A DNA stretch of 59,020 bases, taken from positions 1-59,020 of the forward strand of contig DATKXS010000184.1 of the NCBI GenBank assembly GCA_035528895.1. The letters run 5' to 3'. Positions 1 to 59,020 of the stretch are shown one piece after another. Both the position numbers and the translations under genes were made by a program. The DNA comes from Candidatus Desulfaltia sp. (lineage in GTDB: Bacteria; Acidobacteriota; Aminicenantia; Aminicenantales; UBA8522). Under the pieces are notes generated by a model. The model was given only the letters and a program-made list of their open reading frames with translations. It was not told the origin of the DNA and searched no databases. Positions within the stretch are counted from its first letter, which is position 1; each line of letters begins with the position of its first letter.

Positions 1-1509
1 GTCCATCATCCTATACTGGATAGCTTCGGCCACGTGGGCGGCGCGGATGTCCTCCTCCCCTGCCAGGTCGGCGATGGTGCGGGCGACCTTGAGGACGCGG
101 TCATAGGCCCGAGCGCTGAACCCGAGCTTCGTCACCGCCGTCTCCAGGAGCTTTTGGGAATCGGTGCAAACCTGGCAGAATTTCTTCACCTCGCGCGTCC
201 TCATCTGGGCGTTGGCGTAGATTTTCCGATCTTGGAACCGCTGGAGCTGCCGCTCCCGGGCCCGAACGACCCTCTCTCTAATCCGGTCCGAGCTCTCGCC
301 GTCCTGGCGGGAGATGATGTCCTTGAACTTGACCTCGGGGACATCCACCTGGATGTCGATCCGGTCAAGGAGAGGCCCGGAGATTTTGGCGTAATACTTT
401 TGTCTCTGCGCGTCCGTGCAGTCGTCTTCCCTCCCCACCAGACCTCTTAACACGTCTTCGCAGGGGTTCATGGCGGCGACGAGCATGAACGCGGCCGGGT
501 AGGTCACACTGATGGCGGCCCGGGCGACGGTCACCTGGCCGTCCTCGAGCGGCTGGCGGAGGTCTTCCAACACCCGCCGCTTAAATTCGGGAAGCTCGTC
601 CAGGAAGAGGACACCGTTGTGGGCCAGGCTGACCTCGCCGGGACGGGGAATATGGCCGCCGCCGATGAGGCCGGCATCGGTGATGGTATGGTGGGGCGAG
701 CGGAACGGCCGGGCGCAGACGGCGCCCCTGTCCTTGAGCAGGCCGGCGGCGCTGTAGACCTGCGTCGCCCCGATGATCTCCTCGAAAGTCATCGGCGGAA
801 GGATGGAGGGCAGGCGTCTGGCCAGCATGGTCTTGCCGGCGCCGGGAGGCCCGATGAGGAGGACGTTGTGGGCTCCGGCCGCGGCCACCTCCAAAGCCCG
901 TTTGACCTGCTGCTGGCCTTTGACCTCCGAGAAATCGCCATCGTATGAACCCGGACGAAAGATTTCCGATGGCTCGTACCGGCAGGGAGAAATGGTTTCC
1001 GGCTCGTTGAGGAGGCGGACGACCTGGACTAAATTTTCAAGGCCGTAGATATCCAGGCCGTCGACCAGAGCCGCCTCTTTCTCGTTCTCCTTGGGAATGA
1101 CGATGGCCCGGTAGCTTTTTTTTTGGGCCAGGAGAGCGGCCGGGAGGATGCCGCGGACGGGCTTCAGCCGGCCGTCCATGGCCAACTCGCCGATGAAAAG
1201 ATAGTCGTCCAGGCGCCCGGCATCCACGACTCCCAGGTAAGCCAGCAGTCCAAGGCTGATCGGCAGGTCGAAGGCCGATCCCTCCTTCCGCCGTCCGGCC
1301 GGGGCCAGGTTGACGGTCAATTTGCGCGGCGGCATCTCGTAGCCGCAATTCTTCATGGCCGCCCTGACCCTTTCCTTGCTTTCCCGGATGGCGGCATCGG
1401 GAAGTCCGACCGTGACACAGCCCGGGATGCCTGTGGAGACATCCACCTCCACTTCGACCAGGTAAGCATCGATGCCCAAAAGGGCGGCGCTGGCGGTCTT
1501 GACGAGCAT
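1..1509 (-). CDS. comM: YifB/ComM family Mg-chelatase-like AAA+ ATPase, 3' end cut by the window edge
   Basis: Absent from the ORF track, so I translated it by hand. ATG at 1509 gives MLVKTASAALLGIDAYLVEVEVDV..VGLPDAAIRESKERVRAA..NLAPAGRRKEGSAFDLP. It contains Walker A GPPGAGKT and LFLDELPEF, and ends SARAYDRVLKVARTIADL..AEAIQYR at the window edge. Confidence 0.95.
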   Translation of the reverse strand, partial: MLVKTASAALLGIDAYLVEVEVDVSTGIPGCVTVGLPDAAIRESKERVRAAMKNCGYEMPPRKLTVNLAPAGRRKEGSAFDLPISLGLLAYLGVVDAGRLDDYLFIGELAMDGRLKPVRGILPAALLAQKKSYRAIVIPKENEKEAALVDGLDIYGLENLVQVVRLLNEPETISPCRYEPSEIFRPGSYDGDFSEVKGQQQVKRALEVAAAGAHNVLLIGPPGAGKTMLARRLPSILPPMTFEEIIGATQVYSAAGLLKDRGAVCARPFRSPHHTITDAGLIGGGHIPRPGEVSLAHNGVLFLDELPEFKRRVLEDLRQPLEDGQVTVARAAISVTYPAAFMLVAAMNPCEDVLRGLVGREDDCTDAQRQKYYAKISGPLLDRIDIQVDVPEVKFKDIISRQDGESSDRIRERVVRARERQLQRFQDRKIYANAQMRTREVKKFCQVCTDSQKLLETAVTKLGFSARAYDRVLKVARTIADLAGEEDIRAAHVAEAIQYRMMD

Positions 1510-1575
1510 GGCTTTCCCTAAGTAAAGACGAGGCCTGTCGAAAGGGTGTATCAACCGGGATAAATGAGGGGACGG

Positions 1576-3777
1576 TCAGCGGAATCGAAGGTCGAGGTGG
1601 ACGAAGACTCCCAAGAAGCGTTTATCTCTACTATTCATATCGATATTGTAAGGATAGAACCCTCCCGCTTCCCCGACCTGAAGGGTGTAGAGATACCTCC
1701 CCTTCCAGCGAAAGGGTCGCGGAGAGGAAAAGAGGAGAACCTGTTCGGCCATGTTCCAGGAAGGACGTCTCGACTCCTGCTTTTTGCTTCCCAGCTGAAC
1801 CGTCGCCTTCCCTTCCACAGGACTCTCCAGTCTGACGGCCACCTCGGAGACGGGCCGGTCCGTCCTGATGACCAGCGTTGCCCGGCTTTCTCCCCTCACC
1901 CAGAACCCGCTGAGCTCCGGCCCCAGGCAATTCTTGTCTTGGGCAAAGGCTTCGCCTCCGCTCACCGCCAACCCGTTCTCGAGCCGAACATCGAAAAAGG
2001 ATAAGGTCACGAACGCCATCCCCAGGAATGCGACCAGCGCGAGATGTCCCTTCAACCCAAGCCGAACAGCTTCCGGGCTTTTCGCCCTCTCCTTCCGGAG
2101 GAAAATCAGGGTGATCGCCAGGACGGCGATCGTCCAGAAAAAGGCCACCCCCCAGGTCTTCTGTTCCCGGACGGTCGTGGCCAATGTGGGGACCCATTTT
2201 GTCCAATCGACGAGCAGACTGTTTAGGCTGTTCAGGAGACGGCTTGGCATTTCAGGATGGCCGGGACCCAGGAGGAAGAACATGCTGTCCTGATAGAGAA
2301 GCCGGGGATTGCGGAGCGCCACGAAAACCAAAAAAAAGCTCAGGACGACCAGCCCTTTGCGGATAGCCAGGGCCACCTTGTTCCTCTCATTCGCCAATCC
2401 CGAGGCCAGGAATAGGGCCGGAATCCAGATAACGGGAAGGAGCGGTCTCCCCGGCGGGCAAAAACCTGCCCAGTAAAACGTCATCGAACAAAAGACCCAA
2501 AAGGTTACGAACAGCCCACCCAAGAGATAAACTGGCTGGGGCCTTGTCCTCCGAAGCATAAGGGCCCCAAAGAGGCTGAGTATCAGTATCGGCGCATAGA
2601 TGAAGAGGCCGGTCCTTTGGTCGAGAAGATAAGCCAGCAGACGGCTCAAGAAATCCGCCAGGTCTTTGACCAGGAAACGAGAGATGGACGGATCCGCCCC
2701 CCCAGCCGAGCCCCGGTAAACAGCCTGAGGAGAAATCCTTCCATACAGGCTATAAAGGAAAAGGAGGAAAAGCCCCGCCGAAACGGCCAAGGGAGCCAGG
2801 AAAGAGACTGCGGCTTTGGTCTTGCCCCTACCCTCCCTCGCCGCCAGAAAAACAACGATCAGGAAGGCCGCGCCGGCCAGGGGGATATACTTGATCCCGA
2901 ACCAGGGCAAGAGTCCGATCCCCGCGCCCGCCCAGAATAAGTCGCGGGCAGAGGTCCGCTTTTTCAGGATAAGTCCGTAGGCCCCGCCGGCAAGGATCAA
3001 GGCGACGGGCAGCTCGGGATAGATCAGTTGGGAATAGAAAAGGAGCGGCGAGGTGAAGCTAAAGATCATCCAGGCTAAAAGGGCGGCACTTTTTTTCCGC
3101 GTCAGTTCCCAGGCCGAGAGAAAAAAGACCAGACCTAGCAGCGCGGTCAGGAGACAGATGGGAAGACGGGAAAAAAAGACAAGGAGGGTCCTCTCGCCAA
3201 CGGCCCCCTGGGTGAGCGAAGAGAGCACACGGGCGACCTTTTGGCCGGCGACATAAAAGGGCGCGATCAGGACGGGGAGGCCGGGAAGATGCCTGGAATA
3301 AAGGAACCTCTCGCCCTTTTTCCCAGGGTAAGCATGAAGGTCAAGCTCCCCATCATAGAATGCCTTGTATTCTTTGTTCTGATAATCGTCGGCCAGGTTG
3401 AGGTCCCCGTCGGTGACGAGGCTTCTGGTGATCAGAAGATAATGAGGCTCGTCGCCGGTGAACGGGAGGGCGGGAAAGATGAGTCCGGTCGCATAAAGCC
3501 CATAGATCAGCAAACTGAGAAGAAATAGGCGCCAGGAAAGACGCCGGGCAGGCAGGGAGTCGAGTAAGGCTTGAATCGCGCCCCTTTTGTGCTGGGTGAG
3601 ATAGGCCGTTAGGAGCACGACGACACCCAGGCCTGAAACGACGAGGAGCGCACCGTCGATACCTCTCAAAAAGACGATGCGCCGGACGAAGGTGAGCCCG
3701 AGAAAAAGAAGAGGCGTCAGGATGAGAATGAAAGAGCGGGAAAAGAATGCCCTGGCGGTCCGGATGGGGGGTCTCAA
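1576..3777 (-). CDS. Polytopic membrane glycosyltransferase-like protein (GT-C/ArnT-PMT-like) with a soluble C-terminal domain
   Basis: 733 aa with many hydrophobic helices. A GDEPHY motif follows an early TM helix, as in GT-C enzymes. It sits at the end of a glycosyltransferase cluster. TTG start is uncertain. Confidence 0.65.
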   Translation of the reverse strand: MRPPIRTARAFFSRSFILILTPLLFLGLTFVRRIVFLRGIDGALLVVSGLGVVVLLTAYLTQHKRGAIQALLDSLPARRLSWRLFLLSLLIYGLYATGLIFPALPFTGDEPHYLLITRSLVTDGDLNLADDYQNKEYKAFYDGELDLHAYPGKKGERFLYSRHLPGLPVLIAPFYVAGQKVARVLSSLTQGAVGERTLLVFFSRLPICLLTALLGLVFFLSAWELTRKKSAALLAWMIFSFTSPLLFYSQLIYPELPVALILAGGAYGLILKKRTSARDLFWAGAGIGLLPWFGIKYIPLAGAAFLIVVFLAAREGRGKTKAAVSFLAPLAVSAGLFLLFLYSLYGRISPQAVYRGSAGGADPSISRFLVKDLADFLSRLLAYLLDQRTGLFIYAPILILSLFGALMLRRTRPQPVYLLGGLFVTFWVFCSMTFYWAGFCPPGRPLLPVIWIPALFLASGLANERNKVALAIRKGLVVLSFFLVFVALRNPRLLYQDSMFFLLGPGHPEMPSRLLNSLNSLLVDWTKWVPTLATTVREQKTWGVAFFWTIAVLAITLIFLRKERAKSPEAVRLGLKGHLALVAFLGMAFVTLSFFDVRLENGLAVSGGEAFAQDKNCLGPELSGFWVRGESRATLVIRTDRPVSEVAVRLESPVEGKATVQLGSKKQESRRPSWNMAEQVLLFSSPRPFRWKGRYLYTLQVGEAGGFYPYNIDMNSRDKRFLGVFVHLDLRFR

Positions 3778-3782
3778 GGCAC

Positions 3783-4598
3783 TCAGGATGGCTTGGTCTT
3801 CTTCGGCTTCTCCAGGAATTCCTGGGATAACCTCTCCAGCTCCAGCTCGACCTCATCGAGAGTCCGGAGCTTCATCTTCCTCATCTGGGTGTCCGCATCC
3901 TCTTCGGGATTGACGAACTCCACCTCTTCCTCTTTCTGGGTCGCTTCCCTGACCGCTTCCTGGGCGCTGTTTCCTGCGGCCGCTTTTTCCTCCTCGCCGT
4001 CCGCGACGCCCAGGACCTGTTCTTTCACCGCCGGCACGGTCAGCTTGGCCACCTCTTTGAGCGTTTCGAAAACGCCGACGCCGTTGATCGCCGAGGCTTC
4101 GAAGTAAGGGAGACTCTGCGGGTTGAGGAGCTGGTTGAAAGTCTCCACCGGGATGAGATCATCGAGGTCCCGCTTGTTGTACTGGAAGACGAGCGGCACG
4201 TTGTTGATGTCGACCTCGAGGCTCAGCAGGTTCCTCCTCAGGTTGTCGAAGCTCTCCAGGTTGGCGTCGAGGAGCGGGATCTGCGAGTCGGCCACGAAGA
4301 CGATCCCGTCCGCTCCCCGGAGGACGTTCTTGCGGGAGGCTTCGTAGAAGATCTGCCCGGGCACGGTCATCAGCTGGAAGTGGGCCTTATAATCACCGAT
4401 CAGCCCGGCCTTGATCGGGAGCAGGTCGAAGAAATAGGTCCTTTCCGTGTCGGTCTCCAGGCAGACGAGGTCGCCGCGCGAGGAGGGATCGAGCTTGAAA
4501 TAGATGAAGCGGAGGTTGGTGGTCTTCCCGCTCAGACCGGGGCCATAATAGACGATCTTGATGGCCACTTGCTTGGTGACATGGTTGACAAAAGACAT
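3783..4598 (-). CDS. mglA: MglA-family small Ras-like GTPase with an acidic C-terminal extension
   Basis: MSFVN..KIVYYGPGLSGKTTNL, ERTYFFD, TVPGQ, ADGIVFVADS, QYNKRD and EASAINGVGV closely match Myxococcus MglA. About 75 extra C-terminal residues. Confidence 0.88.
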   Translation of the reverse strand: MSFVNHVTKQVAIKIVYYGPGLSGKTTNLRFIYFKLDPSSRGDLVCLETDTERTYFFDLLPIKAGLIGDYKAHFQLMTVPGQIFYEASRKNVLRGADGIVFVADSQIPLLDANLESFDNLRRNLLSLEVDINNVPLVFQYNKRDLDDLIPVETFNQLLNPQSLPYFEASAINGVGVFETLKEVAKLTVPAVKEQVLGVADGEEEKAAAGNSAQEAVREATQKEEEVEFVNPEEDADTQMRKMKLRTLDEVELELERLSQEFLEKPKKTKPS

Positions 4599-4682
4599 CG
4601 TCAAGTCCGCTCAGTTCGATAATCCTTAACACACAACCCCGATCAAGTCAATCAGCCGGCGTTTCCCGTTTTGTCGGAGATA

Positions 4683-5855
4683 TCAAGCCGAAGCGAGGAA
4701 GCGAAACAGGCGTTCGTATTTCCCCAGGACCTTCGGCCAGGCATAGTTGTCCTGGACATAGAAAAATCCGTTCTCCCCCAGGGCTTTCCTCAGCCTGGAA
4801 TCGCCCAGCAACAGGTCCAGGGCGGCGGCGAACTCCCGGGCGTTGGAATAATACAGCCCGCACTGCCCCCGCAGGCAGTGCTCTTTGAGGGGGTCAGCGG
4901 CCTCCTGGACGAGGAGGGGCGTTCGAACGGCCAGCGACTCCTGGGCCGCCATGCACAGGCTCTCCAGGCGGGAAGGATGGACGGTCACGGCGGCCGCCGT
5001 CATGGCCGCGTTCTTTTCCTCCGGGGAAACGAACCCGAGATAACGGATCTTCGGATGGGACGGCAGGTCCATCAGCAGGTTCCCGATCAGGACAAGAGTG
5101 AGCTCGGGCCTGCGGGGGCTCACGGCAAGAAAATGATCGATGAGCTCCCGGCATCCTTTTCCCGGCTCGATCCGTCCGGCGTACAGGACGAACGGCCCAA
5201 CGAGGCCGTGTCTCCGGCAGAACCCGGCCGTGTCCGGACGGCCCGGGATATCAACGCCGACCCCGACAGTATCCTGGTACTTGTCCGCGAAGGAGAAACG
5301 GGCGCCGAGCATCTTCCGCTCGGACTCGGTGTTGAACATGAAAGCCGCCGGCCGCGCGAAGACCTCCTTCATGACTTCGAGACGGAGGGCCGGTTCGTCA
5401 TGGGCCGTGGGGACCAGTGTCTTTCGGCCCTTGATCCTCCTCAGTCCCCAGAAGGTGGTGTAATAGAGATAGGTAAAAAAGACGAAGGCGTCGTGTTGGC
5501 GCTCTTCTTTCTCCAGGGCCTCCAGCAGGTCGGGAGCCACCGGCCCCTGACGGTCCAGCCATTCCAGCTCGTCCCTCTCCGTATGATCGTGGAAAAAGAT
5601 CCAGTCCGAGTATTCGTTGAAAGAATCCATCTGCCGGGTCCTGGCGACGCGGAACCGCCGAACGGCAACACCGTTGAAGTCCGATTCACCCGGAGGATAG
5701 AAATTCTCCCAGGTCGTATATTCCCGGGCGCAGGTTGTGTAGACGGAGACGGCGTGCCCGGCCGCGGCGACCCGCTCGGCGATGAGACGGCAGTGGAGCT
5801 CCGACCCGCCCATCACTTCCGGGCCGTATCGCTGGACCACGAAGGCGATCTTCAT
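4683..5855 (-). CDS. Glycosyltransferase family 4
   Basis: [25 protein letters not shown] and an ExxxxxxxE motif ([10 protein letters not shown]). Confidence 0.9.
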
Positions 5856-5865
5856 TCTGTTTCCT

Positions 5866-6942
5866 CTAAGGCTTCGTCCCTCGCAGCCTCTCGACCATCT
5901 GGAGAAGGAAGGGCTCCCGGCCGACGGTCCGGAGTCTCTCCAGACGCTCCCGCTGGCCGCGGACGATCTTCTCCCGGAGACGGCGGTCGCGGACGACGGC
6001 GTCCAGGAGCTCCGCCACCCTGTCCACTCGTTTCTCTTTCAACAGGATGCCGCAGCCGTCGAGGGTGTCCGGAACGGCCGTGGAATCGTAGGCGACGATC
6101 GGCAGGTCGAAGATCATGCTCTCCACCAAAGGCAGACAGAAACCTTCGTGTTCGCTCATCGAGAGAAAGACATCGGCCGCCCGGTAGAGAGCGAACATCT
6201 CGTCGTCGGGGACATGATCGACAAAGACGATTTCTTCGGGCGTGAGCAGAAAGTCATCGGCCAGCCTGACCAGCGATCGGTAATAGGCGGGCAGAGACGA
6301 CGTCTTCCCGACGATGACCAGCCGGACCAGGGGAGAGATGAATTTCTTGTAATAGAAGGTGACCTTGATGAGGTCCTCGATCTTCTTGTTGGGTGCGACC
6401 CGGCCGACGAACAGGATGTTGGCCCGGCCGTCCCGGAACAGCCGGTGAAGGAAGGCGTTCAGCGGCTTCCGGTATTTGGCGAAATCCACGTACAACGGAA
6501 AGACAAGCGGCTCCCTGAACCCGAACTCGGCGAGCTCCCGGGCGTTGAACGGGGAATCGGCCAGGGCGACATCGACGGCGCCGGCCAGGGAGCGCAGCTC
6601 TTCCCGGCCGAGGCGGGCGATGCGGACCATCTCCTCGCTGTAGCCGATGAAGAACTCGGGCGAGGTGACGTTGTGGTGGATGATGACTTTCTTCGAACGG
6701 AGGCTCCGGAAAGCGGCGGTCAGGGGCGAGGGCAGCGCAAAATGGAGGATTGTGATATCGCCGGAAGACGGTTCGGGAAAGGAGGCAAAATCCTTCGATT
6801 CGGCCTCGAGCTCCCGGTCCGAGCTCAATCGAAAGATGTCCGACTCGAACCCCTGAGACAGGAAGAACCCCCGCAGGAAGGCGGCTTCGTCGCCGATGGC
6901 ATCACCCCGGTGGTAGGCGGGGACGAGCTGGTCGATCCTCAT
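5866..6942 (-). CDS. Glycosyltransferase family 4
   Basis: True start is MRIDQLVP at 6942, with an ATGA overlap on the upstream stop. Motifs [12 protein letters not shown] and [13 protein letters not shown]. Confidence 0.9.
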
Positions 6943-8009
6943 CTCCGGGTGACCTCCTCGATGTGCTGCCGGAGGATGCGGGCGACATTCTCCCGGCTGT
7001 ACCTCTCCAGGGCCTTGAGCTGGCCCCGGATGACAGCCTGGCGCACGTCCTTCTCGCAAACCAGAACATCGATCAGGGCGGCGATCCGGAAGAAATCTTT
7101 GTCCCGGACGAGCACCCCTCCGCCGTTCATGGTCTCTCCGACCGCCCCGGCATCGAACCCGATGACCGGAATTTTCTTGTAGAACGCCTCCAGGATGGGA
7201 ACGCCGAACCCCTCGTGCTCGCTAAGGCTGAGATAAACGTCGGCCAGCTCGAAATAGGCCAAGAGCTCTCCGAAATCAATATGTCCCGAAAAATGCACAT
7301 CCTGGACCCCGAGCCCGTCGACGAGCGCGAGGAGCGAGGCCTGGTATCTTTCCAGGCCGCGATAGTCGCCGGCCAGGATCAGACGGGAGTCGGGGTTGAA
7401 GCACTTCTTGTAGAGATGGAACGCCTTGATGACGTCTTCGAACTTCTTATTGGGGATGACCCGGCCGACGAAAAGGATGGTCGTCTTGCCGTCCCCGAAA
7501 AGGCGCCGCGTGACCGGGTCTCCCGGCCGGTCGAACTTGGAGAAGTCCATCAGGATGGGCAGCACTCCGGTGTGGGGATATCCGGCGGCCTCGAGCTCGC
7601 GGCGGTTGAACTCGGAGTCGCCGACCGCCAGGTCCACCTTGTCCATAAAAAGCTTGATCTCCAGCCGGCCCTTGTAGCACTCCCGGGCCAGGATGCGGTG
7701 CCAGTCGACGAAGAACGCGTGGGGCGTGATGTTGTGGTAGATCATGATCTTCCGGTCGGGGACGCGGAAAAATAGCTTGGAGACGGGCGACCCGATGGAG
7801 AAATGGAAGATGACGACGTTGCCGGCCGAGCTGAGTTTCCTGTACTCGCGGTAATCGCGCCTCAGGCCGGCCAGCCGGGGGTCGAAGAAGCGGGTGAAGA
7901 TCTCGGACAGATGGCCTTGCTCGCGCAGGACCTTCTGGATCTCGAGCATCTCGTCGGAGATGGCATCGCCGTAGGTCAGGGAGGTCGAGAACTGGTGGAT
8001 ATCCATCAA
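6939..8009 (-). CDS. Glycosyltransferase family 4, paralogue of the downstream GT4
   Basis: GDAISDE N-terminus, VGRVIPNKKFED and SEHEGFGVPILEA. The start may be the second ATG at 8006. Confidence 0.9.
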   Translation of the reverse strand: MMDIHQFSTSLTYGDAISDEMLEIQKVLREQGHLSEIFTRFFDPRLAGLRRDYREYRKLSSAGNVVIFHFSIGSPVSKLFFRVPDRKIMIYHNITPHAFFVDWHRILARECYKGRLEIKLFMDKVDLAVGDSEFNRRELEAAGYPHTGVLPILMDFSKFDRPGDPVTRRLFGDGKTTILFVGRVIPNKKFEDVIKAFHLYKKCFNPDSRLILAGDYRGLERYQASLLALVDGLGVQDVHFSGHIDFGELLAYFELADVYLSLSEHEGFGVPILEAFYKKIPVIGFDAGAVGETMNGGGVLVRDKDFFRIAALIDVLVCEKDVRQAVIRGQLKALERYSRENVARILRQHIEEVTRR

Positions 8010-8016
8010 GCGCTCT

Positions 8017-8523
8017 TCATTTGAAAACTTCTTTTTCCAGGGCTTTCTCCCGTTTTCCCAAAAAGTCGAAATCCTTTTCCATGATCCGCGTTTTCGTCTT
8101 CAGCGTCTCCTCCTCGATCTTCAACTTGCTCATCTCGACGACGAGATTGTGGCAGAGATGATGGAGAAGCTTCGTGTACTCTTGCAGGCGGTTGAGCCGC
8201 TCGCTGGTCAGGTGGCGTTCCTGTTCCAGCCGGTCGATCCTCCTATTGGCGTGGTCGAGGATGAGGACGGTCCGGCGGTGCTCCTCAGCGACGGGAAGGA
8301 TGAGCAGCTTGATCAGCGGCTTCAAGGGAGACATCAACCGGAGAAGGATCCGTCTCGCCCTTCCCTGCCCGGCCGCAGGATCAAGATCGGGGATGGGGGC
8401 GGGATCATCCCCCGACATTCGGGGCGCATCCCCGGCCACGACGGCGACCTTCTTTTTGATCTGATCCATGATCAGGGCCACATCGATATGGTCATAATCG
8501 ATCTCGATTTTTTCTTGATCCAT
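8017..8523 (-). CDS. Hypothetical coiled-coil protein
   Basis: 168 aa with a heptad-like, E/K/L-rich C-terminal half. Co-oriented with the GT4 genes and tightly spaced. Confidence 0.7.
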   Translation of the reverse strand: MDQEKIEIDYDHIDVALIMDQIKKKVAVVAGDAPRMSGDDPAPIPDLDPAAGQGRARRILLRLMSPLKPLIKLLILPVAEEHRRTVLILDHANRRIDRLEQERHLTSERLNRLQEYTKLLHHLCHNLVVEMSKLKIEEETLKTKTRIMEKDFDFLGKREKALEKEVFK

Positions 8524-8534
8524 CTCTCGTCCCC

Positions 8535-8750
8535 CTAGTTGTGGTCTTTCTTGAACAGATGGTTCTCATAGACATTCTGAACGTCCTGGATATCCGGAAG
8601 AGGCTTGAGCCGAAGCTCCTCGATCTCGCGGACATCCTTTTCAGTCAGGGTGCCGTCCTTCAGCTTTTCGGCAATCCTTTTCTCGACCTCTTCGGCCAGC
8701 CTTTTCTGCTCATCCGGGGTCAGGCTCTCGGCCTCGAAAAATGCGGACAT
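8535..8750 (-). CDS. Small helical hypothetical protein
   Basis: 71 aa, charged and helical. A GGAGAA RBS-like sequence lies upstream. First gene of the GT operon. Confidence 0.65.
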   Translation of the reverse strand: MSAFFEAESLTPDEQKRLAEEVEKRIAEKLKDGTLTEKDVREIEELRLKPLPDIQDVQNVYENHLFKKDHN

Positions 8751-8898
8751 GGATATTCTCCTTCCTGTATATCTTAGCTGTGTGGAAGATTTTAGTCCAT
8801 TCAGGGCCTCCGTTCAATCGTTTCTGCTCGTCCCCGTTTGAATCTGATTGAAAAGGGAGGAGGTCTGTGGTAAATAAGGAAATCAAGGTATTATCATC

Positions 8899-9363
8899 AT
8901 GAGCGAATGGAGAAAGAAGATCCGCATCGGAGTCATCGGCGGGAGCAGCCCGGACGACCGGGCCATACTGATGGCCTTCCGCGTCGGCCAGGCGATCGGC
9001 GAAGCGGGGGCCGTCCTCGTCTGCGGCGGGCTGGGAGGAGTCATGGAGGCGGCCGCCTCCGGGGCCAAGAAAGCCGGCGGCCTCACCGTCGGCATCCTCC
9101 CCGGTGCCAGCCCCGCCGAGGCCAATCCATCCATCGACCTCCCCATCGCCACGAGCCTGGGGTACAGCCGGAATTCCCTAGTAGCCCTGAATTCAGACGT
9201 CCTGATCGCAGTCGCCGGAGAATACGGCACGCTTTCGGAGATCGCTTACGGCAACATCTACGGCAAGAAGGTCATCGGCCTGGACACCTGGGAGGTCAAG
9301 GGAGTGATCAAGGCGAAGACTCCCGAAGAGGCCGTCCAGATGGCCTTGAACGAATGCGTGTAA
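8899..9363 (+). CDS. TIGR00725 family (LOG/SLOG Rossmann-fold) protein
   Basis: IGVIGG, LVCGGLGGVMEAAASGA, VGILPG, RN..VA and GEYGTLSEIA. Confidence 0.9.
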   Translation: MSEWRKKIRIGVIGGSSPDDRAILMAFRVGQAIGEAGAVLVCGGLGGVMEAAASGAKKAGGLTVGILPGASPAEANPSIDLPIATSLGYSRNSLVALNSDVLIAVAGEYGTLSEIAYGNIYGKKVIGLDTWEVKGVIKAKTPEEAVQMALNECV

Positions 9364-10082
9364 CCAAGCTCATTCTGAGCTACGACGGCACCGATTTCTG
9401 CGGCTGGCAGAGGCAGCCCGACGAGCGGACGGTCCAGGGAGTGGTCGAGGACGCCCTGGCCGAGCTCAGCGGAAAAAGAATCCCCGTCGCGGGGGCCGGA
9501 AGAACCGACGCCGGCGTCCACGCCCAGGGCCAGGTGGCCAGCTTTCGGGCCGAGTTTCGCCTCAAGAACGACGCGCTTCGCCGGGCGCTCAATGCCCTGC
9601 TTCCCGGCGACGTCCGGGTGCTCTCGGCCGGCCCCGCGCCGCCCGGCTTCGACGCCCGCAGGTCGGCCCGGTCGAAGGTCTATCGATACCGCATCTTCAA
9701 CGGGCCCCGGATCAGTCCATTTCTTTTCCGCTACGTCCTCCACTGGACGGGACCTCTCGACCTCGAAAAGATGGCCGAAGCGGCCGGGCGGTTCGTGCGG
9801 GCCGCGGATTTCACCGCCTTTTCCTCGAACCGGCTCCTCCACCCCGTGCGCCGGGTCAGCCGCTCCGAGCTTCATAAGAAAGGTTCGGAGATCATCTACA
9901 CGGTCGAGGCCGACGGTTTCTTGCGCTATATGGTCCGGACGATCGTCGGCACCTTGCTTGAAGTGGGACGGGGAAAGATCGATCCCCGGGCGATCGAAGA
10001 CCTTTTCGCCGGCAAGAGGCGGTCCTTAAGAAGCCCCACCGCCCCCGCCAAAGGTTTGTGTCTCGTCAAAGTGATTTATTGA
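9354..10082 (+). CDS. truA: tRNA pseudouridine(38-40) synthase TruA
   Basis: Start MRVTKLILSYDGTDFCGWQRQ, then GAGRTDAGVHA, FLRYMVRTIVG and TAPAKGLCL. Confidence 0.96.
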   Translation: MRVTKLILSYDGTDFCGWQRQPDERTVQGVVEDALAELSGKRIPVAGAGRTDAGVHAQGQVASFRAEFRLKNDALRRALNALLPGDVRVLSAGPAPPGFDARRSARSKVYRYRIFNGPRISPFLFRYVLHWTGPLDLEKMAEAAGRFVRAADFTAFSSNRLLHPVRRVSRSELHKKGSEIIYTVEADGFLRYMVRTIVGTLLEVGRGKIDPRAIEDLFAGKRRSLRSPTAPAKGLCLVKVIY

Positions 10083-10132
10083 CAGAGGCGAGGCGCCTTT
10101 ATATAAATAGGATTCACGAAAGGAGATCAAAC

Positions 10133-11893
10133 ATGAATTGGAAAAAAACCTTCTGGTTCGGACTCCTGCTTTTCGCGGTCATCGCCTTCCTCCGGGTCTC
10201 CGCCTTCGCCCCGGAAGACGTCGAAAATTGCGTTTCCTGCCGCTCCGATCTCTCCTCCGAGGCCTGTACCGTCATCATCGTCGGCAAAGACGCTTCGGTC
10301 GACGGCTCGGTCATGACCACCCATACCTGCGACTGCGGGGTCTGTGATTGGACTTTTCGCTACATCCCCGCCGCCGATTGGCCGGCCGGCTCGACCCGCA
10401 AGATCTACCACATCGATCAGTTCCACGCCTACCCGCCGGAAGTCGGCCTGAAGTGGGAGAGGATCAAGGACAACTTCACCGGCCTGGAGATCCCTCAACC
10501 CGCCCAGACTTACGGCTACATCCACGGCTCCTTCGGCTACATGAATGACAACCAGGTGGCCATCGGCGAGTCGACGATCGGCAGCCAGAAGAAAATGGAG
10601 AACAACACCCCGACCGCCAAGCTCGATATCACCATGCTGACCCTGATCGCCATGGAGAGGGCCGCGACGGCGCGCGAGGCCATCAAGATTATGGGCGAAC
10701 TGGCCGAGAAATACGGCTACGGGTTCACCGACACGGGCGAAATGCTGGCCTTGGCCGACCCCAACGAGGTCTGGATCTTCGAGATCATGGCGGTCGGCCC
10801 GTTATGGACGCCCCAGAGCGGGAAGCCGGGTGCGGTTTGGTGCGCCCAGCGCGTCCCCGATGACCACGTCAGCGTCTGCCCGAACGAGTCCCGGATCGGC
10901 GAGATCGACCTGAAGAACCCCGATTATTTCATGTTCTCGCCGAACGTCGTCTCTTTCGCCGTCGAACAGAAGTTCTACGATCCCAAGAGCGGGAAACCGT
11001 TTAACTGGAAGCGGGCCTATTCGCCGAACGAGGTCAGCGCCGCCTCGACCAACGGGTCGCGCGTCCGGCTGTGGCGGTTCTTCGACCTCGTCGCGCCCTC
11101 CCAGAAGTTCAGCCCGGAGACGCCGAATATGGACCTCCCCTTCTCCATCAAACCGGAAAAGAAGCTCTCGGTCCAAGACGTCATGATGATGACGAGGGAC
11201 AAGTGCGAGGGGACGCCGTTTGACCCCGCCCGCGGACTGCAGGGCGGACCGTTCGCCAACCCCAACTTCCTCCCTTACGGTTTCGAGCTCGAGGGCCAGA
11301 GATACAACACCTCGCGCATCATCAGCGTCAACCGCGCCGAGTACGTGACCGTGACCCAGTGCCGGAGCGGATTTCCCAATCCCATCGGCGGGATCGTCTG
11401 GCTGGCCTTCGGCTCCCAGGACACCTCCTGCTACATGCCTTTCTACATCGGCGTCACCGAGATCCCGAAATCCTTCGAGGTCGGCGACCACTGGACCTTC
11501 AGCCGCGATTCGGCGCGCTGGGCCTTCGATTATGTCGACTTCCACACCCAGCCGCTCTATGCGCTGGCCATCCGGGACGTCCGCAAGGCCCAGGAGAAAT
11601 TCGAGCGGACGGCCGTCGAACGGGCGCCCGGGATCGACCGGATGGCCCTGGAGATCCATCAAAAGGACCCGGCCGAGGCCCGCCGGTTCCTGACGGACTA
11701 TTGCCTCAACAACGCCGCCGCGGTGATCAACGCCTGGTGGGAGCTGGGCGACAGCCTGCTCGTCAAGTACAACAAGCTCTGGATCTATGACGCCGGAACG
11801 CGCAAGCGCCTGCCGCTCAAGTTCCCCGATTGGTACCTCAAGTTGCTGGTCGAGCACAACCAGATCCCGCCGCAGACGCCGGAGAAACATTAG
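10133..11893 (+). CDS. Exported peptidase C69 (dipeptidase A/secernin, Ntn-hydrolase) family
   Basis: AGGAG RBS before ATG 10133, a signal peptide, the Cys nucleophile motif ACTVIIVGK..DGSVM, MNDNQVAIGEST and VCPNESRI. Confidence 0.88.
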   Translation: MNWKKTFWFGLLLFAVIAFLRVSAFAPEDVENCVSCRSDLSSEACTVIIVGKDASVDGSVMTTHTCDCGVCDWTFRYIPAADWPAGSTRKIYHIDQFHAYPPEVGLKWERIKDNFTGLEIPQPAQTYGYIHGSFGYMNDNQVAIGESTIGSQKKMENNTPTAKLDITMLTLIAMERAATAREAIKIMGELAEKYGYGFTDTGEMLALADPNEVWIFEIMAVGPLWTPQSGKPGAVWCAQRVPDDHVSVCPNESRIGEIDLKNPDYFMFSPNVVSFAVEQKFYDPKSGKPFNWKRAYSPNEVSAASTNGSRVRLWRFFDLVAPSQKFSPETPNMDLPFSIKPEKKLSVQDVMMMTRDKCEGTPFDPARGLQGGPFANPNFLPYGFELEGQRYNTSRIISVNRAEYVTVTQCRSGFPNPIGGIVWLAFGSQDTSCYMPFYIGVTEIPKSFEVGDHWTFSRDSARWAFDYVDFHTQPLYALAIRDVRKAQEKFERTAVERAPGIDRMALEIHQKDPAEARRFLTDYCLNNAAAVINAWWELGDSLLVKYNKLWIYDAGTRKRLPLKFPDWYLKLLVEHNQIPPQTPEKH

Positions 11894-11996
11894 CTGTTCT
11901 CTTTTTTAAGTCGTAAAGATCATCAACCTGATGAAAGAGGAGGGACTCCTCCACCAGTATTTTTCTTATCAGAAGTTTATCCACCAGAAAGACTGA

Positions 11997-12164
11997 TATG
12001 AACGCAATCATTTATGTTACGCTGTCATTGCGAGCGACCCTTGGGAGAGAAGCAATCCGGCCCTTGCTCCGTCATGAACATGGCGAGGGATCTCCGGGTT
12101 TGCTTCGGCTTCGCCTTGCCATCACTTCGTTACTGTCAATGACAGATCATTCAATGCGTTCATA
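11997..12164. repeat. REP/MITE-like nested palindrome
   Basis: Outer IR TATGAACGCA (11997) / TGCGTTCATA (12155). Inner IR TGTCATTG (12023) / CAATGACA (12137). The interior has GTCATTGCGAGCG..GAAGCAATC..TTGCTTCG, a REP-type motif. Confidence 0.7.
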
Positions 12165-12181
12165 GCAGAGAGGAGGCGAAC

Positions 12182-13531
12182 ATGAAAAAGCCGCTGCTTC
12201 TGATCATTACACTCTGTCTTTTCCTCGGTCTCGACCTGGCCGCCCAGTTCGGCTATCGCTACACCAATCCCGAGCTGCGCGAACTCATCAGGAAGGGCAA
12301 GCTGGACGAGCTCCTCGTCCCGATCTTGGAAGAATTCGGGATCGACTGTTGGGTCACCCTGACTCGCGATCCCTGCGACGACATGACCAACGTGATCTGG
12401 GAACGGAGGATCCAGCTCGACCCGATCGTCGAATACATCGGCGGCGAGGAGGTCAAGGTTCCGGCCGCCTTCATCTTCACGACGGCGGACCAACGGATCG
12501 CCATCGCCGCCGTGGGAGACGCCAAGGCGGTCGAGGACACGGGGATCTACAAAAAGGTCCTGACATACGCCTATAACAGGGAACAAGGCCACACGGAATT
12601 CCTGGAGAAGCTCGGAAAAACACTTCGGGAGCTCAACCCCAGGACCATCGGCCTCAATTTTTCGGAGGACGAAGGTGTGGCCGACGGGCTGAGCTACGGG
12701 ATGAAGATGATGTTCGACCGGGCAGCCGGTCCGGAGCTCGCCTCGCGGGTCGTTTCGGCCGAGAAGATCGTCGTCTCGCTGTGGAACCGCAAGGTCGCCG
12801 CCGAAGTCCAGCTCATCGAAAAATCGAGCCGCAAGTCGGCCGAGATCACCCTGGAAGCGCTCCGCATGGTCAATCCGGGTGTGACGACGGCCAGGGGGAT
12901 CTTCAATTACATAAGAAGAAGAGTCAAGGAAGAGGGGATGGAGCCGGGCTGGCAGGAATGGTGGTGCCCAACCGTCAGCGTGAGCGCCTTCCGGCTGGGG
13001 AGGCCGCCCTCCGACAAGGTCATCGAGCGGGGTGATCTCATCGTCATCAACTCGGGATTCCTCCTGGAAGGTCATATGTCGGACCTGAATAAGGCCGCCT
13101 ATGTCCTCAGGGAAGGAGAGAAAGAGCCGCCGGAGCTCGTCAAGAAGCTATTCGCCACCGGTCTCGAAGCCACCCGGGCTGCGGTCGCGAAGATCAAGCC
13201 CGGCGCCACGGGATACGAAGTCGACCGGGCGGCGAGAGATGTCGTCACCAAGGCCGGCTTTCCCGAATACGGGCACGCCACCGGCCACACGACCGGGGTG
13301 TGGGTGCACGGACTGGGCGCCATTCTCGGCCCGCCCTGGAAGGCTTACGGCGAAAAGATCCACATGAAGATCCACGAGAACGACATCTATGCCGTTGAGC
13401 CTAGCCTCGGAGCTTACTCCGAGCCGCATGGAGGCCATCTCAGGATGCATTTCCAGGAGATGGTGATCGTCGAGAAGGCAGGGGCCCGCTACCTAACGCC
13501 GCCCCTGACGGAGCTCATCCTGATCCAATGA
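12182..13531 (+). CDS. Exported M24 (Xaa-Pro aminopeptidase) family metallopeptidase
   Basis: Signal peptide, creatinase-like N-domain, SDLNK, GHATGHTTGVWVHG, EPS and FQEM. RBS AGGAGG. Confidence 0.85.
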   Translation: MKKPLLLIITLCLFLGLDLAAQFGYRYTNPELRELIRKGKLDELLVPILEEFGIDCWVTLTRDPCDDMTNVIWERRIQLDPIVEYIGGEEVKVPAAFIFTTADQRIAIAAVGDAKAVEDTGIYKKVLTYAYNREQGHTEFLEKLGKTLRELNPRTIGLNFSEDEGVADGLSYGMKMMFDRAAGPELASRVVSAEKIVVSLWNRKVAAEVQLIEKSSRKSAEITLEALRMVNPGVTTARGIFNYIRRRVKEEGMEPGWQEWWCPTVSVSAFRLGRPPSDKVIERGDLIVINSGFLLEGHMSDLNKAAYVLREGEKEPPELVKKLFATGLEATRAAVAKIKPGATGYEVDRAARDVVTKAGFPEYGHATGHTTGVWVHGLGAILGPPWKAYGEKIHMKIHENDIYAVEPSLGAYSEPHGGHLRMHFQEMVIVEKAGARYLTPPLTELILIQ

Positions 13532-13553
13532 GAAGCGCCTCGAGTCGATTGTC

Positions 13554-14561
13554 TTGTTGAAAAAAGAACTCGTTCCCGGCTGGCTGCTGATGGTCGCGGT
13601 CGGCGTCCTCTCCATATTCCTCTCCAACCTGGTCGTGGCCGGCGGAAAGCATCCCCTCGAGGCGACCGCGCTGGCCGTTATCATCGGCATCCTCGCCCGA
13701 AATCTGGGCCTCGTGCCCGCCCTCTTCCATGCCGGCATCAAACAATTCGAAAAGCCGCTCATCTGGGGCGTCATCCTCATCGGCGCAACGCTGAACTTCA
13801 GGGACATCGGCTCCCAGGGCCCCCAGATGCTGACGATCATCCTGGTGACCATGACCGTCAGCTATTTCGTGATCTACGCTCTGGGCCGGCTGTTCCAACT
13901 CTCCCCCACCCTGTCGACGCTTCTCTCGGTAGGCACGACCATCTGCGGCGGCTCGGCCATCGCCATCACCGCACCGCTGATCAAGGCGAAAGAGGAAGAG
14001 ACGTGTTATGCCATCGGGACGATCACGCTCTGGGGGTTGGCGGCCATCCTTTTTTATCCCCAGATCGCCAGGGCCCTCGGAGTGGGCGACATCGCTTTCG
14101 GGGTGTTCGCCGGCACGGCCATCCATGCCACCCCCCAGGTCGTCGGGGCAGGGTTCATTTTCTCCGACCTGGCCGGGAAGACGGCCACGGCCGTCAAGCT
14201 CGTCCGCAACTGTTTCATGGCCCCGCTGGCCTTTTTGATCGCCGCCTGGTTCACCAGGACCTATCTTCAGGCCGCCGCCAAGGAAAAAAAGCGGGTCAAC
14301 TGGACGAAGGCCTTCCCCTGGTTCCTCTTCGGCTACTTCGTCATGGCCGGGCTCAACACCGCCGGCTATTTCTCGGCCAAAGGCGTGAGCGGCCTGACCT
14401 GGCTGGGGCGGATTCTGATCGTCGTCTCCATGGCCGGGATCGGGCTCAATACGGTCTTCAGTGCATTCAAAAAGGTCGGGCTCAAACCGCTCGTCGTCGG
14501 CCTTCTCGGAGCGCTGGTCGTCGCCGCCTGCAGCATCCTGATGATCCACCTATTGCTGTAA
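13554..14561 (+). CDS. YeiH/UPF0324 family membrane transporter
   Basis: About 10 TM helices. GTTICGGSAIA, GTAIHATPQVVG and VKLVRN. Confidence 0.9.
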   Translation: MLKKELVPGWLLMVAVGVLSIFLSNLVVAGGKHPLEATALAVIIGILARNLGLVPALFHAGIKQFEKPLIWGVILIGATLNFRDIGSQGPQMLTIILVTMTVSYFVIYALGRLFQLSPTLSTLLSVGTTICGGSAIAITAPLIKAKEEETCYAIGTITLWGLAAILFYPQIARALGVGDIAFGVFAGTAIHATPQVVGAGFIFSDLAGKTATAVKLVRNCFMAPLAFLIAAWFTRTYLQAAAKEKKRVNWTKAFPWFLFGYFVMAGLNTAGYFSAKGVSGLTWLGRILIVVSMAGIGLNTVFSAFKKVGLKPLVVGLLGALVVAACSILMIHLLL

Positions 14562-14689
14562 CGTAGAGGGGACGTCCCCCGCGGAGCCACGCTTCTCCCC
14601 CCGCATAAAAACATTCTTATTGCGATCTCGCCTTATCAGGTCAAGTTGAGACTTTTTCTGTTTGAATTCAAAAACGGCAAGGTGTCCCT

Positions 14690-15130
14690 TTAGGGAACGT
14701 CCCCCAGGTGCAGGCCGAGGACGAGGGCGTCCTCGGGGGGGATGGTGTAATAGCCCTTCCGGATCGCCAGCAGCTTGAACCCGAGCTTCTTGTAGAGCGA
14801 CACAGCCGCCGTGTTGGACGGCCGGACCTCCAGGCTGATCAGACGCGCTCCGCGGAATTTCACCTGCTCGATGACCTGGCGCAACACTTGTTCGCCGATT
14901 CCCATCCCCCGGAAATCGGGATGGAGGGCGATATTGTTGATCTGGACATCCTCACCGATCACCCAGAACATAACGTAGCCGATGACCCGGTTGAGCGTCG
15001 TCTGGACGATGACCAGCGGAAAAGAGATGGGGCGGTGTTGGAGCTCTCCCCGGAAGGTTGTTTCGTGCCAGGGATGAGGGAAGGATAGCTCTTCGATCTC
15101 CAGGACGGACCGGAGGTCGTTTATCTCCAT
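14690..15130 (-). CDS. rimI: Ribosomal-protein-alanine N-acetyltransferase RimI
   Basis: SFPHPW, NIALHPDFRGMGIG, LEVRPSNTAAVSLYKKLGF and RKGYY. Adjacent to tsaB. Confidence 0.93.
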   Translation of the reverse strand: MEINDLRSVLEIEELSFPHPWHETTFRGELQHRPISFPLVIVQTTLNRVIGYVMFWVIGEDVQINNIALHPDFRGMGIGEQVLRQVIEQVKFRGARLISLEVRPSNTAAVSLYKKLGFKLLAIRKGYYTIPPEDALVLGLHLGDVP

Positions 15131-15171
15131 CCGCCGCAGGTGGTAGAACTTTTCGGCGAGTTTTCCGCGCT

Positions 15172-15852
15172 CTATTTCTTATCCTCCGCCTGGGACTTGC
15201 GATAATAAAGCGGCTCGAGGGCTTCAGCGCTCACCCCTTTGCCCTTCCTCAAGATCTCGTCTCCGATGAGTCCGACCTCGAAACCGATGAACAGCGAGCG
15301 CGACGATAGCCGTGCCTTGTCCTTGAGGTAGGCCAGGATCTTCTCCTTATAAACCTCGACTCCGGTCCCGATGAAGTGGATGACCCGGTGAGCCGGCAGC
15401 CGGGCGAGCAAAGCGTCGGGTCCATAGGCCCCCTCCTTGATGACCGCCTTGAGGCTTCTGCCCTGCAGCTCGAAGAGCGCCGCGAAGACCTCGCCCTTTT
15501 TGGCATCGATCATCGGGCAGAACAGGCGGCCCTGCGTCTCCTGGAGCTTCATGGCCAGAGCGGCGAGGCTGGACACCGGAGCGACCGATTTTCGAGAGGC
15601 GAAGGCGAAGGCCTTGATGGTGCTGAGCCCGATCCGGATTCCGGTGAAAGAGCCGGGCCCGGCGGCCACGGCGAATCCATCGATTTCCTGGATCTCGAGC
15701 GAATTTCTCTTCAGCAGATAGTCGACGGACCGGAGGAGGCGGGAGGAATGGGTGGAGGGGGATGCGGCGTTGATCTCGGCCAGGAGCCTGGTATCTTCAA
15801 GCAGGGCGACCGAGCCGCTGCCGGTGGTCGTGTCGAGCGCCAGGATGCGCAT
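15172..15852 (-). CDS. tsaB: tRNA threonylcarbamoyladenosine biosynthesis protein TsaB
   Basis: MRILALDTT, HSSRLL, GPGSFTGIRIG, IDAKKGEVF and EPLYYRKSQAE. Confidence 0.95.
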   Translation of the reverse strand: MRILALDTTTGSGSVALLEDTRLLAEINAASPSTHSSRLLRSVDYLLKRNSLEIQEIDGFAVAAGPGSFTGIRIGLSTIKAFAFASRKSVAPVSSLAALAMKLQETQGRLFCPMIDAKKGEVFAALFELQGRSLKAVIKEGAYGPDALLARLPAHRVIHFIGTGVEVYKEKILAYLKDKARLSSRSLFIGFEVGLIGDEILRKGKGVSAEALEPLYYRKSQAEDKK

Positions 15853-15853
15853 C

Positions 15854-16402
15854 TCAGTCTTTCCGTCCGGACGACCGGCCGAAGGCAAAGAGGTCTCCCG
15901 CCCGGAAGATATCCCGCTGGACAGCGCTCATCGGCTCCAGCGAAAAGGCCTGTTTCTTGCTCAGGTTATGCCCTCGGCCGTTCAGGAAATCGACCTCGAC
16001 CTCATCGCCCGTCTCCATCTTCCGTCCAGCTACGAGTGAATCGAGCTCGACACACCTCAGGATGGGAAGCCCGGAATTGACGGCGTTCCGGAAATAGATC
16101 GATGAATAGGAAGGAGCCAGGATGACGCCGACCTTCAGGGCGGTGAAACAGTCCACGGCCTGCTGGCGTGAGGAGCCGGCACCGAAGTTCCTTCCGGCGA
16201 CGACGATGTCTCCGGGATTGGCCTTTTTTGGGAAATCCTTCCAACCTTCAAGGTTTCCCAGGGCATATTGCCCCATCTCGGCGATTTCGGTGATGTGCAG
16301 GAAGGGGTTGTGGAAGATCTGGTCGGTATCGATGTCTTCAATCAGCCTTCCGGACCCATCGGCGAGAACCCAGACGCGGCCGCGGTGAGTTGATTTATCC
16401 AT
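15854..16402 (-). CDS. leuD: LeuD/HacB-type dehydratase small subunit, copy 1 (divergent)
   Basis: DIDTDQI, GDIVVAGRNFGAGSSRQQA and IYFRNAVNSGLP. Start MDKSTH at 16402. Confidence 0.85.
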   Translation of the reverse strand: MDKSTHRGRVWVLADGSGRLIEDIDTDQIFHNPFLHITEIAEMGQYALGNLEGWKDFPKKANPGDIVVAGRNFGAGSSRQQAVDCFTALKVGVILAPSYSSIYFRNAVNSGLPILRCVELDSLVAGRKMETGDEVEVDFLNGRGHNLSKKQAFSLEPMSAVQRDIFRAGDLFAFGRSSGRKD

Positions 16403-16403
16403 G

Positions 16404-17654
16404 TCACAGATCCTCCAGTCCGGCGATGTGCCCCAGGACACAGGAAGCGGCCACGACGGCGGGGCCGGCCAGGTAGGTCCGGCCCTTCCCCTGCTTTCCG
16501 GGAAAGTTGCGGTTCCCCGTGCTGATCTGGACCTCTCCCCGGCCCGTCAGTCCGACGTGGCCCTCGGCGCAGCCGCCGCAGCCGGGATTGACGACGATGG
16601 CGCCGGCCTCGAACAGGTCCTGCAGAATCCCCTTGGCCAGGAGCTCCTTGTAGACGCGGCGGGTCGCCGGGACGATCTTGAGCATGATGCCTTTCCTGAC
16701 GCCGCGGCCTTTTAGGATATGGGCCGCGACGGCGAAATCCTCGACCCGGCCGTTGGTGCAGGAGCCGATAAACCCCGAGTCGATCTTCGTCCCGCCAAGC
16801 TCGGTCACGGTCTTAACGTTGGCCGGAGAGGGCGGCGCCGCCACCTGAGGAGGAAGTCCCTGGAGGTCGATCTCGATCGTCTCGGCATAACCGGCATCCT
16901 TGTCTGCCACCAAGGGAGAGAAAGGAACTCCGGAGAACGCTTCGCTCTCTTCCCTGGCCGCCGGGCTGCATTCCGGGATGAATCCGATGATCCCGGCCAT
17001 CTCCGTCACCATGCTGCAAAGCGTCAGGCGGCCGGCCAGCGAAAGTCCGGCGACCGCGGGCCCGTAGAATTCGGCCGAGCAAAGGGCGATCTTCTTTGTC
17101 CCCAGCTCTTTCAATAGATACAACGTCAGATCTTTCGCCGAAGTCGGCGGTTTGAACGTTCCTTTCAGCACGACCTTGACGCTCTCCGGCACCTCGAACC
17201 ACGTCCGGCCGGTGCGGAAGGCGAAGGTGATGTCAACATCGCCCATTCCCTGGCCGAAGGTGCCGAGCGCACCCAAGATGTTCATGTGGCTGTCCGTGCC
17301 GACGACCGTACCGTTGGTTCGAGCCAACCCTTCCTCCATCAGGACATGGGTGCCGATGCCGCTATCCACGTCGTAAACCTCCACTCCGTACTTCCGGGCG
17401 AAGTCGCGGCAAACCTGTTGATTATCCGCATATTTGAGGGTGCAGGCCGGGGCGCAGAGGTCGAAGGTGAAGAACGTCTTGGCCTTGTCCGCGAGGGGGA
17501 GCCCCGCATATTCCCGCTCGTAGTTTTTGACAACATTAGGGCCCCCGAAATCCCGGGCCGAGCGGATGTCCAGGTCCATCCAGACGATCTTCCCCGGCGC
17601 GACCTCGTCGGCCGTGTGGGCCTGGATGATCTTTTCGATGACCGTTTTTCCCAT
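16404..17654 (-). CDS. leuC: LeuC/HacA-type aconitase-family dehydratase large subunit, copy 1 (divergent)
   Basis: GTDSH, GSCTNGR, PGCGGC and STGNRNFPGKQG. The three Fe-S cysteines are present. Confidence 0.88.
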   Translation of the reverse strand: MGKTVIEKIIQAHTADEVAPGKIVWMDLDIRSARDFGGPNVVKNYEREYAGLPLADKAKTFFTFDLCAPACTLKYADNQQVCRDFARKYGVEVYDVDSGIGTHVLMEEGLARTNGTVVGTDSHMNILGALGTFGQGMGDVDITFAFRTGRTWFEVPESVKVVLKGTFKPPTSAKDLTLYLLKELGTKKIALCSAEFYGPAVAGLSLAGRLTLCSMVTEMAGIIGFIPECSPAAREESEAFSGVPFSPLVADKDAGYAETIEIDLQGLPPQVAAPPSPANVKTVTELGGTKIDSGFIGSCTNGRVEDFAVAAHILKGRGVRKGIMLKIVPATRRVYKELLAKGILQDLFEAGAIVVNPGCGGCAEGHVGLTGRGEVQISTGNRNFPGKQGKGRTYLAGPAVVAASCVLGHIAGLEDL

Positions 17655-17668
17655 CCGCGGTGCTCCTG

Positions 17669-18784
17669 TCAGAGTCTGTCCGCCACGGCCCGGGCAACGT
17701 CGAGAGTCGTCGAAGTCCCGCCCATGTCATAGGTGCGGACCTTCCCCTCCTTGATGACCGCGGCGATGGCCTCTTCCAGGCGCCTTCCCTTTTCGGCCTC
17801 GCCCAGCCACTCGAGCATCATCTTGGCGGCCAGGAAAGTGGCCAGGGGGTTGACCTTGTACATCCCGGCGTACTTGGGCGCGGAGCCGTGGGTCGGCTCG
17901 AAGACGGCATACTTATCGCCGATGTTCCCGGCCGAGGCGAACCCCAGCCCGCCGACGAGCTGGGCGCTGAGGTCGGAGATGATATCGCCGAAGAGGTTCT
18001 CGGCGACCAAGACGTCGTAATCATGCGGGTTCTTGACCAGCCACATGCACATGGCATCCACGTTGGCTTCCTTGAGGGGGATCCCGGGGTATTCCTTGGC
18101 AACGGCCCGGGCGATGTCCAGCATCAGCCCGCCCGTCTCCCGGAGCACATTGGGCTTCTCGACGATGGTGACCGAGCGGCGCTTGAACTCGCGGGCGTAT
18201 TCGAAGGCCGCCCGGACGATCCGGGTGCAGCCTTTTTTGGTCATGATCCGGGTGGATATGGCGATCTCGTCGAGAGGAGTCTCCTTGAAGGCCTTCATCT
18301 TGGGATGGACGAGCAGCGCGTCCCGGACCGCCTGGGGCAACGGATGGAACTCCACCCCGGCGTACATGCCCTCGGTGTTCTCCCTGAAGATCACCAGGTC
18401 AATATTGTCCCGGTAGTTCAGCGGGTTCCCGGGAAAGGCTTTGCAGGGCCGGCGGTTGGTGTAGAGGTCGAACTCCTGGCGGAGCCTGACGATCGGGCTG
18501 AAATAGGAAAGTCCTTTGCCCTTGAGCGAGGGATCGAGCTCGGCGGCGGCGTCCTCCTTCGGCTTCGAGGTGATGGCGCCGAAGAGGCAGACGTCGGTCT
18601 CCTTGAGCATCTTGATGGTGCGGTCGGGAAGAGCGTTTCCCTCCTTACACCAGAATTCCCAGCCGATGTCAGCGTAGACATATTCTGCGTCCACGGCCAG
18701 CTTGTTGAGGACCATCATGGCCGCTTCGATGACGTCCCCTCCCACACCGTCTCCGGGCAACACGGCGATCTTGTACTTAGCCAT
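17669..18784 (-). CDS. Isocitrate/homoisocitrate/isopropylmalate dehydrogenase family protein
   Basis: IAVLPGDGVG, RENTEGMY, NLFGDIISD and EPTHGSAPKYAG. Confidence 0.92.
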   Translation of the reverse strand: MAKYKIAVLPGDGVGGDVIEAAMMVLNKLAVDAEYVYADIGWEFWCKEGNALPDRTIKMLKETDVCLFGAITSKPKEDAAAELDPSLKGKGLSYFSPIVRLRQEFDLYTNRRPCKAFPGNPLNYRDNIDLVIFRENTEGMYAGVEFHPLPQAVRDALLVHPKMKAFKETPLDEIAISTRIMTKKGCTRIVRAAFEYAREFKRRSVTIVEKPNVLRETGGLMLDIARAVAKEYPGIPLKEANVDAMCMWLVKNPHDYDVLVAENLFGDIISDLSAQLVGGLGFASAGNIGDKYAVFEPTHGSAPKYAGMYKVNPLATFLAAKMMLEWLGEAEKGRRLEEAIAAVIKEGKVRTYDMGGTSTTLDVARAVADRL

Positions 18785-18840
18785 ATTCAGCTCCTTTCAT
18801 GGGCAGCAAAAATGTAGCATATTTACCCGAAAAGAGGAAG

Positions 18841-18974
18841 AAAAATGGGGACGGGCCAAAGAAATGGGGGCCAGCCAAAAAAATGGAGACGGGTCATTTT
18901 TTTTAATATCCCTCTCCCTTGATGGGAGAGGGTGGAGGGAGAGGGTGAAAAAAAATAGAACCGTCCCCATTTTT
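18841..18974. repeat. Composite REP-like palindrome
   Basis: Perfect 14-bp IR AAAAATGGGGACGG / CCGTCCCCATTTTT. It encloses tandem degenerate copies and the hairpin CCCTCTCCC-ttgat-GGGAGAGGG at 18910-18932. Confidence 0.75.
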
Positions 18975-19033
18975 CTCATCTTTACACCGGGCAAAGATTT
19001 CCATACAATGACCGCACGCACAGGAGGTCGCAG

Positions 19034-20287
19034 ATGAAAAAACGAAAATTGGGCGTCGGCATCATCGGCGGAGGTTTCGTCGCCGGGTTTCATATCCGTT
19101 CCTGGGTCGGCGTCCGCGATGCGGATATTTTGGGGATCTATGACCCCGACAGGAAAAGGGCCGAAGAGGCGGTCGGCATCGCCCGGAAGCTCGAGGTGGG
19201 TGACGCCAAGTCCTACAAGTCGATCACCGATATGATCGCTGATCCCAGGATCGACGCCATCTGGATCTGCGCCCCGAACTTCACCCGGCTGGAAGTCACT
19301 GAAGAGATCGTCCACGCTTTAGAGAAAGGGAAAGGGGACCTGACCGGCGTCTGCTGCGAGAAGCCGCTCGGCCGGAACGTCAAGGAGGCGCGCCGGATGT
19401 TGGAGCTTGTCAGGAAAGCGAAGCTTCTCGACGGCTACCTGGAAAACCAGGTCTTCGCGCCGGCTGTCGTGCGGGGCAAAGGCATCATCTGGGCCCGTGG
19501 GGCGACTCTATCAGGGCGTCCGTATCTCGCCCGGGCGGCCGAGGAGCACAGCGGACCGCACATGCCCTGGTTCTGGGAAGGCTCCCTCCAGGGTGGCGGT
19601 GTGCTTAACGACATGATGTGTCATTCCGTCGAAGTGGCCCGCTTCCTGCTGACCCCGCCCGGGGCGCCGCGGGGCGTGCTGACACCCGTTAAAGTCAACG
19701 CCTACGCCTCCTGCCTGAAATGGCAGAACCCGGAATACGCCAAGGTCCTCCGCGATCAGAGCGGCGGCAAGACCGATTATCTCAAGCGGCCGGCCGAGGA
19801 CTTCGCCCGCTCCCTCATCGAATACAGGGACGAGAAGGGAAACGTGGTCGTCGTCGAGACGACGACCTCTTGGTGCTATGTCGGTGCCGGATTGCGTCTG
19901 AGCATGGAGCTCCTCGGGCCCGAATACGCCCTCCAGATCAACACCCTCGACGCCGGGCTCAAGGTCTTCTTCAGCCGGAAGGTCAAGGGGAAGGCCGGGG
20001 AGGACCTGGTGGAGAAACAGAACGCCGAGGTCGGCCTCATGCCCGTGGTGGCCGATGAGGAAAACGAGTACGGCTACCAGGCGGAGGACCGGCACATGGT
20101 CCAGTCTTTCCTCAAGGGCGCGCGTCCGAACGAGAATTTCGACGACGGCCTCAACGTGACCGAGCTTCTGATGGCCGCCTACATGAGCGCCGAGCGGGAT
20201 AAGACCCTGGCCTTCCCACCGCCGGGGTTGGCGAACTTCATTCCGGCCGTCGCGCAGGGAACCTGGAACCCGAAGAGCAGCAGATAA
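19034..20287 (+). CDS. Gfo/Idh/MocA family oxidoreductase
   Basis: GVGIIGGGFVAGFH Rossmann motif, CEKPLG and GGGVLNDMMCH. Confidence 0.9.
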   Translation: MKKRKLGVGIIGGGFVAGFHIRSWVGVRDADILGIYDPDRKRAEEAVGIARKLEVGDAKSYKSITDMIADPRIDAIWICAPNFTRLEVTEEIVHALEKGKGDLTGVCCEKPLGRNVKEARRMLELVRKAKLLDGYLENQVFAPAVVRGKGIIWARGATLSGRPYLARAAEEHSGPHMPWFWEGSLQGGGVLNDMMCHSVEVARFLLTPPGAPRGVLTPVKVNAYASCLKWQNPEYAKVLRDQSGGKTDYLKRPAEDFARSLIEYRDEKGNVVVVETTTSWCYVGAGLRLSMELLGPEYALQINTLDAGLKVFFSRKVKGKAGEDLVEKQNAEVGLMPVVADEENEYGYQAEDRHMVQSFLKGARPNENFDDGLNVTELLMAAYMSAERDKTLAFPPPGLANFIPAVAQGTWNPKSSR

Positions 20288-20358
20288 GGAATCTGGAGCC
20301 GGGGCGCGGTCAAGAAAACGACGATCCAGGGCTTGACCTAAGAGCTGCGGCGATTCTC

Positions 20359-20556
20359 TCAAGAAGACTTTGGAACACTGTTCACCACTCTGGCGATTTT
20401 AAGGTCTATTTCCAATCCGGATAGGACGTTTTTAGGGGGGAGCACCCCCAGCAGGATCGCCTCGTTATACATGGCCTCGACAAGGCGGAAATTCTCCAAA
20501 ATATCGACCTTTTCTGATCGAATGATCTCCAGTTCAAATTTTTGAGTCGTCCTCAT
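20359..20556 (-). CDS. Small hypothetical protein, putative antitoxin-like partner of a nucleotidyltransferase
   Basis: MRTTQKFELEIIRSEKVDILENFRLVEAMYNEA..GLEIDLKIARVVN. The AT-richer segment overlaps a truncated second ORF (GTG at 20378). The family assignment is from memory only. Confidence 0.5.
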   Translation of the reverse strand: MRTTQKFELEIIRSEKVDILENFRLVEAMYNEAILLGVLPPKNVLSGLEIDLKIARVVNSVPKSS

Positions 20557-20639
20557 ATGTATATATATGCATGTTTTATGCATTTATATCAAGGCCAGAA
20601 AAAATGGCTCTTCATGGCTCTGCTGCCACCCCGCAGGCC

Positions 20640-20750
20640 AAAGATCCCCCTCCTCCCCACCTCCTCCCACCAGGGGAGGAGGGTTTGGGGTGGACAGTTT
20701 GTTCCTTCCCCCTTTGTTCTTTCACTTTTGTTCCTTCCCTTTAGACTTTG
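20640..20750. repeat. REP-like hairpin plus short direct repeats
   Basis: CCTCCTCCC-accag-GGGAGGAGG hairpin and two copies of TTTGTTCCTTCCC. Confidence 0.5.
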
Positions 20751-20821
20751 AGAGGAAGAGAGGTGGGGGAATCTCCTAAGTAACAACGCCAATAAAAGAC
20801 GACGGAAAAACAATATGATTC

Positions 20822-21316
20822 TCAGCGGCCGGAGGCCAGCTTCTTTTTCGTATGCTCGATTAGGCCGCCGGCCTCGATGATGCCGATGACCGACTCGGGA
20901 AGCGGGAAGAATTTGAAGACGCGGCCGCCCGAGATGATCTTCCCTCCCGCGAAGTCAATTTCGACCTCGTCGCCCGTCTTCAGCGCATCCGACGCCTCCT
21001 CGCACTGGAGAACGGCTAACCCCAAATTAATAGCATTTCGAAAATAGATCCGCGCAAACGACTTGGCGACTACAGCCTGGACTCCCGCCGCCCTCAGGCA
21101 CGCCGCCGCCTGCTCCCGCGAGCTCCCGCAGCCGAAATTCTTTCCTCCCACGACCACATCGCCGGGCTTGACGTTCCTAGCGAAATCGGGATCGAGGTCT
21201 TCCATGGCGTGCTTGGCCATTTCGGCCGGCTCCATGATCTTGTAGGTGTACCGCCCCGGAAAAATGACGTCGGTGTTGACATCGTCCCCGTACTTCCAAA
21301 CGCGTCCTTTGCTCAT
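20822..21316 (-). CDS. leuD: LeuD/HacB-type dehydratase small subunit, copy 2
   Basis: [33 protein letters not shown] and [14 protein letters not shown]. Confidence 0.93.
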
Positions 21317-22566
21317 CGGTGTTTCCTCGGGTCAGTGATCTTGCCTTCGAGCGCGGAGGCGGCAGCTGTAGCCGGAGAAGCCAGGTAGATCTCGGAGTCT
21401 CGGTTTCCCATCCGGCCCCGGAAATTCCGGTTCGAAGTGCTGACCACGACCTCGCCCGCCGCCAGCAGGCCCTCGTGGGCGCCGAGGCAGGGCCCGCATC
21501 CGGGGTTGAGAATGACGCATCCCGCTTCGGATAAGATTTCGAGCAGGCCTTTCCGCATAGCTTCAACATAAACTTCCCGCGATGCGGGGAGCACGAGCGC
21601 CCGGACGCCCGGATGGACCTTTTTCCCTTTCAGGATCCCGGCCGCGACCTCGAAGTCCTCCAGGCGGCCGTTCGTGCACGTCCCGATGAGTGCCTGGTGG
21701 AAGGGCTTGCCCTCGACTTCGCGAACGGGCTTGACGTTGTCCACGGTATGAGGGCAGGCGACCTGCGGCTCGAGCACAGACAGGTCATATTTCAGAATCG
21801 CCTCGTACTTGGCATCTTTATCTGACCGGACAACCTCGTAATCGGCCCGGGCCCGCGCCTTCACCCACTCGAGCGTCTTCTCGTCCGGCTCGAAATAGCC
21901 GTTTTTGGCCCCCATCTCGGCGGCCATGTTGGCCAGGACCATGCGCGAGGCCAGGCTGAAATCCCCGGCCGCCAGACCGGCGAATTCGACGGCCTCGTAG
22001 TTCGCCCGGTCGGCGCCGTTATCGCCGATGACCTTGAGGATGACGTCCTTGGCATAAACGCCGGCCGGTAGCTTCCCGGAAAACTCGATCCGCAGCGTTT
22101 CCGGCACGCGCAGCCAGATTTCGTCTGTTGCCCAAATCGAGGCCGCTTCGGTCCGGCCGATCCCGGCCGCGAACGCCCCGAAAGCCCCGTAGGTCGTGGT
22201 ATGGGAATCGCTCCCGACGATGAGCTTTCCGGGAAGGGCGAAGCTCGCCTCGCTCAGGACCTGGTGGCAGACGCCGTGCTGGATGTCGAAGAAATTGGGC
22301 AGGCCCTGGACAGCCACGAACTCGCGGATGGTCTTGTGGTTCTGGGCGTACTTCTCGTCGGCCGCCGGGACGATGTGGTCGAGGATGATGACCAGCTTCC
22401 CGGGCGCCTTGACACGCTCCACGCCCAGTTTCTTGAACTCGCCGATGATGGCGGCCGAGTTGTCGTGGGAAAGGCAGTAGTCGGGAGCGACGGTCACGAC
22501 CTCGCCGGCGCTGACCTCTTTGCCGGCCTTCTTGCCGAGGATCTTTTCCGAGAATGTCTTGCCCAC
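21313..22566 (-). CDS. leuC: LeuC/HacA-type aconitase-family dehydratase large subunit, copy 2
   Basis: LSHDN, LDHIVP, GSDSHT, GTCTNGR, PGCGPCLG and NRNFRGRMG. GTG start with an AGGAGG RBS. Confidence 0.93.
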   Translation of the reverse strand: MGKTFSEKILGKKAGKEVSAGEVVTVAPDYCLSHDNSAAIIGEFKKLGVERVKAPGKLVIILDHIVPAADEKYAQNHKTIREFVAVQGLPNFFDIQHGVCHQVLSEASFALPGKLIVGSDSHTTTYGAFGAFAAGIGRTEAASIWATDEIWLRVPETLRIEFSGKLPAGVYAKDVILKVIGDNGADRANYEAVEFAGLAAGDFSLASRMVLANMAAEMGAKNGYFEPDEKTLEWVKARARADYEVVRSDKDAKYEAILKYDLSVLEPQVACPHTVDNVKPVREVEGKPFHQALIGTCTNGRLEDFEVAAGILKGKKVHPGVRALVLPASREVYVEAMRKGLLEILSEAGCVILNPGCGPCLGAHEGLLAAGEVVVSTSNRNFRGRMGNRDSEIYLASPATAAASALEGKITDPRKHR

Positions 22567-22595
22567 TCTTCCCCTCCTTAACCTTTCCCTACTCA

Positions 22596-22895
22596 GGAGA
22601 ATGAGGATTTGGGCAAGTTAGCCCATTTGTTTTTCCAAGGGTGAGGGATGTATGGTGAGAAGTCCGTATGAGCGACGAGCGGGTACTCCTTATTGCGGCA
22701 AGGCGAGAGGCAGTGGCATGAGAAACCCGTATGAGGAGTGAGCGGGCACGATTTCTCGATCGCAGGGAGAGAAGAGCGAACGACGAATCGAGCCCGTTTT
22801 CCGCGCTGGGAGAAAACGGGCGCGGTTTCGATGCCACTATCTCGAGCCTTCCGCTCAGTCTTTGACGGGCTGACTTAACCAAATCCTCATTCTCC
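22596..22895. mobile_element. MITE (non-autonomous insertion element), 300 bp
   Basis: 28-bp terminal IRs, perfect for the first 17 bp: GGAGAATGAGGATTTGG..AAGT.AGCC / GGCT.ACTT..CCAAATCCTCATTCTCC. No transposase inside. It lies between two co-oriented genes. Confidence 0.8.
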
Positions 22896-22896
22896 C

Positions 22897-23430
22897 TTAA
22901 CCCTTGAGCACATCGAAGTTGACGAAGTCGGCGTGGTTGACGATGATGGCCTCGACCGTCCGGCGCGACCCATCCCCTTCTTTGGAATGGGCGGCGATGA
23001 TGTGGACGACCTCCTGGGGAAGGCCGTGGGCGAAAGCAAATGCCGCCCCGGAGATGGGATGGCGCAGCAGCTCTCCTTCCCGGCTCTTGACGAACTCCCC
23101 CTTCTCCCGCTTGTATTCGAAGAGCTTGCCGACGTCATGAAGGATGGCTCCGGAAAGAAGATGATCGCGGTGGATGGCGATCTTGCCCGGGTACTCCGCC
23201 AGCAGGACCTCGGCGATCTTCAGGGCCGCCAGGGTGACGGCCCGGGTGTGGGTGATGAGGTTGACATCGGTGTGCTTGATCAAGAGCGTGAAGGGCATCT
23301 CGGCTAAATCCTTAATCCCCCAGCCGGCCCGCTCCATCGCCTCCACCCAAACCTTGATGGTCTTCTCCCGAAGCTCCGCGTCCTTGATAAGCTGGAGCTC
23401 GGGCAGCAGCGCCTCCAATTGCTTTCTCAT
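22897..23430 (-). CDS. HD-domain (HDIG-like) metal-dependent phosphohydrolase
   Basis: THTRAV, AILHDVGKLFEY, HPISGA, IIAAH and HADF. ATGA-coupled to the citryl-CoA lyase gene. Confidence 0.88.
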   Translation of the reverse strand: MRKQLEALLPELQLIKDAELREKTIKVWVEAMERAGWGIKDLAEMPFTLLIKHTDVNLITHTRAVTLAALKIAEVLLAEYPGKIAIHRDHLLSGAILHDVGKLFEYKREKGEFVKSREGELLRHPISGAAFAFAHGLPQEVVHIIAAHSKEGDGSRRTVEAIIVNHADFVNFDVLKG

Positions 23431-24206
23431 GGGATCTCTCTTTCTCCCGGCCCGTCGTACTCATGGTCGGACGGGTGGATCTTGCGCATGGGCTTCATCC
23501 TGGTCTTCTCTTCCTGGATGTGGGCGACGAGTCCCGGCACCCGGGATATGATGAAGAAGGCGTTGCCGATCTCGGCCGGGATGCCGAGATCGCAGAGCAG
23601 GGCAGCTATGGCGCCGTCCACGTTGATCGGCAGCGGCTTGCCGCTCTCCCTGAATATCTTTTCGACGATCCGGGCGATGCGGACGTAGCGGCCGGCCAGT
23701 TTCAGCTCTTCCGCCATGGCGAAGAGCTTCTCTGTTCGGGGGTCCTGGGTGTGGACGCGGTGGCCGAACCCGGAAGCGCGCTCGCCCCTCGTTCTCATCT
23801 CGGCCAGGATCTCCTGGGCCGCTTCTTCTACCGTGATCTTCATCTCTTCCGTCCGCTTGGAGATGGCCTGGAAGAGCTTCATCCCCTCCTCGATGGCCCC
23901 GCCGTGGAGGCGGGAGATGGCCAGCACCCCGGCCGCGATGGCGGCATGGAGCTCGGCCCCGGTCGAGGCGACGGTGCGGGCAGCAAGGACCGACGGCGGA
24001 CCGGCGCCGTGGTCGACCGAGGAAACGAAGACAGCGTCGAGGAGCTTCCCGACCTCGGGCGAAGGCAACTCGCCCTTGAGGACAAGGTAGATCGCCTGAG
24101 AAAAGGTGATCTTTCCCATCAGCTGGTCGATGGGATAGCCGCGCAGCTGGACCTTATTCGGCTGGACGCTGGTGATTCCGGTTTTCCAATGAAGATCTTC
24201 GGCCAT
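23427..24206 (-). CDS. ccl: Citryl-CoA lyase (citrate-synthase-fold, Ccl-like)
   Basis: WKTGIT..LRGYPIDQL, SVDHGAGPPS, LHGGAIE, GFGHRVHTQDPR, INVDGA and SRVPGLVAH. About 260 aa, the small-domain type. Confidence 0.85.
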   Translation of the reverse strand: MAEDLHWKTGITSVQPNKVQLRGYPIDQLMGKITFSQAIYLVLKGELPSPEVGKLLDAVFVSSVDHGAGPPSVLAARTVASTGAELHAAIAAGVLAISRLHGGAIEEGMKLFQAISKRTEEMKITVEEAAQEILAEMRTRGERASGFGHRVHTQDPRTEKLFAMAEELKLAGRYVRIARIVEKIFRESGKPLPINVDGAIAALLCDLGIPAEIGNAFFIISRVPGLVAHIQEEKTRMKPMRKIHPSDHEYDGPGEREIP

Positions 24207-24216
24207 TGTCTTTCCC

Positions 24217-25125
24217 TCACTGACTCTGGATCGATCCGGCAAGCTCCTTGGCCTTGACGGGAATATCGGAGATCGCCTCGACGACGTGCGCGCCGACCTC
24301 GCGCAGCCTCCTCACCTTGGTTTCGTGGGAGCCGCGCGAGCCTTCGACGATGGCCCCGGCATGGGAGAAGCGCGTCCCCGACTTGGCCGCTTTGCCGCCG
24401 ATGTAGGCGATGAGGGGTTTGGTGAACCGGCCGCTTTCGATCAGGTCGGCCACCCGCTCCTCCTGGGACGTCCCGATCTCCCCGAACATCACGGCCATCT
24501 TCGTCTCCGGGTCCTCCTCGAAGAGCACCATGATCTCGGGATGGGAGAGGCCGATGACGGCGTCTCCGCCGACATGGACGATGGTGCTCTGGCCCAGGCC
24601 GGCCTGGGTGAGATAATAGGAGATGGCCGAGGTCATGCCGCCGCTCCGGGAGCTGACGCCCACAAACCCGGGCCTGAACCATTCCTTGGCCCGCTCGGCG
24701 CGTCCGCCGATCATCCCCAGGACCGCTTTGCCCGGGCTGACCAGGCCGAGGGTGTTGGGGCCGACGAAACGCGCGCCTTTCTCGGCGGCCCGGGCGGCGA
24801 TCTCCAGGACGTCATGGATGGGCACGCGGTCGGGGACGATGACGAGAAGCTTCACTCCCGCGTCGATGGCCTCGAGAGCGGCTCCCCTGACCAGGGCGGC
24901 GGGGACGAAGATGACGCTGACGTCCATCGACCCCTGTTTCTCCCAGGCCTGGAGCACGGAATCATAGACCGGGATGCCGTAAACATCCTGGCCGCCGCGG
25001 CCGGGCGTCACTCCGGCGATGACTTTCGTCCCGTAATCCTTCATCAACTGCGCCCGGACCATGCCCTCCCGGCCGGTGATGCCCTGGATGATGACCCGCG
25101 ACTTCTCATTCACCAAGATGGCCAT
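24217..25125 (-). CDS. sucD: Succinyl-/citryl-CoA synthetase alpha-type (SucD/CcsB-like) subunit
   Basis: IQGITGREG, GVTPGRGG, GPNTLG, SRSGGMT, GEIGTSQEE and the phospho-His motif RFSHAGAI. Confidence 0.85.
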   Translation of the reverse strand: MAILVNEKSRVIIQGITGREGMVRAQLMKDYGTKVIAGVTPGRGGQDVYGIPVYDSVLQAWEKQGSMDVSVIFVPAALVRGAALEAIDAGVKLLVIVPDRVPIHDVLEIAARAAEKGARFVGPNTLGLVSPGKAVLGMIGGRAERAKEWFRPGFVGVSSRSGGMTSAISYYLTQAGLGQSTIVHVGGDAVIGLSHPEIMVLFEEDPETKMAVMFGEIGTSQEERVADLIESGRFTKPLIAYIGGKAAKSGTRFSHAGAIVEGSRGSHETKVRRLREVGAHVVEAISDIPVKAKELAGSIQSQ

Positions 25126-25190
25126 GATATTTGATCTCTTTGCTCTCCGTTATTCATTGTTCTTATTCTTATTATGTTCTATGTGAGTTA

Positions 25191-26756
25191 TCAGGTTTCC
25201 CTTTTGACGGCGATGATCTTGTCTCTATACTCTTTGAGTCCGGGGATGGGAAGACGGATGACGATCGCGTCCTGTTCGTGGAACTTGCAGAAAATTTCGC
25301 AGGCCAGACATTCAGTGCACTTGCCTTTCTTGGCCTCCTCCGGAGAGACGGCTAAAACCGGCTTCCCGTCCTCGATCTTCAAGATCTTGGGAAGGCAGGC
25401 CGGGACGCAGCCCTTGGTCCGGCAATCCGCGCATTTGACATGGTCGAAGGAGATGCGGCCGGTGACCGTCTCGAAGACATAGGCTTTCTCGGGAACCGCG
25501 GGTTCGACGATCGGCCGCACTTCATGGCGCCCGTCCGGATTCTTCGCTACCAGCTCTTCGAGCCGGCGGGCGCAGAATTCGGGCGTATCGTCACGACCGT
25601 ACCCCTCGACGACACCCGGGATTTCCTTCAAATAAGTCTGCAGGATCCAGATCGCCCTTTCTTCGAAATTCCCGCCCAGCCGGATGACCGCGGGGATGGC
25701 CAGTCGCTCCTCCTGGAAGGCCTTGACCAGGCCGCGCGCCGAATGGAACTGCTCCTGGCTGGCGACCCCCGATCCCGAGGCGAAATAGCCCCTGATCCCG
25801 GGCTGGGAGAGGATGATCTTGGCGGCCCGGTAGACCTTGCTGGCCGGAGGGTTGCCGCTCGTGTCGCAAAAATTGGCCAGCTTGAACCCGCGGTTTAGGA
25901 CCGCGTCCATCGACATCATCGACCCGCCGCCACCGGCGCCATGGAAGCCGATGTATTTCTCGTTAGCGGCCGTTTGTTCGACCATCTGGAAGAAGTAGAA
26001 GGTCCCGCGGTAGTCTTTTTCCTCGACCCGGTAGGCGATCTTCTCCAGCTCGGTCGGCGGCCGGTCGAACTCCCGCGCCACCTCGATCCCGAACTCGGGA
26101 TGGCGGTAAACAGCATAGTCATCGATGATAAGGTGACAGTCGGCGGCGAACAGATTTCCCTCTGCCGTGAGGACAAGAGGGTTGATCTCGGCCGAGCGGG
26201 CGTCACTCGAGCGGGCGATTTTATAGAGCTTGGTCAGGAGATCGGACAGCTTCGGCAGGAGCGCGCCCTCGATCCCCACCCGGAGGAGCATGTTCCGCGC
26301 GTCGTACTCAGGAAATCCCTTGAGGACGTCGATAGTCTGGCGGGCGACTTTTTCCGGATGGAGGCGGGCGATCTCCTCCACGCCGGTGCCTCCGACCGGG
26401 CTGAAGATGAGAAGCGGCCGTTTGGAAGCGTCATCGATGACCACCCCGGTGAAATACTCGGCCTGGATGTCCAATTTTTCTTCCACCAGGATCCGGTCGA
26501 CGACGAAATTCTTGACCTTCATCCCCAGGAGCCCGCGGGCCTTGGTTTCCACCTCCTCGGGTGTGGCGGCAAACTGGATCCCGCCGACCCCCGCCCGTCC
26601 GGTCACCCAGACCTGGATCTTGAGGACAACCGGCCGGCCGATCGTCTCGGCGATGCCGCGGGCTTCCTCGGGGGTGGAAGCCACACCTCCCGCCGGGACA
26701 GGAATGCCCCCTTGCTTCAGCAGCTTCTTGCCCTGGTACTCGAACAGTCTGGCCAT
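25191..26756 (-). CDS. sucC: Succinyl-/citryl-CoA synthetase beta-type (SucC/CcsA-like) ATP-grasp subunit fused to a C-terminal 2x[4Fe-4S] ferredoxin-like domain
   Basis: LFEYQGKKLL, GRAGVGGI, EINPL, GAGGGGSMMSMD and DTSGNPP. C-terminal CADCRTKGCVPAC and CTECLACEIFC. Confidence 0.85.
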   Translation of the reverse strand: MARLFEYQGKKLLKQGGIPVPAGGVASTPEEARGIAETIGRPVVLKIQVWVTGRAGVGGIQFAATPEEVETKARGLLGMKVKNFVVDRILVEEKLDIQAEYFTGVVIDDASKRPLLIFSPVGGTGVEEIARLHPEKVARQTIDVLKGFPEYDARNMLLRVGIEGALLPKLSDLLTKLYKIARSSDARSAEINPLVLTAEGNLFAADCHLIIDDYAVYRHPEFGIEVAREFDRPPTELEKIAYRVEEKDYRGTFYFFQMVEQTAANEKYIGFHGAGGGGSMMSMDAVLNRGFKLANFCDTSGNPPASKVYRAAKIILSQPGIRGYFASGSGVASQEQFHSARGLVKAFQEERLAIPAVIRLGGNFEERAIWILQTYLKEIPGVVEGYGRDDTPEFCARRLEELVAKNPDGRHEVRPIVEPAVPEKAYVFETVTGRISFDHVKCADCRTKGCVPACLPKILKIEDGKPVLAVSPEEAKKGKCTECLACEIFCKFHEQDAIVIRLPIPGLKEYRDKIIAVKRET

Positions 26757-26894
26757 CGTCCTATCCTGAAGGCTAATATTATTGAAGCTGGCGCGGATAA
26801 AGTCAACGGGGACGCGTCATGATCGCAACGTCTTGATTGACCGGCCTTTTACGGAAACGAGATCATTTTCTGCCGAGAGGAAAAAGCAAGGCCT

Positions 26895-27743
26895 TCACTC
26901 GATCCAGATCTTGATGATCCGGGTTTTGTCATCCCGGGGCCGGATCTCGATGATGTTTCCCCTAATCCGGGTCAGTTGATGGACGATCTTGTCCAGGTCA
27001 TACCCTTCGGCCCTTAAAGCGGCCTTGTCCTTTTCCGGGATGGCCTGAAAAGCCAGGTCCGCCAGCGCCCAGGGGATATTGAGCGAAAACACGGGCTCTC
27101 TCTGCCCTTCGACGACGACGGTGATCCTAAGGGCTCTGGCCCTCCCCCGCTCTTCCTGGTCCTCGATATGTTTCAGGGCGTCAGGAGATATCCTCAATAG
27201 TGCGATCTTCGCCCTATCCCTGAGTTCCTTGTCGCCCTCCTCGACGATGATCCTCTCCAGCACCGGAATGGCCTGGACGGCGATCTGTTTATCCTTCAGC
27301 AGGCTCAGTTTGAAGGCGGCGTAATACCGGATGACGCGGTTGGGATTTTCCAGGCGCTGCTCGATTTCGTCCAGGTAGTCCTCCTCATCGTCCTTATAAA
27401 GCTCATAGGCGAGGTCGATGATGGAGGATTCCGCCTCCTCGGCCAGGCTGTCGTTTCTCCGCTTGCCCGAAAGATAATCCTTGTACGCCTCGATGGCTTC
27501 TTCCTCGTGGCCCTTTCGCCTGGCCAGACACTGGGCCCTGTAGAAGGTCGCCTGGGGGAGCAGAGAGCTTTCGGGATAGTCGTGCAGGAGATCTTCGAAC
27601 TTCTCCTGGGCGTCTTCCCATTTCTCGTCGAAGAAGAGAAGCTTGGCCTCCTGGAAGAGCTTCTCATCCGAAGACTCCTGGGCGGTCGCCCGGACGCAGA
27701 CGAGACCCGCCAGGATGATTATGATAAGGGCTGTTTTTCTCAC
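26895..27743 (-). CDS. Exported TPR/HEAT-repeat protein associated with the ECF sigma locus
   Basis: Signal peptide. BamD-like TPR (AQEKFEDLLHDYPES..ATFYRAQC) followed by HEAT-like helices. Confidence 0.7.
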   Translation of the reverse strand: MRKTALIIIILAGLVCVRATAQESSDEKLFQEAKLLFFDEKWEDAQEKFEDLLHDYPESSLLPQATFYRAQCLARRKGHEEEAIEAYKDYLSGKRRNDSLAEEAESSIIDLAYELYKDDEEDYLDEIEQRLENPNRVIRYYAAFKLSLLKDKQIAVQAIPVLERIIVEEGDKELRDRAKIALLRISPDALKHIEDQEERGRARALRITVVVEGQREPVFSLNIPWALADLAFQAIPEKDKAALRAEGYDLDKIVHQLTRIRGNIIEIRPRDDKTRIIKIWIE

Positions 27744-27744
27744 C

Positions 27745-28542
27745 TTATGCCTCGCTTTCCTGGAGCTCTTTCTTCAAAAGCTTTATTTTCAAGAGAATGT
27801 TTTTTTCCTCGATCATGTTTTGGATTCCCCGGCACTGAGCGGGAGTCAGGCTCTCGCTGACCTGGGCGAGCTCGAAGAACAACATCTCGATCTGGTCGCA
27901 GATGGCCTTGGCCTTGGCCATCCGGGCCTTCTCGAGCTGGGGATTCAGGTACTTTTTCTTGGACAGCAGTTCCCTGGTCTCGCGCGCCGCGGCCTTGCTC
28001 AGGCGACAATCCCCGCTTTCGGTTTGAGTCTGGGCCAGTTCCAGCAGCACGTACTGGCTCTTGTCCAGGTAGTCCAGGATTTCCCGGCGGGCGAACTCCT
28101 GGTCGATACGGCCCAGAAACTCGTTGCTGGCGAAAAACGCCTCGGCTGGCGGCTTCTCCAGCACTCCACTGCGATAAACGACGAACATGGCCGCCGCTCC
28201 GACCATGATCCCGAGGAGGAGGCCGGCGAGAACGGGCTTGAACCGGGGCCCGAACAGGCACACCCGCTCCCGTCTCGGCTCTATCTGCGGCCGCACCTTT
28301 TCATCCCAGACTGCGCTCACGATCTTCTCCGCCTGGGCGTCCCAATCGATGCCGGCCAGCACGGACTTCATCTCCCGGCCCAGCGAATCGGCGTTCTCCA
28401 GGATCCCCTCCAGGGCCTTGAACTCCTTGGCGCAGGCCGGGCAGGAGTCGAGATGCCGCTTGATGTTTTCTCGGTCGCGTTCGCTCATTTCTCCTCCCCA
28501 ATAGGCCGCGAGATCTCGCCTTAGGCGCCGGCATTCGTTCAT
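27745..28542 (-). CDS. Zinc-finger (zf-HC2/ZAS) transmembrane anti-sigma factor
   Basis: HLDSCPAC (HxxxCxxC) and a single TM helix. Overlaps the sigma gene stop. Confidence 0.88.
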   Translation of the reverse strand: MNECRRLRRDLAAYWGGEMSERDRENIKRHLDSCPACAKEFKALEGILENADSLGREMKSVLAGIDWDAQAEKIVSAVWDEKVRPQIEPRRERVCLFGPRFKPVLAGLLLGIMVGAAAMFVVYRSGVLEKPPAEAFFASNEFLGRIDQEFARREILDYLDKSQYVLLELAQTQTESGDCRLSKAAARETRELLSKKKYLNPQLEKARMAKAKAICDQIEMLFFELAQVSESLTPAQCRGIQNMIEEKNILLKIKLLKKELQESEA

Positions 28543-29141
28543 GGTTGCATCCCCAGCTGCGGGCTCAGCCAGTGTTTGAGGTTCCGGACGGCCTTGAAAT
28601 GAAGGGATTTGACCGTCCCCACGGAGATCCCCATGATCTGGGCGATCTCCCTGTACTCGAGCCCGTTGTAGTGTCTCATCACGAAGATCAGCCGCTGCCT
28701 CTCCCCCAATCGCTCGAGGCAGAGAGAAATGACCCGGCGCAGTTCCGAGGACGCCGGGTTGGAGCGGTAATCTCCGGCCGCCAGGTTAAGATCCTCGACG
28801 CTCCGGCCGCTCTCTAGTTCCCGGCGCCGGCCGTGATGCTTCCGGAAATAATCGATACTGATGTTCTTGGCGATCTGAAGGAGCCAAGCCTGGAAATTCC
28901 TCTCCTTCTCGTATATGTCGAGCTTCTGATAGAGCCTCATGAAAGTCTCCTGAACGACGTCTAGGGCGTCTTCTCGGTTCCGCAGGATGGAATAGGCCAA
29001 GAGGAAGACTTTCTGCTGATAGAGGCTGACGATGTCCTTGAAGGCCTGCCGGTTGCCCTCGACGGCTCTTTCGAGCAGAATCCGGATGTCTTCATTGTTC
29101 GTCGTCCTGGTTTCTTCCATTCTCGGTCTATCGGCTATCAT
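28539..29141 (-). CDS. ECF RNA polymerase sigma factor
   Basis: DALDVVQETF, FQAWLLQIAKN, region-4 HTH (YREIAQIMGISVGTVKS). The start could be 29120. Confidence 0.93.
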   Translation of the reverse strand: MIADRPRMEETRTTNNEDIRILLERAVEGNRQAFKDIVSLYQQKVFLLAYSILRNREDALDVVQETFMRLYQKLDIYEKERNFQAWLLQIAKNISIDYFRKHHGRRRELESGRSVEDLNLAAGDYRSNPASSELRRVISLCLERLGERQRLIFVMRHYNGLEYREIAQIMGISVGTVKSLHFKAVRNLKHWLSPQLGMQP

Positions 29142-29432
29142 AGCGCCGTCGGATGGTGAAGTCATCCTGCACCTGAACGGCGGTAAGCGTTGCGGGCGGA
29201 CGCTTTTCCATGTTCATTCCTGACCTCACCTGGGCGCTTCACAGACTTCTACGAACGGATTCGGACAAAGGTTCACCGGCCGGGGCGGAAAGCCGGGAAA
29301 ATCGCTCCCCGGCCACGTCCAGGCAACCGGGATTCAGACCGGCAGGGGAAGGCAAGAACGCAGAATCCTCCCCTCTCTGGAACCTGCTCCCGGGGATTTC
29401 CAGAAAAGGGAAACGAAAGGGTGAAACTTATA

Positions 29433-29726
29433 TTAGAACTTACCGAAATCTCTTCGATCTCTCCGCTCGCCGCCGCTGCGCCCGCTCCTCTCTGTCCTCG
29501 GGCGAGCGTCGTTGACGATGATTCTCCGGCCGTCGAATTCCGTGCCGTTCAATTTCGCCTTGGCGTCCTGGGCGCCTTCCGGAGTGCCCATCTCCACAAA
29601 GCCAAAGCCGCGCCCCTGGAGGACGTTGACTGAAGTCACCTCTCCGTACTGGGAGAAGAGTTCTTTCAGCTTGTCCTCTGTGGTCCTGTAGTTGAGGTTG
29701 CCTACATAAAGTTTTACAGCAGACAT
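29433..29726 (-). CDS. RRM (RNP-1) RNA-binding protein
   Basis: RNP2 KLYVGNL, RNP1 RGFGFVEM and an R/G-rich tail. GGAGGT RBS. Confidence 0.93.
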   Translation of the reverse strand: MSAVKLYVGNLNYRTTEDKLKELFSQYGEVTSVNVLQGRGFGFVEMGTPEGAQDAKAKLNGTEFDGRRIIVNDARPRTERSGRSGGERRDRRDFGKF

Positions 29727-29925
29727 ATAAAAAGACCTCCTTGCGCTCTCACCCTCATCTTTCCCATCGAGACGGGACGGATGACGGCGAAGGCCGAATC
29801 ATTCTTTCATATCCATTTTAAGAAATCAAGTCCTATCCGCGACTCCTCTTTTTCTGATATATTGGAGGCGCCCGCGGGGCGAAAACCTGTTGCCGAAAAA
29901 TCCGTAGTTGGGATAAGGAGATGAG

Positions 29926-31635
29926 ATGAAGAAAGGCAGATATGTCCTCTTGATATTCCTGTTCTTTGCGGTCCTGGTAACGGCCACCATCCTGGCTTTC
30001 CTCTACAGCGAGTTCGGTCGGCCGCCCGTAGTCAAGGCCGGCTCTTACCTCGACATCGACCTGGCCGGCCCGTTCCCGGAGTTCTCCGCCCCGGATTTCC
30101 TGACGATCTATTTCCTCGGGAGACCCATCTCCGTCCGCGATATCTGGGAGAGTTTCCGTAAGGCCAAGGCGGACGACCGCATCCGCTGCGTCCTCCTCCG
30201 GCTTGGTTACCTGGAATGCAATTGGGCCAAGGTCAGTGAGGTCCGGGAGGCCATCCGGGAATTCCGCGCCTCCGGGAAAAAGGTCTATGCCTACATCGAG
30301 GAGGCTCCCGAATTCGACAAGGAATATTACCTGGCAACGGCCTGCGATCGGATCATCCTCCACCCCCTCGGCTGGCTGGGTGTCAACGGCGTCGGCGGCT
30401 GGGTTCCTTTTTTCAAGAAAGGGCTGGACAAGCTGGGCATCGAGGCGCAGTTCGAACACGTTGAAGAATTCAAGACCGCCTACAACATGTTCATGGAAAA
30501 GGGTTTCACCGAAGCCCACAAGGTGATGCTCGAGGCCATCTATCAGGATATCTTCTCCGAATACGTCCGGGCCGTTGCCGAGGCCAGAAAAAAGAGCGAA
30601 GCCGAGGTCAAAGCCATCATCGACCAGGGCCTCTACCAGGGTGAACAGGCACTCGACGCCGGTCTGGTGGACGAACTCCGCTACGAGGACGAACTGGAGA
30701 AGCTCCTCCAGGAGGAAGACCGGAAACTCCACCGGACCTCCCTTTCTGAATACCTCAGGATCAGCCCGGCCTCCCTCGGTCTGGAGGCCGGCCGGAAGAT
30801 CGCCGTCATCTATGCCGCGGGACCGATCATCGGCGGCGAAAGGCCATACGGCACGATCGGCAGCCGGACGCTTTCGCGGGCCATCCGGAGGGCCAGGGAA
30901 GACCGCTCCGTTGCGGCGATCGTGCTTCGCGTGGACAGCCCCGGCGGATCGGCCGTCGCTTCGGACGTCATCTGGCGCGAGACGGTCCTGGCCAAGAAGG
31001 AAAAGCCGGTGGTCGTCTCCATGTCCGACCTGGCCGGCTCGGGAGGTTACTGGATCTCCATGGCCGCCCACCGGATCGTCGCCCAGCCCCAAACCTTGAC
31101 CGGGTCGATCGGCGTCCTGGGAGGAAAGTTCAGCCTGGCCGGGCTCTACGAAAAACTGGGGATCACAGCCGAGAAGATGACCTTCGGACGGAGGGCCGAC
31201 CTGTTCTCCACCTTCCGGCCTTTCAGCCCGGAGGACCGCAGGCTCTTGAAAGAACAGATCCTCTGGACCTACGATAAGTTTCTCAGCAAGGCGGCCGAAG
31301 GCCGCAACCTCTCCAGGGAAGATGTCGACAGGGTCGGCCGGGGACGCGTTTGGACCGGACACCAGGCCAAGGAGGTCGGGCTGGTCGATGAGCTGGGCGG
31401 CCTGGACAAGGCCCTGGAGCTGGCCAAGGACCTGGCCGGCATTCCTTCTAATGAGAACGTCAGGCTGGTCGTTTGGCCGAGGAAAACAACCCTGTTCGGG
31501 ACTCTCTCCGGCCGGCTGGATATCAAGGCTTTGCAGCCCTTATCTTCCGACCTGCATGGCCTGCTGCGAACGCTGGAAATCCTGCAAAAGGAGAATCCCT
31601 GGGCGGTCATGCCCTTCTGGCTGCCTACCGACTGA
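29926..31635 (+). CDS. sppA: Signal peptide peptidase SppA, 67K type
   Basis: Two S49 domains. LRVDSPGGSAVAS, AGSGGYW and TGSIGV. Confidence 0.93.
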   Translation: MKKGRYVLLIFLFFAVLVTATILAFLYSEFGRPPVVKAGSYLDIDLAGPFPEFSAPDFLTIYFLGRPISVRDIWESFRKAKADDRIRCVLLRLGYLECNWAKVSEVREAIREFRASGKKVYAYIEEAPEFDKEYYLATACDRIILHPLGWLGVNGVGGWVPFFKKGLDKLGIEAQFEHVEEFKTAYNMFMEKGFTEAHKVMLEAIYQDIFSEYVRAVAEARKKSEAEVKAIIDQGLYQGEQALDAGLVDELRYEDELEKLLQEEDRKLHRTSLSEYLRISPASLGLEAGRKIAVIYAAGPIIGGERPYGTIGSRTLSRAIRRAREDRSVAAIVLRVDSPGGSAVASDVIWRETVLAKKEKPVVVSMSDLAGSGGYWISMAAHRIVAQPQTLTGSIGVLGGKFSLAGLYEKLGITAEKMTFGRRADLFSTFRPFSPEDRRLLKEQILWTYDKFLSKAAEGRNLSREDVDRVGRGRVWTGHQAKEVGLVDELGGLDKALELAKDLAGIPSNENVRLVVWPRKTTLFGTLSGRLDIKALQPLSSDLHGLLRTLEILQKENPWAVMPFWLPTD

Positions 31636-31684
31636 TGTCTCGGCCGCCGCTCAGGAGTTTCCCGGCTCCCGCGCAACCTTCCTG

Positions 31685-34645
31685 TCAGTAGGCATACGTC
31701 TTTGGACAGATCGTCTTGAATTCGCAGAGCCGGCAGTTGTGATAATCGGGCCGGGCGGCAAAACTCCGGATCCGAATGCCCTCTTCCGCTTCTCTGACCT
31801 TGTGCCAGCCCCGTTCGATCTCCTTCTCGCCCTTGGCGACGTGTCCGACCAGGTCCGATTCCAGGAAATAGAGTTCCGTCCCGAGGAGAGGACCGTCCTG
31901 GGTTCTGACGAACGAGAGGGCATAAAGGTCCATCTGGAGGCTGTCCGCCGTCCGCTTGTCCGCCTCTTTCTGGTTTTTGACCTGGGTGGCCTTGAAGTCA
32001 ATGATGACGGCTCCTTCCGGGCGGACGTCGACCCGGTCCCAGCGCCCGATAAATCGGATCCTATCCTGCTGCCACTTGAAGCTTTTTTCCAGGTATGTCG
32101 GAAGGCCGCCCGATGATTCTTCGCGCCGGAAGAAGCGTTTGAGGGCTTCCCGCCCGGCTTTTTTTCTCTGCGCTTCATGCTCGCGGCTCAGGAATCCCTC
32201 GTTGATCCACTGTCCTTCATACTCCCGAAGGAGCTCTTTCTCGCTGATTTCTTCGCCGGCCATCCTTTTCATTAGGTACGAATGGATGACGTTGTGGAGG
32301 ACCCGGCCGAAGACCAGCGTGTGACGGGGTGGAACGGGGATTCGCCAGACATGCCGAAACTGGTATTTAAGCGGGCACACCAGGTAATCCTCAACCTGGA
32401 AATAGCTCAGGGTGAGAATGTCCTTGACCTTGAGCCGGGGCGAAACCCGGCCCGCCGACGCCCCTTCGCCATAGCGGCTGATCTCTTCCCGGGCCGAAGT
32501 GCGCTGGACCTCCCCGGGCTGCTTGGGAATGTCCAGGGCTTCCAAGACGAATGGACTCACCTTTTTCAGGCGCTTGAGCCCATAATCTCTTGCCCAGGTC
32601 AGGTAGAGATCCCTTTTTGCCCGCGTCATGCCGACATAAAAAAGACGCCTTTCTTCCCGAAGCGAACCGATATCCGAGGACTCGCTCCCGGTCCCGGAAC
32701 CGTCGTCGGAGGGGAGCCTTTCTTTCAAGATCTCGCCCGGGAACGGGATCTTCTCCCGTTTCTCCCGGCCGGGGAACCGGTCGGCGATCAGGCTCACCAT
32801 GAAGACGACCTCGAATTCGAGGCCCTTGGCCTTGTGGACGGTCAGAACGTTGACCGCTTCTTCCTCGAGCTCGGCCTCGGCCGTCGCCGGGTTGTCTCCG
32901 ACCTCCTGGAGAAGGTCGAGGTGCTGGGCAAAAGATTGGATCGAGTCGTTCTCCACGACCTCGGAGAAATTCTTGATCTTATCGAAGAAGAGCCGGAGAT
33001 TCTTGATCTTGAGCTCGGCCTCAAGGCTCCCCGATTCGACGAGCGCCTTGAGATATCCCGTCTTCTCGAGAAAGGCGAAGACCACTTGGCCGGCATTCTT
33101 GGTGTCGGAGAGACGAACGAAATGGTGCAGGTCCTCGTAGATTCTTTTTACGCTCTCGACGGCTTCGGGCTTAACTTCCAGGGTCAGGGCCTCCTGAGCG
33201 ATCTCCCGGAAAACGCCGTGGAGCGGAAGGTTTCTCCTCTGGGCATAATTGGAAATGATCGTCAGGCTGTAAAGGTCCATTCGGTAGACCTCGGAGTGGG
33301 CGAGAAAGAAGAGGCTCCGGCCGTCTTCGAAATCGGTCAAGGCCCTGACGAACGAGACAAGGATCTTGACCTCGTCCTGGGAATAGAGGCCCCGACTTCC
33401 GGAAAATCGGAAGGGAACCTGCTTCATGTTCAAAGCCCGCAGGAAGGCGTCGGCGTCGGCGTTCCTCCGGACGAGAATGGCGATGTTCCCGAGCCTGGCC
33501 CCGGCTTCCCATTTCGTGCGGACCAGCTCGGCCACCCGGTCCGCTTCGTGGGACAGGGTGTCGAATTGGAGGAGATGGATGCTTTTTTCTTCTCTGTCCA
33601 CTGCGGAGACGAGCTTCTTCTGGACCTTCGCCCTGACCTCCAGGCGGTGAGGATTGTTGTGTTGGATCAAGGTGTAAGCGGAATCAAGGATCTGCTGAGT
33701 GGACCGGTAATTCCGGGTCAGGACGACCTCCCGGACCCTGATCCCCCGGTCTTTGTAATAGGCGCGAAAGTTGAGGATATTGGCCAGGGACGCCCCCCGA
33801 AAACGGAAGATGCTCTGGTCATCGTCTCCCACGACAGTGAGATTGTTGTGGCGGGCGGCCAGGAGCTTCAGCAGCTCGAACTGGATGTAGTTGGTGTCCT
33901 GGAATTCGTCGACAAGGATATACCTGAATTTTCCCTGGAACTCCGCGAGGACGGAGGGCCTTTTCCGGAACAGCTCGACGACCAGCCGGACCTGGTCCTC
34001 GAAATCGATTTTGCCCTCTTTCTTCAGGAACGTCTCGTAGGCTCCGTAGACTCGGGCCATCTCCAGATGTTTGAGGGTCCTTTCCTTGTCCGCAGGATCG
34101 ACGGACCGCTTTTCCAGCTCGCCTGCGTACCGGAGATATTCCTCCGGGCTGATATCCTCCTGCTTGAGCTTCTTGATCGTGTCCAGCAGCTCCTGGATAT
34201 GCCGGGTGGGAACACTGAGAGGACGGTAGTAATCGAGGGGAAGGCGGAAGAGTCTCTCCCGGAAAAAGATGGCCTGCTCGACATCATCCAGGAGCCTGAA
34301 ATCCGGCGGATAGCCGAGGTCAAGGGCATAATCCCGCAGAACCCTCTCTCCAAACGAGTTGAAAGTGCTGATCTCGACAAAGGAATAACTGTAGGGAATG
34401 AGCTGGTCGACCCGCTCCTCCATCTCGTTGGCCGCTTTCTCGGTGAAGGTCACGGCCAGGATCTCTTCCGGTTTGGCCATCTTGGCAGCGATGAGGGTGG
34501 CGATCCGCTGGGTGATGACCCGGGTCTTGCCGGTGCCGGCGCCGGCGATAATGAGGAGCGGCCCAGGGCCATGGGCCACTGCCCTTTTCTGTTCTTGGTT
34601 GAGGTCTTTGAGCAGGTCTTGCGTTTCTTGGAGCGGCAGCCTCAA
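31685..34645 (-). CDS. SF1 UvrD/PcrA-type helicase fused to a C-terminal PD-(D/E)XK nuclease (AdnA/B- or AddA-like)
   Basis: AGAGTGKT, VDEFQD, VGDDDQSI, TVHKAKGLEF and YVGMTRA. Nuclease part: CPLKY..GRWDRVD..IIDFK..CRLCEFKTICP. Confidence 0.92.
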   Translation of the reverse strand: MRLPLQETQDLLKDLNQEQKRAVAHGPGPLLIIAGAGTGKTRVITQRIATLIAAKMAKPEEILAVTFTEKAANEMEERVDQLIPYSYSFVEISTFNSFGERVLRDYALDLGYPPDFRLLDDVEQAIFFRERLFRLPLDYYRPLSVPTRHIQELLDTIKKLKQEDISPEEYLRYAGELEKRSVDPADKERTLKHLEMARVYGAYETFLKKEGKIDFEDQVRLVVELFRKRPSVLAEFQGKFRYILVDEFQDTNYIQFELLKLLAARHNNLTVVGDDDQSIFRFRGASLANILNFRAYYKDRGIRVREVVLTRNYRSTQQILDSAYTLIQHNNPHRLEVRAKVQKKLVSAVDREEKSIHLLQFDTLSHEADRVAELVRTKWEAGARLGNIAILVRRNADADAFLRALNMKQVPFRFSGSRGLYSQDEVKILVSFVRALTDFEDGRSLFFLAHSEVYRMDLYSLTIISNYAQRRNLPLHGVFREIAQEALTLEVKPEAVESVKRIYEDLHHFVRLSDTKNAGQVVFAFLEKTGYLKALVESGSLEAELKIKNLRLFFDKIKNFSEVVENDSIQSFAQHLDLLQEVGDNPATAEAELEEEAVNVLTVHKAKGLEFEVVFMVSLIADRFPGREKREKIPFPGEILKERLPSDDGSGTGSESSDIGSLREERRLFYVGMTRAKRDLYLTWARDYGLKRLKKVSPFVLEALDIPKQPGEVQRTSAREEISRYGEGASAGRVSPRLKVKDILTLSYFQVEDYLVCPLKYQFRHVWRIPVPPRHTLVFGRVLHNVIHSYLMKRMAGEEISEKELLREYEGQWINEGFLSREHEAQRKKAGREALKRFFRREESSGGLPTYLEKSFKWQQDRIRFIGRWDRVDVRPEGAVIIDFKATQVKNQKEADKRTADSLQMDLYALSFVRTQDGPLLGTELYFLESDLVGHVAKGEKEIERGWHKVREAEEGIRIRSFAARPDYHNCRLCEFKTICPKTYAY

Positions 34646-34959
34646 CGCTTCTCTTCTTTTTTCTTGACGATGACCTTTTCGTCGGGTTTGATCAGCCAGA
34701 GTTTCTCGCGGGCCTCTTTCTCCACGGCCAGCGGGTCCCTCTGGAGTTCCTCGATCTCCTTCTGGAGCTCGAGTTTTCTGGCCTCGAGGCTCTGGACCTC
34801 CTGGAGCAAAGCCTCGTAGTTCTTTTTCACCCGGTAGATTTCGATGAGTCCTTTCTTGCCGAAAAAGGAAGAAATAAGAAGTACCAGAAAAAAGAAGGCC
34901 ACGGCCGCCAGGGCGAGCTTCCGCCGGAGAGAGGTGCCTTTGCGTTCTTCCCGGGCCAT
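34642..34959 (-). CDS. ftsB: Septum formation initiator FtsB/DivIC
   Basis: One TM helix, a coiled coil and AREKLWLIKPDE. Confidence 0.88.
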   Translation of the reverse strand: MAREERKGTSLRRKLALAAVAFFFLVLLISSFFGKKGLIEIYRVKKNYEALLQEVQSLEARKLELQKEIEELQRDPLAVEKEAREKLWLIKPDEKVIVKKKEEKR

Positions 34960-36359
34960 CAGGTCAGCCCCTTCGTTCCGAGGGCGAGAAGCCTCTCCAG
35001 TTCCGCCTTGGAGCCGGCCTCGGCGTAGCAGCGGACGATCGGCTCGGTCCCGGACAGCCGGAGGAGGAGCCAGTCGTCATCATCGAAATCGAGCTTGATG
35101 CCGTCGATCCGTTCGACACCTAGGACCCGTCTCCCGCCGAGATGTTCCGGCGGGTTGATGATAAGCTCTCTCAGGACGTGCTCGTTTCTCGGCTGGAGAG
35201 GGAGGCTCCGCTGTCCGCTGAACTTCCGTCCGTATTCGCGGAAAAATCCTTGCTGCAGTTCGGTCAGGCTCTTTCCTGTTACCGCCATCATTTCGGCCAC
35301 GAGGAGGCCGGCGAAAATACCGTCCTTTTCCGGCAGGTGCGACTTGACGGCGATACAGGCGCTCTCCTCGCCGCCGAAGATGATCTGCCGGCGAAGGAAG
35401 AGGTCGGCTATATACTTGAATCCGACCGGCGTCTTGAACAGGGGGAGACCGTACCGCCGGGCGACACGGTCGATCAGGTGGGTGGTGGACACAGAGCGGG
35501 CGACCCCTCCCCGCCATCCCTTCACGCGGATGAGGTAATCCAGCAACAGGGAAAGAATGATGTTCTGAATGACAAAACGTCCGTTCTGGTCGAGGATCCC
35601 GAAACGGTCCCCATCGGCATCCGTAGCGATGCCCAGGTCGCATTCTTTCTCCAGGACCAGCTTCCGGAGCTCGCGCAGGTTCTGCTCGGTGCACGAGGGC
35701 GTGATGCCGCCGAAATAGGGATCGACATAGCCGTGGATCTCCTCGACCGGAATATTGTTGTCTTCGAGGATCTCGTCCAGGTACTCACGACTCGTCCCAT
35801 AGAGAAGGTCGACGCCGATCCGGAGCCCGGATTTCTGGATAGAGGCGAAATCGATCTTCTTCTGGATGAACTCCAGATAGTCGCTCTGCAGGTCGATCTT
35901 CTGGACAAAATCCGTCCGCGGGTAGTACGGGAAGGAAGCGGGACTTTTGGCCAGGCGACGGACCTCCTCTTCGACTTTATCGGTCTCACCGGGGAGAGCG
36001 GGAGCGCCGGTCTCGAGGTTCAATTTCAAGCCGTTGTACTCGGGTGGGTTGAAAGAAGCGGTGAAGTTGATCCCCGCCTGGGCTTTCCGCATGATAACCT
36101 GAAGCGCCTGGGCTTGAGCCGGGGCGTCCCGGTCGGAGAGCAGCGCCTGGATCTGGTTATGGGAGAGGATCTTGGCCGCCTCGTTGGCGAAACGCTCCGA
36201 GAGGAAGCGGGTGTCGTAGTTGACGACGACGGAGATCGTCCGGCCCGGAAACCTCCGTTTCAGATAATTGGCGATGGCTTGGACGACGATTCGGACATTG
36301 GCAAAGGTGAACTCCGCGCCCATCACGGCCCGCCAACCCGAAGTCCCAAACTTGATCAT
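34959..36359 (-). CDS. Phosphoglucomutase/phosphomannomutase family protein
   Basis: IKFGTSGWR, TASFNP (variant), DADGDRF, GGEES and LLRLSGTEP. Confidence 0.88.
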   Translation of the reverse strand: MIKFGTSGWRAVMGAEFTFANVRIVVQAIANYLKRRFPGRTISVVVNYDTRFLSERFANEAAKILSHNQIQALLSDRDAPAQAQALQVIMRKAQAGINFTASFNPPEYNGLKLNLETGAPALPGETDKVEEEVRRLAKSPASFPYYPRTDFVQKIDLQSDYLEFIQKKIDFASIQKSGLRIGVDLLYGTSREYLDEILEDNNIPVEEIHGYVDPYFGGITPSCTEQNLRELRKLVLEKECDLGIATDADGDRFGILDQNGRFVIQNIILSLLLDYLIRVKGWRGGVARSVSTTHLIDRVARRYGLPLFKTPVGFKYIADLFLRRQIIFGGEESACIAVKSHLPEKDGIFAGLLVAEMMAVTGKSLTELQQGFFREYGRKFSGQRSLPLQPRNEHVLRELIINPPEHLGGRRVLGVERIDGIKLDFDDDDWLLLRLSGTEPIVRCYAEAGSKAELERLLALGTKGLT

Positions 36360-36407
36360 CTCGTGCGGGCCAAAATTAGCACAAGAGCAGGCCGAAAAGC
36401 AAATCGT

Positions 36408-37136
36408 CTAGCCGTCCTTTTTCTTCTGCGCCTCTCCTGTCATGGGGACGAAGCGGACGTCTGAGATCTCTTTTTTTCGCAGCCTCCCACCCTCTTTAGT
36501 GAGCAGCGTCAAGGTCTGGAAATGACGGGCACTCCCCAGGGGAATGATCAGGCGGCCGCCTTCCCCGAGCTGCTCGACGAGGGAAGGCGGGACCTCGGGG
36601 GAAGCACAGGTGACAATGACGGCATCAAACGGGGCCTCCTCAGGCCAGCCTCGATAGCCGTCGCCGCACCTGATCTGGACATCGTCATAGCCGAGCGCCC
36701 GAAGAGTCCGGGCGGCTTGAGCCGCCAATCGTTCGTTGATCTCGACCGAAAAAACCCGCGCCCCGATCTCGGCGAGGACGGCCGCTTGATAGCCGGATCC
36801 CGTCCCGACCTCCAGGACCTTTTCCCCGCCCTTCAAGCCGAGGCATTGAGTCATCAGGGCCACGATATAGGGCTGAGAAATGGTCTGGCCCTCTTCGATG
36901 GGCAGGGGATAGTCTTCATAAGCCTGATCTCGATAGGCCGGAAGGACAAACAGGTGCCGGGGAACCTTCCCCAGGACTCCGAGGACGCGGCGGTCGAAGA
37001 TGTCCCGACCGGCGAGCTGTTCGATCACCATCCGGCGCCGTTTCTCGGCATAAGCATCCGGGTCTTGGCCTTCCCAGGAGACCAAGGCCGGGACCGCGCT
37101 GAACAATAAAAGAAGAAGGCCAAGACGTCGTCTCAT
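36408..37136 (-). CDS. pcm: Protein-L-isoaspartate O-methyltransferase with an N-terminal hydrophobic leader
   Basis: VPRHLFV, QTISQPYIVA, LEVGTGSGYQAA and GDGYRGWPEEAPFD. Confidence 0.95.
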   Translation of the reverse strand: MRRRLGLLLLLFSAVPALVSWEGQDPDAYAEKRRRMVIEQLAGRDIFDRRVLGVLGKVPRHLFVLPAYRDQAYEDYPLPIEEGQTISQPYIVALMTQCLGLKGGEKVLEVGTGSGYQAAVLAEIGARVFSVEINERLAAQAARTLRALGYDDVQIRCGDGYRGWPEEAPFDAVIVTCASPEVPPSLVEQLGEGGRLIIPLGSARHFQTLTLLTKEGGRLRKKEISDVRFVPMTGEAQKKKDG

Positions 37137-37427
37137 GGCGGCATTTCTCCCACAGATCTATCTTATTCTATTTTCCCCTATTCCCGCCGACAAATCAACC
37201 GCCCCGCCCGCCGGCGAAGAACATTCGATCCTTGTGGCTCATCCTTATTGGTGAGGCGGACCGGCGATTTATCACCTCCCATCTCCCCGCTAGGGGTGAT
37301 TGACGCCCCGGCGGGGATATGAGATTCTGGGTACCGTCGAAAATCTTTGGCCGAGGAAGATTTTCTGTTGACAAAGGCGATGCTTTCTGATAATGAGAAT
37401 GATAATCTGGTTGAGACGGAGAGATCT

Positions 37428-37940
37428 ATGCCTTGGATGGAGAGGAGAGCAGTATACCCGGGCTTCTTCGATCCCATTACCAACGGCCACGTGGACATCA
37501 TCCTGCGGGGGTTGAGGCTGTTCGACATAATCATCGTCGCTGTGCTTAAAAATCCCAAAAAAGAGGCTCTTTTCTCGACTAAAGATAGGGTGACCATGAT
37601 CGAGGAGATCTTTGCCGATCAGCCGAAGATCGAGGTTAAGGCCTTCGGCGGACTTCTGGTCGAATTCGTCCGGAGCCTTCAGGCCCGGATCGTGATCCGG
37701 GGACTGCGGGCGGTTTCCGACTTCGAGTATGAACTGCAGATGGCTCTGATGAACCGCCAGCTCGACCCCGACATTGAGACACTCTACATGATGCCCAGCG
37801 TCCATTACTCCTTCCTGAGCTCCAGTGTGGTCAAGGAGGTCTTTTCGCTGGGCGGATGCGTCACCGGGCTGGTTCCGGAGATCGTGGAAAACCGGCTCCG
37901 AGAAAAGCTCCGACAGGGCAAGCTATCGGTTTCTCATTAA
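37428..37940 (+). CDS. coaD: Phosphopantetheine adenylyltransferase
   Basis: AVYPGFFDPITNGH, IRGLRAVSDFEYE and SSSVVKE. Confidence 0.95.
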   Translation: MPWMERRAVYPGFFDPITNGHVDIILRGLRLFDIIIVAVLKNPKKEALFSTKDRVTMIEEIFADQPKIEVKAFGGLLVEFVRSLQARIVIRGLRAVSDFEYELQMALMNRQLDPDIETLYMMPSVHYSFLSSSVVKEVFSLGGCVTGLVPEIVENRLREKLRQGKLSVSH

Positions 37941-37965
37941 AACCTTAATAAAGGCAGGCGCAAAC

Positions 37966-39045
37966 ATGCTCGGTTTAAACCAAGAAAAAGGGATCGTCGG
38001 ATTGGACATCGGTTCTTATTCTATCAAGGCGGTCGAGCTTGCTGCCAAGAAGAAAAAGGACCGGGACGTTTTCGAAGTCGTCCGCATCGGCTACGAGCTG
38101 CTCCCCCATGACGCCATCGTCGAAGGAACGATCATCGACTCCACCGCCGTCGTCGAAACGATCAAGATGATCTTCGACGAGAACAAGTTCAAGAACCGGA
38201 ACGTCGCCATCTCCATTTCCGGCAACTCGGTGATCATCAAGAAGATCTCTCTGCCGGCCATGGACAAGGAGGAACTGGCCGAATCCATCGTCTGGGAGGC
38301 CAAGCACAACATCCCCTATCCCTATGAGGAAACCAACGTCGACTACGCCATCCTCCGGCCGCCCCGCGGTTCAGAGGAACGGAATCTGGACATCCTCCTG
38401 GTCGCCGCCAAGAAAGACAAGATCGCCAACTACAGCAACGTGGTCAACCAGGCCCGCAAGAACCTCGTGGCTATCGACATCGACGTCTTCGCCCTCCAGA
38501 ACTCCCTGGAGGTGAACTACCCCGAAGATTTTCAATCCAAGATCCTGGCCGTCGTCAACATCGGGGCCAATATCACCAATGTGGCGATCATCGAGCGGGG
38601 AACATCGCAGCTCGTCCGCGACCTCTCGCTCGGCGGTTTCTTCTTCATCGAGAACATCCGCAAGGAACTGAACCTCAGCTTCGACGAAGCCGAGAAGCTG
38701 CTCAAAGGAATTCCCGTCAAGAGCGTGGCTCCCGAGAAGGTGGACGAACTGGTCAGTTTCAACGTCAAGGACTTGCTCGATGAGATCGACAAGACCTTTT
38801 CCTTTTACGAGGCCGGTGAGAAGAAAGAAAAGAAAATCGAACAAATTTATCTGAGTGGCGGATTGGCCCAACTCAAGAACATCGCCCAGTCCTTCGAGCA
38901 GAAGTTCGGGATCAAGACCGAGGCGTTCAATCCCTTCCGCAACGTCGCCTTTGATGAGAAAAGGCTCGAACCCGTCTATCCGCAGGAAATGGCCCCCCTC
39001 TTCGGTGTGGCCGTCGGGCTCGCCATCAGGAAAATGGAAAAGTAA
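37966..39045 (+). CDS. pilM: Type IV pilus assembly protein PilM
   Basis: VGLDIGSYSIK, YLSGG and VAVGLA (actin-like fold). First gene of pilMNOPQ. Confidence 0.95.
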   Translation: MLGLNQEKGIVGLDIGSYSIKAVELAAKKKKDRDVFEVVRIGYELLPHDAIVEGTIIDSTAVVETIKMIFDENKFKNRNVAISISGNSVIIKKISLPAMDKEELAESIVWEAKHNIPYPYEETNVDYAILRPPRGSEERNLDILLVAAKKDKIANYSNVVNQARKNLVAIDIDVFALQNSLEVNYPEDFQSKILAVVNIGANITNVAIIERGTSQLVRDLSLGGFFFIENIRKELNLSFDEAEKLLKGIPVKSVAPEKVDELVSFNVKDLLDEIDKTFSFYEAGEKKEKKIEQIYLSGGLAQLKNIAQSFEQKFGIKTEAFNPFRNVAFDEKRLEPVYPQEMAPLFGVAVGLAIRKMEK

Positions 39046-39046
39046 C

Positions 39047-39679
39047 ATGATCCGAATCAACCTCTTAAAACCGGAAAGCAAAGAGTTCAGGGAAGGGCCC
39101 GTCGTCGCCGGGCCGAAGTTCAAGGCCAAGAAGGCCTTTCCCATCACCTCGGTCTTCGCGCTGCTCCTCATTGTTGTCCTGGCCGCCGCCTTTTTTCTTC
39201 AAAAGAGGATGATCAACCAGGAAAAAGAGCGGCTCCAGACCGCCCAGGCCGAGAAGAAGAAGCTCGAGTACGTCATCGCCAAGCTGGATGAGCTCGAGAA
39301 GCAGAAGGCCCTATTCGAGCGCAAGATCGGCCTCATCATCCAGCTGCGCGCCCAACAGGACAGCGCCGTCACCATCATGGACGAGCTCAGCAGGAAGCTC
39401 CCGGACTGGATTTGGCTGACCGAGGTCTCCTGCCAGGGCCAGATGATCCAGATCAAAGGGAACGCCCTGTCCAACAACCTCATCGCCGATTATATCTACA
39501 ACCTGGAGAGCAGCCCCCACCTTACCAACATCAACCTTATCTCCTCCACTCAGAAGTCGGGACGGAACGCCCAGTTCCTCGAGTTCTCGCTGACCCTGAA
39601 CTACGTGCTGCCCGCGGCCGCGCAGCCGCCCCCCCAGAAAGCCGCGGCCAAGCCGAAGCCCAAAGCCAAGAAAAGGTGA
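39047..39679 (+). CDS. pilN: Type IV pilus assembly protein PilN
   Basis: MIRINLL motif, one TM helix and PDWIWLT. Confidence 0.93.
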   Translation: MIRINLLKPESKEFREGPVVAGPKFKAKKAFPITSVFALLLIVVLAAAFFLQKRMINQEKERLQTAQAEKKKLEYVIAKLDELEKQKALFERKIGLIIQLRAQQDSAVTIMDELSRKLPDWIWLTEVSCQGQMIQIKGNALSNNLIADYIYNLESSPHLTNINLISSTQKSGRNAQFLEFSLTLNYVLPAAAQPPPQKAAAKPKPKAKKR

Positions 39680-39684
39680 TCATC

Positions 39685-40269
39685 ATGAAAAACACGCCCT
39701 GGTACGGCTACATCCTTTTAGCGGTGATCATTCTCGGACTAGCCTTTTTCCTTTATTTCAAGCCTCAACAGGCCGAGCTCAACCAGATCAAGGTGGAGAG
39801 GCAGAACGTGGAAAAAGAAGTCCAGTCATTCCTCGAAAAGAAACAGCAGCTGGACATTATCGAAGCCGAGCTGGCCACCCTCACCCAGACCCTGAAAGAG
39901 CTGGAAGTGATCATCCCTCTCAGGAAGGAGGTCGATGTCATCCTCAGGCGGGTCCAGCAGATGGCTTTCGATTCCAGGCTGGACCTAATCCGCTTCACTC
40001 CCCGGGGAGAGGTCAACCGGGAATTCTACTCGGAATGGCCGATCCCGATGGAGATCCGGGGGAATTATCATAACCTGGCTTCCTTCTTCGACCGGCTGAG
40101 CAAGTTCGCCCGCATCTTCAACATCGAGAACTTCACGATCAAAGCCCTGAATAACCAGACGGATGATTTGACCATCTCCTCCAACTTCACGGCCAAGACT
40201 TACATCTTCCTGGAAGAGGCGGAAACCGCGCCGGCGGCAAAACCTCAGCCCACGAGGAGGACAAGATGA
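39685..40269 (+). CDS. pilO: Type IV pilus assembly protein PilO
   Basis: TM helix, coiled coil and EFYSEWPI..GNYHNLASFF. Confidence 0.92.
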   Translation: MKNTPWYGYILLAVIILGLAFFLYFKPQQAELNQIKVERQNVEKEVQSFLEKKQQLDIIEAELATLTQTLKELEVIIPLRKEVDVILRRVQQMAFDSRLDLIRFTPRGEVNREFYSEWPIPMEIRGNYHNLASFFDRLSKFARIFNIENFTIKALNNQTDDLTISSNFTAKTYIFLEEAETAPAAKPQPTRRTR

Positions 40270-40724
40270 AACATCCCGGCATTCTGCTGCTTTGTCTGAG
40301 CCTTTTTCTCGGAGGGATCGGCCTCCTCTTCCCGCAGGAGCAGAAGCCCGCGCCGGAGAGGGAGCCTCTCATCGACCTGCAGATGAACCAGCCCACCTAC
40401 GACGCCTCCGGCCGGAGGGATCCCTTCAAGAATCTCCTGGGCGGAAAAGAGCTCAAGGATAAGTCGGCGCTCGGCGCAGCGCCTCAGCTCTTTATCGATG
40501 ATATCAACCTCATCGGGATCGTCAAATACAAAAAGAAGTATACGGCCATCCTCAGCGGTCCCCAGGGATTCCCGTACTATTTCGAGATCGGCGATAAGTT
40601 ATCGGACGGGTTCACCCTGTCGATCGGAGAGACCCAGGTCATCTTTCGCAAGACCAACGAGCGGGGCATCCCTTTGACTAAACCCAAAGATATCATCAAA
40701 GAAATAAACCCAGAGGAGCGTTAA
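40266..40724 (+). CDS. pilP: PilP-like protein
   Basis: YDASGRRDPF motif and LIGIV. Lies between pilO and pilQ. Confidence 0.75.
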   Translation: MKHPGILLLCLSLFLGGIGLLFPQEQKPAPEREPLIDLQMNQPTYDASGRRDPFKNLLGGKELKDKSALGAAPQLFIDDINLIGIVKYKKKYTAILSGPQGFPYYFEIGDKLSDGFTLSIGETQVIFRKTNERGIPLTKPKDIIKEINPEER

Positions 40725-40727
40725 AAC

Positions 40728-43040
40728 ATGAAAAGGAAAGCTTATTGGCTGCTCTTCACCACCCTGAGCCTTGTGGTTGTTTTCGCCGGCTATGGGCACG
40801 GTTCCCCTGCCGCGGCCACGATAAATAAGATCACCGCTCAACCGGGTCAGCTGAACAACTGGGTCGTCCTGGAAACAGACAAGCCCCTGACTCTCACCCG
40901 GACCTACTACGCGGACAAGGCGCTCGTCCTCGAGCTCGACCACGTCAACCTCAGCGCTCAGCCCCAGATCCAGACGGCCGATTCCCCGCTCGTCACCGCT
41001 ATCCAGCTGGAAAGAGCGGGGGCCGAACGGGCCCGGTTGTCGATCCATCTCCGCGAACCCGTTCCCTTCACGGTCACGGTCGAGGAGAACCGGACGGTCG
41101 TGGCACTGAACAGGATCCAGAGGGGACCGGGAGATCCCCCGATCGAGACCCAGGTCCAGCAGCAGTTGGACGAGAGCGCCGGTTCGACGGTCTTCATGAA
41201 CACGGTGAACATGGAAAACAAGGAGGGCGAGGTTCAATTCCGGGCCAAGCTCAGCGGCGGCATCGTTTCTCAGGTCTTCACGCTGGAAAATCCCCTGCGC
41301 CTGGTTGTCGATGTCTTCAACGCGGTTTACGAAGAGCCGGCCTCCTTGCTTCCGGTTGATCGGTACGGATTGAAAAAGGTTCGGGTTGCCCAATTCCAGC
41401 TCAGCAATCCCCGCTCCATCACTCGGATGGTCTTCGACCTGAAGGAACCTTTATATTACAGTCTCCGCTCGGACAGCGACGAGATCGTCGTTTCGTTTAT
41501 CAAGAACGAGACTCCGGTCCTGGCCTCAGCCGGCGGACCCGCTGTCCGGAAGTCGGACCCCCCTCCCCCGCCCCCGGTTGTGAACGCTCCCCAGATCGAA
41601 GCCGCTCCCAAGGCCGAGGTCAAGTCCCTTGTTCCCGCCGCCCCGGCCAAAGCGGATAACGGAAAGAACGGCAAGGCCGCTACCGAAAAAAGCGCTCCGC
41701 CGCCCACCCGGCAAGAGGACTTGAACATCGGTCAGGAACAGGAACAGAGATACCAGCCCAAAACTCTCATGGAAAGAGAGGTCAAATACACGGGTGAGAT
41801 CATCTCCCTGAAGTTCAAGGATGCCGACCTCCGGGATGTCATCCTCTATCTCGGTGACTTCGCTAAGCTAAACGTCGTCTTCGACCCCGAGGTCAGGGGC
41901 GTCGTGACCTGTAACCTCGAGGATGTCCCCTGGGATCAAGCCCTTGATATTCTTCTCCGCAATAACAAGCTCGGCAAGGTCCTGGAGGGGAACGTCCTCC
42001 GCATCGCCCCGGTCAGCGTGCTGACCCGGGAGGACGAGGACCAGAGAAAGCTACGGGAGAGTAAAGAACTCGCCGGTCCGATCATCGTCAAGACAGTCAC
42101 CCTGTCCTATTCCAAGGCCCGGGACGTGATGGCTCTCCTGAACGCCAAGAAATCACAGCGGGGCGAGATCACCATCGACGAACGGACGAACACGCTGATC
42201 ATCTCCGACGTCCGGGAGAACCTGGACCTCCTCGAGAGACTGCTCTCCGTCCTGGACACGCCCACGCCGCAGGTGTCGATCGAAGCGCGGATCGTCGAGG
42301 CCACCTCGACCTTCATCCGCAACCTCGGCATCCAGTGGGGCTGGCGTGGAGTGGCCGATCCTTTCTACGGAAACCAGACCAGCCTCCAGTTCCCCAACAA
42401 GGCACTGGTGGACGGCTCGGTGATCCCCCAGGGCATCGTGACCAAGGGGATCGGCGGCCCGCTCGGCGGATACTCCATCAACCTGCCGGCGCCCGCCTTC
42501 AACACCGCCCTCGGGTTCTCCTTTGCCAACATCCTGGACACGTTCCGGCTGGACATGTACCTCTCCGCCCTGGAGCATGCCGGAGAAGGCCGGATCATCT
42601 CGAGTCCCAAGGTCACGACCCAGAACAACCAGCAGGCTGAGATCGTCCAAGGCCGGCAGATCCCGGTTCAGACGGTGGCCAATTTCACGGTCACGACGCG
42701 TTACGTCAATGCCGCCCTGGAGCTCCGGGCCACGCCCCAGATCACGGCCGAAGGGACGATCATCATGACGATCGAGATCCAGAACAACGCCGCCGATTTC
42801 GCCAACCTGGTCAACGGCATTCCGCCGATAACCACCCAAAGCGCCAGGACGACGGTGATGATCCCCGACGGCGGGACCACGGTCATCGGCGGCATCTACC
42901 GGACGGAGGATTCGATCACCCGAGAACGGGTACCGTTCCTGCACACCATACCCATCCTGGGCAACCTGTTCAAATCGTTCGCCCGGACGAAACAGAATCG
43001 GGAGTTACTCATCTTTATCACTCCCCGAATCATAAAATAA
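40728..43040 (+). CDS. pilQ: Type IV pilus secretin PilQ with AMIN domains
   Basis: AMIN-like repeats, YTGEIISLKFKDAD, VPWDQAL, PQVSIEARIVEA, VPFL..IPILGNLF and ELLIFITPRII. Confidence 0.95.
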   Translation: MKRKAYWLLFTTLSLVVVFAGYGHGSPAAATINKITAQPGQLNNWVVLETDKPLTLTRTYYADKALVLELDHVNLSAQPQIQTADSPLVTAIQLERAGAERARLSIHLREPVPFTVTVEENRTVVALNRIQRGPGDPPIETQVQQQLDESAGSTVFMNTVNMENKEGEVQFRAKLSGGIVSQVFTLENPLRLVVDVFNAVYEEPASLLPVDRYGLKKVRVAQFQLSNPRSITRMVFDLKEPLYYSLRSDSDEIVVSFIKNETPVLASAGGPAVRKSDPPPPPPVVNAPQIEAAPKAEVKSLVPAAPAKADNGKNGKAATEKSAPPPTRQEDLNIGQEQEQRYQPKTLMEREVKYTGEIISLKFKDADLRDVILYLGDFAKLNVVFDPEVRGVVTCNLEDVPWDQALDILLRNNKLGKVLEGNVLRIAPVSVLTREDEDQRKLRESKELAGPIIVKTVTLSYSKARDVMALLNAKKSQRGEITIDERTNTLIISDVRENLDLLERLLSVLDTPTPQVSIEARIVEATSTFIRNLGIQWGWRGVADPFYGNQTSLQFPNKALVDGSVIPQGIVTKGIGGPLGGYSINLPAPAFNTALGFSFANILDTFRLDMYLSALEHAGEGRIISSPKVTTQNNQQAEIVQGRQIPVQTVANFTVTTRYVNAALELRATPQITAEGTIIMTIEIQNNAADFANLVNGIPPITTQSARTTVMIPDGGTTVIGGIYRTEDSITRERVPFLHTIPILGNLFKSFARTKQNRELLIFITPRIIK

Positions 43041-43051
43041 GGGGTGCGACC

Positions 43052-43648
43052 ATGAAAAACATGAAGAAGGTATTCGGCACAGCGGTCATCATTTCGGCTT
43101 TCCTGGTGCTCAATTCCTGCAACCCGGTCGAGGACGATTCCCGGTCGGCCAGCTGGCTCATCATCGATAACATCCTGGGCACGGATGCCGACGGCACCAG
43201 CGCGAATTTCCTGCAGTCCGATGTCCTGTTGAGCACGGGAAGCGTCCGGTCGGATTCGGCCACGGCAACCCTCCGGGCGGAGACCCTGGACTCTGACCCG
43301 CTCCTGGGAACGTCCCAGTACAACGATATCGTCGTAACCCGTTACCTGGTGAGTTTCACCCGGACGGATGGCAGGAATGTCCCCGGTCAGGATGTCCCTT
43401 ATCCCTTCGAAGGGTCGATGTCCACCGTCGTCAAGGCCGGCTCGACGGCATCGTTCAGCCTGGTCCTGGTGAGGGAGGTCGCCAAGCTGGAGACTCCCCT
43501 GATCGAGCTGGGCGACCTCGGAGCGGAGATGGTCCTGGCCTGCACGGCCAAGGTCGAATTCTACGGCCATGACATGGTGAACAGGACGGTCAAGGCCACC
43601 GGCTACCTGACCGTCTATTTCGCCAATTACGTGGATCAGGCCAACTGA
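43052..43648 (+). CDS. Putative lipoprotein, beta-rich
   Basis: Signal II with lipobox LVLNSC. Directly after pilQ. Confidence 0.75.
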   Translation: MKNMKKVFGTAVIISAFLVLNSCNPVEDDSRSASWLIIDNILGTDADGTSANFLQSDVLLSTGSVRSDSATATLRAETLDSDPLLGTSQYNDIVVTRYLVSFTRTDGRNVPGQDVPYPFEGSMSTVVKAGSTASFSLVLVREVAKLETPLIELGDLGAEMVLACTAKVEFYGHDMVNRTVKATGYLTVYFANYVDQAN

Positions 43649-43677
43649 TAAAACCCGAGTATGAAAAGGTGATCAAC

Positions 43678-44154
43678 ATGAAGACAAACAAAAAGCCTGT
43701 TTTGATCGCGATCTCTTTGGCCTTGATTCTTTTCGCTCTCAATTCTTGCAAGAGTGATACCATCAGCGAACCTTCTCCCTTGGGCCCTTCTTCGATTGCG
43801 GTCATTCTCAACCTGACCGCCAGTCCCAATGCGATCATTGCGGGCCCTTACGAGCGGCAGATGGCCACGATCACAGCCACGCTGAAAAAATACGACGGGA
43901 TTCCTCTGGCCGGTCAAACTGTCTTGTTCAAAATAGACTCCCCCCGTGGCAGCCTCGGCTATTTCGAAGACAAATTGGATTTTCTGACAAAAACCACAGA
44001 CGCGAACGGTACTGTCCAGACCAGCTACTATGGCCCGCTCTACAACGAATTGGGGAGGGAAATGACGATCTACATCCGGGCGACGGTTGCCTGGGAGGGG
44101 TCCCAGTTTATTTCCGACAAAACCCCTATCTATGTTATTCGCAGCGACGAGTAA
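43678..44154 (+). CDS. Putative lipoprotein with a bacterial Ig-like (Big_1-like) domain
   Basis: Lipobox FALNSC, ITATLK..GIPLAGQTVLF and TTDANG. Confidence 0.72.
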   Translation: MKTNKKPVLIAISLALILFALNSCKSDTISEPSPLGPSSIAVILNLTASPNAIIAGPYERQMATITATLKKYDGIPLAGQTVLFKIDSPRGSLGYFEDKLDFLTKTTDANGTVQTSYYGPLYNELGREMTIYIRATVAWEGSQFISDKTPIYVIRSDE

Positions 44155-44225
44155 CAATTGACCTTGATCCGCGAAGCTGATCCCGGGATACGGAGGTTTT
44201 TCTTTCGGGACTTGCGCCTTTCTTC

Positions 44226-46376
44226 TTAATCGAAGAAAAAAACAGACTTTTTTGTTCGAATCCCCGGGAGTATTTGAGCCAGAATTTTGGCTATCTTCTC
44301 AGTTCTCCGTGCCCTGAGAGTCACCTGGACGCGGTGAAGCCCCCTCATTCTGGCTATCGGGGCCAAGGCAGGCCCGTAAACCTGAATGCCTTTTCCTATC
44401 GTTTTGACCTGACTGGCAAACATTCTCGCCGTTCCGGCCAGCCGGCGCAAATTCTCGCCGCTGAAGACGACTTCCGCCAAGGAAGAAAAGGGCGGATAGT
44501 CGAGAAGGCGGCGGAACTCGAGCTCCCGCTCGTAAAACGCCGCGTAGTCCCCCCGGGCTGCCTCCCGGATGCTGTAATGGTCGGGTGCGAACGTCTGGAT
44601 AAAAATCTCGGCGCCTTTTTCCTCCCGCAGGAAACGGAAGGCCCGGGAGATCGCCTGGTAGGCTTTCTGCCCCGACCGGAAGTCAGCCAGATGAAGGACC
44701 ATCTCCGGATGGAGGATGCCGACAAGCGCAACCGGCGGAAGGCCGGCTTTGTGGGCCAGGAATTGCGTCCCGACCAGGATATCGATTTCCCTTTTCTCAA
44801 ACCCCCCCAGAAGAGACTCCCTTTCCTTTTTCCGGCCGGCTTCGTCGGCGGCGAAGACCTCGATTCGCTTCCGGGGAAATGTCCGTCTCAAATCCTCGGC
44901 CACGGCCTCGATCCCGGCGCCCCTCCTGGCGGTCAGGCGCCCCCGGCAGCGCGGGCAATTCATCTCTGCCGGAACGGTCCGGCGGCAGGCATGGCAGACC
45001 AGCTTTCCTTCGCTCCTATGGTAGGCCAGGGAAAGATCACAGCGGTCGCAGCTCGGTACGAACCCGCATCGGTTGCAGACGAGATAGGAGGCATAACCCC
45101 GGCGGTTGAAAAACAGGATAGCTTGCTCGTGCCCGTCCAGCCGCTCCTGGATGGCCCTGATCAGCCGGGGATCGATCAGCCCTGAACGGCCGCGGAAATC
45201 GAGCAGGGTTACTTTCGGTCTGAAAGACTCAGGGCCGAGATCGATCAGATAACGGCCTTTTCGGGCCCGCTGGAAGGATTCGATCGTCGGCGCAGAGCTG
45301 CCCAGCACCAGGACGGCCTTCTCCTCCTCAGCCCGGAGCCTCGCTGCCCTCCGCACATCAAAGGGCAGTCCCTCCTGCTGAGAATAACTTTCGTCTTGCT
45401 CTCCGTCGAGGATGATCAGACGGAGGTTGTCGAGCGGCGAGAAAAGCGCCGAGCGGGATCCGATGACAACCTGGACACGGCGCTCTCTGACCTTTTGCCA
45501 TTCGAGTTCTCGCTGTCTGTCCGTCATCTGGCTGTGCAGGAGCGCCAGCCCGTCTCCAAGGCTCTTCTCGAACTCCTCGATCAAGGCCGGCGTTAGAGAG
45601 ATTTCGGGGACGAGAAAAAGGACGCGCCCCGAGCTCGAGACCGCCTCCCGAAGAAGACGGGAATAGACGGCCTTTCGCCGTCCGGCCGGACCGAAAAGGA
45701 GAAAGGGAGAGAAGGCCTTTTTCGCCATCGCCCCGGAGATCGTCCCGGCCGCCCGGAAGACCGTCTCACCCGAAGAGAAGTCCAGCTCGAGCTGGGCGGA
45801 TCCTCGGGTGGCCTCGGGTCGGATCCTTCGACGCACCTGCCGGACCGATTTCTCGACCGTAACAAGCTCCTTTTTCCGCATCCTGGACAGGAGAGCGGAG
45901 ACGTTCTTGACCCGGCTTTTCCTCTCCAGGAAAAGCGGCGAATGGGGCCTTGTCCCGAGCAGAGCCGCCAGTTGGCATTCGTCTTCGCTGAGGAGACCTT
46001 TCTCAAGGGCCTCTTTTCCTTGCGGCGTCAGGGAGACAGAAGCCCTGCTCCTGACGAAGAGAGAAGGCGGCACCGCGGACTGGAGCATTTCTCCCCAGGG
46101 AACAAGAAAGGATCGGCCGACCCTCCGGGCGAAGGCAAGAAGCTGGGGAGTGAAGAGAGGTGTCTCATCCAGCACCTCGGCGACGGGCTTGACCTTCATG
46201 GCCCGCTCGGGCTTTCTTTTCCTGAGACCGACCACGATTCCCGTCAGCCAACGTTCTCCGAGCGGGACGAGGACGCGCGAGCCCACCCGGGCTTTCCCTT
46301 CCATCTCCTTGGGCAGAGAGTATGTGTAGGGTTGATCGAGAGGGAGGGGCAGGATGACGTCGGCGTAGAGCGTCAT
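44226..46376 (-). CDS. priA: Primosomal protein N' (PriA) with degenerate helicase motifs
   Basis: Start [13 protein letters not shown] (ATGA overlap with udg). Four CxxC pairs, FFNRRGYAS and YPPF. ATPase motifs are altered. Confidence 0.92.
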   Translation of the reverse strand: MTLYADVILPLPLDQPYTYSLPKEMEGKARVGSRVLVPLGERWLTGIVVGLRKRKPERAMKVKPVAEVLDETPLFTPQLLAFARRVGRSFLVPWGEMLQSAVPPSLFVRSRASVSLTPQGKEALEKGLLSEDECQLAALLGTRPHSPLFLERKSRVKNVSALLSRMRKKELVTVEKSVRQVRRRIRPEATRGSAQLELDFSSGETVFRAAGTISGAMAKKAFSPFLLFGPAGRRKAVYSRLLREAVSSSGRVLFLVPEISLTPALIEEFEKSLGDGLALLHSQMTDRQRELEWQKVRERRVQVVIGSRSALFSPLDNLRLIILDGEQDESYSQQEGLPFDVRRAARLRAEEEKAVLVLGSSAPTIESFQRARKGRYLIDLGPESFRPKVTLLDFRGRSGLIDPRLIRAIQERLDGHEQAILFFNRRGYASYLVCNRCGFVPSCDRCDLSLAYHRSEGKLVCHACRRTVPAEMNCPRCRGRLTARRGAGIEAVAEDLRRTFPRKRIEVFAADEAGRKKERESLLGGFEKREIDILVGTQFLAHKAGLPPVALVGILHPEMVLHLADFRSGQKAYQAISRAFRFLREEKGAEIFIQTFAPDHYSIREAARGDYAAFYERELEFRRLLDYPPFSSLAEVVFSGENLRRLAGTARMFASQVKTIGKGIQVYGPALAPIARMRGLHRVQVTLRARRTEKIAKILAQILPGIRTKKSVFFFD

Positions 46377-47128
46377 GTTTTGCTGAGGACGGCCATGACC
46401 TGCTTCATGTCCTGCCAGACAAGCTTCTTGAGCTCCTTGTTGCCTTCGTTCCGGACGATATAGGATGGATGGAAGGTGGGCATAACGAGGATCTTCCCGG
46501 ACTCGACGAATTGCCCCCTCAGCTTGGTCATCCCCGTCGGTGAGGGATGGAAAAAGTCGGTAGCCACCTTGCCCAGCGACACGATCACCCTGGGGGCGAT
46601 CGCCTCGATCTGGGCGATGAGGTAGGGCCGGCAGGCCTCGATCTCTTCCCGGACCGGCGTGCGGTTCTTGGGCGGTCGGCATTTGACGATGTTGGTGATG
46701 TAGACGTCTTCGCGCTTGAAGCCCATGGCCGCGATGATCCTGCTCAGGAGCTGCCCGGCCCGGCCGACGAACGGTCGGCCCTGGGAGTCTTCGTCCGCAC
46801 CCGGACCCTCGCCGACGAACATCAATTCCGCCCGGTCATTGCCTTCCCCGGGGACGGCGTGCGTCCGACCCTGAGAGAGAGGGCAAAGGGTGCAGGTTAG
46901 GATCCTCTGGTTCAGGTCTTGGAGGACCTTCGACTTCTCCGCGCCGCCCGTTCGTTGGATATGGGATCGGGGAGCCGCCTCCGCGGACGGCGTTATACCC
47001 ACTTCCGGGCCCTTCATCAGAGTTTTTCTTTTTCCCCCCGGAGCAAAGATGAACTCGGCGCCGATATCGGAAAGGAAGCGGAGTTCCCGCTCGAGGCGCT
47101 CGAGGCGCGGCCTATTTTTTTCGGTCAA
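46373..47128 (-). CDS. udg: Uracil-DNA glycosylase family 4 (Fe-S)
   Basis: [26 protein letters not shown] and FHPSY. Confidence 0.93.
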
Positions 47129-48311
47129 GCAAAACCTCGATTCGATCCATGATCAGGCGGCTGATCTCCCGCTTGCTCGCTTTGTCCGATTCGACGGCCG
47201 TCCCTTTCCGGTCGATGATCATGACCTGGTTGTCCTCGGAATTGAACCCGATGTCTTTCCGGGAAACGTCGTTGGCGACGATGAGATCGAGCTTCTTCGC
47301 CCGGAGCTTTTTCAAGGCGTTGGCGGCGACGTCCTCGGTCTCGGCCGCGAACCCGACGATGATCCTCTTCGCCCGGCCGCCGTCCCGGCCCAGAGTGGCC
47401 AAGATATCTTCGGTCGGCACAAGCCTGAGCACCGGCGGTGCCTCTCTCTTCTTGATCTTCTTTTGGGACCGGCCGGCCGACCGAAAATCGGCCACGGCCG
47501 CGGCCATGATCAGGACATCGGCCCAGGCGAAATTCTTCTTGACCTCCCGGGCCATCTCGGCGGCGGTTTCCACTGCCCGCATCTCGGCACCGGGCGGGGG
47601 GAAAAGCGAGGTCGGCCCGGAGACGATAATAACCCTGGCTCCCCGTCGCAGAGCTTCCCCGGCCAGCTCGTAGCCCATCCTCCCCGAGGACCGGTTGGAG
47701 AGGTAGCGGACGGGATCGAGGGGTTCGCGGGTCGGTCCGGCCGTGACGAGGATGGTCCGGCCTTTTAGACTCTCGCTCCTCTCCAGAAGCTGCAGGCCGC
47801 ATTCAACGATCCTTTCGGGAGCGGGCAGGCGGCCCCAGCCTTCCTCCCGGCAGGCCAGATAGCCTTTTCCGGGCAGGATGAACTCGACGCCAGCAGCCTG
47901 GAGCTTCCGGATATTGGACTGGGTCTGGGGATGGAGATACATGGCTTCGTTCATGGCCGGGGCGATGAGCACCGGGCAGCGCACGGCCAGGTAAAACGTG
48001 GACAGGAAATCATCGGCCACCCCGCCGGCCAGCTTGGCGATAATGTTGGCCGTGGCCGGAGCGATGACCAGAAGAGAAATCTCCTCAGCCAGAGAGATAT
48101 GGGCGATCCGGTCCGTGTCCCCTTCTCCGAAGAGGTCGACCGCCGCCTCCCTGCCGGAGAGGGCGCTGAACAACTGGGGCGAGACGAGCTTGGCCGCGTT
48201 CGGTGTCATGATGACCTGGACGGCGATCCCTTTTTTCTGGAAACCGCGGAGGACCTCACAGGCCTTATAGATACTGACGGAGGAGCTGACGCCCAAAGCG
48301 ATTTTATGCAT
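47112..48311 (-). CDS. coaBC: Bifunctional phosphopantothenoylcysteine decarboxylase/ligase
   Basis: HISLA, APATAN, PAMNEAM, TAGPTRE..DPVRY and AAAVADF. Confidence 0.96.
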   Translation of the reverse strand: MHKIALGVSSSVSIYKACEVLRGFQKKGIAVQVIMTPNAAKLVSPQLFSALSGREAAVDLFGEGDTDRIAHISLAEEISLLVIAPATANIIAKLAGGVADDFLSTFYLAVRCPVLIAPAMNEAMYLHPQTQSNIRKLQAAGVEFILPGKGYLACREEGWGRLPAPERIVECGLQLLERSESLKGRTILVTAGPTREPLDPVRYLSNRSSGRMGYELAGEALRRGARVIIVSGPTSLFPPPGAEMRAVETAAEMAREVKKNFAWADVLIMAAAVADFRSAGRSQKKIKKREAPPVLRLVPTEDILATLGRDGGRAKRIIVGFAAETEDVAANALKKLRAKKLDLIVANDVSRKDIGFNSEDNQVMIIDRKGTAVESDKASKREISRLIMDRIEVLLDRKK

Positions 48312-48320
48312 AGCAGTTTC

Positions 48321-48923
48321 TCACCCTTTGCCGCGGAAACTCTTCAGGATCGGCTGGATAGCCCGTCTCCGGTCCGAAAGAAGCGCCCGCCGGCACCGCA
48401 GGATGGATTCGAGCTCGTCCGCGGCTCTGTCGAGATCGTCGTTGACCAGGACGTAATCGAACGAAGCGTAAGCCCGGACTTCATTCCTGGCCGTGGCCAT
48501 CCTTTTCCGGACGGCCTCGGCACTGTCCAGCCCCCGTCCCTCGATCCTCTTCCGCAGCTCTTCGAAGCTCGGCGGCAGGACGAAAATGAAGACGGCCGAG
48601 GGGACCTTTTTGCGGATCTGACGGGCTCCCTGGATATCGATGTCCAGGACGATGTCTTTGTAGCCGCCTTTGGCCAGCTCTTTCTTGGACGTCCCGTAGT
48701 AAGCTCCATGGACGAGCGCCCACTCGACGAATTGGCCCCTCCGGACCATCCTCCGGAAGGAGTCCCGGTCCACGAAATAGTAATCCCTCCCCTCAACCTC
48801 CGCTTCCCGTTTCTCCCGGGTCGTGTGGGAGACCACGAAGCGGACATCCTCGAGGTTGGCGAAGACCTGCCGGATGAGGGTCGACTTCCCGCATCCCGAT
48901 GGCCCGGAGACGACATAAATCAT
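48321..48923 (-). CDS. gmk: Guanylate kinase
   Basis: SGPSGCGKST, SHTTR, GRDYYF and YYGT. Confidence 0.96.
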   Translation of the reverse strand: MIYVVSGPSGCGKSTLIRQVFANLEDVRFVVSHTTREKREAEVEGRDYYFVDRDSFRRMVRRGQFVEWALVHGAYYGTSKKELAKGGYKDIVLDIDIQGARQIRKKVPSAVFIFVLPPSFEELRKRIEGRGLDSAEAVRKRMATARNEVRAYASFDYVLVNDDLDRAADELESILRCRRALLSDRRRAIQPILKSFRGKG

Positions 48924-48932
48924 CTCTTTCTC

Positions 48933-49808
48933 TCACTCAATGTTCTGGATGTGTTGGCGGATACTTTCCACCTCACCCTTGATGGCCAGACTCTCCTTGG
49001 TGATGACGATATTCTGGCTCTTGGAGTTGACGGTGTTGGCTTCCCGGACGATCTCCTGGGAGAGGAAGTCCAGCATCCTCCCCACCGGCTCCTCCCGCTC
49101 CGGCCTAAGCCACTGCTCGAAGGCACCGATATGGCTCTGCAGCCGCATGATCTCCTCGGCGATATCGGCCTTCTGAACGAGGAAGGCCACTTCGCCCGCG
49201 ATTCTTTCTTCCTCCACGGGGAGATTCCCGTCGAGCTCCCTCAGACGCTGGGCCAGCCTGGCCCGGATCCGGCGCGGCTGCGCCCTGGCCAGGCTTTCGA
49301 TCCGGCGGAGGGACCGCTTCATCGAATGGAGGTGTCGCCGGACCTGACGGGCGGTCTCTCGCCCTTCACGGCGCCTCTCTTTAAGGACCTGATCGAGGGT
49401 CTCATCGAAAGCCCTCTCCAGGAACGAGCGCGTCTCTGGAGTCAGTTCCTTGCGCCGGACCTCGACCACCTGAGGGATGCGAAAGATATTGTCCACCGAG
49501 ATGCTGACGGACTTCCCCATGCGCCTGGACGCCTTCTCCATGGTCGCCAGGATCTTCTCGAGGAGGGCTTCGTTGATGACAATCTCCCAGCGCGACGGAT
49601 CCAGGAAGTCCAGGTCGATGGCCGCCTCGATGCGACCGCGGAGAAGCTTTTTCTGGGCCAGGGCGCGGAACCTGTTCTCCAGTTCGCCGAGCGGAGCCCC
49701 CTTGTAGTTCCAGTCGAAAAAGCGGTGGTTGAGGCTTTTTATGCTGATCTTGACGCGGAAACCCGGCGCCGTGAACCTCCTCTCGCCGAACCCCGTCATG
49801 CTCCTCAT
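48933..49808 (-). CDS. yicC: YicC/YloC family endoribonuclease
   Basis: MRSMTGFG, SLNHRFFD, GRMLDFLSQE..REANT..SKS and IQNIE. Confidence 0.95.
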   Translation of the reverse strand: MRSMTGFGERRFTAPGFRVKISIKSLNHRFFDWNYKGAPLGELENRFRALAQKKLLRGRIEAAIDLDFLDPSRWEIVINEALLEKILATMEKASRRMGKSVSISVDNIFRIPQVVEVRRKELTPETRSFLERAFDETLDQVLKERRREGRETARQVRRHLHSMKRSLRRIESLARAQPRRIRARLAQRLRELDGNLPVEEERIAGEVAFLVQKADIAEEIMRLQSHIGAFEQWLRPEREEPVGRMLDFLSQEIVREANTVNSKSQNIVITKESLAIKGEVESIRQHIQNIE

Positions 49809-51610
49809 GGGATGTCCTCCTCTTTCTCAGGGAACTGCAGGTCGTAAAGCTTGCGGTAGATGCCGTTCATTTCGTACAGCTCGTCATGACTCCCGGATTC
49901 GACGATGCGGCCGTTGTCCACCACGAAAATCCGGTCGGCGTTGCGGATGGTCGAGATCCGGTGGGCGATGACCAGGGTCGTGCGGTTCTTCATGACGTTG
50001 GCCAAGGCGATCTGGATGAGCCTCTCAGATTCGGTGTCCAGGGCGGAGGTGGCCTCGTCGAGGATGAGGATGGGGGGGTTCTTGAGCAAGGCCCGGGCGA
50101 TGGCCAGGCGCTGGCGCTGGCCGCTTGAGAGCTGCCCTCCTTTCTCGCCGATCGCGCTATCGTAACCCTGGGGAAGGGCGGCGATGAACTCGTGGGCTTG
50201 GGCGGCCCGGGCGGCTTCGACGACCCGCTCGAACTGAACATCCCCCAGGCCGTAGGCGATATTGTTGCGCGCGGTATCGTTGAAAAGGATGGTCTCCTGC
50301 GTCACCAGTCCCAATTGAGAGCGGAGGGAGCTCAGGGTCACCTCCTTCACGTCGATGCCGTCGATCATGATCCTTCCCGACGTCGGATCGTAGAAGCGGG
50401 AAAGGAGGTTGATGATGGTCGTTTTCCCGGCGCCGCTGAGCCCGACGAAGGCGGCCGTTTCGTTGCGGCCCACTTCGAAAGTGATATCGCTGAGCGTCGG
50501 CCGGTTTTCGTTGTAGCAGAAGGAAACCCTCTCGAAGGTCACGCGACCCTGAACGGACGGCAGCGGGTAGGCCGCAGGGGCATCCTGAATCTGGGGCATC
50601 TCCTTCAGGATCTCCCCGATGCGCTGATGAGAGGCGACGGCCTGCTGGATGACGTTGTTGGCGCGATTGAGGCGGTTGATGGGAGTGTACATCATGAAGA
50701 CGGCCATGACGAAGGCGCCGAAATCGCCGGGGCTGATCGCGCCCTGGGAGATGCGGCGTGTCCCCACATAAAGGATAAAGGCTCCGACCACACCGCCGAG
50801 GAATTCCATGAAGGGAGAAGAGAGGCTCCCGATCCAGGCCAGTTTCATGCTCGTCCGGAAATAGCTGGCCGTCGTCTGGAAGAATTTCCTGATCTCGAAC
50901 TCTTCGCTGGTGAAAGCCTTGATGATCCTGTTGCCGGTGATGCCCTCGTGAAGGAGACTGTAGATCTGGGACATCTTTCTCTGGCCGACCAGACTTTTTC
51001 TCTTGAGCTGGCGGCTGAACAGGGCCAGGGGGATAACGGCCAGCGGGGTGATGACAAAGGCGGCGATGGCCAGGCGGAAGTCGATGACGAAGACACCCAC
51101 AAGGAGGGCGAATAGGATGAACATCTCTTCAATGAAATCGGCCATGCTCCCCGAGATGGCCTGGTGGATCTTCTCCACGTCGCTGGTCAGGCGCGACATC
51201 AGATCACCGGTAGGCACCCGGTCGAAGAAGCTGCTGGACTGGTAGATAAGATGGGTGAAGAGGTCGTCGCGCAGCCGCTTGACCACCCGATGCCCCACTC
51301 CCTTCATGAAATACGAGGAGAGAAAAGTGAACAGCCCCTTGCCGAAAATGACGATCAAGACGAGCAGGGGGAGGAACTTGACGAGCTGGGTTTCGTCAAT
51401 GCGCAAAAACCGAAAAACGACATCCATGAAGCGGGCCTTTCCAGGAACGGATTTTGCAGGGCCCAGTTGGAAGAGCCTGTCCATGATGGGCTGGACGAGG
51501 TTGATAAAGACATAGGTGAAAAAGGCCACAAAGGCGGAACAGACGAAGGACAGGATGAGGAGCCTCTTCTCCCGACGGGCGAGCCGGAAGAGGGCGAGAA
51601 TATCTTTCAT
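49805..51610 (-). CDS. msbA: MsbA-like ABC exporter (TMD-NBD fusion)
   Basis: Six TM helices, GLSGAGKT, LSSGQRQR, LDEATSALD and AHR. Confidence 0.8.
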   Translation of the reverse strand: MKDILALFRLARREKRLLILSFVCSAFVAFFTYVFINLVQPIMDRLFQLGPAKSVPGKARFMDVVFRFLRIDETQLVKFLPLLVLIVIFGKGLFTFLSSYFMKGVGHRVVKRLRDDLFTHLIYQSSSFFDRVPTGDLMSRLTSDVEKIHQAISGSMADFIEEMFILFALLVGVFVIDFRLAIAAFVITPLAVIPLALFSRQLKRKSLVGQRKMSQIYSLLHEGITGNRIIKAFTSEEFEIRKFFQTTASYFRTSMKLAWIGSLSSPFMEFLGGVVGAFILYVGTRRISQGAISPGDFGAFVMAVFMMYTPINRLNRANNVIQQAVASHQRIGEILKEMPQIQDAPAAYPLPSVQGRVTFERVSFCYNENRPTLSDITFEVGRNETAAFVGLSGAGKTTIINLLSRFYDPTSGRIMIDGIDVKEVTLSSLRSQLGLVTQETILFNDTARNNIAYGLGDVQFERVVEAARAAQAHEFIAALPQGYDSAIGEKGGQLSSGQRQRLAIARALLKNPPILILDEATSALDTESERLIQIALANVMKNRTTLVIAHRISTIRNADRIFVVDNGRIVESGSHDELYEMNGIYRKLYDLQFPEKEEDIP

Positions 51611-52653
51611 TTCGCCGCCCGTCCTCCGGGTTTGTGGTCGAACAGGATGCGGGCGATCTCCAGAGCGTTGAGGGCGGAGCCGCGGGTCAGGTTGTCGGTA
51701 ACCGTCCAGATCCAGAAGGCCCGGGGAAAGGATTCTTCCCTCTTGATCTGACCGATGAAGATCTGCTCTTTCCCGGCCACGGAGATAGAAGAGACCACGC
51801 AGGAAGAGGAGGCCGAACTGAGCTTGAAGAGCGCCCCCTCTTTGTAAAGACCTTCCAGGTCTCGAATGTCCGCCTCGGCCCGAAGCTCCAGATAGGCCAT
51901 AACGGAATACGTGTGGAAGACAGGCGCCTGGACGACCGATAGGGAGAGAGGCAGACCGGGAAGGCCGAGGACCTTTTTGACCTCGGCGACGACCTGCCGC
52001 TCCACCGAGGAGAAGCCGTTGGCGCTCGGGGCCTCGGTGTGAGAGAGGATGTTGAAGGCAATCTGCTCCTGGAAGACCTCCTTTTTGATGGAGGCGCTGG
52101 AGAGCATGGCGGCGCTCTGGCCGGCCAGTTCCTCGATGCCGGACTCATCGAAAGCCGAGACGGGTTGCAGGGCGAAGACGACGGCCTTTTCCAGGCCGAA
52201 CTTGGCGACGAGTCGATGGAGAAGGGAGGAGAGGATGATCGCCAGCGGGTGGGGGTTGGCGATCAGGGGGAAGCGTCGAGCGGTGAGCAGCGAGTCGTTC
52301 ACCCCGGCCACCACAAGAGGGATGTCATCCTGGCCGCTGAAAGCCTCGCTCAAGTCGATCGCCTGGTATTTCTTCTTGGCGGCCAGCCGGCCGTAGAGCC
52401 GGTTGGTCTCCTTATCGGCGGCCAGGAAAACGAGGTCCAGGCCTTCGAGGGCCGCGCCCCCGGGATGATGGATGACCCGGGGCTCGTCACGGAACTCGGT
52501 CAGCTTGCTGTACTTTTCCTCAACATCCACATCAAAGAACTCGATATGAGAGAGGGGAAATTTTTTAACGCTGAGGATGGCCTTGATCTCTTTTCCCCGC
52601 AGCGAATCGGTGCCGATCAGAGCGACCCGGAATTTCTTCTTCTGGCTGGACAT
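51607..52653 (-). CDS. Aspartate-semialdehyde dehydrogenase homologue, probably non-catalytic (Usg-like)
   Basis: Asd fold motifs (PLVVAGVN, QPVSA, IAFNILSH, DNLTRGSALNA), but ANPHP replaces ANPNC and FHTYS replaces FxGHS. Confidence 0.8.
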   Translation of the reverse strand: MSSQKKKFRVALIGTDSLRGKEIKAILSVKKFPLSHIEFFDVDVEEKYSKLTEFRDEPRVIHHPGGAALEGLDLVFLAADKETNRLYGRLAAKKKYQAIDLSEAFSGQDDIPLVVAGVNDSLLTARRFPLIANPHPLAIILSSLLHRLVAKFGLEKAVVFALQPVSAFDESGIEELAGQSAAMLSSASIKKEVFQEQIAFNILSHTEAPSANGFSSVERQVVAEVKKVLGLPGLPLSLSVVQAPVFHTYSVMAYLELRAEADIRDLEGLYKEGALFKLSSASSSCVVSSISVAGKEQIFIGQIKREESFPRAFWIWTVTDNLTRGSALNALEIARILFDHKPGGRAAK

Positions 52654-52678
52654 TCTGGGGTGCCTCCGGGGCGGTGAC

Positions 52679-52900
52679 TCAGCGCTCCTTCCGGAACTCG
52701 GCCATCATCAGGTACATCTTGTCCTTCAAAGCAAGTTTGCGCTTTTTGAGTTCCCGTTCCTCGAGTTTTTCCTCTTCGCTCAAGAAACTTTTTATCTGAA
52801 GGATTTCGAGCCTTTTTTCGCATTCCTGGTGTTCATCATGGAGCTTCCGGAAGTCCTCATTTTCCCTGAGCATAAGCTCTTTCAGAGCCTGTTCATCCAT
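52679..52900 (-). CDS. YdcH/DUF465 family small coiled-coil protein
   Basis: FRKLHDEH..LKKRKLALKD, with a GGAGG RBS before ATG 52900. Confidence 0.85.
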   Translation of the reverse strand: MDEQALKELMLRENEDFRKLHDEHQECEKRLEILQIKSFLSEEEKLEERELKKRKLALKDKMYLMMAEFRKER

Positions 52901-53028
52901 GCAGACGCCTCCCTCGCCAAGGATATCATAAGAAAGGGGGCAATTCAATTTATGCCCTTGCCAGAAAGAAAGGCGCTATTGGCGGTCTCAATTGGCCTTG
53001 TCGCTAACAGGCCCTCGCCTTGTTGATA

Positions 53029-54078
53029 TCAGAGGTTCCCGCTCAAGAATCCACGAAACGTGGCCTCCAGCCGCTCGGCCAGAGCGTCCCAGGTAAATTC
53101 CCTGATCTTCTGGTAGCCGGCGTTCGCCAGGCGAAGGCGCAATCCGGGATCATCGATCAGGCGCTTGATCTGCCGGGCCAGGAACCAGGGGTGGGTAAAG
53201 GGGACGACGAGGGCGGTCTTTTCATGAACCGCAAAATCGCGGGTGCCGCTGGCCGTGCAGACGACGGGAAGCCGGCAAGCCATGGCCTCGGCGGTTGTGT
53301 TGGACCAGCCGGCGCGTCGCTCGGCGCTGGCGAACATATCGGCCTGGGCGAAGAGCCAGGCCATCCGGGCTTGGGGAAGGTCGAGATAGAACTCGGAGGG
53401 CACGGATGTCTTGACGAGCGGGCGGGGATCACGTCTATCCCCGCCGACCAGGCTGTCGAAAAAAATCAAAAGGAGATGAGGATTCCCTCGATGAAGCTTC
53501 TCGACGGCCTTGATCACCTGCCGGACGCCCTTTCTCTTCTTGTAGATTCTGCCATAACAGAGAATCTTGAATTCCCTGCCCGGATCAGATTGGCCGGAAT
53601 CGGACTGAGCAGCAATCTGTCCCTCAGAAAGTGGCGCAGGAGATTCAGGCTCCGGCAACCGAAAAAATATCTCCGGATTTATTCCGCCCGGCGCTCGGAA
53701 ACAGCGGCGGCCGTATTTCCGCTCGACCCGCCGGCAGATGCCTTCAGAATTTCCCAGCAAGTGATAACCACGCCGGGCGACTTCTTTTTCCTTTTTATGG
53801 CCCTCGAGCACGAAGTAGAAGCATTTCGCCCTGGCCTTGAGGGCGTCGAACTGTTTCAGGATGGAATACTCGCTGCAGAGTCCGATGTCGAATTCGGCCT
53901 CCGTAACGGCCTCAAAGGACCGGACCTCTCCCCGGTACTCCAGCCAATCAGGCTTCTTCCCTGCCGGGGTGAAAAGTGTGAAGCCATGACCTCTTCGGGT
54001 CAACGCGTTGCCGATCTCGAGATAGCGGCGGACGCCGCCGAAGACTTCCACGTGGGGAAGGAGCGCCGCGATCCTCAT
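53029..54078 (-). CDS. Glycosyltransferase family 4
   Basis: FGGVRR, RKGV and WSNTTAEAMACRLPVV. Confidence 0.88.
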   Translation of the reverse strand: MRIAALLPHVEVFGGVRRYLEIGNALTRRGHGFTLFTPAGKKPDWLEYRGEVRSFEAVTEAEFDIGLCSEYSILKQFDALKARAKCFYFVLEGHKKEKEVARRGYHLLGNSEGICRRVERKYGRRCFRAPGGINPEIFFRLPEPESPAPLSEGQIAAQSDSGQSDPGREFKILCYGRIYKKRKGVRQVIKAVEKLHRGNPHLLLIFFDSLVGGDRRDPRPLVKTSVPSEFYLDLPQARMAWLFAQADMFASAERRAGWSNTTAEAMACRLPVVCTASGTRDFAVHEKTALVVPFTHPWFLARQIKRLIDDPGLRLRLANAGYQKIREFTWDALAERLEATFRGFLSGNL

Positions 54079-54137
54079 CTGCGAATGAACCTACCATGCG
54101 CCGTCGGGCCCGTCAAGCGCGTGGAGCGATTTCTCCA

Positions 54138-54166
54138 TTGACTTTCGGGGGGTGGGAAAATATACT
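54138..54166 (+). promoter_or_regulatory. Sigma70-like promoter
   Basis: TTGACT, 17-nt spacer, TATACT. Near-consensus, divergent from the GT4 gene. Confidence 0.6.
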
Positions 54167-54524
54167 ATAAGCCGCTTTGCTGATCGGCCTTTCGAAGCCA
54201 TGGCGAGGTAGGCCAATCGGCGAGTTTTTCGGTCTTCCCTGATTTCCCCTTAAACCCTTGAAATAGAAAGGATTCCAGAATTCCCCGAGATGTCAGGGCG
54301 TCCCAGAAAAGCGCATATTTGCCGGCCTTTGGGCGAACTATGGGCGAGATTATACCCTGCCGGGTCTGTTGACAGAGGGCGCGGGGGGCTGGTCGCAAGA
54401 GCCCGATGAATAGAAGTACAATAAACAAGAATTGATAGAGTTCTTGATAACGCATGAAATATGGATGTAGAATAGTTTGACAATGCCAAGCCAAAAATTT
54501 TCAGAGGGTTGAGGGGTAATCGAA

Positions 54525-57179
54525 ATGTCCAATTCATCGGCTAATAAATTCTGCAAGTCAGCTGATTTGACGAATGAGGCCAGCGTTGAATCTTTTTTCG
54601 TGCTTCGTCTTCTTGCCGATCTGGGCTATAAAGACAGCGAAATAAAAACGAAACAGGCTATTCAAACCCTTCGCATACCGAAAGGGCGTAGCAAGGAACT
54701 ATACAAACCCGACTTTCTTCTATTCTGCCATAAAAAGCCGCGATGGTTAATAGAAGCAAAGTCACCAACAGAGCGTATTGAGCAGTATACCTATCAATGT
54801 GCCGGTTATGCGCTCCAGATTAATCGCAAGTATCTTGAGCGACCCCTTCATTATTATATGTTAACTAATGGTTTCCTTACGCGCGTCTATGTGTGGGACC
54901 AAGAGGAAGCGATTCTCTCTTTGCGTTTCGAAGATGTAAACGACCATAATTCAAAATATGAAACTTTTCGTCGGCTTTTTTCCGCAGATGTGGCACGGTC
55001 CGGATGGAAAACAACTCCTAAGATTATGACTGAAGGTCACGAGCTAAGCCGTCCAACAATGGATGCCGTCAAAAAGGCATTCCTGCGTTGTCACCGTATC
55101 ATCTGGAAAACCGAAAAGATGAGTCCACAAGCAGCATTTATGGAATTTGCTAAAATACTCTTTGTGAAACTTTGGGAAGATCGGCGGCTCCGTGATGATC
55201 CAAATCTCCTTGAGATGATTACCAGGGGTAACCCCCTACCATCCAATAAGGTGCGGTTCGCCACGCGCTGGATTAGGGAGCAGGAATCCAACAATGCAAA
55301 TCCCATAGATGCGCTACTGTTCAGGCAATTAGTTGAGTCTTTGGAACAGGAAATCGAATCGCGCCAGAGAAAGCGAATATTCGAGTCAGACGAAAAGTTA
55401 AATATATCACCCGGCACGGTTCGACGTGTTGTCAAGGAGCTGGAGAATTACTACCTTTTCGGCATTGACGAAGATTTGAATGGGAGAATGTTCGAAGCAT
55501 TTCTCGCCGCAACGATGCGAGGCAAGGAACTTGGGCAGTACTTCACTCCGCGAAGTATTGTTAAATTGATGACTAAGCTCGCAAATCTCAAGGCTCAGCG
55601 TGGTCCAAATGGCATCGAGAAGCTTATCGATGCTTGTTGTGGTACAGGAGGCTTCTTAATTGAGGCTCTGACAGAAATGAGGCGGCAGGTTTATGATAAT
55701 CAGTCTCTTTCGAGCAGCGAACGCAGTGAGCTACTTGAAAAGGTGGCTAATCAAGCCATTTTTGGTATTGATGCAGGCCGTTCTCCAATGATTGCTCGCA
55801 TTGCTCGAATAAATATGTACCTTCATGGAGATGGCGGCAGTAGAGTATATATGACAGATGCCCTCAAACATCCTCCAGAGGCCTCTCTCGCCGACACAAT
55901 TGAAGTAAGGGGTGAAGTGGAGGAACTCCGTAGCCTTCTTGAAAAGGAGACTAAATTCGATGCCGCACTCACGAACCCTCCGTTTTCGATGGACTATTCG
56001 TCGAGCATCCCTGAAGAAAAGGACATGCTTGACACATATGAATTGACCACATATGGGGGTAAGCGCAGGAATTCCTTGAGATCGTCAGTTATCTTCATTG
56101 AAAGATATTGGAATCTACTCCGACCAGGCGGTCGGCTTCTTACCGTTATCGATGATAGCGTGCTCGCCGGCAAGAACTTTCCATTCGTACGCGATTTCAT
56201 CAGAGAACGGTTCATCATAAGGGCAGTGATTAGCTTGCACGGAGATGCCTTTCGTCGTGCCGGCGCAAGGGCAAAGACATCAATTCTCTACTTAGTAAAA
56301 AAGAGGAATCAGCCTGAGATACAACAAGGTTGTTTCGTTTATGAAAGCCAATATATAGGCCGCGATGATGTTCCGCCTAAGACGAGACCAAGCGACGCCG
56401 AACATGCCCGAAAACTTGCCGCCGATGAGACAGAAGAAATAACGACGACATTCAATTCTTTCCTTCAGGGACGGAATGGGCCGTGGCTCGTGCCGCCAGA
56501 CAAATTAAACGGCAGACTGGATGCAAAGCACCTTAGACCCTGGTCTGTTTCCGAACTGGAGAATAAATGGACGATTGCAGGAGCAGATTCCGATATTATC
56601 GAGAACCTTCTCGATCTAATTGAAGAATCTGTGGATCTTGACCCGAATACACGATATACTTTCCTTCGTATTAGCTACGAAGGCCGGCCTGAGAGGGGCG
56701 ATGCGGTATTGGGTAAAGAAGTGTCCTATAAGAAAGTGTTCAGGGCCAAAAAGGGCGATATAATCATTAGCAATATCAATGCGGTGAACAAGGCGATCTG
56801 CGTAATGCCGAACGACATGAGCGATTTGCTAATCTCGCCAGCGTTCACTGTGTTACGACTCAAACCTTCGTTGAGAGATCGCGTCGATCAAATGTATATT
56901 TGGTCGGTACTGCGGACCCCGGCGGTAGTTGCCGAATGGCTCTCACATACGACCGGCTTCGGGAGGCACTATGTTGACTGGAATCACATCCGTAAGCAGA
57001 GAATTCCGCTATTGCCTCCCGATAAACAGCAGCACATAGGAAGTATGCTTCGTGAATTATTTCAGCATGAGCAGGAGATATCGATTAAAAGGGCGGCTGC
57101 GGCTGATCAGCTCGCCATCCTGGGTTTGGATGATGATCGTGCTAAAGATAGGCTCATAAGGGCGAAGCCACCGAGATAA
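54525..57179 (+). CDS. Fused restriction-modification enzyme: HsdR_N-like nuclease + N6-adenine methyltransferase + TRD (Type IIG/IIC-like)
   Basis: KPDFLL..LIEAKSP (PD-D/ExK), GQYFTPRSIV, DACCGTGGFL, TNPPF and an HsdS-like C-terminus (ISNINAV..SPAFTVL). Visibly AT-richer than the flanks. Confidence 0.9.
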   Translation: MSNSSANKFCKSADLTNEASVESFFVLRLLADLGYKDSEIKTKQAIQTLRIPKGRSKELYKPDFLLFCHKKPRWLIEAKSPTERIEQYTYQCAGYALQINRKYLERPLHYYMLTNGFLTRVYVWDQEEAILSLRFEDVNDHNSKYETFRRLFSADVARSGWKTTPKIMTEGHELSRPTMDAVKKAFLRCHRIIWKTEKMSPQAAFMEFAKILFVKLWEDRRLRDDPNLLEMITRGNPLPSNKVRFATRWIREQESNNANPIDALLFRQLVESLEQEIESRQRKRIFESDEKLNISPGTVRRVVKELENYYLFGIDEDLNGRMFEAFLAATMRGKELGQYFTPRSIVKLMTKLANLKAQRGPNGIEKLIDACCGTGGFLIEALTEMRRQVYDNQSLSSSERSELLEKVANQAIFGIDAGRSPMIARIARINMYLHGDGGSRVYMTDALKHPPEASLADTIEVRGEVEELRSLLEKETKFDAALTNPPFSMDYSSSIPEEKDMLDTYELTTYGGKRRNSLRSSVIFIERYWNLLRPGGRLLTVIDDSVLAGKNFPFVRDFIRERFIIRAVISLHGDAFRRAGARAKTSILYLVKKRNQPEIQQGCFVYESQYIGRDDVPPKTRPSDAEHARKLAADETEEITTTFNSFLQGRNGPWLVPPDKLNGRLDAKHLRPWSVSELENKWTIAGADSDIIENLLDLIEESVDLDPNTRYTFLRISYEGRPERGDAVLGKEVSYKKVFRAKKGDIIISNINAVNKAICVMPNDMSDLLISPAFTVLRLKPSLRDRVDQMYIWSVLRTPAVVAEWLSHTTGFGRHYVDWNHIRKQRIPLLPPDKQQHIGSMLRELFQHEQEISIKRAAAADQLAILGLDDDRAKDRLIRAKPPR

Positions 57180-57333
57180 CGGTGGAATTTGAATGCCATT
57201 GGCCAATCCCCTCACGGCCGCAAAATCCGCCTTTCTCAGGTCTTGCGTCTTCCGGAGCTTGCGCCCCTTGTAGATATACCCAAACAGGCCATCCCGCTTC
57301 ACGATCTTCCCCATCTCGATGGCCTGATCGAAG

Positions 57334-58554
57334 TTAGAAAAGACACCGGATGAACTTGCCGATCTGCCACTTCCAGAACGGCCGGCCTTTGATGAACCGC
57401 TCGTAGCAGGACTGCGGAGGAGGCGGCTCTGGTTCCGGCTCAGGGGGAGTCGGTAACTCGGGCAGCGGCGGCTCATAATGATATTTTTCCTCCGGTTTTT
57501 TCCCGTTCAAGCCTTCGTAGATGGCAGAGACCGTTTTCTTCTGGCAACCCAAGTCCCCGCCTTTCGGGAGGTGCTCGATAACAATGTCGTTCCCGTAGGC
57601 CCTTGCTGTTTCGGCAATCATCTTCATCCGGGGCGCAGACGGACGGCGGCGTCCGGTAGACGCCTCGAAGTCGCACTCGGAGTCGCCGTTCCAGGAGCCG
57701 TCATTGGACAGCCAGATGCGGATGCCGTTGTCCTTCTTCCGGGCCCACCAGAAGAGGGACTGATGGAGACTCGATCCCGGCTCCGACCATTTTGGACCAT
57801 CGCCGACTCCATGGACTTCCTTCCAGATTGCGAGTTTTCCCTTCTCCCCAACCACGGACTCAACCCTTTTCTTCAGCGTGTCCAGGGCGCCCGCGTTTGC
57901 CGGCAGATATTTCCAGCTGCTATCGGACTCGTCCCAAACCCAGTCCCGGGACTGCATCGTGGCGCCATAAGTACAGCGTTCCGGTTTGAGCTTTCCGGAC
58001 GCCAGGCGGGGGAAGATAACCTTCTCGGCCACGTCGATGAACTGGTCGGGCATCTCGTTCCCCCAGGAGTACCAGGGCTCGAACTCGTCGAGCTCCAGGA
58101 TGCTCTTGTCGATGAACTTCCCAAAGAACGGGTGCGCCGCCTTTTCATACAGCGTCGTGATGCCGTTCAGGTTCGTCACCCACGGCGACCACTTTTTTGT
58201 AGGGCCGTGGAATTGACAGTTATCAGCCAGACACCATACGGTCGTGATGCCGTAGCTCTTCCCGATGGCGACGACCTTGCGGACGATAGGCCAGTACCAG
58301 CTGTTCCAGGCGCTCAGCTCGAAGTTCGATCCGATCAGGACGTATGGAGCGAACTGGCTCTTCATCCCTTCCGGGTGCTCTCCCCAGGGTGACCAGGGCA
58401 TGAGCCTCTGGAGAGTCGCCCCAGAGTTCGCCATCGCGCAATCCAGGGTGTTCACGGCCACCTCGTCGAGGATCCAGACGCCATCCTCGCGGCGGACATA
58501 TTCCTTCTCGCCTAACATGCAGATCTGGCTGTAGCAGGCTTTTCTTATGGTCAT
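57334..58554 (-). CDS. Phage-associated hypothetical protein, possible clan GH-A-like TIM-barrel hydrolase
   Basis: Trp-rich 406 aa with WGNE and a later IVIEH. Pro-rich linker near the C-terminus. GGAGGA RBS. Confidence 0.55.
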   Translation of the reverse strand: MTIRKACYSQICMLGEKEYVRREDGVWILDEVAVNTLDCAMANSGATLQRLMPWSPWGEHPEGMKSQFAPYVLIGSNFELSAWNSWYWPIVRKVVAIGKSYGITTVWCLADNCQFHGPTKKWSPWVTNLNGITTLYEKAAHPFFGKFIDKSILELDEFEPWYSWGNEMPDQFIDVAEKVIFPRLASGKLKPERCTYGATMQSRDWVWDESDSSWKYLPANAGALDTLKKRVESVVGEKGKLAIWKEVHGVGDGPKWSEPGSSLHQSLFWWARKKDNGIRIWLSNDGSWNGDSECDFEASTGRRRPSAPRMKMIAETARAYGNDIVIEHLPKGGDLGCQKKTVSAIYEGLNGKKPEEKYHYEPPLPELPTPPEPEPEPPPPQSCYERFIKGRPFWKWQIGKFIRCLF

Positions 58555-58629
58555 CGATCCTCCTGGCTCAGCAGAGATGGCCGCAGATGATCCGGCACTT
58601 ATCGCTCATGTTTTCACCTCGTCAATTTC

Positions 58630-58905
58630 TTACGGTAGTATTGTCCAGGGGAAGGAGACGTCCTGGAGCTTGTAGGTCGTAATCCCGATGCCGGAAATCT
58701 CGATGTCATAGTAGGCGCCGCCCGTCGCGTAGAAGGAAAAACGACCGTAAGAATCCGTCTGGAAGGGGTTGTCCTTCTGGACCGAGCCGTTCTTGTCGGC
58801 GTAGATCGTGGCCGGCGTCGAGGTCCCGGGAAGGTAGACCGTCACCGTGGCCGCGATAGGCTTCCCCCCGTCGCTCAGGACAGCGTCGAAATAGCCTGTC
58901 TTCAT
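58630..58905 (-). CDS. Phage-like protein resembling the N-terminal beta-sandwich of tail/tailspike proteins
   Basis: VTVYLPGTSTPATIYAD..NPFQTDSYGRFSFYA..YDI. AGGAGG RBS. The resemblance is from memory. Confidence 0.55.
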   Translation of the reverse strand: MKTGYFDAVLSDGGKPIAATVTVYLPGTSTPATIYADKNGSVQKDNPFQTDSYGRFSFYATGGAYYDIEISGIGITTYKLQDVSFPWTILP

Positions 58906-58917
58906 GGCGTCCTCCTA

Positions 58918-59019
58918 TCAGTACATCTCGAGATGGATCATGCAACGGCCCGCGGCATTACTTTGGGGCTCCGTTATCTTGAGGGTGTGGAAGCCGTCAG
59001 AGGTGATTAGGTCCGTGAT
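58918..59019 (-). CDS. C-terminal fragment of a gene entering from beyond the window
   Basis: Open frame ITDLITSDGFHTLKITEPQSNAAGRCMIHLEMY-TGA-TAG, immediately followed by the RBS of the next gene. Confidence 0.6.
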   Translation of the reverse strand: MTDLITSDGFHTLKITEPQSNAAGRCMIHLEMY

Positions 59020-59020
59020 A

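What the first reader, a model, noticed from the sequence alone, without database searches (positions are those of the whole stretch)
15854..26756. Candidate undescribed tricarboxylate module: ferredoxin-fused CoA ligase + citryl-CoA lyase + HD protein + two LeuCD pairs + dehydrogenase
Seen: nine co-oriented minus-strand metabolic genes, several coupled by overlaps (ccl/HD, leuC2/leuD2), with no leuA or lysine-pathway genes nearby. Established: two-step ATP-dependent citrate cleavage by citryl-CoA synthetase (CcsA/B) plus Ccl is known from Aquificae rTCA, and LeuCD/HacAB with LeuB/HICDH act on hydroxy-acid series. Inference: this is a self-contained route between acetyl-CoA + a 2-oxoacid and the next 2-oxoacid. 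That could be citrate<->2-oxoglutarate using LeuCD-type enzymes as aconitase, or a homocitrate or other tricarboxylate. Run in the condensing direction it would yield ATP and replace a citrate/homocitrate synthase.
Basis: partly seen in the sequence, partly recalled or inferred. Interest (0 to 1): 0.85.

Follow-up and report, generated by a model that had tools for sequence, protein, structure and literature searches.

The report
Ferredoxin-tagged citryl-CoA ligase/lyase metabolic module
A gene set conserved across many uncultured anaerobic bacteria most likely links acetyl-CoA plus oxaloacetate to 2-oxoglutarate through citrate with ATP coupling, using an undescribed iron-sulfur-bearing relative of citryl-CoA synthetase and leucine-type enzymes that public records mislabel.

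Summary
In this genome a plus-strand Gfo/Idh/MocA gene splits them into two blocks. In relatives they are contiguous.

The same families travel together in Aminicenantes, WOR-3, Hydrothermota, Anaerolineae/Chloroflexota, Neomarinimicrobiota and Calditrichaeota, sometimes in a different order.

The genome has no LeuA/NifV-type synthase and no IlvC, and it has LysA. So the LeuCD and LeuB-like genes do not serve leucine synthesis, and lysine can come from the DAP route.

The lyase keeps the active-site residues it shares with Hydrogenobacter citryl-CoA lyase. The ligase lies outside both the canonical SucC clade and the CcsA clade, and its eight ferredoxin cysteines are conserved.

Where the His-less second LeuCD pair is absent, a PrpD/MmgE-family gene fills its slot. 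This points to a two-step isomerisation.

Best reading (about 0.5): a reversible, ATP-coupled citrate to 2-oxoglutarate module, a new variant of the CCS/CCL system. Substrate (citrate or homocitrate) and direction are not settled. I found no paper describing it.

The parts
25191..26756 (-). Large (beta-type) subunit of an ADP-forming acid-CoA ligase, 521 aa. It has an ATP-grasp domain, a CoA-ligase domain with CcsA/ACL-like motifs (RPPTELE..DYRG, GGGGS, SGNPPASKVY), a linker, and a C-terminal domain like a 2x[4Fe-4S] ferredoxin (about 25191-25460).
   Evidence: Pfam ATP-grasp_2 177 bits and a weak Citrate_bind match. NCBIfam sucC models score 250 bits, below the 370-375 cut-offs. Cysteine motifs are visible. 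All 8 Cys are kept in 79-81 of 81 orthologues. Fer4_9 scores 21.4 bits, below the gathering score of 27. In the tree it lies outside the SucC clade (100*) and the CcsA clade (98*). The C-domain alone matches CcsA best (61.7 bits, against 51.9 for Thermus SucC).
24217..25125 (-). Small (alpha-type, SucD/CcsB-like) ligase subunit, 302 aa, with the phosphohistidine motif SHAGA.
   Evidence: Pfam CoA_binding plus Ligase_CoA. NCBIfam sucD models score 290 bits, below the 336-353 cut-offs. It lies beside the fused ligase gene in 75 of 82 loci.
23427..24242 (-). Citryl-CoA lyase (truncated citrate-synthase fold), 271 aa as called. Relatives are 257-259 aa, so the true start may be a little downstream.
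   Evidence: NCBIfam NF004869 citryl-CoA lyase, 282 bits against a 212 cut-off. It scores 204.6 bits to H. thermophilus Ccl, PDB 6HXP, and is 43% identical to it. E. coli GltA residues H229, H264, H305, R314, D362, F383 and R387 are invariant in 63 of 63 orthologues and in Ht Ccl.
22897..23430 (-). Stand-alone HD-domain protein, 177 aa. Its start overlaps the ccl stop by 4 bases. It is a core partner of the ligase/lyase trio.
   Evidence: Pfam HD 47 bits. It lies next to ccl in 60 of 82 loci, including WOR-3, where the LeuCD and dehydrogenase genes are elsewhere. The AlphaFold2 model has pLDDT 91.5, and no solved structure is close (best TM 0.57). The His of the HD motif is replaced by A or C exactly in the lineages that use a PrpD-like gene.
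21313..22566 (-). Aconitase-family large subunit with canonical catalytic motifs (SHDN, LDH, CHQ, DSH, three Cys, NRNFRGR).
   Evidence: NCBIfam NF001614, 570 bits. It scores 435 bits to MJ0499 and 376 to MJ1003. It forms its own clade (99*), sister (87) to the LeuC of GltA/Icd and NifV-type operons and apart from leu-operon LeuC.
20822..21316 (-). Aconitase-family small subunit partnered with 21313-22566. Its specificity loop is G(K/R)YTY, of the long class.
   Evidence: TIGR02087, 202 bits. The loop is conserved across phyla and differs both from the GltA-operon type RYFHLR and from the leu-operon type ARYLNV.
17669..18784 (-). NADP-type beta-decarboxylating dehydrogenase (Iso_dh family), 371 aa.
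   Evidence: Pfam Iso_dh 291 bits. No NCBIfam equivalog cut-off is reached. R119, R129, R153, Y160, K230, D283, D307 and D311, plus the NADP determinants K344, Y345 and Y391 of E. coli Icd, are invariant in 37 of 37 orthologues. The loop SPIVRLRQ keeps S113 but has I for N115. It forms its own clade (99*).
16404..17654 (-). Divergent aconitase-family large subunit, 416 aa. The Fe-S cysteines and DSH are kept, but the Asp-His dyad reads FDL, SHDN reads ARDF, CHQ reads GTH and NRNFRGR reads NRNFPGK.
   Evidence: Pairwise alignment. The substitutions are conserved in 30 orthologues from Aminicenantes and Anaerolineae. It forms its own long-branch clade (100*).
15854..16441 (-). Divergent aconitase-family small subunit, 195 aa as called. 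It keeps GSSR and has the loop HN(A/P)(F/Y)LHIT.
   Evidence: TIGR02087, 112.6 bits.
26778..26806 (-). Promoter-like site (TTGACT-17-AATAAT, 10 of 12 matches), 22 bases upstream of the ligase start codon.
   Evidence: Consensus scan only. This is not evidence of function.

Best explanation
The genes encode a reversible, ATP-coupled module at the citrate node. It is a variant of the two-step citryl-CoA synthetase/lyase system extended with its own isomerases and dehydrogenase.

Proposed steps:
1. Acetyl-CoA + oxaloacetate <-> citryl-CoA, by Ccl. The active-site match to the characterised Hydrogenobacter enzyme is shown. The activity is inferred.
2. Citryl-CoA + ADP + Pi <-> citrate + CoA + ATP, by the SucC-ferredoxin/SucD ligase through a phosphohistidine. 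This is inferred from family, motifs and constant adjacency to ccl.
3. Citrate <-> cis-aconitate. This is assigned to the His-less LeuCD pair, or in other lineages to the PrpD/MmgE-family protein that occupies the same operon slot. The assignment is an inference from non-orthologous replacement, and from the NCBIfam name for E. coli-type PrpD, 'bifunctional 2-methylcitrate dehydratase/aconitate hydratase'.
4. cis-Aconitate <-> isocitrate, by the canonical LeuCD pair (inferred).
5. Isocitrate + NADP+ <-> 2-oxoglutarate + CO2 + NADPH, by the dehydrogenase. The catalytic and NADP residues are shown. The substrate is inferred.

Accessory parts:
- The HD protein is a fixed accessory of the ligase/lyase trio with unknown chemistry.
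- The fused ferredoxin-like domain has no redox step to serve. It is most likely a structural or redox/oxygen-sensing element that could prevent a futile cycle with citrate synthase.

Direction is not fixed by the sequence:
- In this Aminicenantes genome, which also has GltA, AcnB and Icd, the module probably runs reductively or under anoxia, from 2-oxoglutarate (for example from glutamate-family amino acids) to acetyl-CoA + oxaloacetate.
- In Chloroflexota that lack citrate synthase, it may be the ATP-conserving route to citrate and 2-oxoglutarate.
For: 1. Synteny across phyla, including a different gene order in Anaerolineae. At the level of all-against-all clustering, only these families recur.
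2. The module is independent of leucine synthesis, and lysine has its own route. There is no PF00682 and no IlvC, and LysA is present in this genome. PF00682 is absent or negligible in 10 of 19 other module-bearing genomes, including a complete chromosome.
3. Ccl passes the NCBIfam citryl-CoA lyase cut-off. It keeps seven of eight citrate-synthase catalytic/oxaloacetate residues in 63 of 63 orthologues, and at the eighth it has the same residue as H. thermophilus Ccl.
4. The ligase alpha subunit keeps the phosphohistidine motif. The beta C-domain is most like CcsA and shares ACL/CCS motifs.
5. The module's LeuC clade is sister to the LeuC found in GltA-LeuC-LeuD-Icd operons and lies apart from leu-operon LeuC.
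6. A PrpD-like gene follows the dehydrogenase in every variant that lacks the divergent LeuCD.
7. The dehydrogenase keeps all catalytic residues and the E. coli Icd NADP signature.
8. In genome G006, the module's Ccl, LeuC and dehydrogenase are the only members of their three families.
9. The CCS and CCL reactions lie near equilibrium, at -5.9 and -2.1 kJ/mol (table in PMC13147460).
Against: 1. The dehydrogenase lacks the Asn115 that all checked isocitrate dehydrogenases use for the gamma-carboxylate. It sits on the HICDH/LeuB side of a 97* split.
2. The canonical LeuD loop (GKYTY) lacks the Arg/His of the putative aconitase-type LeuD (RYFHLR). The pair scores higher against the M. jannaschii isopropylmalate/citramalate isomerase than against its homoaconitase.
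3. The ligase is not inside the H. thermophilus CcsA clade. It is also the only SucCD-like enzyme in this genome, so succinate cannot be excluded as a substrate.
4. Most module-bearing genomes already have a citrate synthase, aconitase and Icd, so the function is redundant unless direction or conditions differ.
5. About two thirds of sampled Aminicenantia lack the module.
6. No enzyme of this clade has been assayed.
Confidence: 0.5

Rival explanations
1. Homocitrate module. The lyase and ligase make or split homocitryl-CoA (acetyl-CoA + 2-oxoglutarate). The two dehydratases divide homocitrate -> cis-homoaconitate -> homoisocitrate, as in fungi and Thermus. The dehydrogenase then yields 2-oxoadipate.
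For: - A split isomerisation is typical of the alpha-aminoadipate route (established knowledge).
- The N-terminal half of the dehydrogenase is closest to Thermus HICDH, and its top NCBIfam hit is AksF2.
- The dehydrogenase lacks Asn115 and lies on the HICDH/LeuB side of the tree.
- The divergent LeuD has His at the HacB Arg26 position.
- Two earlier agents' notes favoured this reading. Those notes are unchecked leads.
Against: - All oxaloacetate-site residues of Ccl are identical to those of the characterised citryl-CoA lyase. No citrate-synthase-fold enzyme is known to take 2-oxoglutarate.
- The Thermus Arg85 equivalent is Val.
- S. pombe HICDH scores only 30.6 bits on the loop segment.
- The cofactor motif is NADP/Icd-type, not the NAD type of HICDH.
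- Lysine can be made by the DAP route here, since LysA is present.
- No LysX/LysW-type or aminotransferase partner recurs beside the module.
- HacA/HacB equivalog cut-offs are not reached.
Confidence: 0.13
2. Another substituted hydroxy-acid series. Examples are 2-methylcitrate (propionyl-CoA + oxaloacetate) or an alkyl/aryl-malate, so that the module is a CoA-ligase-coupled 2-oxoacid elongation or shortening cycle.
For: - PrpD-family partners and the dehydratase/hydratase split recall the methylcitrate cycle.
- The LeuCD pair is most similar to the IPM/citramalate isomerase.
- The dehydrogenase loop IVRLRQ resembles Sulfolobus IPMDH VVKLRQ.
- A paralogous set in genome G005 pairs a SucCD-like ligase and a small ferredoxin-like ORF with an HMG-CoA-lyase-family protein and a LeuCD.
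- E1alpha/beta-type 2-oxoacid dehydrogenase genes adjoin the module in two phyla.
Against: - 2-Methylisocitrate is a tertiary alcohol that a dehydrogenase cannot oxidise (chemistry).
- There is no IlvC or LeuA, so the products would have no biosynthetic use here.
- The PrpD-like proteins score only 64-98 bits to PrpD equivalogs.
- The dehydrogenase keeps Ser113 rather than the acidic residue of IPMDHs.
- The oxaloacetate site of Ccl is intact.
Confidence: 0.1
3. Nothing special. This would be an ordinary succinyl-CoA synthetase next to ordinary leucine-pathway genes (LeuBCD), with the adjacency inherited by descent only.
For: - Public names call the ligase succinyl-CoA synthetase beta subunit.
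- It is the only SucCD homologue in this genome.
- Its best PDB match is Thermus SCS-beta, at 249.6 bits.
Against: - The SucC, SucD, LeuB, LeuC and Icd equivalog cut-offs are all missed.
- The ligase lies outside the canonical SucC clade.
- The genome has no LeuA and no IlvC.
- The same gene set recurs in distant phyla with rearranged order.
- A citryl-CoA lyase is always adjacent.
Confidence: 0.03

Closest known systems
Citryl-CoA synthetase CcsA/CcsB plus citryl-CoA lyase Ccl of Hydrogenobacter thermophilus (PDB 6HXQ, 6HXP; Aoshima et al. 2004, as cited in PMC13147460)
   Same: - Three separate polypeptides: a SucC-like subunit, a SucD-like subunit and a truncated citrate-synthase fold.
- Ccl is 43% identical, with the same active-site residues.
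- The phosphohistidine motif is present.
- The large subunit shares the motifs PPTE..(D/Y)(H/Y)RG, GGGGS and GNPPA.K.Y.
   Different: - The large subunit is not in the CcsA clade.
- It carries a conserved eight-Cys ferredoxin-like domain.
- It always has an HD-protein partner.
- It travels with its own LeuCD-type hydratases and an NADP dehydrogenase.
- Hosts are mostly uncultured anaerobic heterotrophs, not Aquificae autotrophs.
ATP-citrate lyase (Chlorobium AclBA, human ACLY), including its reverse, ATP-yielding use reported for Desulfobacter postgatei (Moller et al. 1987; cited from my own knowledge, not checked here)
   Same: The overall chemistry is the same: citrate + ATP + CoA <-> acetyl-CoA + oxaloacetate + ADP + Pi, near equilibrium. 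There is a weak Pfam Citrate_bind match.
   Different: The lyase is not fused to the alpha subunit. AclB scores only 92 bits. ACL has no Fe-S domain and no HD partner.
PrpD + AcnB (methylcitrate cycle), and aconitase + homoaconitase (fungal and Thermus alpha-aminoadipate pathway): isomerisations split between two enzymes
   Same: A dehydratase (the His-less LeuCD or a PrpD-family protein) and a separate aconitase-family hydratase are encoded together.
   Different: The PrpD-like proteins are far from PrpD equivalogs. The substrate is probably citrate, for which one aconitase normally suffices. The division of labour is inferred, not shown.
Archaeal-type LeuCD/HacAB of Methanocaldococcus jannaschii (MJ0499/MJ1277, MJ1003/MJ1271)
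   Same: The same two-subunit architecture, Fe-S ligands and catalytic Ser. The canonical pair scores 435 and 176 bits to MJ0499 and MJ1277.
   Different: The specificity loop GKYTY matches neither YLVY (isopropylmalate) nor YLRT (homoaconitate). It forms its own clade next to GltA-operon LeuC. There is no cognate LeuA/AksA-type synthase.
NADP-isocitrate dehydrogenase (E. coli Icd) and Thermus homoisocitrate dehydrogenase
   Same: All catalytic residues are present, along with the Icd-type NADP determinants K344, Y345 and Y391. The N-terminal half is closest to Thermus HICDH.
   Different: N115 is replaced by I, and the Thermus R85 equivalent is V. There is an Arg at position 117 and two insertions. 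It forms a separate clade.

Membership tests
Citryl-CoA lyase (CCL; truncated citrate-synthase family) | Curated family score | tested here: met
   NF004869 scores 282.4 bits against a cut-off of 212.
Citryl-CoA lyase (CCL; truncated citrate-synthase family) | Catalytic His/His/Asp and oxaloacetate-binding Arg residues of citrate synthase, as in H. thermophilus Ccl | tested here: met
   H229, H264, H305, R314, D362, F383 and R387 (E. coli numbering) are invariant in 63 of 63 orthologues. Position 407 is P, as in Ht Ccl.
Citryl-CoA lyase (CCL; truncated citrate-synthase family) | Cleaves (3S)-citryl-CoA to acetyl-CoA + oxaloacetate | not testable with these tools
   This needs an enzyme assay.
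Citryl-CoA synthetase (CcsA/CcsB) | SucC-like plus SucD-like subunits with a phosphohistidine in the small subunit | tested here: met
   The SHAGA motif is.
Citryl-CoA synthetase (CcsA/CcsB) | Large subunit groups with characterised CcsA in a tree | tested here: not met
   H. thermophilus CcsA lies in a 98* clade that excludes the window protein.
Citryl-CoA synthetase (CcsA/CcsB) | Citrate-side (C-terminal) domain resembles CcsA/ACL rather than SucC | tested here: inconclusive
   The C-domain's best PDB hit is CcsA at 61.7 bits, against Thermus SucC at 51.9. Motifs are shared with CcsA/ACL. The margin is small.
Succinyl-CoA synthetase (SucCD) | Curated equivalog scores and placement in the canonical clade | tested here: not met
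   SucC scores 248-250 bits against cut-offs of 370-375. SucD scores 289-291 against 336-353. The protein lies outside the E. coli + Thermus clade (100*).
ATP-citrate lyase | Alpha subunit fused to the CCL/citrate-synthase module | tested here: not met
   SucD-like and Ccl are separate ORFs. AclB scores 92 bits.
2x[4Fe-4S] ferredoxin domain | Two CxxCxxCxxxC-type motifs, conserved | tested here: met
   The motifs are CADCRTKGCVPAC and CTECLACEIFC. All eight Cys are kept in 79-81 of 81 orthologues. The first motif has a 4-residue second spacer.
2x[4Fe-4S] ferredoxin domain | Pfam gathering score for a Fer4 family | tested here: not met
   The best match is Fer4_9 at 21.4 bits, against a gathering score of 27. 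Cluster binding needs spectroscopy.
Isopropylmalate isomerase of leucine synthesis (LeuCD) | Works with LeuA and the Ilv enzymes, and groups with leu-operon LeuC | tested here: not met
   The genome has no PF00682 and no IlvC. The module's LeuC clade is separate from leu-operon LeuC. Equivalog cut-offs are missed.
Homoaconitase (HacAB) | Equivalog score and the small-subunit YLRT loop with Arg26 | tested here: not met
   HacA scores 469 against a cut-off of 550, and HacB 162-175 against 230. The loops are GRYTYK and NPFLHI.
Aconitase-type function in a two-subunit LeuCD scaffold | Relatedness to the LeuCD encoded in GltA-LeuC-LeuD-Icd operons | tested here: inconclusive
   The two clades are sisters with SH-aLRT 87. 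However, the small-subunit loop differs: GKYTY against RYFHLR.
NADP-isocitrate dehydrogenase | Catalytic residues and NADP determinants | tested here: met
   R119, R129, R153, Y160, K230, D283, D307, D311, K344, Y345 and Y391 are invariant in 37 of 37 orthologues.
NADP-isocitrate dehydrogenase | Ser113-x-Asn115 gamma-carboxylate motif, and curated score or clade | tested here: not met
   The segment reads S-P-I: Ser is kept, and Asn is replaced by Ile. No IDH equivalog cut-off is reached. The protein lies outside the Icd clade.
Homoisocitrate dehydrogenase | Thermus Arg85 equivalent, NAD-type motif, curated score | tested here: not met
   The position holds Val. The motif is the NADP-type KY. 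AksF2 scores 343.6 against a cut-off of 540.
HD-domain metal-dependent phosphohydrolase | Pfam HD match and the H..HD..H..H..D ligands | tested here: met
   PF01966 scores 47.4 bits. The ligands are present in this window. The HD-motif His is lost in the PrpD-type lineages. The substrate is unknown.

The most novel reading that the evidence does not exclude
The thioester may be carried through the whole pathway. Ccl would make citryl-CoA. The aconitase-family pairs (or the PrpD-like protein) and the dehydrogenase would then act on CoA-bound intermediates: citryl-CoA -> aconityl-CoA -> isocitryl-CoA -> 2-oxoglutaryl-CoA. The SucC-like ligase would harvest the bond as ATP only at the end.

This would explain several oddities:
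- The LeuD loop lacks the carboxylate-binding Arg.
- The dehydrogenase lacks Asn115, but has a hydrophobic I-V pair, a new Arg and two insertions.
- The ligase's ATP-grasp half is SucC-like, and the ligase is not in the CcsA clade.

No aconitase-family or isocitrate-dehydrogenase-family enzyme acting on a CoA ester is known to me.
Probability: 0.04. Interest if true: 0.9.

Novelty: new variant of a known kind. Interest (0 to 1): 0.66.

Why it matters
The fused ligase is encoded in at least 534 species-level genomes. They span Aminicenantes, Chloroflexota, WOR-3, Calditrichaeota, Neomarinimicrobiota and other phyla.

Public records call its parts succinyl-CoA synthetase or ATP-grasp protein. 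Generic family names would also label the partner genes as isopropylmalate isomerase/dehydrogenase. Automated metabolic reconstructions of these abundant sediment and subsurface bacteria can therefore go wrong in three ways:
- they can invent a succinyl-CoA synthetase and leucine synthesis;
- they can miss a citrate-node enzyme;
- if annotated as CCS/CCL, they can wrongly infer CO2 fixation.

If the module is an ATP-conserving citrate synthase, or a citrate-cleaving route for glutamate-family amino acids, it changes the energy budget assumed for energy-limited anaerobes. It would also add an Fe-S-bearing branch to the SCS/CCS/ACL superfamily, which bears on how ATP-citrate lyase and citrate synthase evolved.

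The alternation between the His-less LeuCD pair and the PrpD-like protein offers a testable case of a two-enzyme aconitase.

Tried and rejected
- **Leucine or lysine biosynthesis.** Leucine is rejected: the genome has no HMGL-like synthase and no IlvC. Lysine is unlikely: LysA shows a DAP route.
- **'The genome lacks gltA/acnB/icd'.** Rejected. All three are present on contigs C163 and C50.
- **Minus-strand ORFs 18797-19315 and 19511-20362 as pathway genes.** Rejected. They match no family and overlap a real plus-strand Gfo/Idh/MocA gene.
- **Fungal-HICDH-like loop.** Not supported.
- **Complementary distribution of Ccl and citrate synthase in Anaerolineae.** The signal is weak. About 23 of 201 genomes have only a Ccl-type hit, but 49 have no citrate-synthase-family gene at all, and the match list was truncated.
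- **Fold search for the HD protein.** It returned only generic HD folds.
- **Literature searches.** I combined citryl-CoA with Aminicenantes, Anaerolineae, Calditrichaeota, Marinimicrobia, WOR-3, ferredoxin domain and substrate-level phosphorylation, and homocitrate with PrpD. None returned a description of this module.
- **First related-loci run with a 17-sequence alignment.** It failed for lack of conserved blocks. I repeated it with 8 sequences.

Full report
**What is in the window.** ORF listing and family scans confirm nine minus-strand genes:
- a 521-aa SucC-like protein, 25191-26756
- a SucD-like protein, 24217-25125
- a citryl-CoA lyase, 23427-24242
- an HD-domain protein, 22897-23430
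- a canonical aconitase-family pair, LeuC 21313-22566 and LeuD 20822-21316
- an Iso_dh-family dehydrogenase, 17669-18784
- a divergent aconitase-family pair, 16404-17654 and 15854-16441

TsaB and RimI follow. The last ~85 residues of the SucC-like protein carry CADCRTKGCVPAC and CTECLACEIFC. The ccl/HD and leuC/leuD 4-base overlaps are real.

A plus-strand Gfo/Idh/MocA gene (19034-20287) and about 0.5 kb of spacer cut the set in two in this genome. A promoter-like site lies just upstream of the ligase gene.

**Whose genome, and how common.** Homologues of the fused ligase at 70-93% identity are labelled Aminicenantes or Aminicenantales. A scan of one genome per species found at least 534 species encoding a relative. 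The best 80 include Aminicenantes, Hydrothermota, WOR-3, Anaerolineae and other Chloroflexota, Neomarinimicrobiota, Calditrichaeota and a Syntrophobacteraceae genome, all at 58% identity or more. Within the window's own class, 46 of 151 sampled genomes (26 of 58 genera) carry it, always once. One large family lacks it. Public names are 'succinyl-CoA synthetase beta subunit', 'ATP-grasp domain-containing protein' or 'acetate--CoA ligase family protein'.

**Synteny.** I ran tblastn of the window's proteins against 82 loci. Three layouts appear:
- Aminicenantes: ligase-beta(Fd), ligase-alpha, Ccl, HD, LeuC, LeuD, dehydrogenase, divergent LeuC, divergent LeuD, then TsaB and RimI, contiguous. L013 and L029, a complete chromosome, are examples.
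- Three Anaerolineae: the same nine families in another order (..HD, divergent LeuCD, LeuCD, dehydrogenase).
- WOR-3: the first four genes at one locus and LeuD-dehydrogenase-divergent LeuCD at another.

An all-against-all clustering of flanking ORFs found no other family recurring outside Aminicenantes. TsaB, RimI and the upstream sigma/anti-sigma genes are only lineage-level synteny.

**A second architecture.** Some lineages lack the divergent LeuCD: Neomarinimicrobiota L081, Chloroflexota L088/L090/L096 and Caldithrix L085. In each of them a PrpD/MmgE-family gene follows the dehydrogenase. These proteins are remote from PrpD equivalogs, at 64-98 bits.

The divergent LeuC has conserved replacements of catalytic residues. 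Asp-His becomes FD(L/Y), SHDN becomes (A/V)RDF, CHQ becomes G(S/T/Q)H, and NRNFRGR becomes NRNFxGK. The three cluster cysteines, DSH and the small-subunit GSSR are kept. It forms its own 100* clade.

Two unrelated dehydratase families alternate in one operon slot. This is the strongest clue that the pathway needs a separate dehydratase half-reaction beside the canonical LeuCD. PrpD + AcnB in the methylcitrate cycle, and aconitase + homoaconitase in the alpha-aminoadipate route, work the same way.

The HD protein co-varies with this choice. The His of its HD motif is kept with the divergent LeuCD and replaced by Ala or Cys with the PrpD-like gene.

**What the genome does and does not have.** The assembly is 93.5% complete.
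- It has no PF00682 (LeuA/CimA/NifV/Re-citrate synthase) match and no IlvC.
- It has LysA above cut-off. The LeuCD and LeuB-like genes therefore cannot serve leucine synthesis, and lysine has a DAP route.
- It does have a eukaryote-like GltA (685 bits), AcnB (1357 bits) and an NADP-IDH cut by a contig end.
- It has no other SucC or SucD homologue.

Among 19 other module-bearing genomes:
- Nine lack PF00682, and the complete Aminicenantes chromosome has only a 40-bit fragment.
- Five, mostly Chloroflexota, lack a full-length citrate synthase and AcnA/B.
- In G006 the module's Ccl, LeuC and dehydrogenase are the only members of their families.
- G004 and G013 carry GltA-LeuC-LeuD-Icd operons, with Icd 61-65% identical to E. 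coli Icd. Two-subunit LeuCD-type aconitases therefore exist in these lineages.

**Lyase.** The Ccl exceeds the NCBIfam citryl-CoA lyase cut-off. It scores 204.6 bits to H. thermophilus Ccl and is 43% identical to it. Like that enzyme, it keeps E. coli GltA residues H229, H264, H305, R314, D362, F383 and R387 in 63 of 63 orthologues (residue list from PMC13147460). This is the best single argument that the tricarboxylate is citrate.

**Ligase.**
- The alpha subunit has the phosphohistidine motif.
- The whole beta subunit matches Thermus SCS-beta best (249.6 bits, against CcsA at 142.5).
- Its C-terminal, acid-binding half matches CcsA best (61.7 against 51.9 bits). That half shares RPPTE..DYRG, GGGGS and GNPPA.K.Y with CcsA/ACL.
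- In a tree it lies outside both the canonical SucC clade (100*) and the CcsA clade (98*).
- All eight ferredoxin-type cysteines are conserved among close orthologues. More distant fused relatives have lost some.
- Pfam sees Fer4_9 only below threshold.

**Isomerase and dehydrogenase specificity: mixed signals.**

For the canonical LeuCD:
- It is most similar to the M. jannaschii isopropylmalate/citramalate isomerase.
- Its clade is sister (87) to the GltA/NifV-operon LeuC clade and apart from leu-operon LeuC.
- Its small-subunit loop G(K/R)YTY is conserved across phyla. It has the same length as the GltA-operon loop RYFHLR but lacks the basic residues.

For the dehydrogenase:
- It keeps every catalytic residue and the Icd-type NADP determinants.
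- Its substrate loop SPIVRLRQ retains Ser113, replaces Asn115 by Ile and adds Arg at 117.
- The loop resembles Sulfolobus IPMDH VVKLRQ.
- The protein forms its own clade on the HICDH/LeuB side of a 97* split.

These points keep homocitrate and other substrates alive as rivals.

**Accessory observations.**
- The HD protein gives a confident model (pLDDT 91.5) with no close solved relative.
- In Caldithrix and Neomarinimicrobiota, E1alpha/beta, E3 and lipoate ligase genes of a 2-oxoacid dehydrogenase complex adjoin the module. This fits a supply of acetyl-CoA, or use of the 2-oxoacid product.
- Genome G005 also holds a paralogous set: a SucC-like ligase, a separate small ferredoxin-like ORF, a SucD-like subunit and an HMG-CoA-lyase-family protein, near another LeuCD. 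'Ligase + acyl-CoA lyase + LeuCD' may be a more general design.

**Interpretation.** The most economical model is a reversible citrate-node module with five steps:
1. Ccl
2. an ADP-forming citryl-CoA ligase
3. a citrate-side dehydratase (divergent LeuCD or PrpD-like)
4. an isocitrate-side hydratase (canonical LeuCD)
5. an NADP-dependent dehydrogenase

The CCS and CCL reactions are near equilibrium, so direction will depend on physiology. This genome has a parallel GltA/AcnB/Icd set. Cleavage (2-oxoglutarate to acetyl-CoA + oxaloacetate, for example from glutamate-family amino acids) or anoxic use is therefore more plausible here. The Fe-S domain could act as a redox gate against a futile cycle with citrate synthase. 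Both points are inference. In Chloroflexota without citrate synthase, the ATP-yielding synthetic direction is plausible. I put this model at about 0.5, homocitrate at about 0.13, other substituted acids at about 0.1 and 'ordinary SCS plus leucine genes' at about 0.03.

**Relation to earlier notes of this scan.** Sister notes on this window correctly flagged the Fe-S motifs, the His-less LeuC, the NADP motif and the ccl/HD coupling. I checked each. Follow-up notes on other genomes describe the same family and split between citrate and homocitrate readings. I treated them as leads only. The PrpD/divergent-LeuCD alternation, the Ccl active-site census and the genome inventories reported here are my own tests.

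**Novelty.** I found no paper describing this module. One published Aminicenantes reconstruction simply draws 'scs' in its TCA cycle (PMC4897734). The module is best filed as a new variant of the known CCS/CCL kind of system. It is not a member of the CcsA clade.

**Limits.**
- Trees used the quick method with SH-aLRT support only, and several references were partial sequences rebuilt from PDB alignments.
- The genomes are MAGs, so absences are provisional.

Noticed in passing
window 19034-20287 (+) and 20358-20555 (-): A Gfo/Idh/MocA oxidoreductase gene on the opposite strand and a ~66-aa minus-strand ORF sit between leuD and the dehydrogenase, where relatives have about 150 bases or less. 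A Gfo homologue (85%) also lies a few kb downstream of leuD in L018. This looks like a lineage-specific insertion that split the operon.
   Followed up: partly
L107 (genome G005, contig C26, 694000-702000): A paralogous set in an Anaerolineae genome: a SucC-like ligase (424 aa, no fused domain), a separate 107-aa ferredoxin-like ORF, a SucD-like subunit and an HMG-CoA-lyase-family protein (363 bits against a 246 cut-off), close to another LeuC-LeuD pair. It may be a citramalyl-CoA-type counterpart of the module.
   Followed up: partly
L100 (G004) and L104 (G013): GltA-LeuC-LeuD-Icd operons, with Icd 61-65% identical to E. coli Icd. The only aconitase candidate in them is a two-subunit LeuCD-type enzyme with small-subunit loop RYFHLR. 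This looks like an unannotated two-subunit aconitase.
   Followed up: partly
L081 11524-12513, 15051-15407, 18622-19035: In the Neomarinimicrobiota locus, a DNA methylase gene, a DUF559 endonuclease-like gene and a PIN-domain gene are inserted between genes of the module without changing its order.
   Followed up: no
genome contig C38:32594-33802 (+): The LysA match (306 bits) spans one in-frame TGA within a 518-aa open frame. This could be a sequencing error, a pseudogene or recoding.
   Followed up: no
whole genome G000: No IlvC and no LeuA-family gene were found in a 93.5%-complete assembly. The organism is probably auxotrophic for branched-chain amino acids. It also has no canonical SucCD, although it has AcnB, Icd, GltA and a methylmalonyl-CoA mutase.
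   Followed up: partly
L106 (genome G005, contig C16, 11500-18500): Two tandem NifV-type homocitrate/Re-citrate-synthase-like genes (479 and 442 bits to TIGR02660) are followed by LeuC, LeuD (loop RYFHLR) and a 333-aa Iso_dh protein. In a genome without GltA, this is probably the Re-citrate synthase route to 2-oxoglutarate.
   Followed up: no
P0163 and P0219: These are distant fused relatives (28-32% identity) that keep the ferredoxin-like tail but lack the GGGGS and SGNPPASK motifs. They form a separate, long-branched clade (100*) of unknown function.
   Followed up: no

What the first reader, a model, noticed from the sequence alone, without database searches (positions are those of the whole stretch)
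15854..17654. LeuC/D copy 1 lacks the aconitase-family catalytic His, suggesting two isomerases with divided labour
Seen: LeuC2 has canonical SHDN and LDHIVP, whereas LeuC1 has ARDF and FDLCAP. The His of the Asp-His motif is replaced while the Fe-S cysteines and DSH remain. The small-subunit specificity loops also differ (HNPFLHI versus PGRYTYK). Established: that His is the general acid in aconitase, and this loop sets substrate range in HacB versus LeuD. Some homoaconitases catalyse only one half-reaction. Inference: the two pairs act on different substrates or each performs one half of the dehydration/rehydration.
Basis: partly seen in the sequence, partly recalled or inferred. Interest (0 to 1): 0.65.

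Follow-up and report, generated by a model that had tools for sequence, protein, structure and literature searches.

The report
Aconitase-like enzyme with rebuilt active site
One of the two "LeuC/LeuD" pairs in this uncultured sediment bacterium belongs to a widespread, unstudied branch of the aconitase family. This branch has lost the usual catalytic histidine and rebuilt the residues around its iron-sulfur cluster, and it always travels with a normal pair, a dehydrogenase and citrate-splitting enzymes rather than with leucine genes.

Summary
LeuC1 (16404-17654, minus strand) has Leu where aconitase has His101. It also has Arg for the Gln72-equivalent His, Thr for His147 with a new His one residue later, Ser for Asn258 and Lys for Arg452. 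The three cluster cysteines, Asp165/Ser166/His167, Glu262 and Asn446/Arg447 remain, as do the small-subunit Ser-Ser-Arg.

These changes are fixed in 81 of 81 orthologues from more than 10 bacterial and archaeal phyla. They form a monophyletic clade (support 100/99). Its small subunits all carry His-Asn where canonical LeuD/HacB has Pro-Gly.

The genome has no LeuA-type synthase and no IlvD, so neither pair makes leucine. Both pairs, an IDH/HICDH-like dehydrogenase and an HD protein recur in one co-oriented cluster. Beside it lies a citrate-activating system: CCS+CCL here, ACL or CitF+CCL elsewhere.

Non-redundant roles for the two pairs are therefore well supported. Whether they split the two half-reactions (my best guess) or take different substrates is unresolved. 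Loss of His101 does not by itself imply a half-reaction enzyme. A relocated acid (LeuD1 His31 or LeuC1 His103) is plausible but could not be tested without model coordinates. I found no published description.

The parts
16404..17654 (-). LeuC1: large subunit of the His101-less 'LeuCD*' subfamily (416 aa). Key codons: Arg34 17555-17553, Asp65-Leu66 17462-17457, Thr102-His103 17351-17346, Asp121-Ser122-His123 17294-17286, Ser214 17015-17013, Glu218 17003-17001, Cys299/359/362, Asn381-Arg382, Lys387 16496-16494.
   Evidence: AF2 pLDDT 94.1. Foldseek TM 0.91 to 4kp1/4kp2.
15854..16402 (-). LeuD1: cognate small subunit (182 aa from the ATG at 16402). His31-Asn32 (16312-16307) replace the Pro-Gly that opens the substrate-recognition loop. 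Gly-Ser77-Ser78-Arg79 (Ser642/Ser643/Arg644 equivalents) are kept.
   Evidence: Natural LeuC*-LeuD* fusions (P0122, P0123, P0128, P0286) show that the pair is cognate.
17669..18784 (-). IDH/HICDH-like beta-decarboxylating dehydrogenase (371 aa), 14 nt upstream of leuC1. It scores below every NCBIfam equivalog cut-off. Its substrate loop FSPIVRLR lacks the Asn of the S-x-N isocitrate motif.
   Evidence: syntenic in 41/80 loci.
21313..22566 (-). LeuC2: canonical-site large subunit (417 aa), all aconitase catalytic residues present.
   Evidence: clade 100/100 beside the MJ0499 lineage.
20822..21316 (-). LeuD2: canonical small subunit (164 aa) with the module-specific loop NTDVIFPG[KR]YTY.
22897..23430 (-). 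HD(IG)-domain protein (177 aa), a conserved module member of unknown role.
   Evidence: no sequence relative among solved structures.
23427..24242 (-). Citryl-CoA-lyase-like short citrate-synthase-family protein (271 aa).
   Evidence: NF004869, 282 bits against a cut-off of 212.
24217..25125 (-). SucD/CcsB-like CoA-ligase alpha subunit (302 aa).
25191..26756 (-). SucC/CcsA-like ATP-grasp subunit with a C-terminal Cys-rich ferredoxin-type tail (521 aa).

Best explanation
SHOWN. LeuC1/LeuD1 is an intact, well-folded two-subunit member of the LeuC/HacA branch of the aconitase superfamily. It belongs to a deep, monophyletic and apparently uncharacterised subfamily, called 'LeuCD*' here.

The subfamily keeps:
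- the three [4Fe-4S] cysteines;
- the Asp165/Ser166/His167, Glu262 and Asn446/Arg447 equivalents;
- the small-subunit Ser base and Arg (GSSR).

The rest of the catalytic shell is replaced by a different, equally invariant set:
- Arg for the Gln72-position His;
- a variable hydrophobic residue or Cys for His101;
- Ser/Thr for His147, with a new His at +1;
- Ser for Asn258;
- Lys for Arg452;
- His-Asn for the Pro-Gly at the start of the small-subunit substrate loop.

It is not a leucine enzyme. Across more than 10 phyla it is one part of a conserved, co-oriented module. The other parts are a canonical-site pair (LeuC2/LeuD2), one IDH/HICDH-like dehydrogenase, an HD protein and a citrate-activating/cleaving system (CCS+CCL here; ACL or CitF+CCL elsewhere).

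INFERRED.
- The module links acetyl-CoA + oxaloacetate, citrate and 2-oxoglutarate.
- LeuCD* is still an Fe-S hydro-lyase that uses the Ser alkoxide as base and the cluster as Lewis acid. The proton-transfer role of His101 has moved to another residue. The candidates are small-subunit His31 and large-subunit His103.
- The two hydro-lyases have different jobs. Most likely each is locked to one binding mode of the tricarboxylate: LeuCD* for citrate <-> cis-aconitate and LeuC2/D2 for cis-aconitate <-> isocitrate, feeding the adjacent dehydrogenase. Fungi and Thermus split homocitrate isomerisation in the same way.
- This assignment of halves is the weakest step.
For: Active-site mapping.

Fixation of the new residues in 81/81 species against the canonical set in 32/32.

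Small-subunit His-Asn in 67/67 and 7/7 LeuD*, against Pro-Gly/Ala-Gly in LeuD2-type and in MJ1277/MJ1271/PH1724.

Monophyly 100/99, separate from all canonical LeuC/HacA including MJ0499 and MJ1003.

Fold intact: pLDDT 94.1, TM 0.91 to 4kp1/4kp2, 0.88-0.90 to mitochondrial aconitase.

Tight operon with RBS.

Not leucine: no PF00682 and no PF00920 in the genome.

Synteny, with every partner on the same strand:
- LeuD* 68/80
- IDH-like 41/80
- HD 38/80
- LeuD2 38/80
- Ccl 35/80
- LeuC2 32/80

Three different citrate-activating systems lie beside LeuCD*:
- CCS+CCL (window; L011)
- ACL (L012, L016, L094)
- CitF+CCL (L137)

CitF is also fused in an operon to the canonical LeuC in two Thermoplasmatales genomes whose only other aconitase-family gene is LeuC*.

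Genome-level co-occurrence of the two types has an odds ratio of 26.5.

Precedents:
- Split isomerisation: PMC3556520.
- An aconitase-superfamily enzyme whose OH-protonating residue is not homologous to His101 (AcnX Lys530): PMC8184944.
- The small-subunit loop sets specificity: PMC7308503.
Against: - No activity data exist for any member.
- Both half-reactions of aconitase use the same acid and base, so loss of His101 does not predict a half-reaction enzyme.
- The gains of His31 and His103 and the loss of His101 are all synapomorphies of one clade. That is one evolutionary event, so the 'covariation' is not statistical evidence for compensation. I could not inspect coordinates to see whether either His reaches the Fe-bound hydroxyl.
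- The own genome also has a full citrate synthase, AcnB and a second IDH. Most other carriers have a bona fide PRK07229-type aconitase. A citrate-to-2-oxoglutarate module therefore looks redundant unless it is direction- or condition-specific.
- Seventeen genomes keep the LeuC2-type without LeuC*.
- The dehydrogenase loop resembles homoisocitrate rather than isocitrate dehydrogenases.
- Gene order does not tie either pair preferentially to the lyase or to the dehydrogenase.
Confidence: 0.5

Rival explanations
1. Different substrates rather than different halves. The module runs a homocitrate-type (or iterative 2-oxoacid) route. One pair and the HICDH-like dehydrogenase act on homocitrate/homoisocitrate (2-oxoglutarate <-> 2-oxoadipate), and the other pair acts on citrate or another chain length. 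M. jannaschii keeps separate IPMI and HACN in the same way.
For: - The dehydrogenase's best NCBIfam hit is a methanogen homoisocitrate dehydrogenase (AksF2, 343.6 bits).
- Its N-domain's best solved relative is Thermus HICDH 3ASJ, and its loop has Ile where isocitrate dehydrogenases have Asn.
- Genomes with the module usually already have a complete aconitase and IDH, so a second citrate route seems redundant.
- Each small subunit has its own invariant loop.
- Split labour is documented precisely for homocitrate (PMC3556520).
Against: - The partner C-C enzymes are all citrate enzymes of the citrate-synthase/ACL/CitF kinds. No member of these families is known to use 2-oxoglutarate (my knowledge).
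- The Ccl keeps the LHGGA, GFGHRVH..DPR, NVD and SR motifs of oxaloacetate-binding citrate synthases. The motifs are read directly; the reference positions come from my knowledge.
- The genome has DapF, so lysine via aminoadipate is not needed.
- Thermus HICDH itself accepts isocitrate (my knowledge).
Confidence: 0.2
2. LeuCD* is a complete aconitase or isomerase on its own, an isozyme with a differently built site. LeuC2/D2 plus the dehydrogenase do something else or are simply redundant.
For: - Some operons contain only LeuCD* beside the citrate system: HD-CitF-Ccl-LeuCD* (L137), HD-LeuCD*-AclBA (L012), and Ldh2-CcsAB-Ccl-HD-LeuC*D* in Chloroflexota.
- Eight genomes have LeuC* without a LeuC2-type.
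Against: - The two types co-occur strongly, in one operon and across phyla.
- The loci were selected with LeuC* as the query, so 'LeuC* only' operons are over-represented.
- The canonical LeuC is likewise found directly after CitF.
Confidence: 0.12
3. LeuCD* catalyses different chemistry on a related molecule, for example dehydration of a CoA thioester such as citryl-CoA, a cis/trans or allylic isomerisation, or hydration of a dicarboxylate such as maleate or citraconate. It would then need neither His101 nor Arg452.
For: - Six shell positions changed at once, including two carboxylate-binding positions (the Gln72 equivalent to Arg and the Arg452 equivalent to Lys).
- It is constantly associated with an HD protein of unknown function.
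- LeuCD-type maleate hydratases and dimethylmalate dehydratases are known (my knowledge; the TIGR02087 name).
Against: - The Ser base, Arg644, Asp165/His167 and Arg447 equivalents are invariant, as expected for ordinary aconitase-type hydration.
- No candidate pathway step is missing from the module.
Confidence: 0.1
4. LeuC1/D1 is a catalytically dead or regulatory/scaffolding paralogue (pseudoenzyme). Inactive aconitase relatives are known, such as Aspergillus AcoB and IRP2.
For: The residue regarded as the general acid is gone, and the position is variable (L/C/T). Inactive aconitase paralogues exist (PMC3556520).
Against: - The replacement residues are invariant.
- All cluster ligands and the Ser base are retained in 81/81.
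- It is single copy in 90/151 genomes.
- It is tightly coupled in an operon.
- The large and small subunits have fused repeatedly and independently.
- The model is confident.
Confidence: 0.05
5. Ordinary duplicated isopropylmalate/citramalate isomerases for leucine and isoleucine synthesis, as the automatic annotation says.
For: Generic family matches (PRK00402, 399 bits) and database names.
Against: - No HMGL-type synthase (LeuA/CimA) and no IlvD in the genome.
- Scores lie far below the LeuC/LeuD equivalog cut-offs.
- The genomic partners are citrate enzymes.
Confidence: 0.02

Closest known systems
Methanocaldococcus jannaschii isopropylmalate/citramalate isomerase MJ0499/MJ1277 (PDB 4KP1, 4NQY, 3VBA) and homoaconitase MJ1003/MJ1271 (4KP2, 2PKP)
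   Same: - Two-subunit archaeal-type architecture with the same fold (TM 0.91).
- 34-35% identity over the full length.
- Three Cys ligands, DSH, Glu262 equivalent, NRN, and small-subunit GSSR.
   Different: - LeuC1 lacks the His of VHD, the His of FDH and the His of CHQ.
- It has Ser for the Asn of TNM and Lys for the second Arg of NRNFRGR.
- LeuD1 has His-Asn where both solved small subunits have Pro-Ala/Pro-Gly. It has neither the YLVY nor the YLRT loop.
- The genomic partners are citrate enzymes, not LeuA/AksA.
Mitochondrial aconitase (7ACN, 1C96) and bacterial fused PRK07229-type aconitases
   Same: Superfamily, cluster ligation, and the Asp165/His167, Glu262, Arg447, Ser642 and Arg644 equivalents. 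Probable tricarboxylate substrate.
   Different: The Gln72, His101, His147, Asn258 and Arg452 equivalents are all changed, and there is no Arg580-type loop. The PRK07229 model scores 234.8 bits against a cut-off of 612.
Split homocitrate isomerisation in fungi and Thermus thermophilus (aconitase or Aco2p for homocitrate -> homoaconitate; homoaconitase for homoaconitate <-> homoisocitrate; PMC3556520)
   Same: Two aconitase-family enzymes are needed for one isomerisation, followed by an IDH-family dehydrogenase. This is the functional analogy proposed here.
   Different: In those systems both enzymes keep the full catalytic set, and specificity in Aco2p turns on one Arg-to-Lys change in domain 4. 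They are not encoded together with a citrate-cleaving system or an HD protein.
[quoted passage not shown]
   Same: An aconitase-superfamily hydro-lyase in which a residue not homologous to His101 protonates the leaving hydroxyl. The Ser base is kept.
   Different: It is a distant family (TM 0.60, 14-15% identity) with a different domain order, different substrates and a different cluster environment.
Citryl-CoA synthetase + citryl-CoA lyase of Hydrogenobacter thermophilus / ATP-citrate lyase (partners in the module)
   Same: The window's CcsA/CcsB/Ccl-like genes match these families. Related loci carry AclB/AclA-type genes instead.
   Different: In the known reductive TCA cycles no LeuCD-type hydro-lyases and no HD protein are part of the system (my knowledge). 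Here the ATP-grasp subunit also carries a ferredoxin-type tail.

Membership tests
Aconitase superfamily (Pfam PF00330 + PF00694) | Significant match to both family models, and the domain 1-3 fold | tested here: met
   PF00330 238.7 bits and PF00694 43.3 bits. AF2 model TM 0.88-0.91 to aconitase/IPMI/HACN structures.
Aconitase superfamily | Three Cys ligands of the [4Fe-4S] cluster (Cys358/421/424 equivalents) | tested here: met
   Cys299, Cys359 and Cys362, invariant in 81/81.
Aconitase superfamily | Ser642 general base with Arg644 (GSSR) in domain 4 / the small subunit | tested here: met
   LeuD1 Gly76-Ser77-Ser78-Arg79.
Aconitase superfamily | Asp100-His101 dyad (His protonates the leaving hydroxyl) | tested here: not met
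   Asp65-Leu66. The position is L/C/T and never His in 81 orthologues.
Aconitase superfamily | His147 (paired with Glu262), Asn258 and Arg452 | tested here: not met
   Thr102 (His at 103 instead), Ser214 and Lys387. Glu218 is kept.
3-isopropylmalate dehydratase LeuCD (EC 4.2.1.33) | Score above the curated equivalog cut-offs | tested here: not met
   - TIGR02083: 313.7 against 610.65
- TIGR00170: 155.7 against 560.25
- TIGR02084: 105.7 against 245.85
(all)
3-isopropylmalate dehydratase LeuCD | Pathway context: 2-isopropylmalate synthase and the ilv genes in the genome | tested here: not met
   No PF00682 and no PF00920 hit in a 93.5%-complete genome. All 14 control genomes were positive.
Homoaconitase HacAB (methanogen/Thermus type) | Equivalog score, and a small-subunit loop with the Arg of YLRT | tested here: not met
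   NF040615 305 against 550; NF040604 93.1 against 230. The loop reads FHNPFLHIT, and the Arg position is H/A/Y across the clade.
Aconitate hydratase (EC 4.2.1.3) | Catalyses citrate <-> cis-aconitate <-> isocitrate | not testable with these tools
   Only context is available: three kinds of citrate-activating enzymes lie adjacent. PRK07229 scores 234.8 against 612.
'LeuCD*' His101-less subfamily (undescribed; defined here) | Signature [AV]RDFGG, FxFD[LCTY], GIG[STQ]H, DSHxN[IL]L, [AC]S[ML]xTE and NRNFxGK in the large subunit. DTDxI[FY]H[NGA] in the small subunit. | tested here: met
   All motifs are present in LeuC1/LeuD1. The clade has 100/99 support.

The most novel reading that the evidence does not exclude
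Many uncultured anaerobes (Aminicenantes, Anaerolineae, Bipolaricaulota, Planctomycetota, Cloacimonadota, Thermoplasmatota, Asgard and others) run a 'split aconitase'. In it LeuCD* is a dedicated citrate (de)hydratase whose catalytic histidine has migrated from the large subunit to the small-subunit substrate loop (His31). It works with a canonical LeuCD-type isocitrate (de)hydratase, an HICDH-like dehydrogenase and a required HD protein. Together they form a previously unrecognised citrate-2-oxoglutarate branch coupled to CCS/CCL, ACL or CitF/CCL.
Probability: 0.3. Interest if true: 0.8.

Novelty: new variant of a known kind. Interest (0 to 1): 0.68.

Why it matters
Aconitase is the textbook Fe-S hydro-lyase, and His101 is part of its accepted mechanism. 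A large natural clade that keeps the cluster and the Ser base but discards His101, His147, Asn258 and Arg452 for a different invariant set would matter in two ways.

- If it is active, it is a natural experiment on how that chemistry can be rebuilt.
- It shows that thousands of database proteins named "3-isopropylmalate dehydratase" are misnamed.

The enzyme sits in a conserved module beside citrate-cleaving enzymes in abundant sediment and subsurface lineages. Its function therefore bears on how these organisms connect acetyl-CoA, citrate and 2-oxoglutarate, whether by a reductive or oxidative branch, by glutamate synthesis or by fermentation. The question is directly testable with two heterodimers and a handful of substrates.

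Tried and rejected
- **Leucine/isoleucine isomerase:** rejected. There is no LeuA/CimA-type synthase and no IlvD.
- **Lysine via aminoadipate as the reason for the module:** weakened. DapF is present. The DapB_N hit was only marginal.
- **The two pairs are the organism's only aconitase:** rejected for this genome, which has AcnB, a second IDH and a full citrate synthase. It is also rejected for most other carriers, which have PRK07229-type aconitases.
- **Using gene order to assign one pair to the lyase and the other to the dehydrogenase:** inconclusive. IDH lies between the pairs in the commonest order, and HD precedes either pair.
- **Using >=50% identity to LeuC2 as a marker of a LeuC2-type partner in other genomes:** abandoned. 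The ordinary archaeal IPMI MJ0499 is about as similar. I used >=56% within the class instead.
- **First attempt at search for related loci with nine diverse sequences:** failed because no conserved stretch was found. It was repeated with four sequences.
- **HD-seeded metagenome scan:** only about 23 true orthologues were recovered, too few for statistics.
- **HD protein against solved structures:** no hit.
- **Literature searches for this subfamily or module:** nothing found. PMC1482822 and PMC2662002 are not held.
- **Structure model:** it gave confidence and fold only. No coordinates are available, so the 'another His fills the position' test could not be done.
Full report
**What is in the window.**

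Three tightly coupled genes lie on the minus strand:
- An IDH/IPMDH-family dehydrogenase (17669-18784).
- LeuC1 (16404-17654). Its ATG is 14 nt after the dehydrogenase stop and is preceded by AGGAG.
- LeuD1. Its ATG at 16402 is one base after the leuC1 TGA, with GGAGGA upstream. The longer GTG-16441 ORF is not needed.

They are followed by tsaB and rimI.

Three kilobases upstream on the same strand lies a second group:
- a SucC-like ATP-grasp gene with a Cys-rich tail (25191-26756);
- a SucD-like gene (24217-25125);
- a citryl-CoA-lyase-like gene (23427-24242);
- an HD gene (22897-23430);
- LeuC2 (21313-22566) and LeuD2 (20822-21316).

A plus-strand Gfo/Idh/MocA-type oxidoreductase (19034-20287) separates the two groups. 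Database names of near-identical proteins place the window in Aminicenantes.

**Check of the observation.**

I mapped the residues with residue-by-residue alignments to the solved M. jannaschii large subunits MJ0499 and MJ1003. I also made a MAFFT alignment that includes two bona fide fused aconitases from related genomes. These carry TQDAT, VDHN, CHQ, DSHTP and NRNFEGR.

Residues that differ (LeuC1 residue against the aconitase/LeuC2 equivalent):

| LeuC1 | Equivalent |
|---|---|
| Arg34 | Gln72 in aconitase; His in LeuC2 and MJ0499 |
| Leu66 | His101 |
| Thr102 | His147 |
| His103 | Gln148 |
| Ser214 | Asn258 |
| Lys387 | Arg452 |

Residues that are kept (LeuC1 residue = equivalent):
- Asp65 = Asp100
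- Asp121-Ser122-His123 = Asp165-Ser166-His167
- Glu218 = Glu262
- Cys299/359/362 = Cys358/421/424
- Asn381-Arg382 = Asn446-Arg447

In LeuD1, Ser77-Ser78-Arg79 match Ser642-Ser643-Arg644.

Six shell positions differ, not one. LeuC1 and LeuC2 are 36% identical, and LeuD1 and LeuD2 are 41% identical.

PMC8184944 states three things: Ser642 is the general base, His101 protonates the hydroxyl, and more than 15 of the 20 active-site residues are identical across the classical families. LeuC1 falls outside that pattern.

**The altered site is a family trait, not decay.**

- A full HMMER search of 1.8 billion representatives, followed by alignment, showed a set of proteins sharing the same altered motifs. 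Three of them are natural LeuC-LeuD fusions.
- A scan of one genome per GTDB species returned 560 relatives. The best 80 loci come from these groups: Aminicenantes, Anaerolineae/Chloroflexota, Bipolaricaulota, Planctomycetota, Gemmatimonadota, Cloacimonadota, Sumerlaeota, Fermentibacterota, WOR-3, Eisenbacteria, Thermoplasmatota, Methanomassiliicoccales and Hodarchaeota.
- Across these 80 sequences plus the window the altered states are fixed:
  - Arg 81/81
  - position 66: Leu 42, Cys 35, Thr 4, no His
  - Ser/Thr 81/81
  - His103 81/81
  - Ser214 81/81
  - Lys387 81/81
- The 32 LeuC2-type sequences from the same loci are canonical at every site.
- Only the old His101 position is variable. 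The replacements are invariant. This is the signature of a rebuilt, constrained site, not of a dying one.
- A maximum-likelihood tree separates the clade (43 rows, 100/99) from all canonical LeuC/HacA sequences, including MJ0499 and MJ1003. The module's LeuC2-type forms its own 100/100 clade next to the MJ0499 lineage.
- The AF2 model of LeuC1 is confident (pLDDT 94.1, pTM 0.92). It superposes on 4KP1/4KP2 at TM 0.91 and on mitochondrial aconitase at 0.88-0.90.
- In a sample of 151 genomes of the class, the gene is present, always as a single copy, in 90 genomes and in 51 of 65 genera.

**A new point: the small subunit changed too.**

- Every LeuD1-type small subunit or fused C-domain reads DTD-x-I-[FY]-His-Asn. 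The count is 67/67. In the deeper sample, His is present in 7/7, and it is followed by Gly or Ala in the two basal members.
- LeuD2-type subunits read NTDVIF-Pro-Gly-[KR]-YTY. The solved small subunits read Pro-Ala or Pro-Gly.
- This residue opens the loop that determines substrate preference in IPMI/HACN (PMC7308503, citing Jeyakanthan 2010).
- The clade has therefore gained two invariant histidines, LeuD1 His31 and LeuC1 His103, while losing three. Either could take over proton transfer.
- Because all of these changes map to one branch, they count as one event. They are not statistical proof of compensation.
- A precedent exists. AcnX uses Lys530, which is not homologous to His101, for the same role (PMC8184944).

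**What it works with.**

The genome is 93.5% complete.
- It has no HMGL-type synthase (LeuA/CimA/homocitrate synthase/Re-citrate synthase).
- It has no IlvD. Leucine and isoleucine roles are therefore excluded.
- It does have a full citrate synthase, an AcnB (884 aa) and a second IDH on another contig, and DapF.

In the 80 species loci the LeuC*-type gene has these neighbours, all on the same strand:

| Neighbour | Loci (of 80) |
|---|---|
| LeuD* | 68 |
| IDH-like | 41 |
| HD | 38 |
| LeuD2 | 38 |
| Ccl | 35 |
| LeuC2 | 32 |
| CcsB | 30 |
| CcsA | 26 |

Many of these contigs are short, so the counts are lower bounds.

The commonest gene orders are:
- CcsA-CcsB-Ccl-HD-LeuC2-LeuD2-IDH-LeuC*-LeuD* (Aminicenantes);
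- CcsA-CcsB-Ccl-HD-LeuC*-LeuD*-LeuC2-LeuD2-IDH (Anaerolineae).

In other lineages ATP-citrate-lyase-type genes replace CCS/CCL:
- L016: HD-IDH-LeuC*-LeuD*-fused second aconitase-AclB-AclA
- L094
- L012

An HD-seeded metagenome scan found HD-CitF-Ccl-fused LeuCD*. I confirmed the CitF match (487 bits) and the LeuCD* motifs.

In two Thermoplasmatales genomes CitF directly precedes the canonical LeuC. LeuC*-LeuD* stands elsewhere, and no other aconitase-family gene was found.

Three unrelated citrate-activating systems beside the same hydro-lyases make citrate the most economical common substrate. The Ccl-like protein also keeps the citrate-synthase catalytic and oxaloacetate-binding motifs. I read the motifs; the reference positions come from my knowledge.

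**Do the two pairs divide the work?**

They are clearly not interchangeable. They are separate clades, each has its own invariant loop, and they share operons. At genome level 82 genomes have both, 8 have only LeuC*, 17 have only the LeuC2-type and 44 have neither. The odds ratio is 26.5, not corrected for phylogeny.

Fungi and Thermus give a biochemical precedent. Aconitase makes homoaconitate from homocitrate, and homoaconitase does only the second half (PMC3556520).

Several facts prevent a firm claim.
- Both halves of the aconitase reaction use the same catalytic residues.
- Gene order does not tie either pair to the lyase or to the dehydrogenase.
- Most carriers also have a complete aconitase.
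- Seventeen genomes, some nearly closed, keep the LeuC2-type alone.
- The dehydrogenase looks more like a homoisocitrate enzyme than an isocitrate enzyme in its discriminating loop. Its best N-domain match is Thermus HICDH, and it has Ile where ICDHs have Asn.

I therefore rank the readings as follows:

| Reading | Confidence |
|---|---|
| Split halves on citrate | best single reading; it is the weakest step of the best explanation, which as a whole stands at 0.5 |
| Different substrates, including homocitrate | 0.2 |
| LeuCD* is a complete isozyme | 0.12 |
| Different chemistry | 0.1 |
| Pseudoenzyme | 0.05 |
| Leucine enzymes | 0.02 |

**Comparison with what is known, and novelty.**

- By fold and sequence LeuC1/D1 is a member of the aconitase superfamily, nearest the archaeal-type IPMI/HACN.
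- It fails the defining Asp-His dyad and three further active-site features.
- It scores far below every curated equivalog cut-off for LeuC, LeuD, HacA, HacB and aconitase.
- Database names are generic ([quoted passage not shown]).
- My text searches found no paper on the subfamily or the module. The library is limited, so this is absence of evidence.
- Earlier AI notes of this scan describe the same module in other genomes. I treated them as leads and re-derived the site changes, the synteny and the CitF link independently.

I classify it as a new variant of a known kind.

**Limits.**

- There are no enzyme data and no model coordinates.
- The loci were selected with LeuC* as the query.
- The MAGs are incomplete.
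- The association statistics are not phylogenetically corrected.

Noticed in passing
window 25191-25460 (3' end of the SucC/CcsA-like gene, minus strand): The ATP-grasp subunit ends in a Cys-rich, ferredoxin-like tail (CADCRTKGCVPAC ... CTECLACEIFC). This tail is not part of known succinyl- or citryl-CoA synthetases.
   Followed up: no
window 22897-23430: The 177-aa HDIG protein is a constant member of the module across bacteria and archaea, with conserved MPFTLLI, LLHDVGKL and HIIAAH.KEGD motifs. It has no sequence relative among solved structures and no obvious step to catalyse.
   Followed up: partly
window 19034-20287 (+ strand): A Gfo/Idh/MocA-type oxidoreductase on the opposite strand splits the module between leuD2 and the dehydrogenase in this lineage. 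In most relatives the nine genes are contiguous.
   Followed up: partly
own genome (G000), whole: No HMGL-type synthase and no IlvD were found, so the organism is probably a branched-chain amino-acid auxotroph. A canonical citrate synthase (contig C163), AcnB and a second IDH (contig C50) coexist with the module.
   Followed up: partly
L207:8241-10948 and L208:1336-4043 (Thermoplasmatales genomes G003, G005): CitF (citrate lyase alpha / CoA-transferase) overlaps the start of a canonical LeuC-like gene (392 aa), with no small-subunit gene next to it. The LeuC*-LeuD* pair lies alone on another contig.
   Followed up: partly
L014:5402-9269: A LeuC*-type gene sits directly after an AcnB gene and is followed by an OPT transporter, with no small-subunit gene in view.
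   Followed up: no
window 15854-15888: The longest tsaB ORF (TTG at 15888) overlaps the last 35 nt of leuD1. In relatives tsaB follows leuD* within a few bases, so the dehydrogenase-leuC1-leuD1-tsaB-rimI genes may be one transcript.
   Followed up: no
L011:1637-2737 and loci L064, L072, L074, L075: In Chloroflexota an Ldh_2-family (malate/sulfolactate-type) dehydrogenase gene precedes CcsA-CcsB-Ccl-HD-LeuC*-LeuD*. This would fit reduction of the oxaloacetate released by citrate cleavage.
   Followed up: no

What the first reader, a model, noticed from the sequence alone, without database searches (positions are those of the whole stretch)
25191..25460. 2x[4Fe-4S] ferredoxin domain fused to an acyl-CoA synthetase beta subunit
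Seen: the C-terminal ~85 aa carry CxxCxxxxCxxxC (CADCRTKGCVPAC) and CxxCxxCxxxC (CTECLACEIFC). Established: SucC and CcsA are non-redox enzymes with no Fe-S domain. The ligase domain reads GAGGGGS..DTSGNPP instead of SucC's NGAGLAM..DVGGG, and this resembles citrate-activating enzymes as I recall them. Inference: the domain is a redox/O2 sensor gating the ligase, or an electron carrier for a partner step.
Basis: partly seen in the sequence, partly recalled or inferred. Interest (0 to 1): 0.75.

Follow-up and report, generated by a model that had tools for sequence, protein, structure and literature searches.

The report
Iron-sulfur module on CoA ligase
The ATP-binding subunit of a succinyl-/citryl-CoA-synthetase-like enzyme in this Aminicenantes genome carries a conserved eight-cysteine ferredoxin-type domain; in related enzymes the same module is a small separate gene, so a whole branch of enzymes thought to need no redox cofactor seems to have an undescribed iron-sulfur component whose job is unknown.

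Summary
ORF 25191-26756 (-) encodes a 521-aa SucC/CcsA-like beta subunit. Its last ~97 residues carry CADCRTKGCVPAC and CTECLACEIFC.

**Not a frameshift.**
- 119 of the 120 nearest relatives keep both motifs.
- All 80 best species-level genome loci keep both motifs, and 78 of them show the ligase signature in the same open frame.

**Ferredoxin homology.**
- Only Fer4-clan Pfam models match the tail, all below their cut-offs, so databases do not annotate it.
- The best solved-structure matches are ferredoxin subunits.
- In the full-length AlphaFold model the tail scores pLDDT about 81-95, apart from the last residue.

**Evidence for real [4Fe-4S] ligation.** One large lineage (93 of 114 proteins) has lost motif-1 Cys 1-3 and motif-2 Cys 4. 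It keeps the other four, which are the ligand set of one cluster in a clostridial ferredoxin.

**A separate gene in relatives.** Four of four short sister enzymes examined encode the same module as an 84-103-aa gene directly after beta. Alpha follows that small gene in the two contigs that can be read that far.

**Cluster-independent role.** A Cys-less lineage keeps the domain, next to an alpha::citryl-CoA-lyase fusion.

The only constant partner is the alpha subunit, so the module belongs to the ligase itself. Its role, whether structural, redox or O2 gating, or electron transfer, remains inferred. The protein is not an orthologue of the characterised CcsA. I found no publication describing it.

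The parts
25191..26756 (-). Whole gene: 521-aa SucC/CcsA-like beta subunit with a C-terminal ferredoxin-like module (stop codon 25191-25193)
   Evidence: ORF list and translation. Pfam ATP-grasp_2 E 4e-52. PDB 3ufx_B 5.4e-73 and 6hxq_B 1.5e-40. AlphaFold mean pLDDT 90.7.
26124..26756 (-). ATP-grasp nucleotide-binding part (residues 1-211)
   Evidence: PF08442 matches residues 4-195 and PF13549 residues 4-211. E190 in the EINPL motif is invariant in alignment A2.
25548..26123 (-). CoA-ligase-type C-terminal domain (residues 212-403). It holds the CcsA-like insert (FDRPPTELEKIAY...), GAGGGGS, DTSGNPPAS and the family-specific loop GSGVASQEQ.
   Evidence: HMMER alignment to CcsA 6hxq_B and to Thermus SucC. 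Weak PF16114 Citrate_bind match at residues 273-320. These columns are nearly invariant in A2.
25485..25547 (-). Variable Pro-rich linker (residues 404-424) between the ligase and the ferredoxin-like module
   Evidence: Alignments. Short sister proteins end about here.
25194..25484 (-). Ferredoxin-like module (residues 425-521): beta-hairpin, two beta-alpha-beta units with the eight Cys, and a C-terminal helix
   Evidence: Fer4_9, Fer4_6 and Fer4_7 are the best-scoring Pfam matches, all below their cut-offs. Profile versus PDB: OGOR ferredoxin subunit 8ys5_D E 0.004, then MvhB and NdhI. Secondary structure and 10-residue pLDDT blocks of 81-95 in the full-length model, 53 for the last residue.
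25395..25433 (-). Cys motif 1, CADCRTKGCVPAC (C442, C445, C450, C454)
   Evidence: Sequence. Each Cys is at least 90% conserved in A2.
25287..25319 (-). Cys motif 2, CTECLACEIFC (C480, C483, C486, C490)
   Evidence: Sequence. Conserved in A2 and A3. The pattern C[TIV]ECLACE recovers 523 confirmed loci in species genomes.
24217..25125 (-). SucD/CcsB-like alpha subunit (302 aa) with the SHAGA phosphohistidine motif. It is the only constant genomic partner of the beta-Fd gene.
   Evidence: PF02629 and PF00549. NF004230 290.6 bits, below the 336 cut-off. Adjacent to beta in all 12 related loci; in the more distant contexts it is adjacent or separated by one gene.
23427..24242 (-). Citryl-CoA-lyase-type short citrate-synthase homologue (271 aa); overlaps the alpha gene by 26 nt
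   Evidence: NF004869 citryl-CoA lyase 282.4 bits, cut-off 212. PF00285, C-terminal part only.
22897..23430 (-). HD-domain protein (177 aa), overlapping ccl by 4 nt; conserved in the operon
   Evidence: PF01966. Synteny in L017, L023, L024, L026, L027 and L117.
20822..22566 (-). LeuC/LeuD-type (aconitase/homoaconitase family) isomerase, pair A
   Evidence: PF00330 and PF00694; NF001614 570 bits.
15854..18784 (-). Isocitrate/isopropylmalate-dehydrogenase-family gene (17669-18784) and LeuCD-type pair B (15854-17654), the downstream end of the conserved cluster
   Evidence: PF00180, PF00330 and PF00694. Same gene order in L023, L024, L026 and L027.

Best explanation
The gene encodes the beta (ATP-grasp) subunit of an ADP-forming acyl-CoA synthetase. 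The enzyme belongs to a branch of the SucCD/CcsAB/ACL superfamily that has a third, iron-sulfur component. Here that component is fused to the C-terminus of beta. In sister enzymes it is an 84-103-aa protein encoded directly after beta and, where the contigs reach, before alpha.

The module is a bacterial-type dicluster ferredoxin fold that most likely binds two [4Fe-4S] clusters through C442/C445/C450+C490 and C480/C483/C486+C454.

With its alpha subunit and the adjacent citryl-CoA lyase, the enzyme most likely does one of two things. It either activates citrate (or a close tri- or dicarboxylate analogue) with ATP and CoA and cleaves it to acetyl-CoA plus a 2-oxoacid, or it runs the same steps backwards with ATP gain. 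Aconitase-type and isocitrate-dehydrogenase-type enzymes of the same operon feed or drain this step.

Neither the ligase nor the lyase chemistry moves electrons. I therefore take the module to be a built-in structural and regulatory part of the ligase, not a catalytic electron carrier: a cluster-stabilised domain that supports the beta C-terminal domain or the oligomer, and thereby ties the enzyme's stability or activity to anoxic, reducing conditions.

**Shown:** the fusion is real and conserved; the tail is homologous to Fer4-clan ferredoxins; the module occurs both fused and split; Cys loss is cluster-specific; alpha is the one constant partner.

**Inferred:** Fe-S occupancy (about 0.85), citrate-like substrate (about 0.55), structural/regulatory role rather than electron transfer (about 0.6).
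For: **Real and conserved**
- 119 of 120 nearest proteins keep both motifs.
- All 80 best species-genome loci keep both motifs; 78 show the fusion in one open frame.
- About 26 of 301 genomes of the phylum carry the long form.

**Ferredoxin homology**
- At E <= 0.01, all but one stray single-member match (UPF0506) of the 19 tails are to Fer4-clan models: Fer4_9 in 16 of 19, best Fer4_7 1.3e-6.
- All ten best PDB profile matches are ferredoxin-type proteins or subunits, for example OGOR 8ys5_D, MvhB, NdhI and Sulfolobus ferredoxin. The cysteines align in the alignments that were printed.
- In the full-length AlphaFold model the tail has pLDDT about 81-95, apart from the last residue, with beta-alpha-beta x2 secondary structure.

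**Cluster ligation**
- In one lineage, 93 of 114 proteins keep exactly C454+C480/483/486 and lack C442/445/450+C490. That is the cross-motif ligand set of one cluster in clostridial ferredoxins (established knowledge).
- The tree needs two origins for this state.

**Third subunit**
- Four of four short sisters tested (P0134, P0278, P0138, P0143) have an aligned 84-103-aa homologue directly after beta. An alpha gene follows it in L111 and L113; L112 and L116 end before the next gene can be read.
- Fd-bearing members occur in three clades of the non-canonical radiation and never among the 51 canonical SucC rows.

**The role is tied to the ligase**
- Neighbourhoods differ: CCL+HD+LeuCD+IDH here, a CitE/HpcH-type lyase plus PrpD, no lyase. 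Alpha is always present.

**Cluster-independent core role**
- The Cys-less lineage P0129/P0157/P0193 keeps the domain. P0129 sits beside an alpha::CCL fusion, HD, an aconitase and an Iso_dh gene.

**Ligase and lyase work together**
- The alpha::CCL fusion in L117 mirrors AclA.
- CCL scores above the NCBIfam cut-off.
Against: - No biochemical evidence exists for Fe-S incorporation.
- All Pfam Fer4 scores are below the gathering cut-offs (18-21.6 versus 27 bits).
- The isolated-domain model was mediocre (pLDDT 74.7) and Foldseek found nothing with it.
- Two clusters in series are the classic electron-wire arrangement, and the nearest solved relatives are electron-transfer subunits of 2-oxoacid oxidoreductases. 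An electron-transfer role is therefore not excluded.
- The substrate is uncertain. The characterised CcsA falls nearest a different clade. The loop that reads A-N-N-T in CcsA reads A-S-Q-E here. The genome also has a canonical citrate synthase plus AcnB- and Icd-like genes, so the operon is a second set of unknown direction.
Confidence: 0.55

Rival explanations
1. Electron-transfer module. The two clusters form a wire that exchanges electrons with a partner, for example a 2-oxoacid:ferredoxin oxidoreductase that makes or consumes the acyl-CoA. The module would replace or dock like a PorD/KorD delta subunit and couple the ligase to the ferredoxin pool in a metabolon.
For: The best solved-structure match of the tail profile is the ferredoxin subunit of a 2-oxoglutarate:acceptor oxidoreductase, followed by the polyferredoxin MvhB and NdhI. 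The genome encodes four POR_N-type oxidoreductases. Two clusters in series are typical of electron relays (established knowledge).
Against: - No oxidoreductase gene is conserved next to beta-Fd genes in any of the 20 or so contexts read.
- The ligase and lyase reactions are redox-neutral.
- A large lineage keeps only one cluster, and another keeps the domain with none. That is hard to reconcile with an obligatory relay.
Confidence: 0.15
2. Purely structural domain. The clusters, if present, only hold the fold together, as in ABCE1 or endonuclease III. The domain serves as an oligomerisation or lyase-docking platform with no sensing function.
For: Cys-less relatives keep the domain at the same place. 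One of them is next to an alpha::CCL fusion in an otherwise identical operon. The module occurs with different lyases and with none.
Against: All eight Cys are strictly kept across hundreds of anaerobe species. The loss of one ligand set is clean and all-or-none in a lineage that sources label Pyrinomonadaceae, aerobic soil Acidobacteria by my knowledge. This suggests cluster content tracks lifestyle, as expected for an O2- or redox-sensitive element.
Confidence: 0.22
3. Artefact: a frameshift or assembly error has joined a beta gene to a small ferredoxin gene in this assembly.
For: In sister enzymes the module is indeed a separate small gene right after beta.
Against: The same in-frame fusion, of about the same length (514-551 aa), occurs in 119 of 120 nearest database proteins from many independent samples and in 78 of 80 species-representative genomes. 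A ~20-residue linker replaces the stop/start junction.
Confidence: 0.01
4. Zinc-binding (Cys4 x 2) domain rather than an Fe-S domain.
For: Eight Cys in two groups of four could bind two Zn ions. All Fer4 Pfam scores are sub-threshold.
Against: Zn ribbons or knuckles use the Cys of one local motif, so a whole motif would be lost together. What is observed instead is the loss of motif-1 Cys 1-3 together with motif-2 Cys 4, with retention of motif-1 Cys 4 and motif-2 Cys 1-3, in 93 of 114 proteins. That is the ferredoxin cross-ligation pattern. Apart from one stray single-member match, only Fer4-clan models match.
Confidence: 0.05

Closest known systems
Citryl-CoA synthetase CcsA/CcsB with citryl-CoA lyase Ccl of Hydrogenobacter thermophilus (PDB 6hxq for CCS)
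   Same: - Two-subunit ADP-forming ligase of the SucCD fold.
- The beta subunit has the RPPTE-type insert, GGGGS and D-x-G-G-N-P-P-A-type motifs.
- It is encoded with a SucD-like alpha and a short citrate-synthase-type lyase.
- Foldseek E 1e-33.
   Different: - CcsA (429 aa) has no ferredoxin module, and the alignment ends at query residue 337.
- The query is not in CcsA's clade: CcsA's nearest representatives are P0176, P0203 and P0230, in another 100%-supported clade. In the one neighbourhood read there (P0176), beta is followed directly by alpha.
- CcsA's A-N-N-T loop is A-S-Q-E here.
Succinyl-CoA synthetase beta subunit SucC (e.g. Thermus aquaticus 3ufx_B, E. coli 1scu_B)
   Same: Best sequence and structure match over residues 3-373 (5.4e-73; Foldseek 2.9e-42, TM 0.86 on the target). 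Same catalytic architecture, with a phosphohistidine alpha subunit.
   Different: - Scores 250 bits against the TIGR01016 cut-off of 375.
- Has a ~35-residue insert and different substrate-site motifs.
- Carries a ~118-residue linker plus ferredoxin-like tail.
- None of the 51 canonical SucC representatives has the tail.
- Most relatives that have the long form also have a separate canonical SucC.
ATP-citrate lyase AclB/AclA (Chlorobium limicola 6hxj) and human ACLY
   Same: Beta-like ATP-grasp/citrate-binding part (Foldseek E ~1e-22). In the Cys-less relative P0129 the alpha and lyase genes are fused exactly as in AclA.
   Different: No ACL or ACLY structure has a ferredoxin-like domain. Here alpha and the lyase are separate genes. 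Identity is only 17-21%.
Bacterial-type 2x[4Fe-4S] ferredoxin domains, especially the delta/ferredoxin subunits of 2-oxoacid:ferredoxin oxidoreductases (8ys5_D); by analogy of use, the Fe-S domain of the ABC ATPase ABCE1
   Same: Two Cys4 motifs with a hairpin insertion between them; beta-alpha-beta x2 secondary structure. Like ABCE1 (my knowledge), it is a dicluster domain attached to a nucleotide-dependent, non-redox enzyme.
   Different: - Motif 1 has the spacing C-x2-C-x4-C-x3-C.
- There is no Pro after the last Cys of motif 2.
- It has an extra N-terminal strand and a C-terminal helix.
- All Pfam scores are below the cut-offs.
- It is attached to a CoA ligase, an architecture I found in no solved structure and no paper.

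Membership tests
Citryl-CoA synthetase large subunit (CcsA) | SucC-like ATP-grasp plus CoA-ligase fold with the CcsA/ACLY-type insert and GGGGS / D-x-G-G-N-P-P-A motifs | tested here: met
   HMMER alignment to 6hxq_B, E 1.5e-40; the motifs align. Foldseek E 1e-33.
Citryl-CoA synthetase large subunit (CcsA) | Same clade as (orthology with) the biochemically characterised H. thermophilus CcsA | tested here: not met
   The CcsA fragment is closest to P0176, P0203 and P0230 (39-42% identity), which lie in a different 100%-supported clade. The query's 29-row clade is separate.
Citryl-CoA synthetase large subunit (CcsA) | Citrate-binding loop A-N-x-T (ACLY N346/T348; the residue roles are recalled from the ACLY-citrate structures, not tested here) | tested here: not met
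   CcsA GGTANNT aligns with the query's GSGVASQE. S333, Q334 and E335 are nearly invariant in the family.
Citryl-CoA synthetase large subunit (CcsA) | Encoded with a CcsB/SucD-like alpha subunit and a citryl-CoA lyase | tested here: met
   Alpha: PF02629 and PF00549. CCL: NF004869, 282 bits against a cut-off of 212. Synteny is conserved.
Citryl-CoA synthetase large subunit (CcsA) | ATP-dependent formation of citryl-CoA from citrate and CoA | not testable with these tools
   Needs an enzyme assay.
Succinyl-CoA synthetase beta subunit (SucC) | Score above the curated family cut-offs (TIGR01016, NF001913) | tested here: not met
   250.4 bits against 375.55, and 248.4 against 370. Pfam Ligase_CoA is not detected in beta.
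Succinyl-CoA synthetase beta subunit (SucC) | Placement among canonical SucC sequences in a tree | tested here: not met
   The canonical SucC rows (51 rows, 370-450 aa) form their own clade; the query is elsewhere.
2x[4Fe-4S] dicluster ferredoxin domain (Pfam Fer4 clan) | Two C-x2-C-x2-C-x3-C(P)-type motifs | tested here: met
   Motif 2 is canonical. Motif 1 is the variant C-x2-C-x4-C-x3-C. Both are conserved.
2x[4Fe-4S] dicluster ferredoxin domain (Pfam Fer4 clan) | Significant match to the family models above the curated cut-off | tested here: not met
   Fer4_9 scores 18-21.6 bits against a cut-off of 27. At E <= 0.01 only Fer4-clan models match the 19 tails apart from one stray single-member match; the best is 1.3e-6.
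2x[4Fe-4S] dicluster ferredoxin domain (Pfam Fer4 clan) | Cross-motif ligation (Cys 1-3 of one motif plus Cys 4 of the other bind one cluster) | tested here: met
   This is indirect evolutionary evidence. 93 of 114 proteins of one lineage have the pattern xxxC-CCCx, and the state arose twice on the tree.
2x[4Fe-4S] dicluster ferredoxin domain (Pfam Fer4 clan) | (beta-alpha-beta)x2 fold similar to solved ferredoxins | tested here: inconclusive
   Secondary structure in the confident full-length model fits. The isolated-domain model (pLDDT 74.7) gave no Foldseek match. No coordinates were available to me.
2x[4Fe-4S] dicluster ferredoxin domain (Pfam Fer4 clan) | Binds iron-sulfur clusters | not testable with these tools
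   Needs anaerobic purification with UV-vis, EPR and Fe/S analysis.

The most novel reading that the evidence does not exclude
The ferredoxin module is a redox switch. It would read the potential of the cell's ferredoxin pool (or O2) and set whether this reversible ATP-coupled ligase/lyase pair spends ATP to split citrate (or an analogue) or makes ATP while building it. If so, this would be a previously unknown three-component (beta / Fe-S gamma / alpha) class of acyl-CoA synthetases that ties a central carbon node directly to the low-potential electron economy of energy-limited anaerobes.
Probability: 0.2. Interest if true: 0.85.

Novelty: new variant of a known kind. Interest (0 to 1): 0.62.

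Why it matters
SucCD, CcsAB and ACL are textbook cofactor-free (non-redox) enzymes of central carbon metabolism. A conserved iron-sulfur third component, fused or separate, would mean that part of this superfamily is built or regulated differently. It was confirmed at 523 loci of the species-representative genome collection, and it occurs in several clades.

Pfam scores fall below the cut-offs, so the module is invisible in current annotation. These proteins are labelled 'succinyl-CoA synthetase beta', 'ATP-grasp domain-containing' or 'acetate--CoA ligase family'. Metabolic reconstructions of Aminicenantes and other uncultured anaerobes therefore treat them as ordinary SCS or CCS.

The family offers a directly testable case of Fe-S control, or Fe-S scaffolding, of an ATP-coupled C-C cleavage or condensation step. 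That step bears on reverse-TCA versus ATP-conserving citrate synthesis in energy-limited anaerobes.

Tried and rejected
1. **Frameshift or assembly artefact:** rejected by conservation.
2. **Fold search of the whole model:** returned only SCS-beta, CcsA and ACLY, covering at most ~448 alignment columns.
3. **Fold search of the isolated tail:** the model was mediocre (pLDDT 74.7) and no match had E < 3. This led nowhere.
4. **Profile search with distant long members (A1):** found only 14 proteins because the word filter saturated.
5. **The operon as the organism's only route to citrate, isocitrate or 2-oxoglutarate:** rejected. A canonical citrate synthase (C163) and AcnB- and Icd-like genes (C50) exist.
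6. **The LeuCD pairs and dehydrogenase as ordinary leucine biosynthesis:** unlikely, because no HMGL-like (LeuA/CimA/homocitrate synthase) gene is found in the 93.5%-complete genome. The true substrates remain open.
7. **A conserved oxidoreductase neighbour that would explain an electron carrier:** none found in about 20 neighbourhoods.
8. **Literature:** four full-text searches found no description of a ferredoxin domain or subunit on SCS/CCS-type ligases. The library lacks most subscription journals.
9. **Citrate-site residue roles in ACLY:** I could not confirm them from an open paper. They are cited as my own recollection.
Full report
**1. What is in the sequence**

The minus-strand ORF 25191-26756 encodes 521 aa. 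Its parts are:
- Residues 4-195 match Pfam ATP-grasp_2 (E 4e-52).
- Residues 273-320 weakly match the ACLY Citrate_bind model (25.3 bits, cut-off 26.8).
- Residues 441-491 weakly match Fer4_9 (18 bits, cut-off 27).

The eight tail cysteines are C442, C445, C450, C454 (CADCRTKGCVPAC) and C480, C483, C486, C490 (CTECLACEIFC).

The downstream genes on the same strand are:
- a SucD-like alpha subunit (24217-25125);
- a short citrate-synthase homologue that exceeds the NCBIfam citryl-CoA-lyase cut-off (23427-24242; 282 bits against 212);
- an HD-domain protein (22897-23430);
- a LeuCD-type isomerase pair (20822-22566);
- further down, an Iso_dh-family dehydrogenase and a second LeuCD-type pair.

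**2. The fusion is real**

- The 120 best database relatives (70-89% identity, 514-551 aa, 98-100% coverage, many independent metagenomes) keep both Cys motifs in 119 cases.
- A scan of species-representative genomes with the pattern C[TIV]ECLACE gave 523 confirmed loci.
- In the best 80 of these, all labelled Aminicenantes or mislabelled bins, motif 1 precedes motif 2. In 78 the ligase signature lies upstream in the same open frame.
- Within the phylum, 22 of 301 sampled genomes have a full-length long form and about four more have it split over contig ends.
- A frameshift artefact is excluded.

**3. The tail is a ferredoxin-type domain**

- Scanned alone, 16 of 19 diverse tails match Fer4_9. 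Apart from one stray single-member match (UPF0506), the other matches at E <= 0.01 are also Fer4-clan models (best 1.3e-6). All are below the gathering scores, which explains why precomputed annotations list no Fer4 domain.
- A profile of the tails finds ferredoxin-type proteins in all ten of its best PDB matches. The best is the ferredoxin subunit of a 2-oxoglutarate:acceptor oxidoreductase (8ys5_D, E 0.004), followed by MvhB, NdhI and Sulfolobus ferredoxin. The cysteines align in the alignments that were printed.
- The full-length AlphaFold model is confident: mean pLDDT 90.7, pTM 0.79, tail blocks 81-95 apart from the last residue.
- In that model the tail reads as a beta-hairpin, then beta-(Cys motif/helix)-beta, beta-(Cys motif/helix)-beta, then a C-terminal helix.
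- No solved SCS, CcsA or ACLY chain covers the tail.
- The isolated-domain model was weaker (pLDDT 74.7) and Foldseek found nothing with it, so the fold test is inconclusive.

**4. Evolutionary evidence that the cysteines ligate [4Fe-4S] clusters**

Among 50%-identity representatives, the long forms fall into three states:
- eight Cys (the majority);
- a state that keeps only C454 plus C480, C483 and C486;
- a nearly Cys-less state (P0129, P0157, P0193).

In clostridial ferredoxins, each cluster is bound by Cys 1-3 of one motif and Cys 4 of the other (established knowledge). The four-Cys state is therefore exactly the ligand set of one cluster.

A search seeded with P0275 showed this pattern in 93 of 114 full-length relatives. 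Sources label many of them Pyrinomonadaceae or Acidobacteria. The tree requires two origins of the state.

A zinc site, or chance, would not produce this cross-motif, all-or-none pattern.

**5. The module is a third subunit in sister enzymes**

I followed a lead from earlier notes of this scan and tested it here.
- Four of four short (409-427 aa) sister beta subunits, from three clades, are followed directly by an 84-103-aa ORF. An alpha gene comes next in L111 and L113; L112 and L116 end before the next gene can be read.
- This ORF aligns with the query tail from the conserved (Y/L)xF(E/D)xxTGxIxID strand to the LP...L end.
- Two of these ORFs have all eight Cys, and two have one substitution each.
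- In contrast, a member of the clade nearest the characterised CcsA has alpha directly after beta.
- On a tree of the ligase part, ferredoxin-bearing members occur in three clades of the non-canonical radiation. They never occur among the 51 canonical SucC rows.

**6. What the ligase is**

- It is not a canonical SucC. It scores 250 bits against a cut-off of 375 and sits in a separate clade.
- It is not an orthologue of H. thermophilus CcsA either.
- It shares CcsA's insert and glycine-rich motifs. Where CcsA reads A-N-N-T, it has a family-invariant GSGVASQEQ loop.
- The neighbourhood argues for an ACL-like ligase/lyase pair:
  - beta-alpha-CCL(-HD)-LeuCD-Iso_dh(-LeuCD) is conserved across several families of the phylum;
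  - in the Cys-less relative P0129 the alpha and lyase genes are fused as in AclA, again followed by HD, an aconitase and Iso_dh genes.
- Other members sit beside a CitE/HpcH-type lyase and PrpD, or beside no lyase at all. The module is therefore tied to the beta/alpha ligase and not to citrate chemistry as such.
- In this genome the pair is the only SucCD-like enzyme found.
- A canonical citrate synthase, an AcnB-like aconitase, an Icd-like gene and four 2-oxoacid:ferredoxin oxidoreductases exist elsewhere. No LeuA/CimA/homocitrate-synthase-type gene is found.
- The operon is therefore a second tricarboxylate module whose direction and exact substrates remain open.

**7. Mechanism**

*Shown:*
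- a conserved Fe-S-type module belongs to this ligase branch, either fused or split;
- its cysteines behave as two cross-ligated cluster sites;
- alpha is the only constant partner;
- the fold persists without cysteines in one lineage.

*Inferred:*
- The module is a built-in structural and regulatory part of the ligase. It would be a cluster-stabilised domain that makes activity or stability depend on anoxic, reducing conditions. It would not be a catalytic electron carrier, because ligase and lyase chemistry is redox-neutral and no redox partner is conserved nearby.
- Rivals are an electron-transfer link to 2-oxoacid oxidoreductases (0.15), a purely structural scaffold (0.22), a Zn site (0.05) and an artefact (0.01).

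**8. Novelty**

Four full-text searches found no description of a ferredoxin domain or subunit on SCS/CCS/ACL-type ligases. The library is incomplete.

Earlier AI notes of this scan describe the same family in other genomes. They agree with my reading but are not independent evidence. I re-tested their main claims here.

I class this as a new variant of a known kind: a SucCD/CcsAB-type ligase with an integral Fe-S component.

Noticed in passing
window 15854-26756; whole genome G000: The 93.5%-complete genome has no HMGL-like gene (LeuA, CimA or homocitrate synthase). Its only LeuCD-type pairs and one of its two Iso_dh genes sit in this operon. Canonical citrate synthase (C163:22005-23141), an AcnB-like 897-aa ORF (C50:~20766-21866) and a truncated Icd-like gene at the end of contig C50 exist elsewhere. 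The operon therefore looks like a second tricarboxylate or 2-oxoacid module. The CCL/ligase pair could stand in for a LeuA-type condensing enzyme.
   Followed up: partly
whole genome G000 versus relatives: This genome has only one SucC/SucD-like pair, the ferredoxin-bearing one. Most relatives with the long form also have a canonical ~390-aa SucC. This could be true loss or the missing 6.5% of the assembly.
   Followed up: partly
window 19034-20287 (+): A GFO/IDH/MocA-family oxidoreductase gene lies on the opposite strand in the middle of the otherwise co-oriented operon. tblastn with this protein found no match in the 12 related loci, where LeuD_A is followed directly by the Iso_dh gene (L023, L026, L027).
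   Followed up: no
window 26895-29165 (-): A TPR/HEAT-repeat protein, an anti-sigma-like protein and an ECF-type sigma-like gene lie upstream of the ligase operon. They keep this neighbourhood in two relatives of the same order (L026, L027).
   Followed up: no
window 22567-22896: A 330-nt gap lies between the HD gene and LeuC_A, whereas the other operon genes overlap or nearly abut. In relatives this gap is only 13-40 nt.
   Followed up: no
L117 (ENA ERZ27280192 contig), 1876-8447: A relative whose ferredoxin-like tail has lost nearly all Cys sits in an operon with alpha fused to the citryl-CoA lyase (566 aa, AclA-like), HD, a single-chain aconitase (663 aa) and Iso_dh. It is a natural 'Rosetta stone' linking ligase and lyase.
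   Followed up: partly
P0148, L111 small ORF (3239-3517), L112 small ORF (2470-2781): Single-ligand substitutions occur in otherwise complete modules. Motif-1 Cys 4 is Asp in P0148, motif-2 Cys 1 is Asp in the L111 ORF, and motif-2 Cys 2 is Thr in the L112 ORF. These could be Asp-ligated or [3Fe-4S] variants.
   Followed up: no
L028/L029 (one-cluster lineage, P0275): In the four-Cys lineage, beta and alpha are separated by a 403-aa CpeT/DUF3598-like gene and followed by DUF1838 and SnoaL-like genes. There is no lyase, so the context differs completely from the Aminicenantes operon.
   Followed up: no
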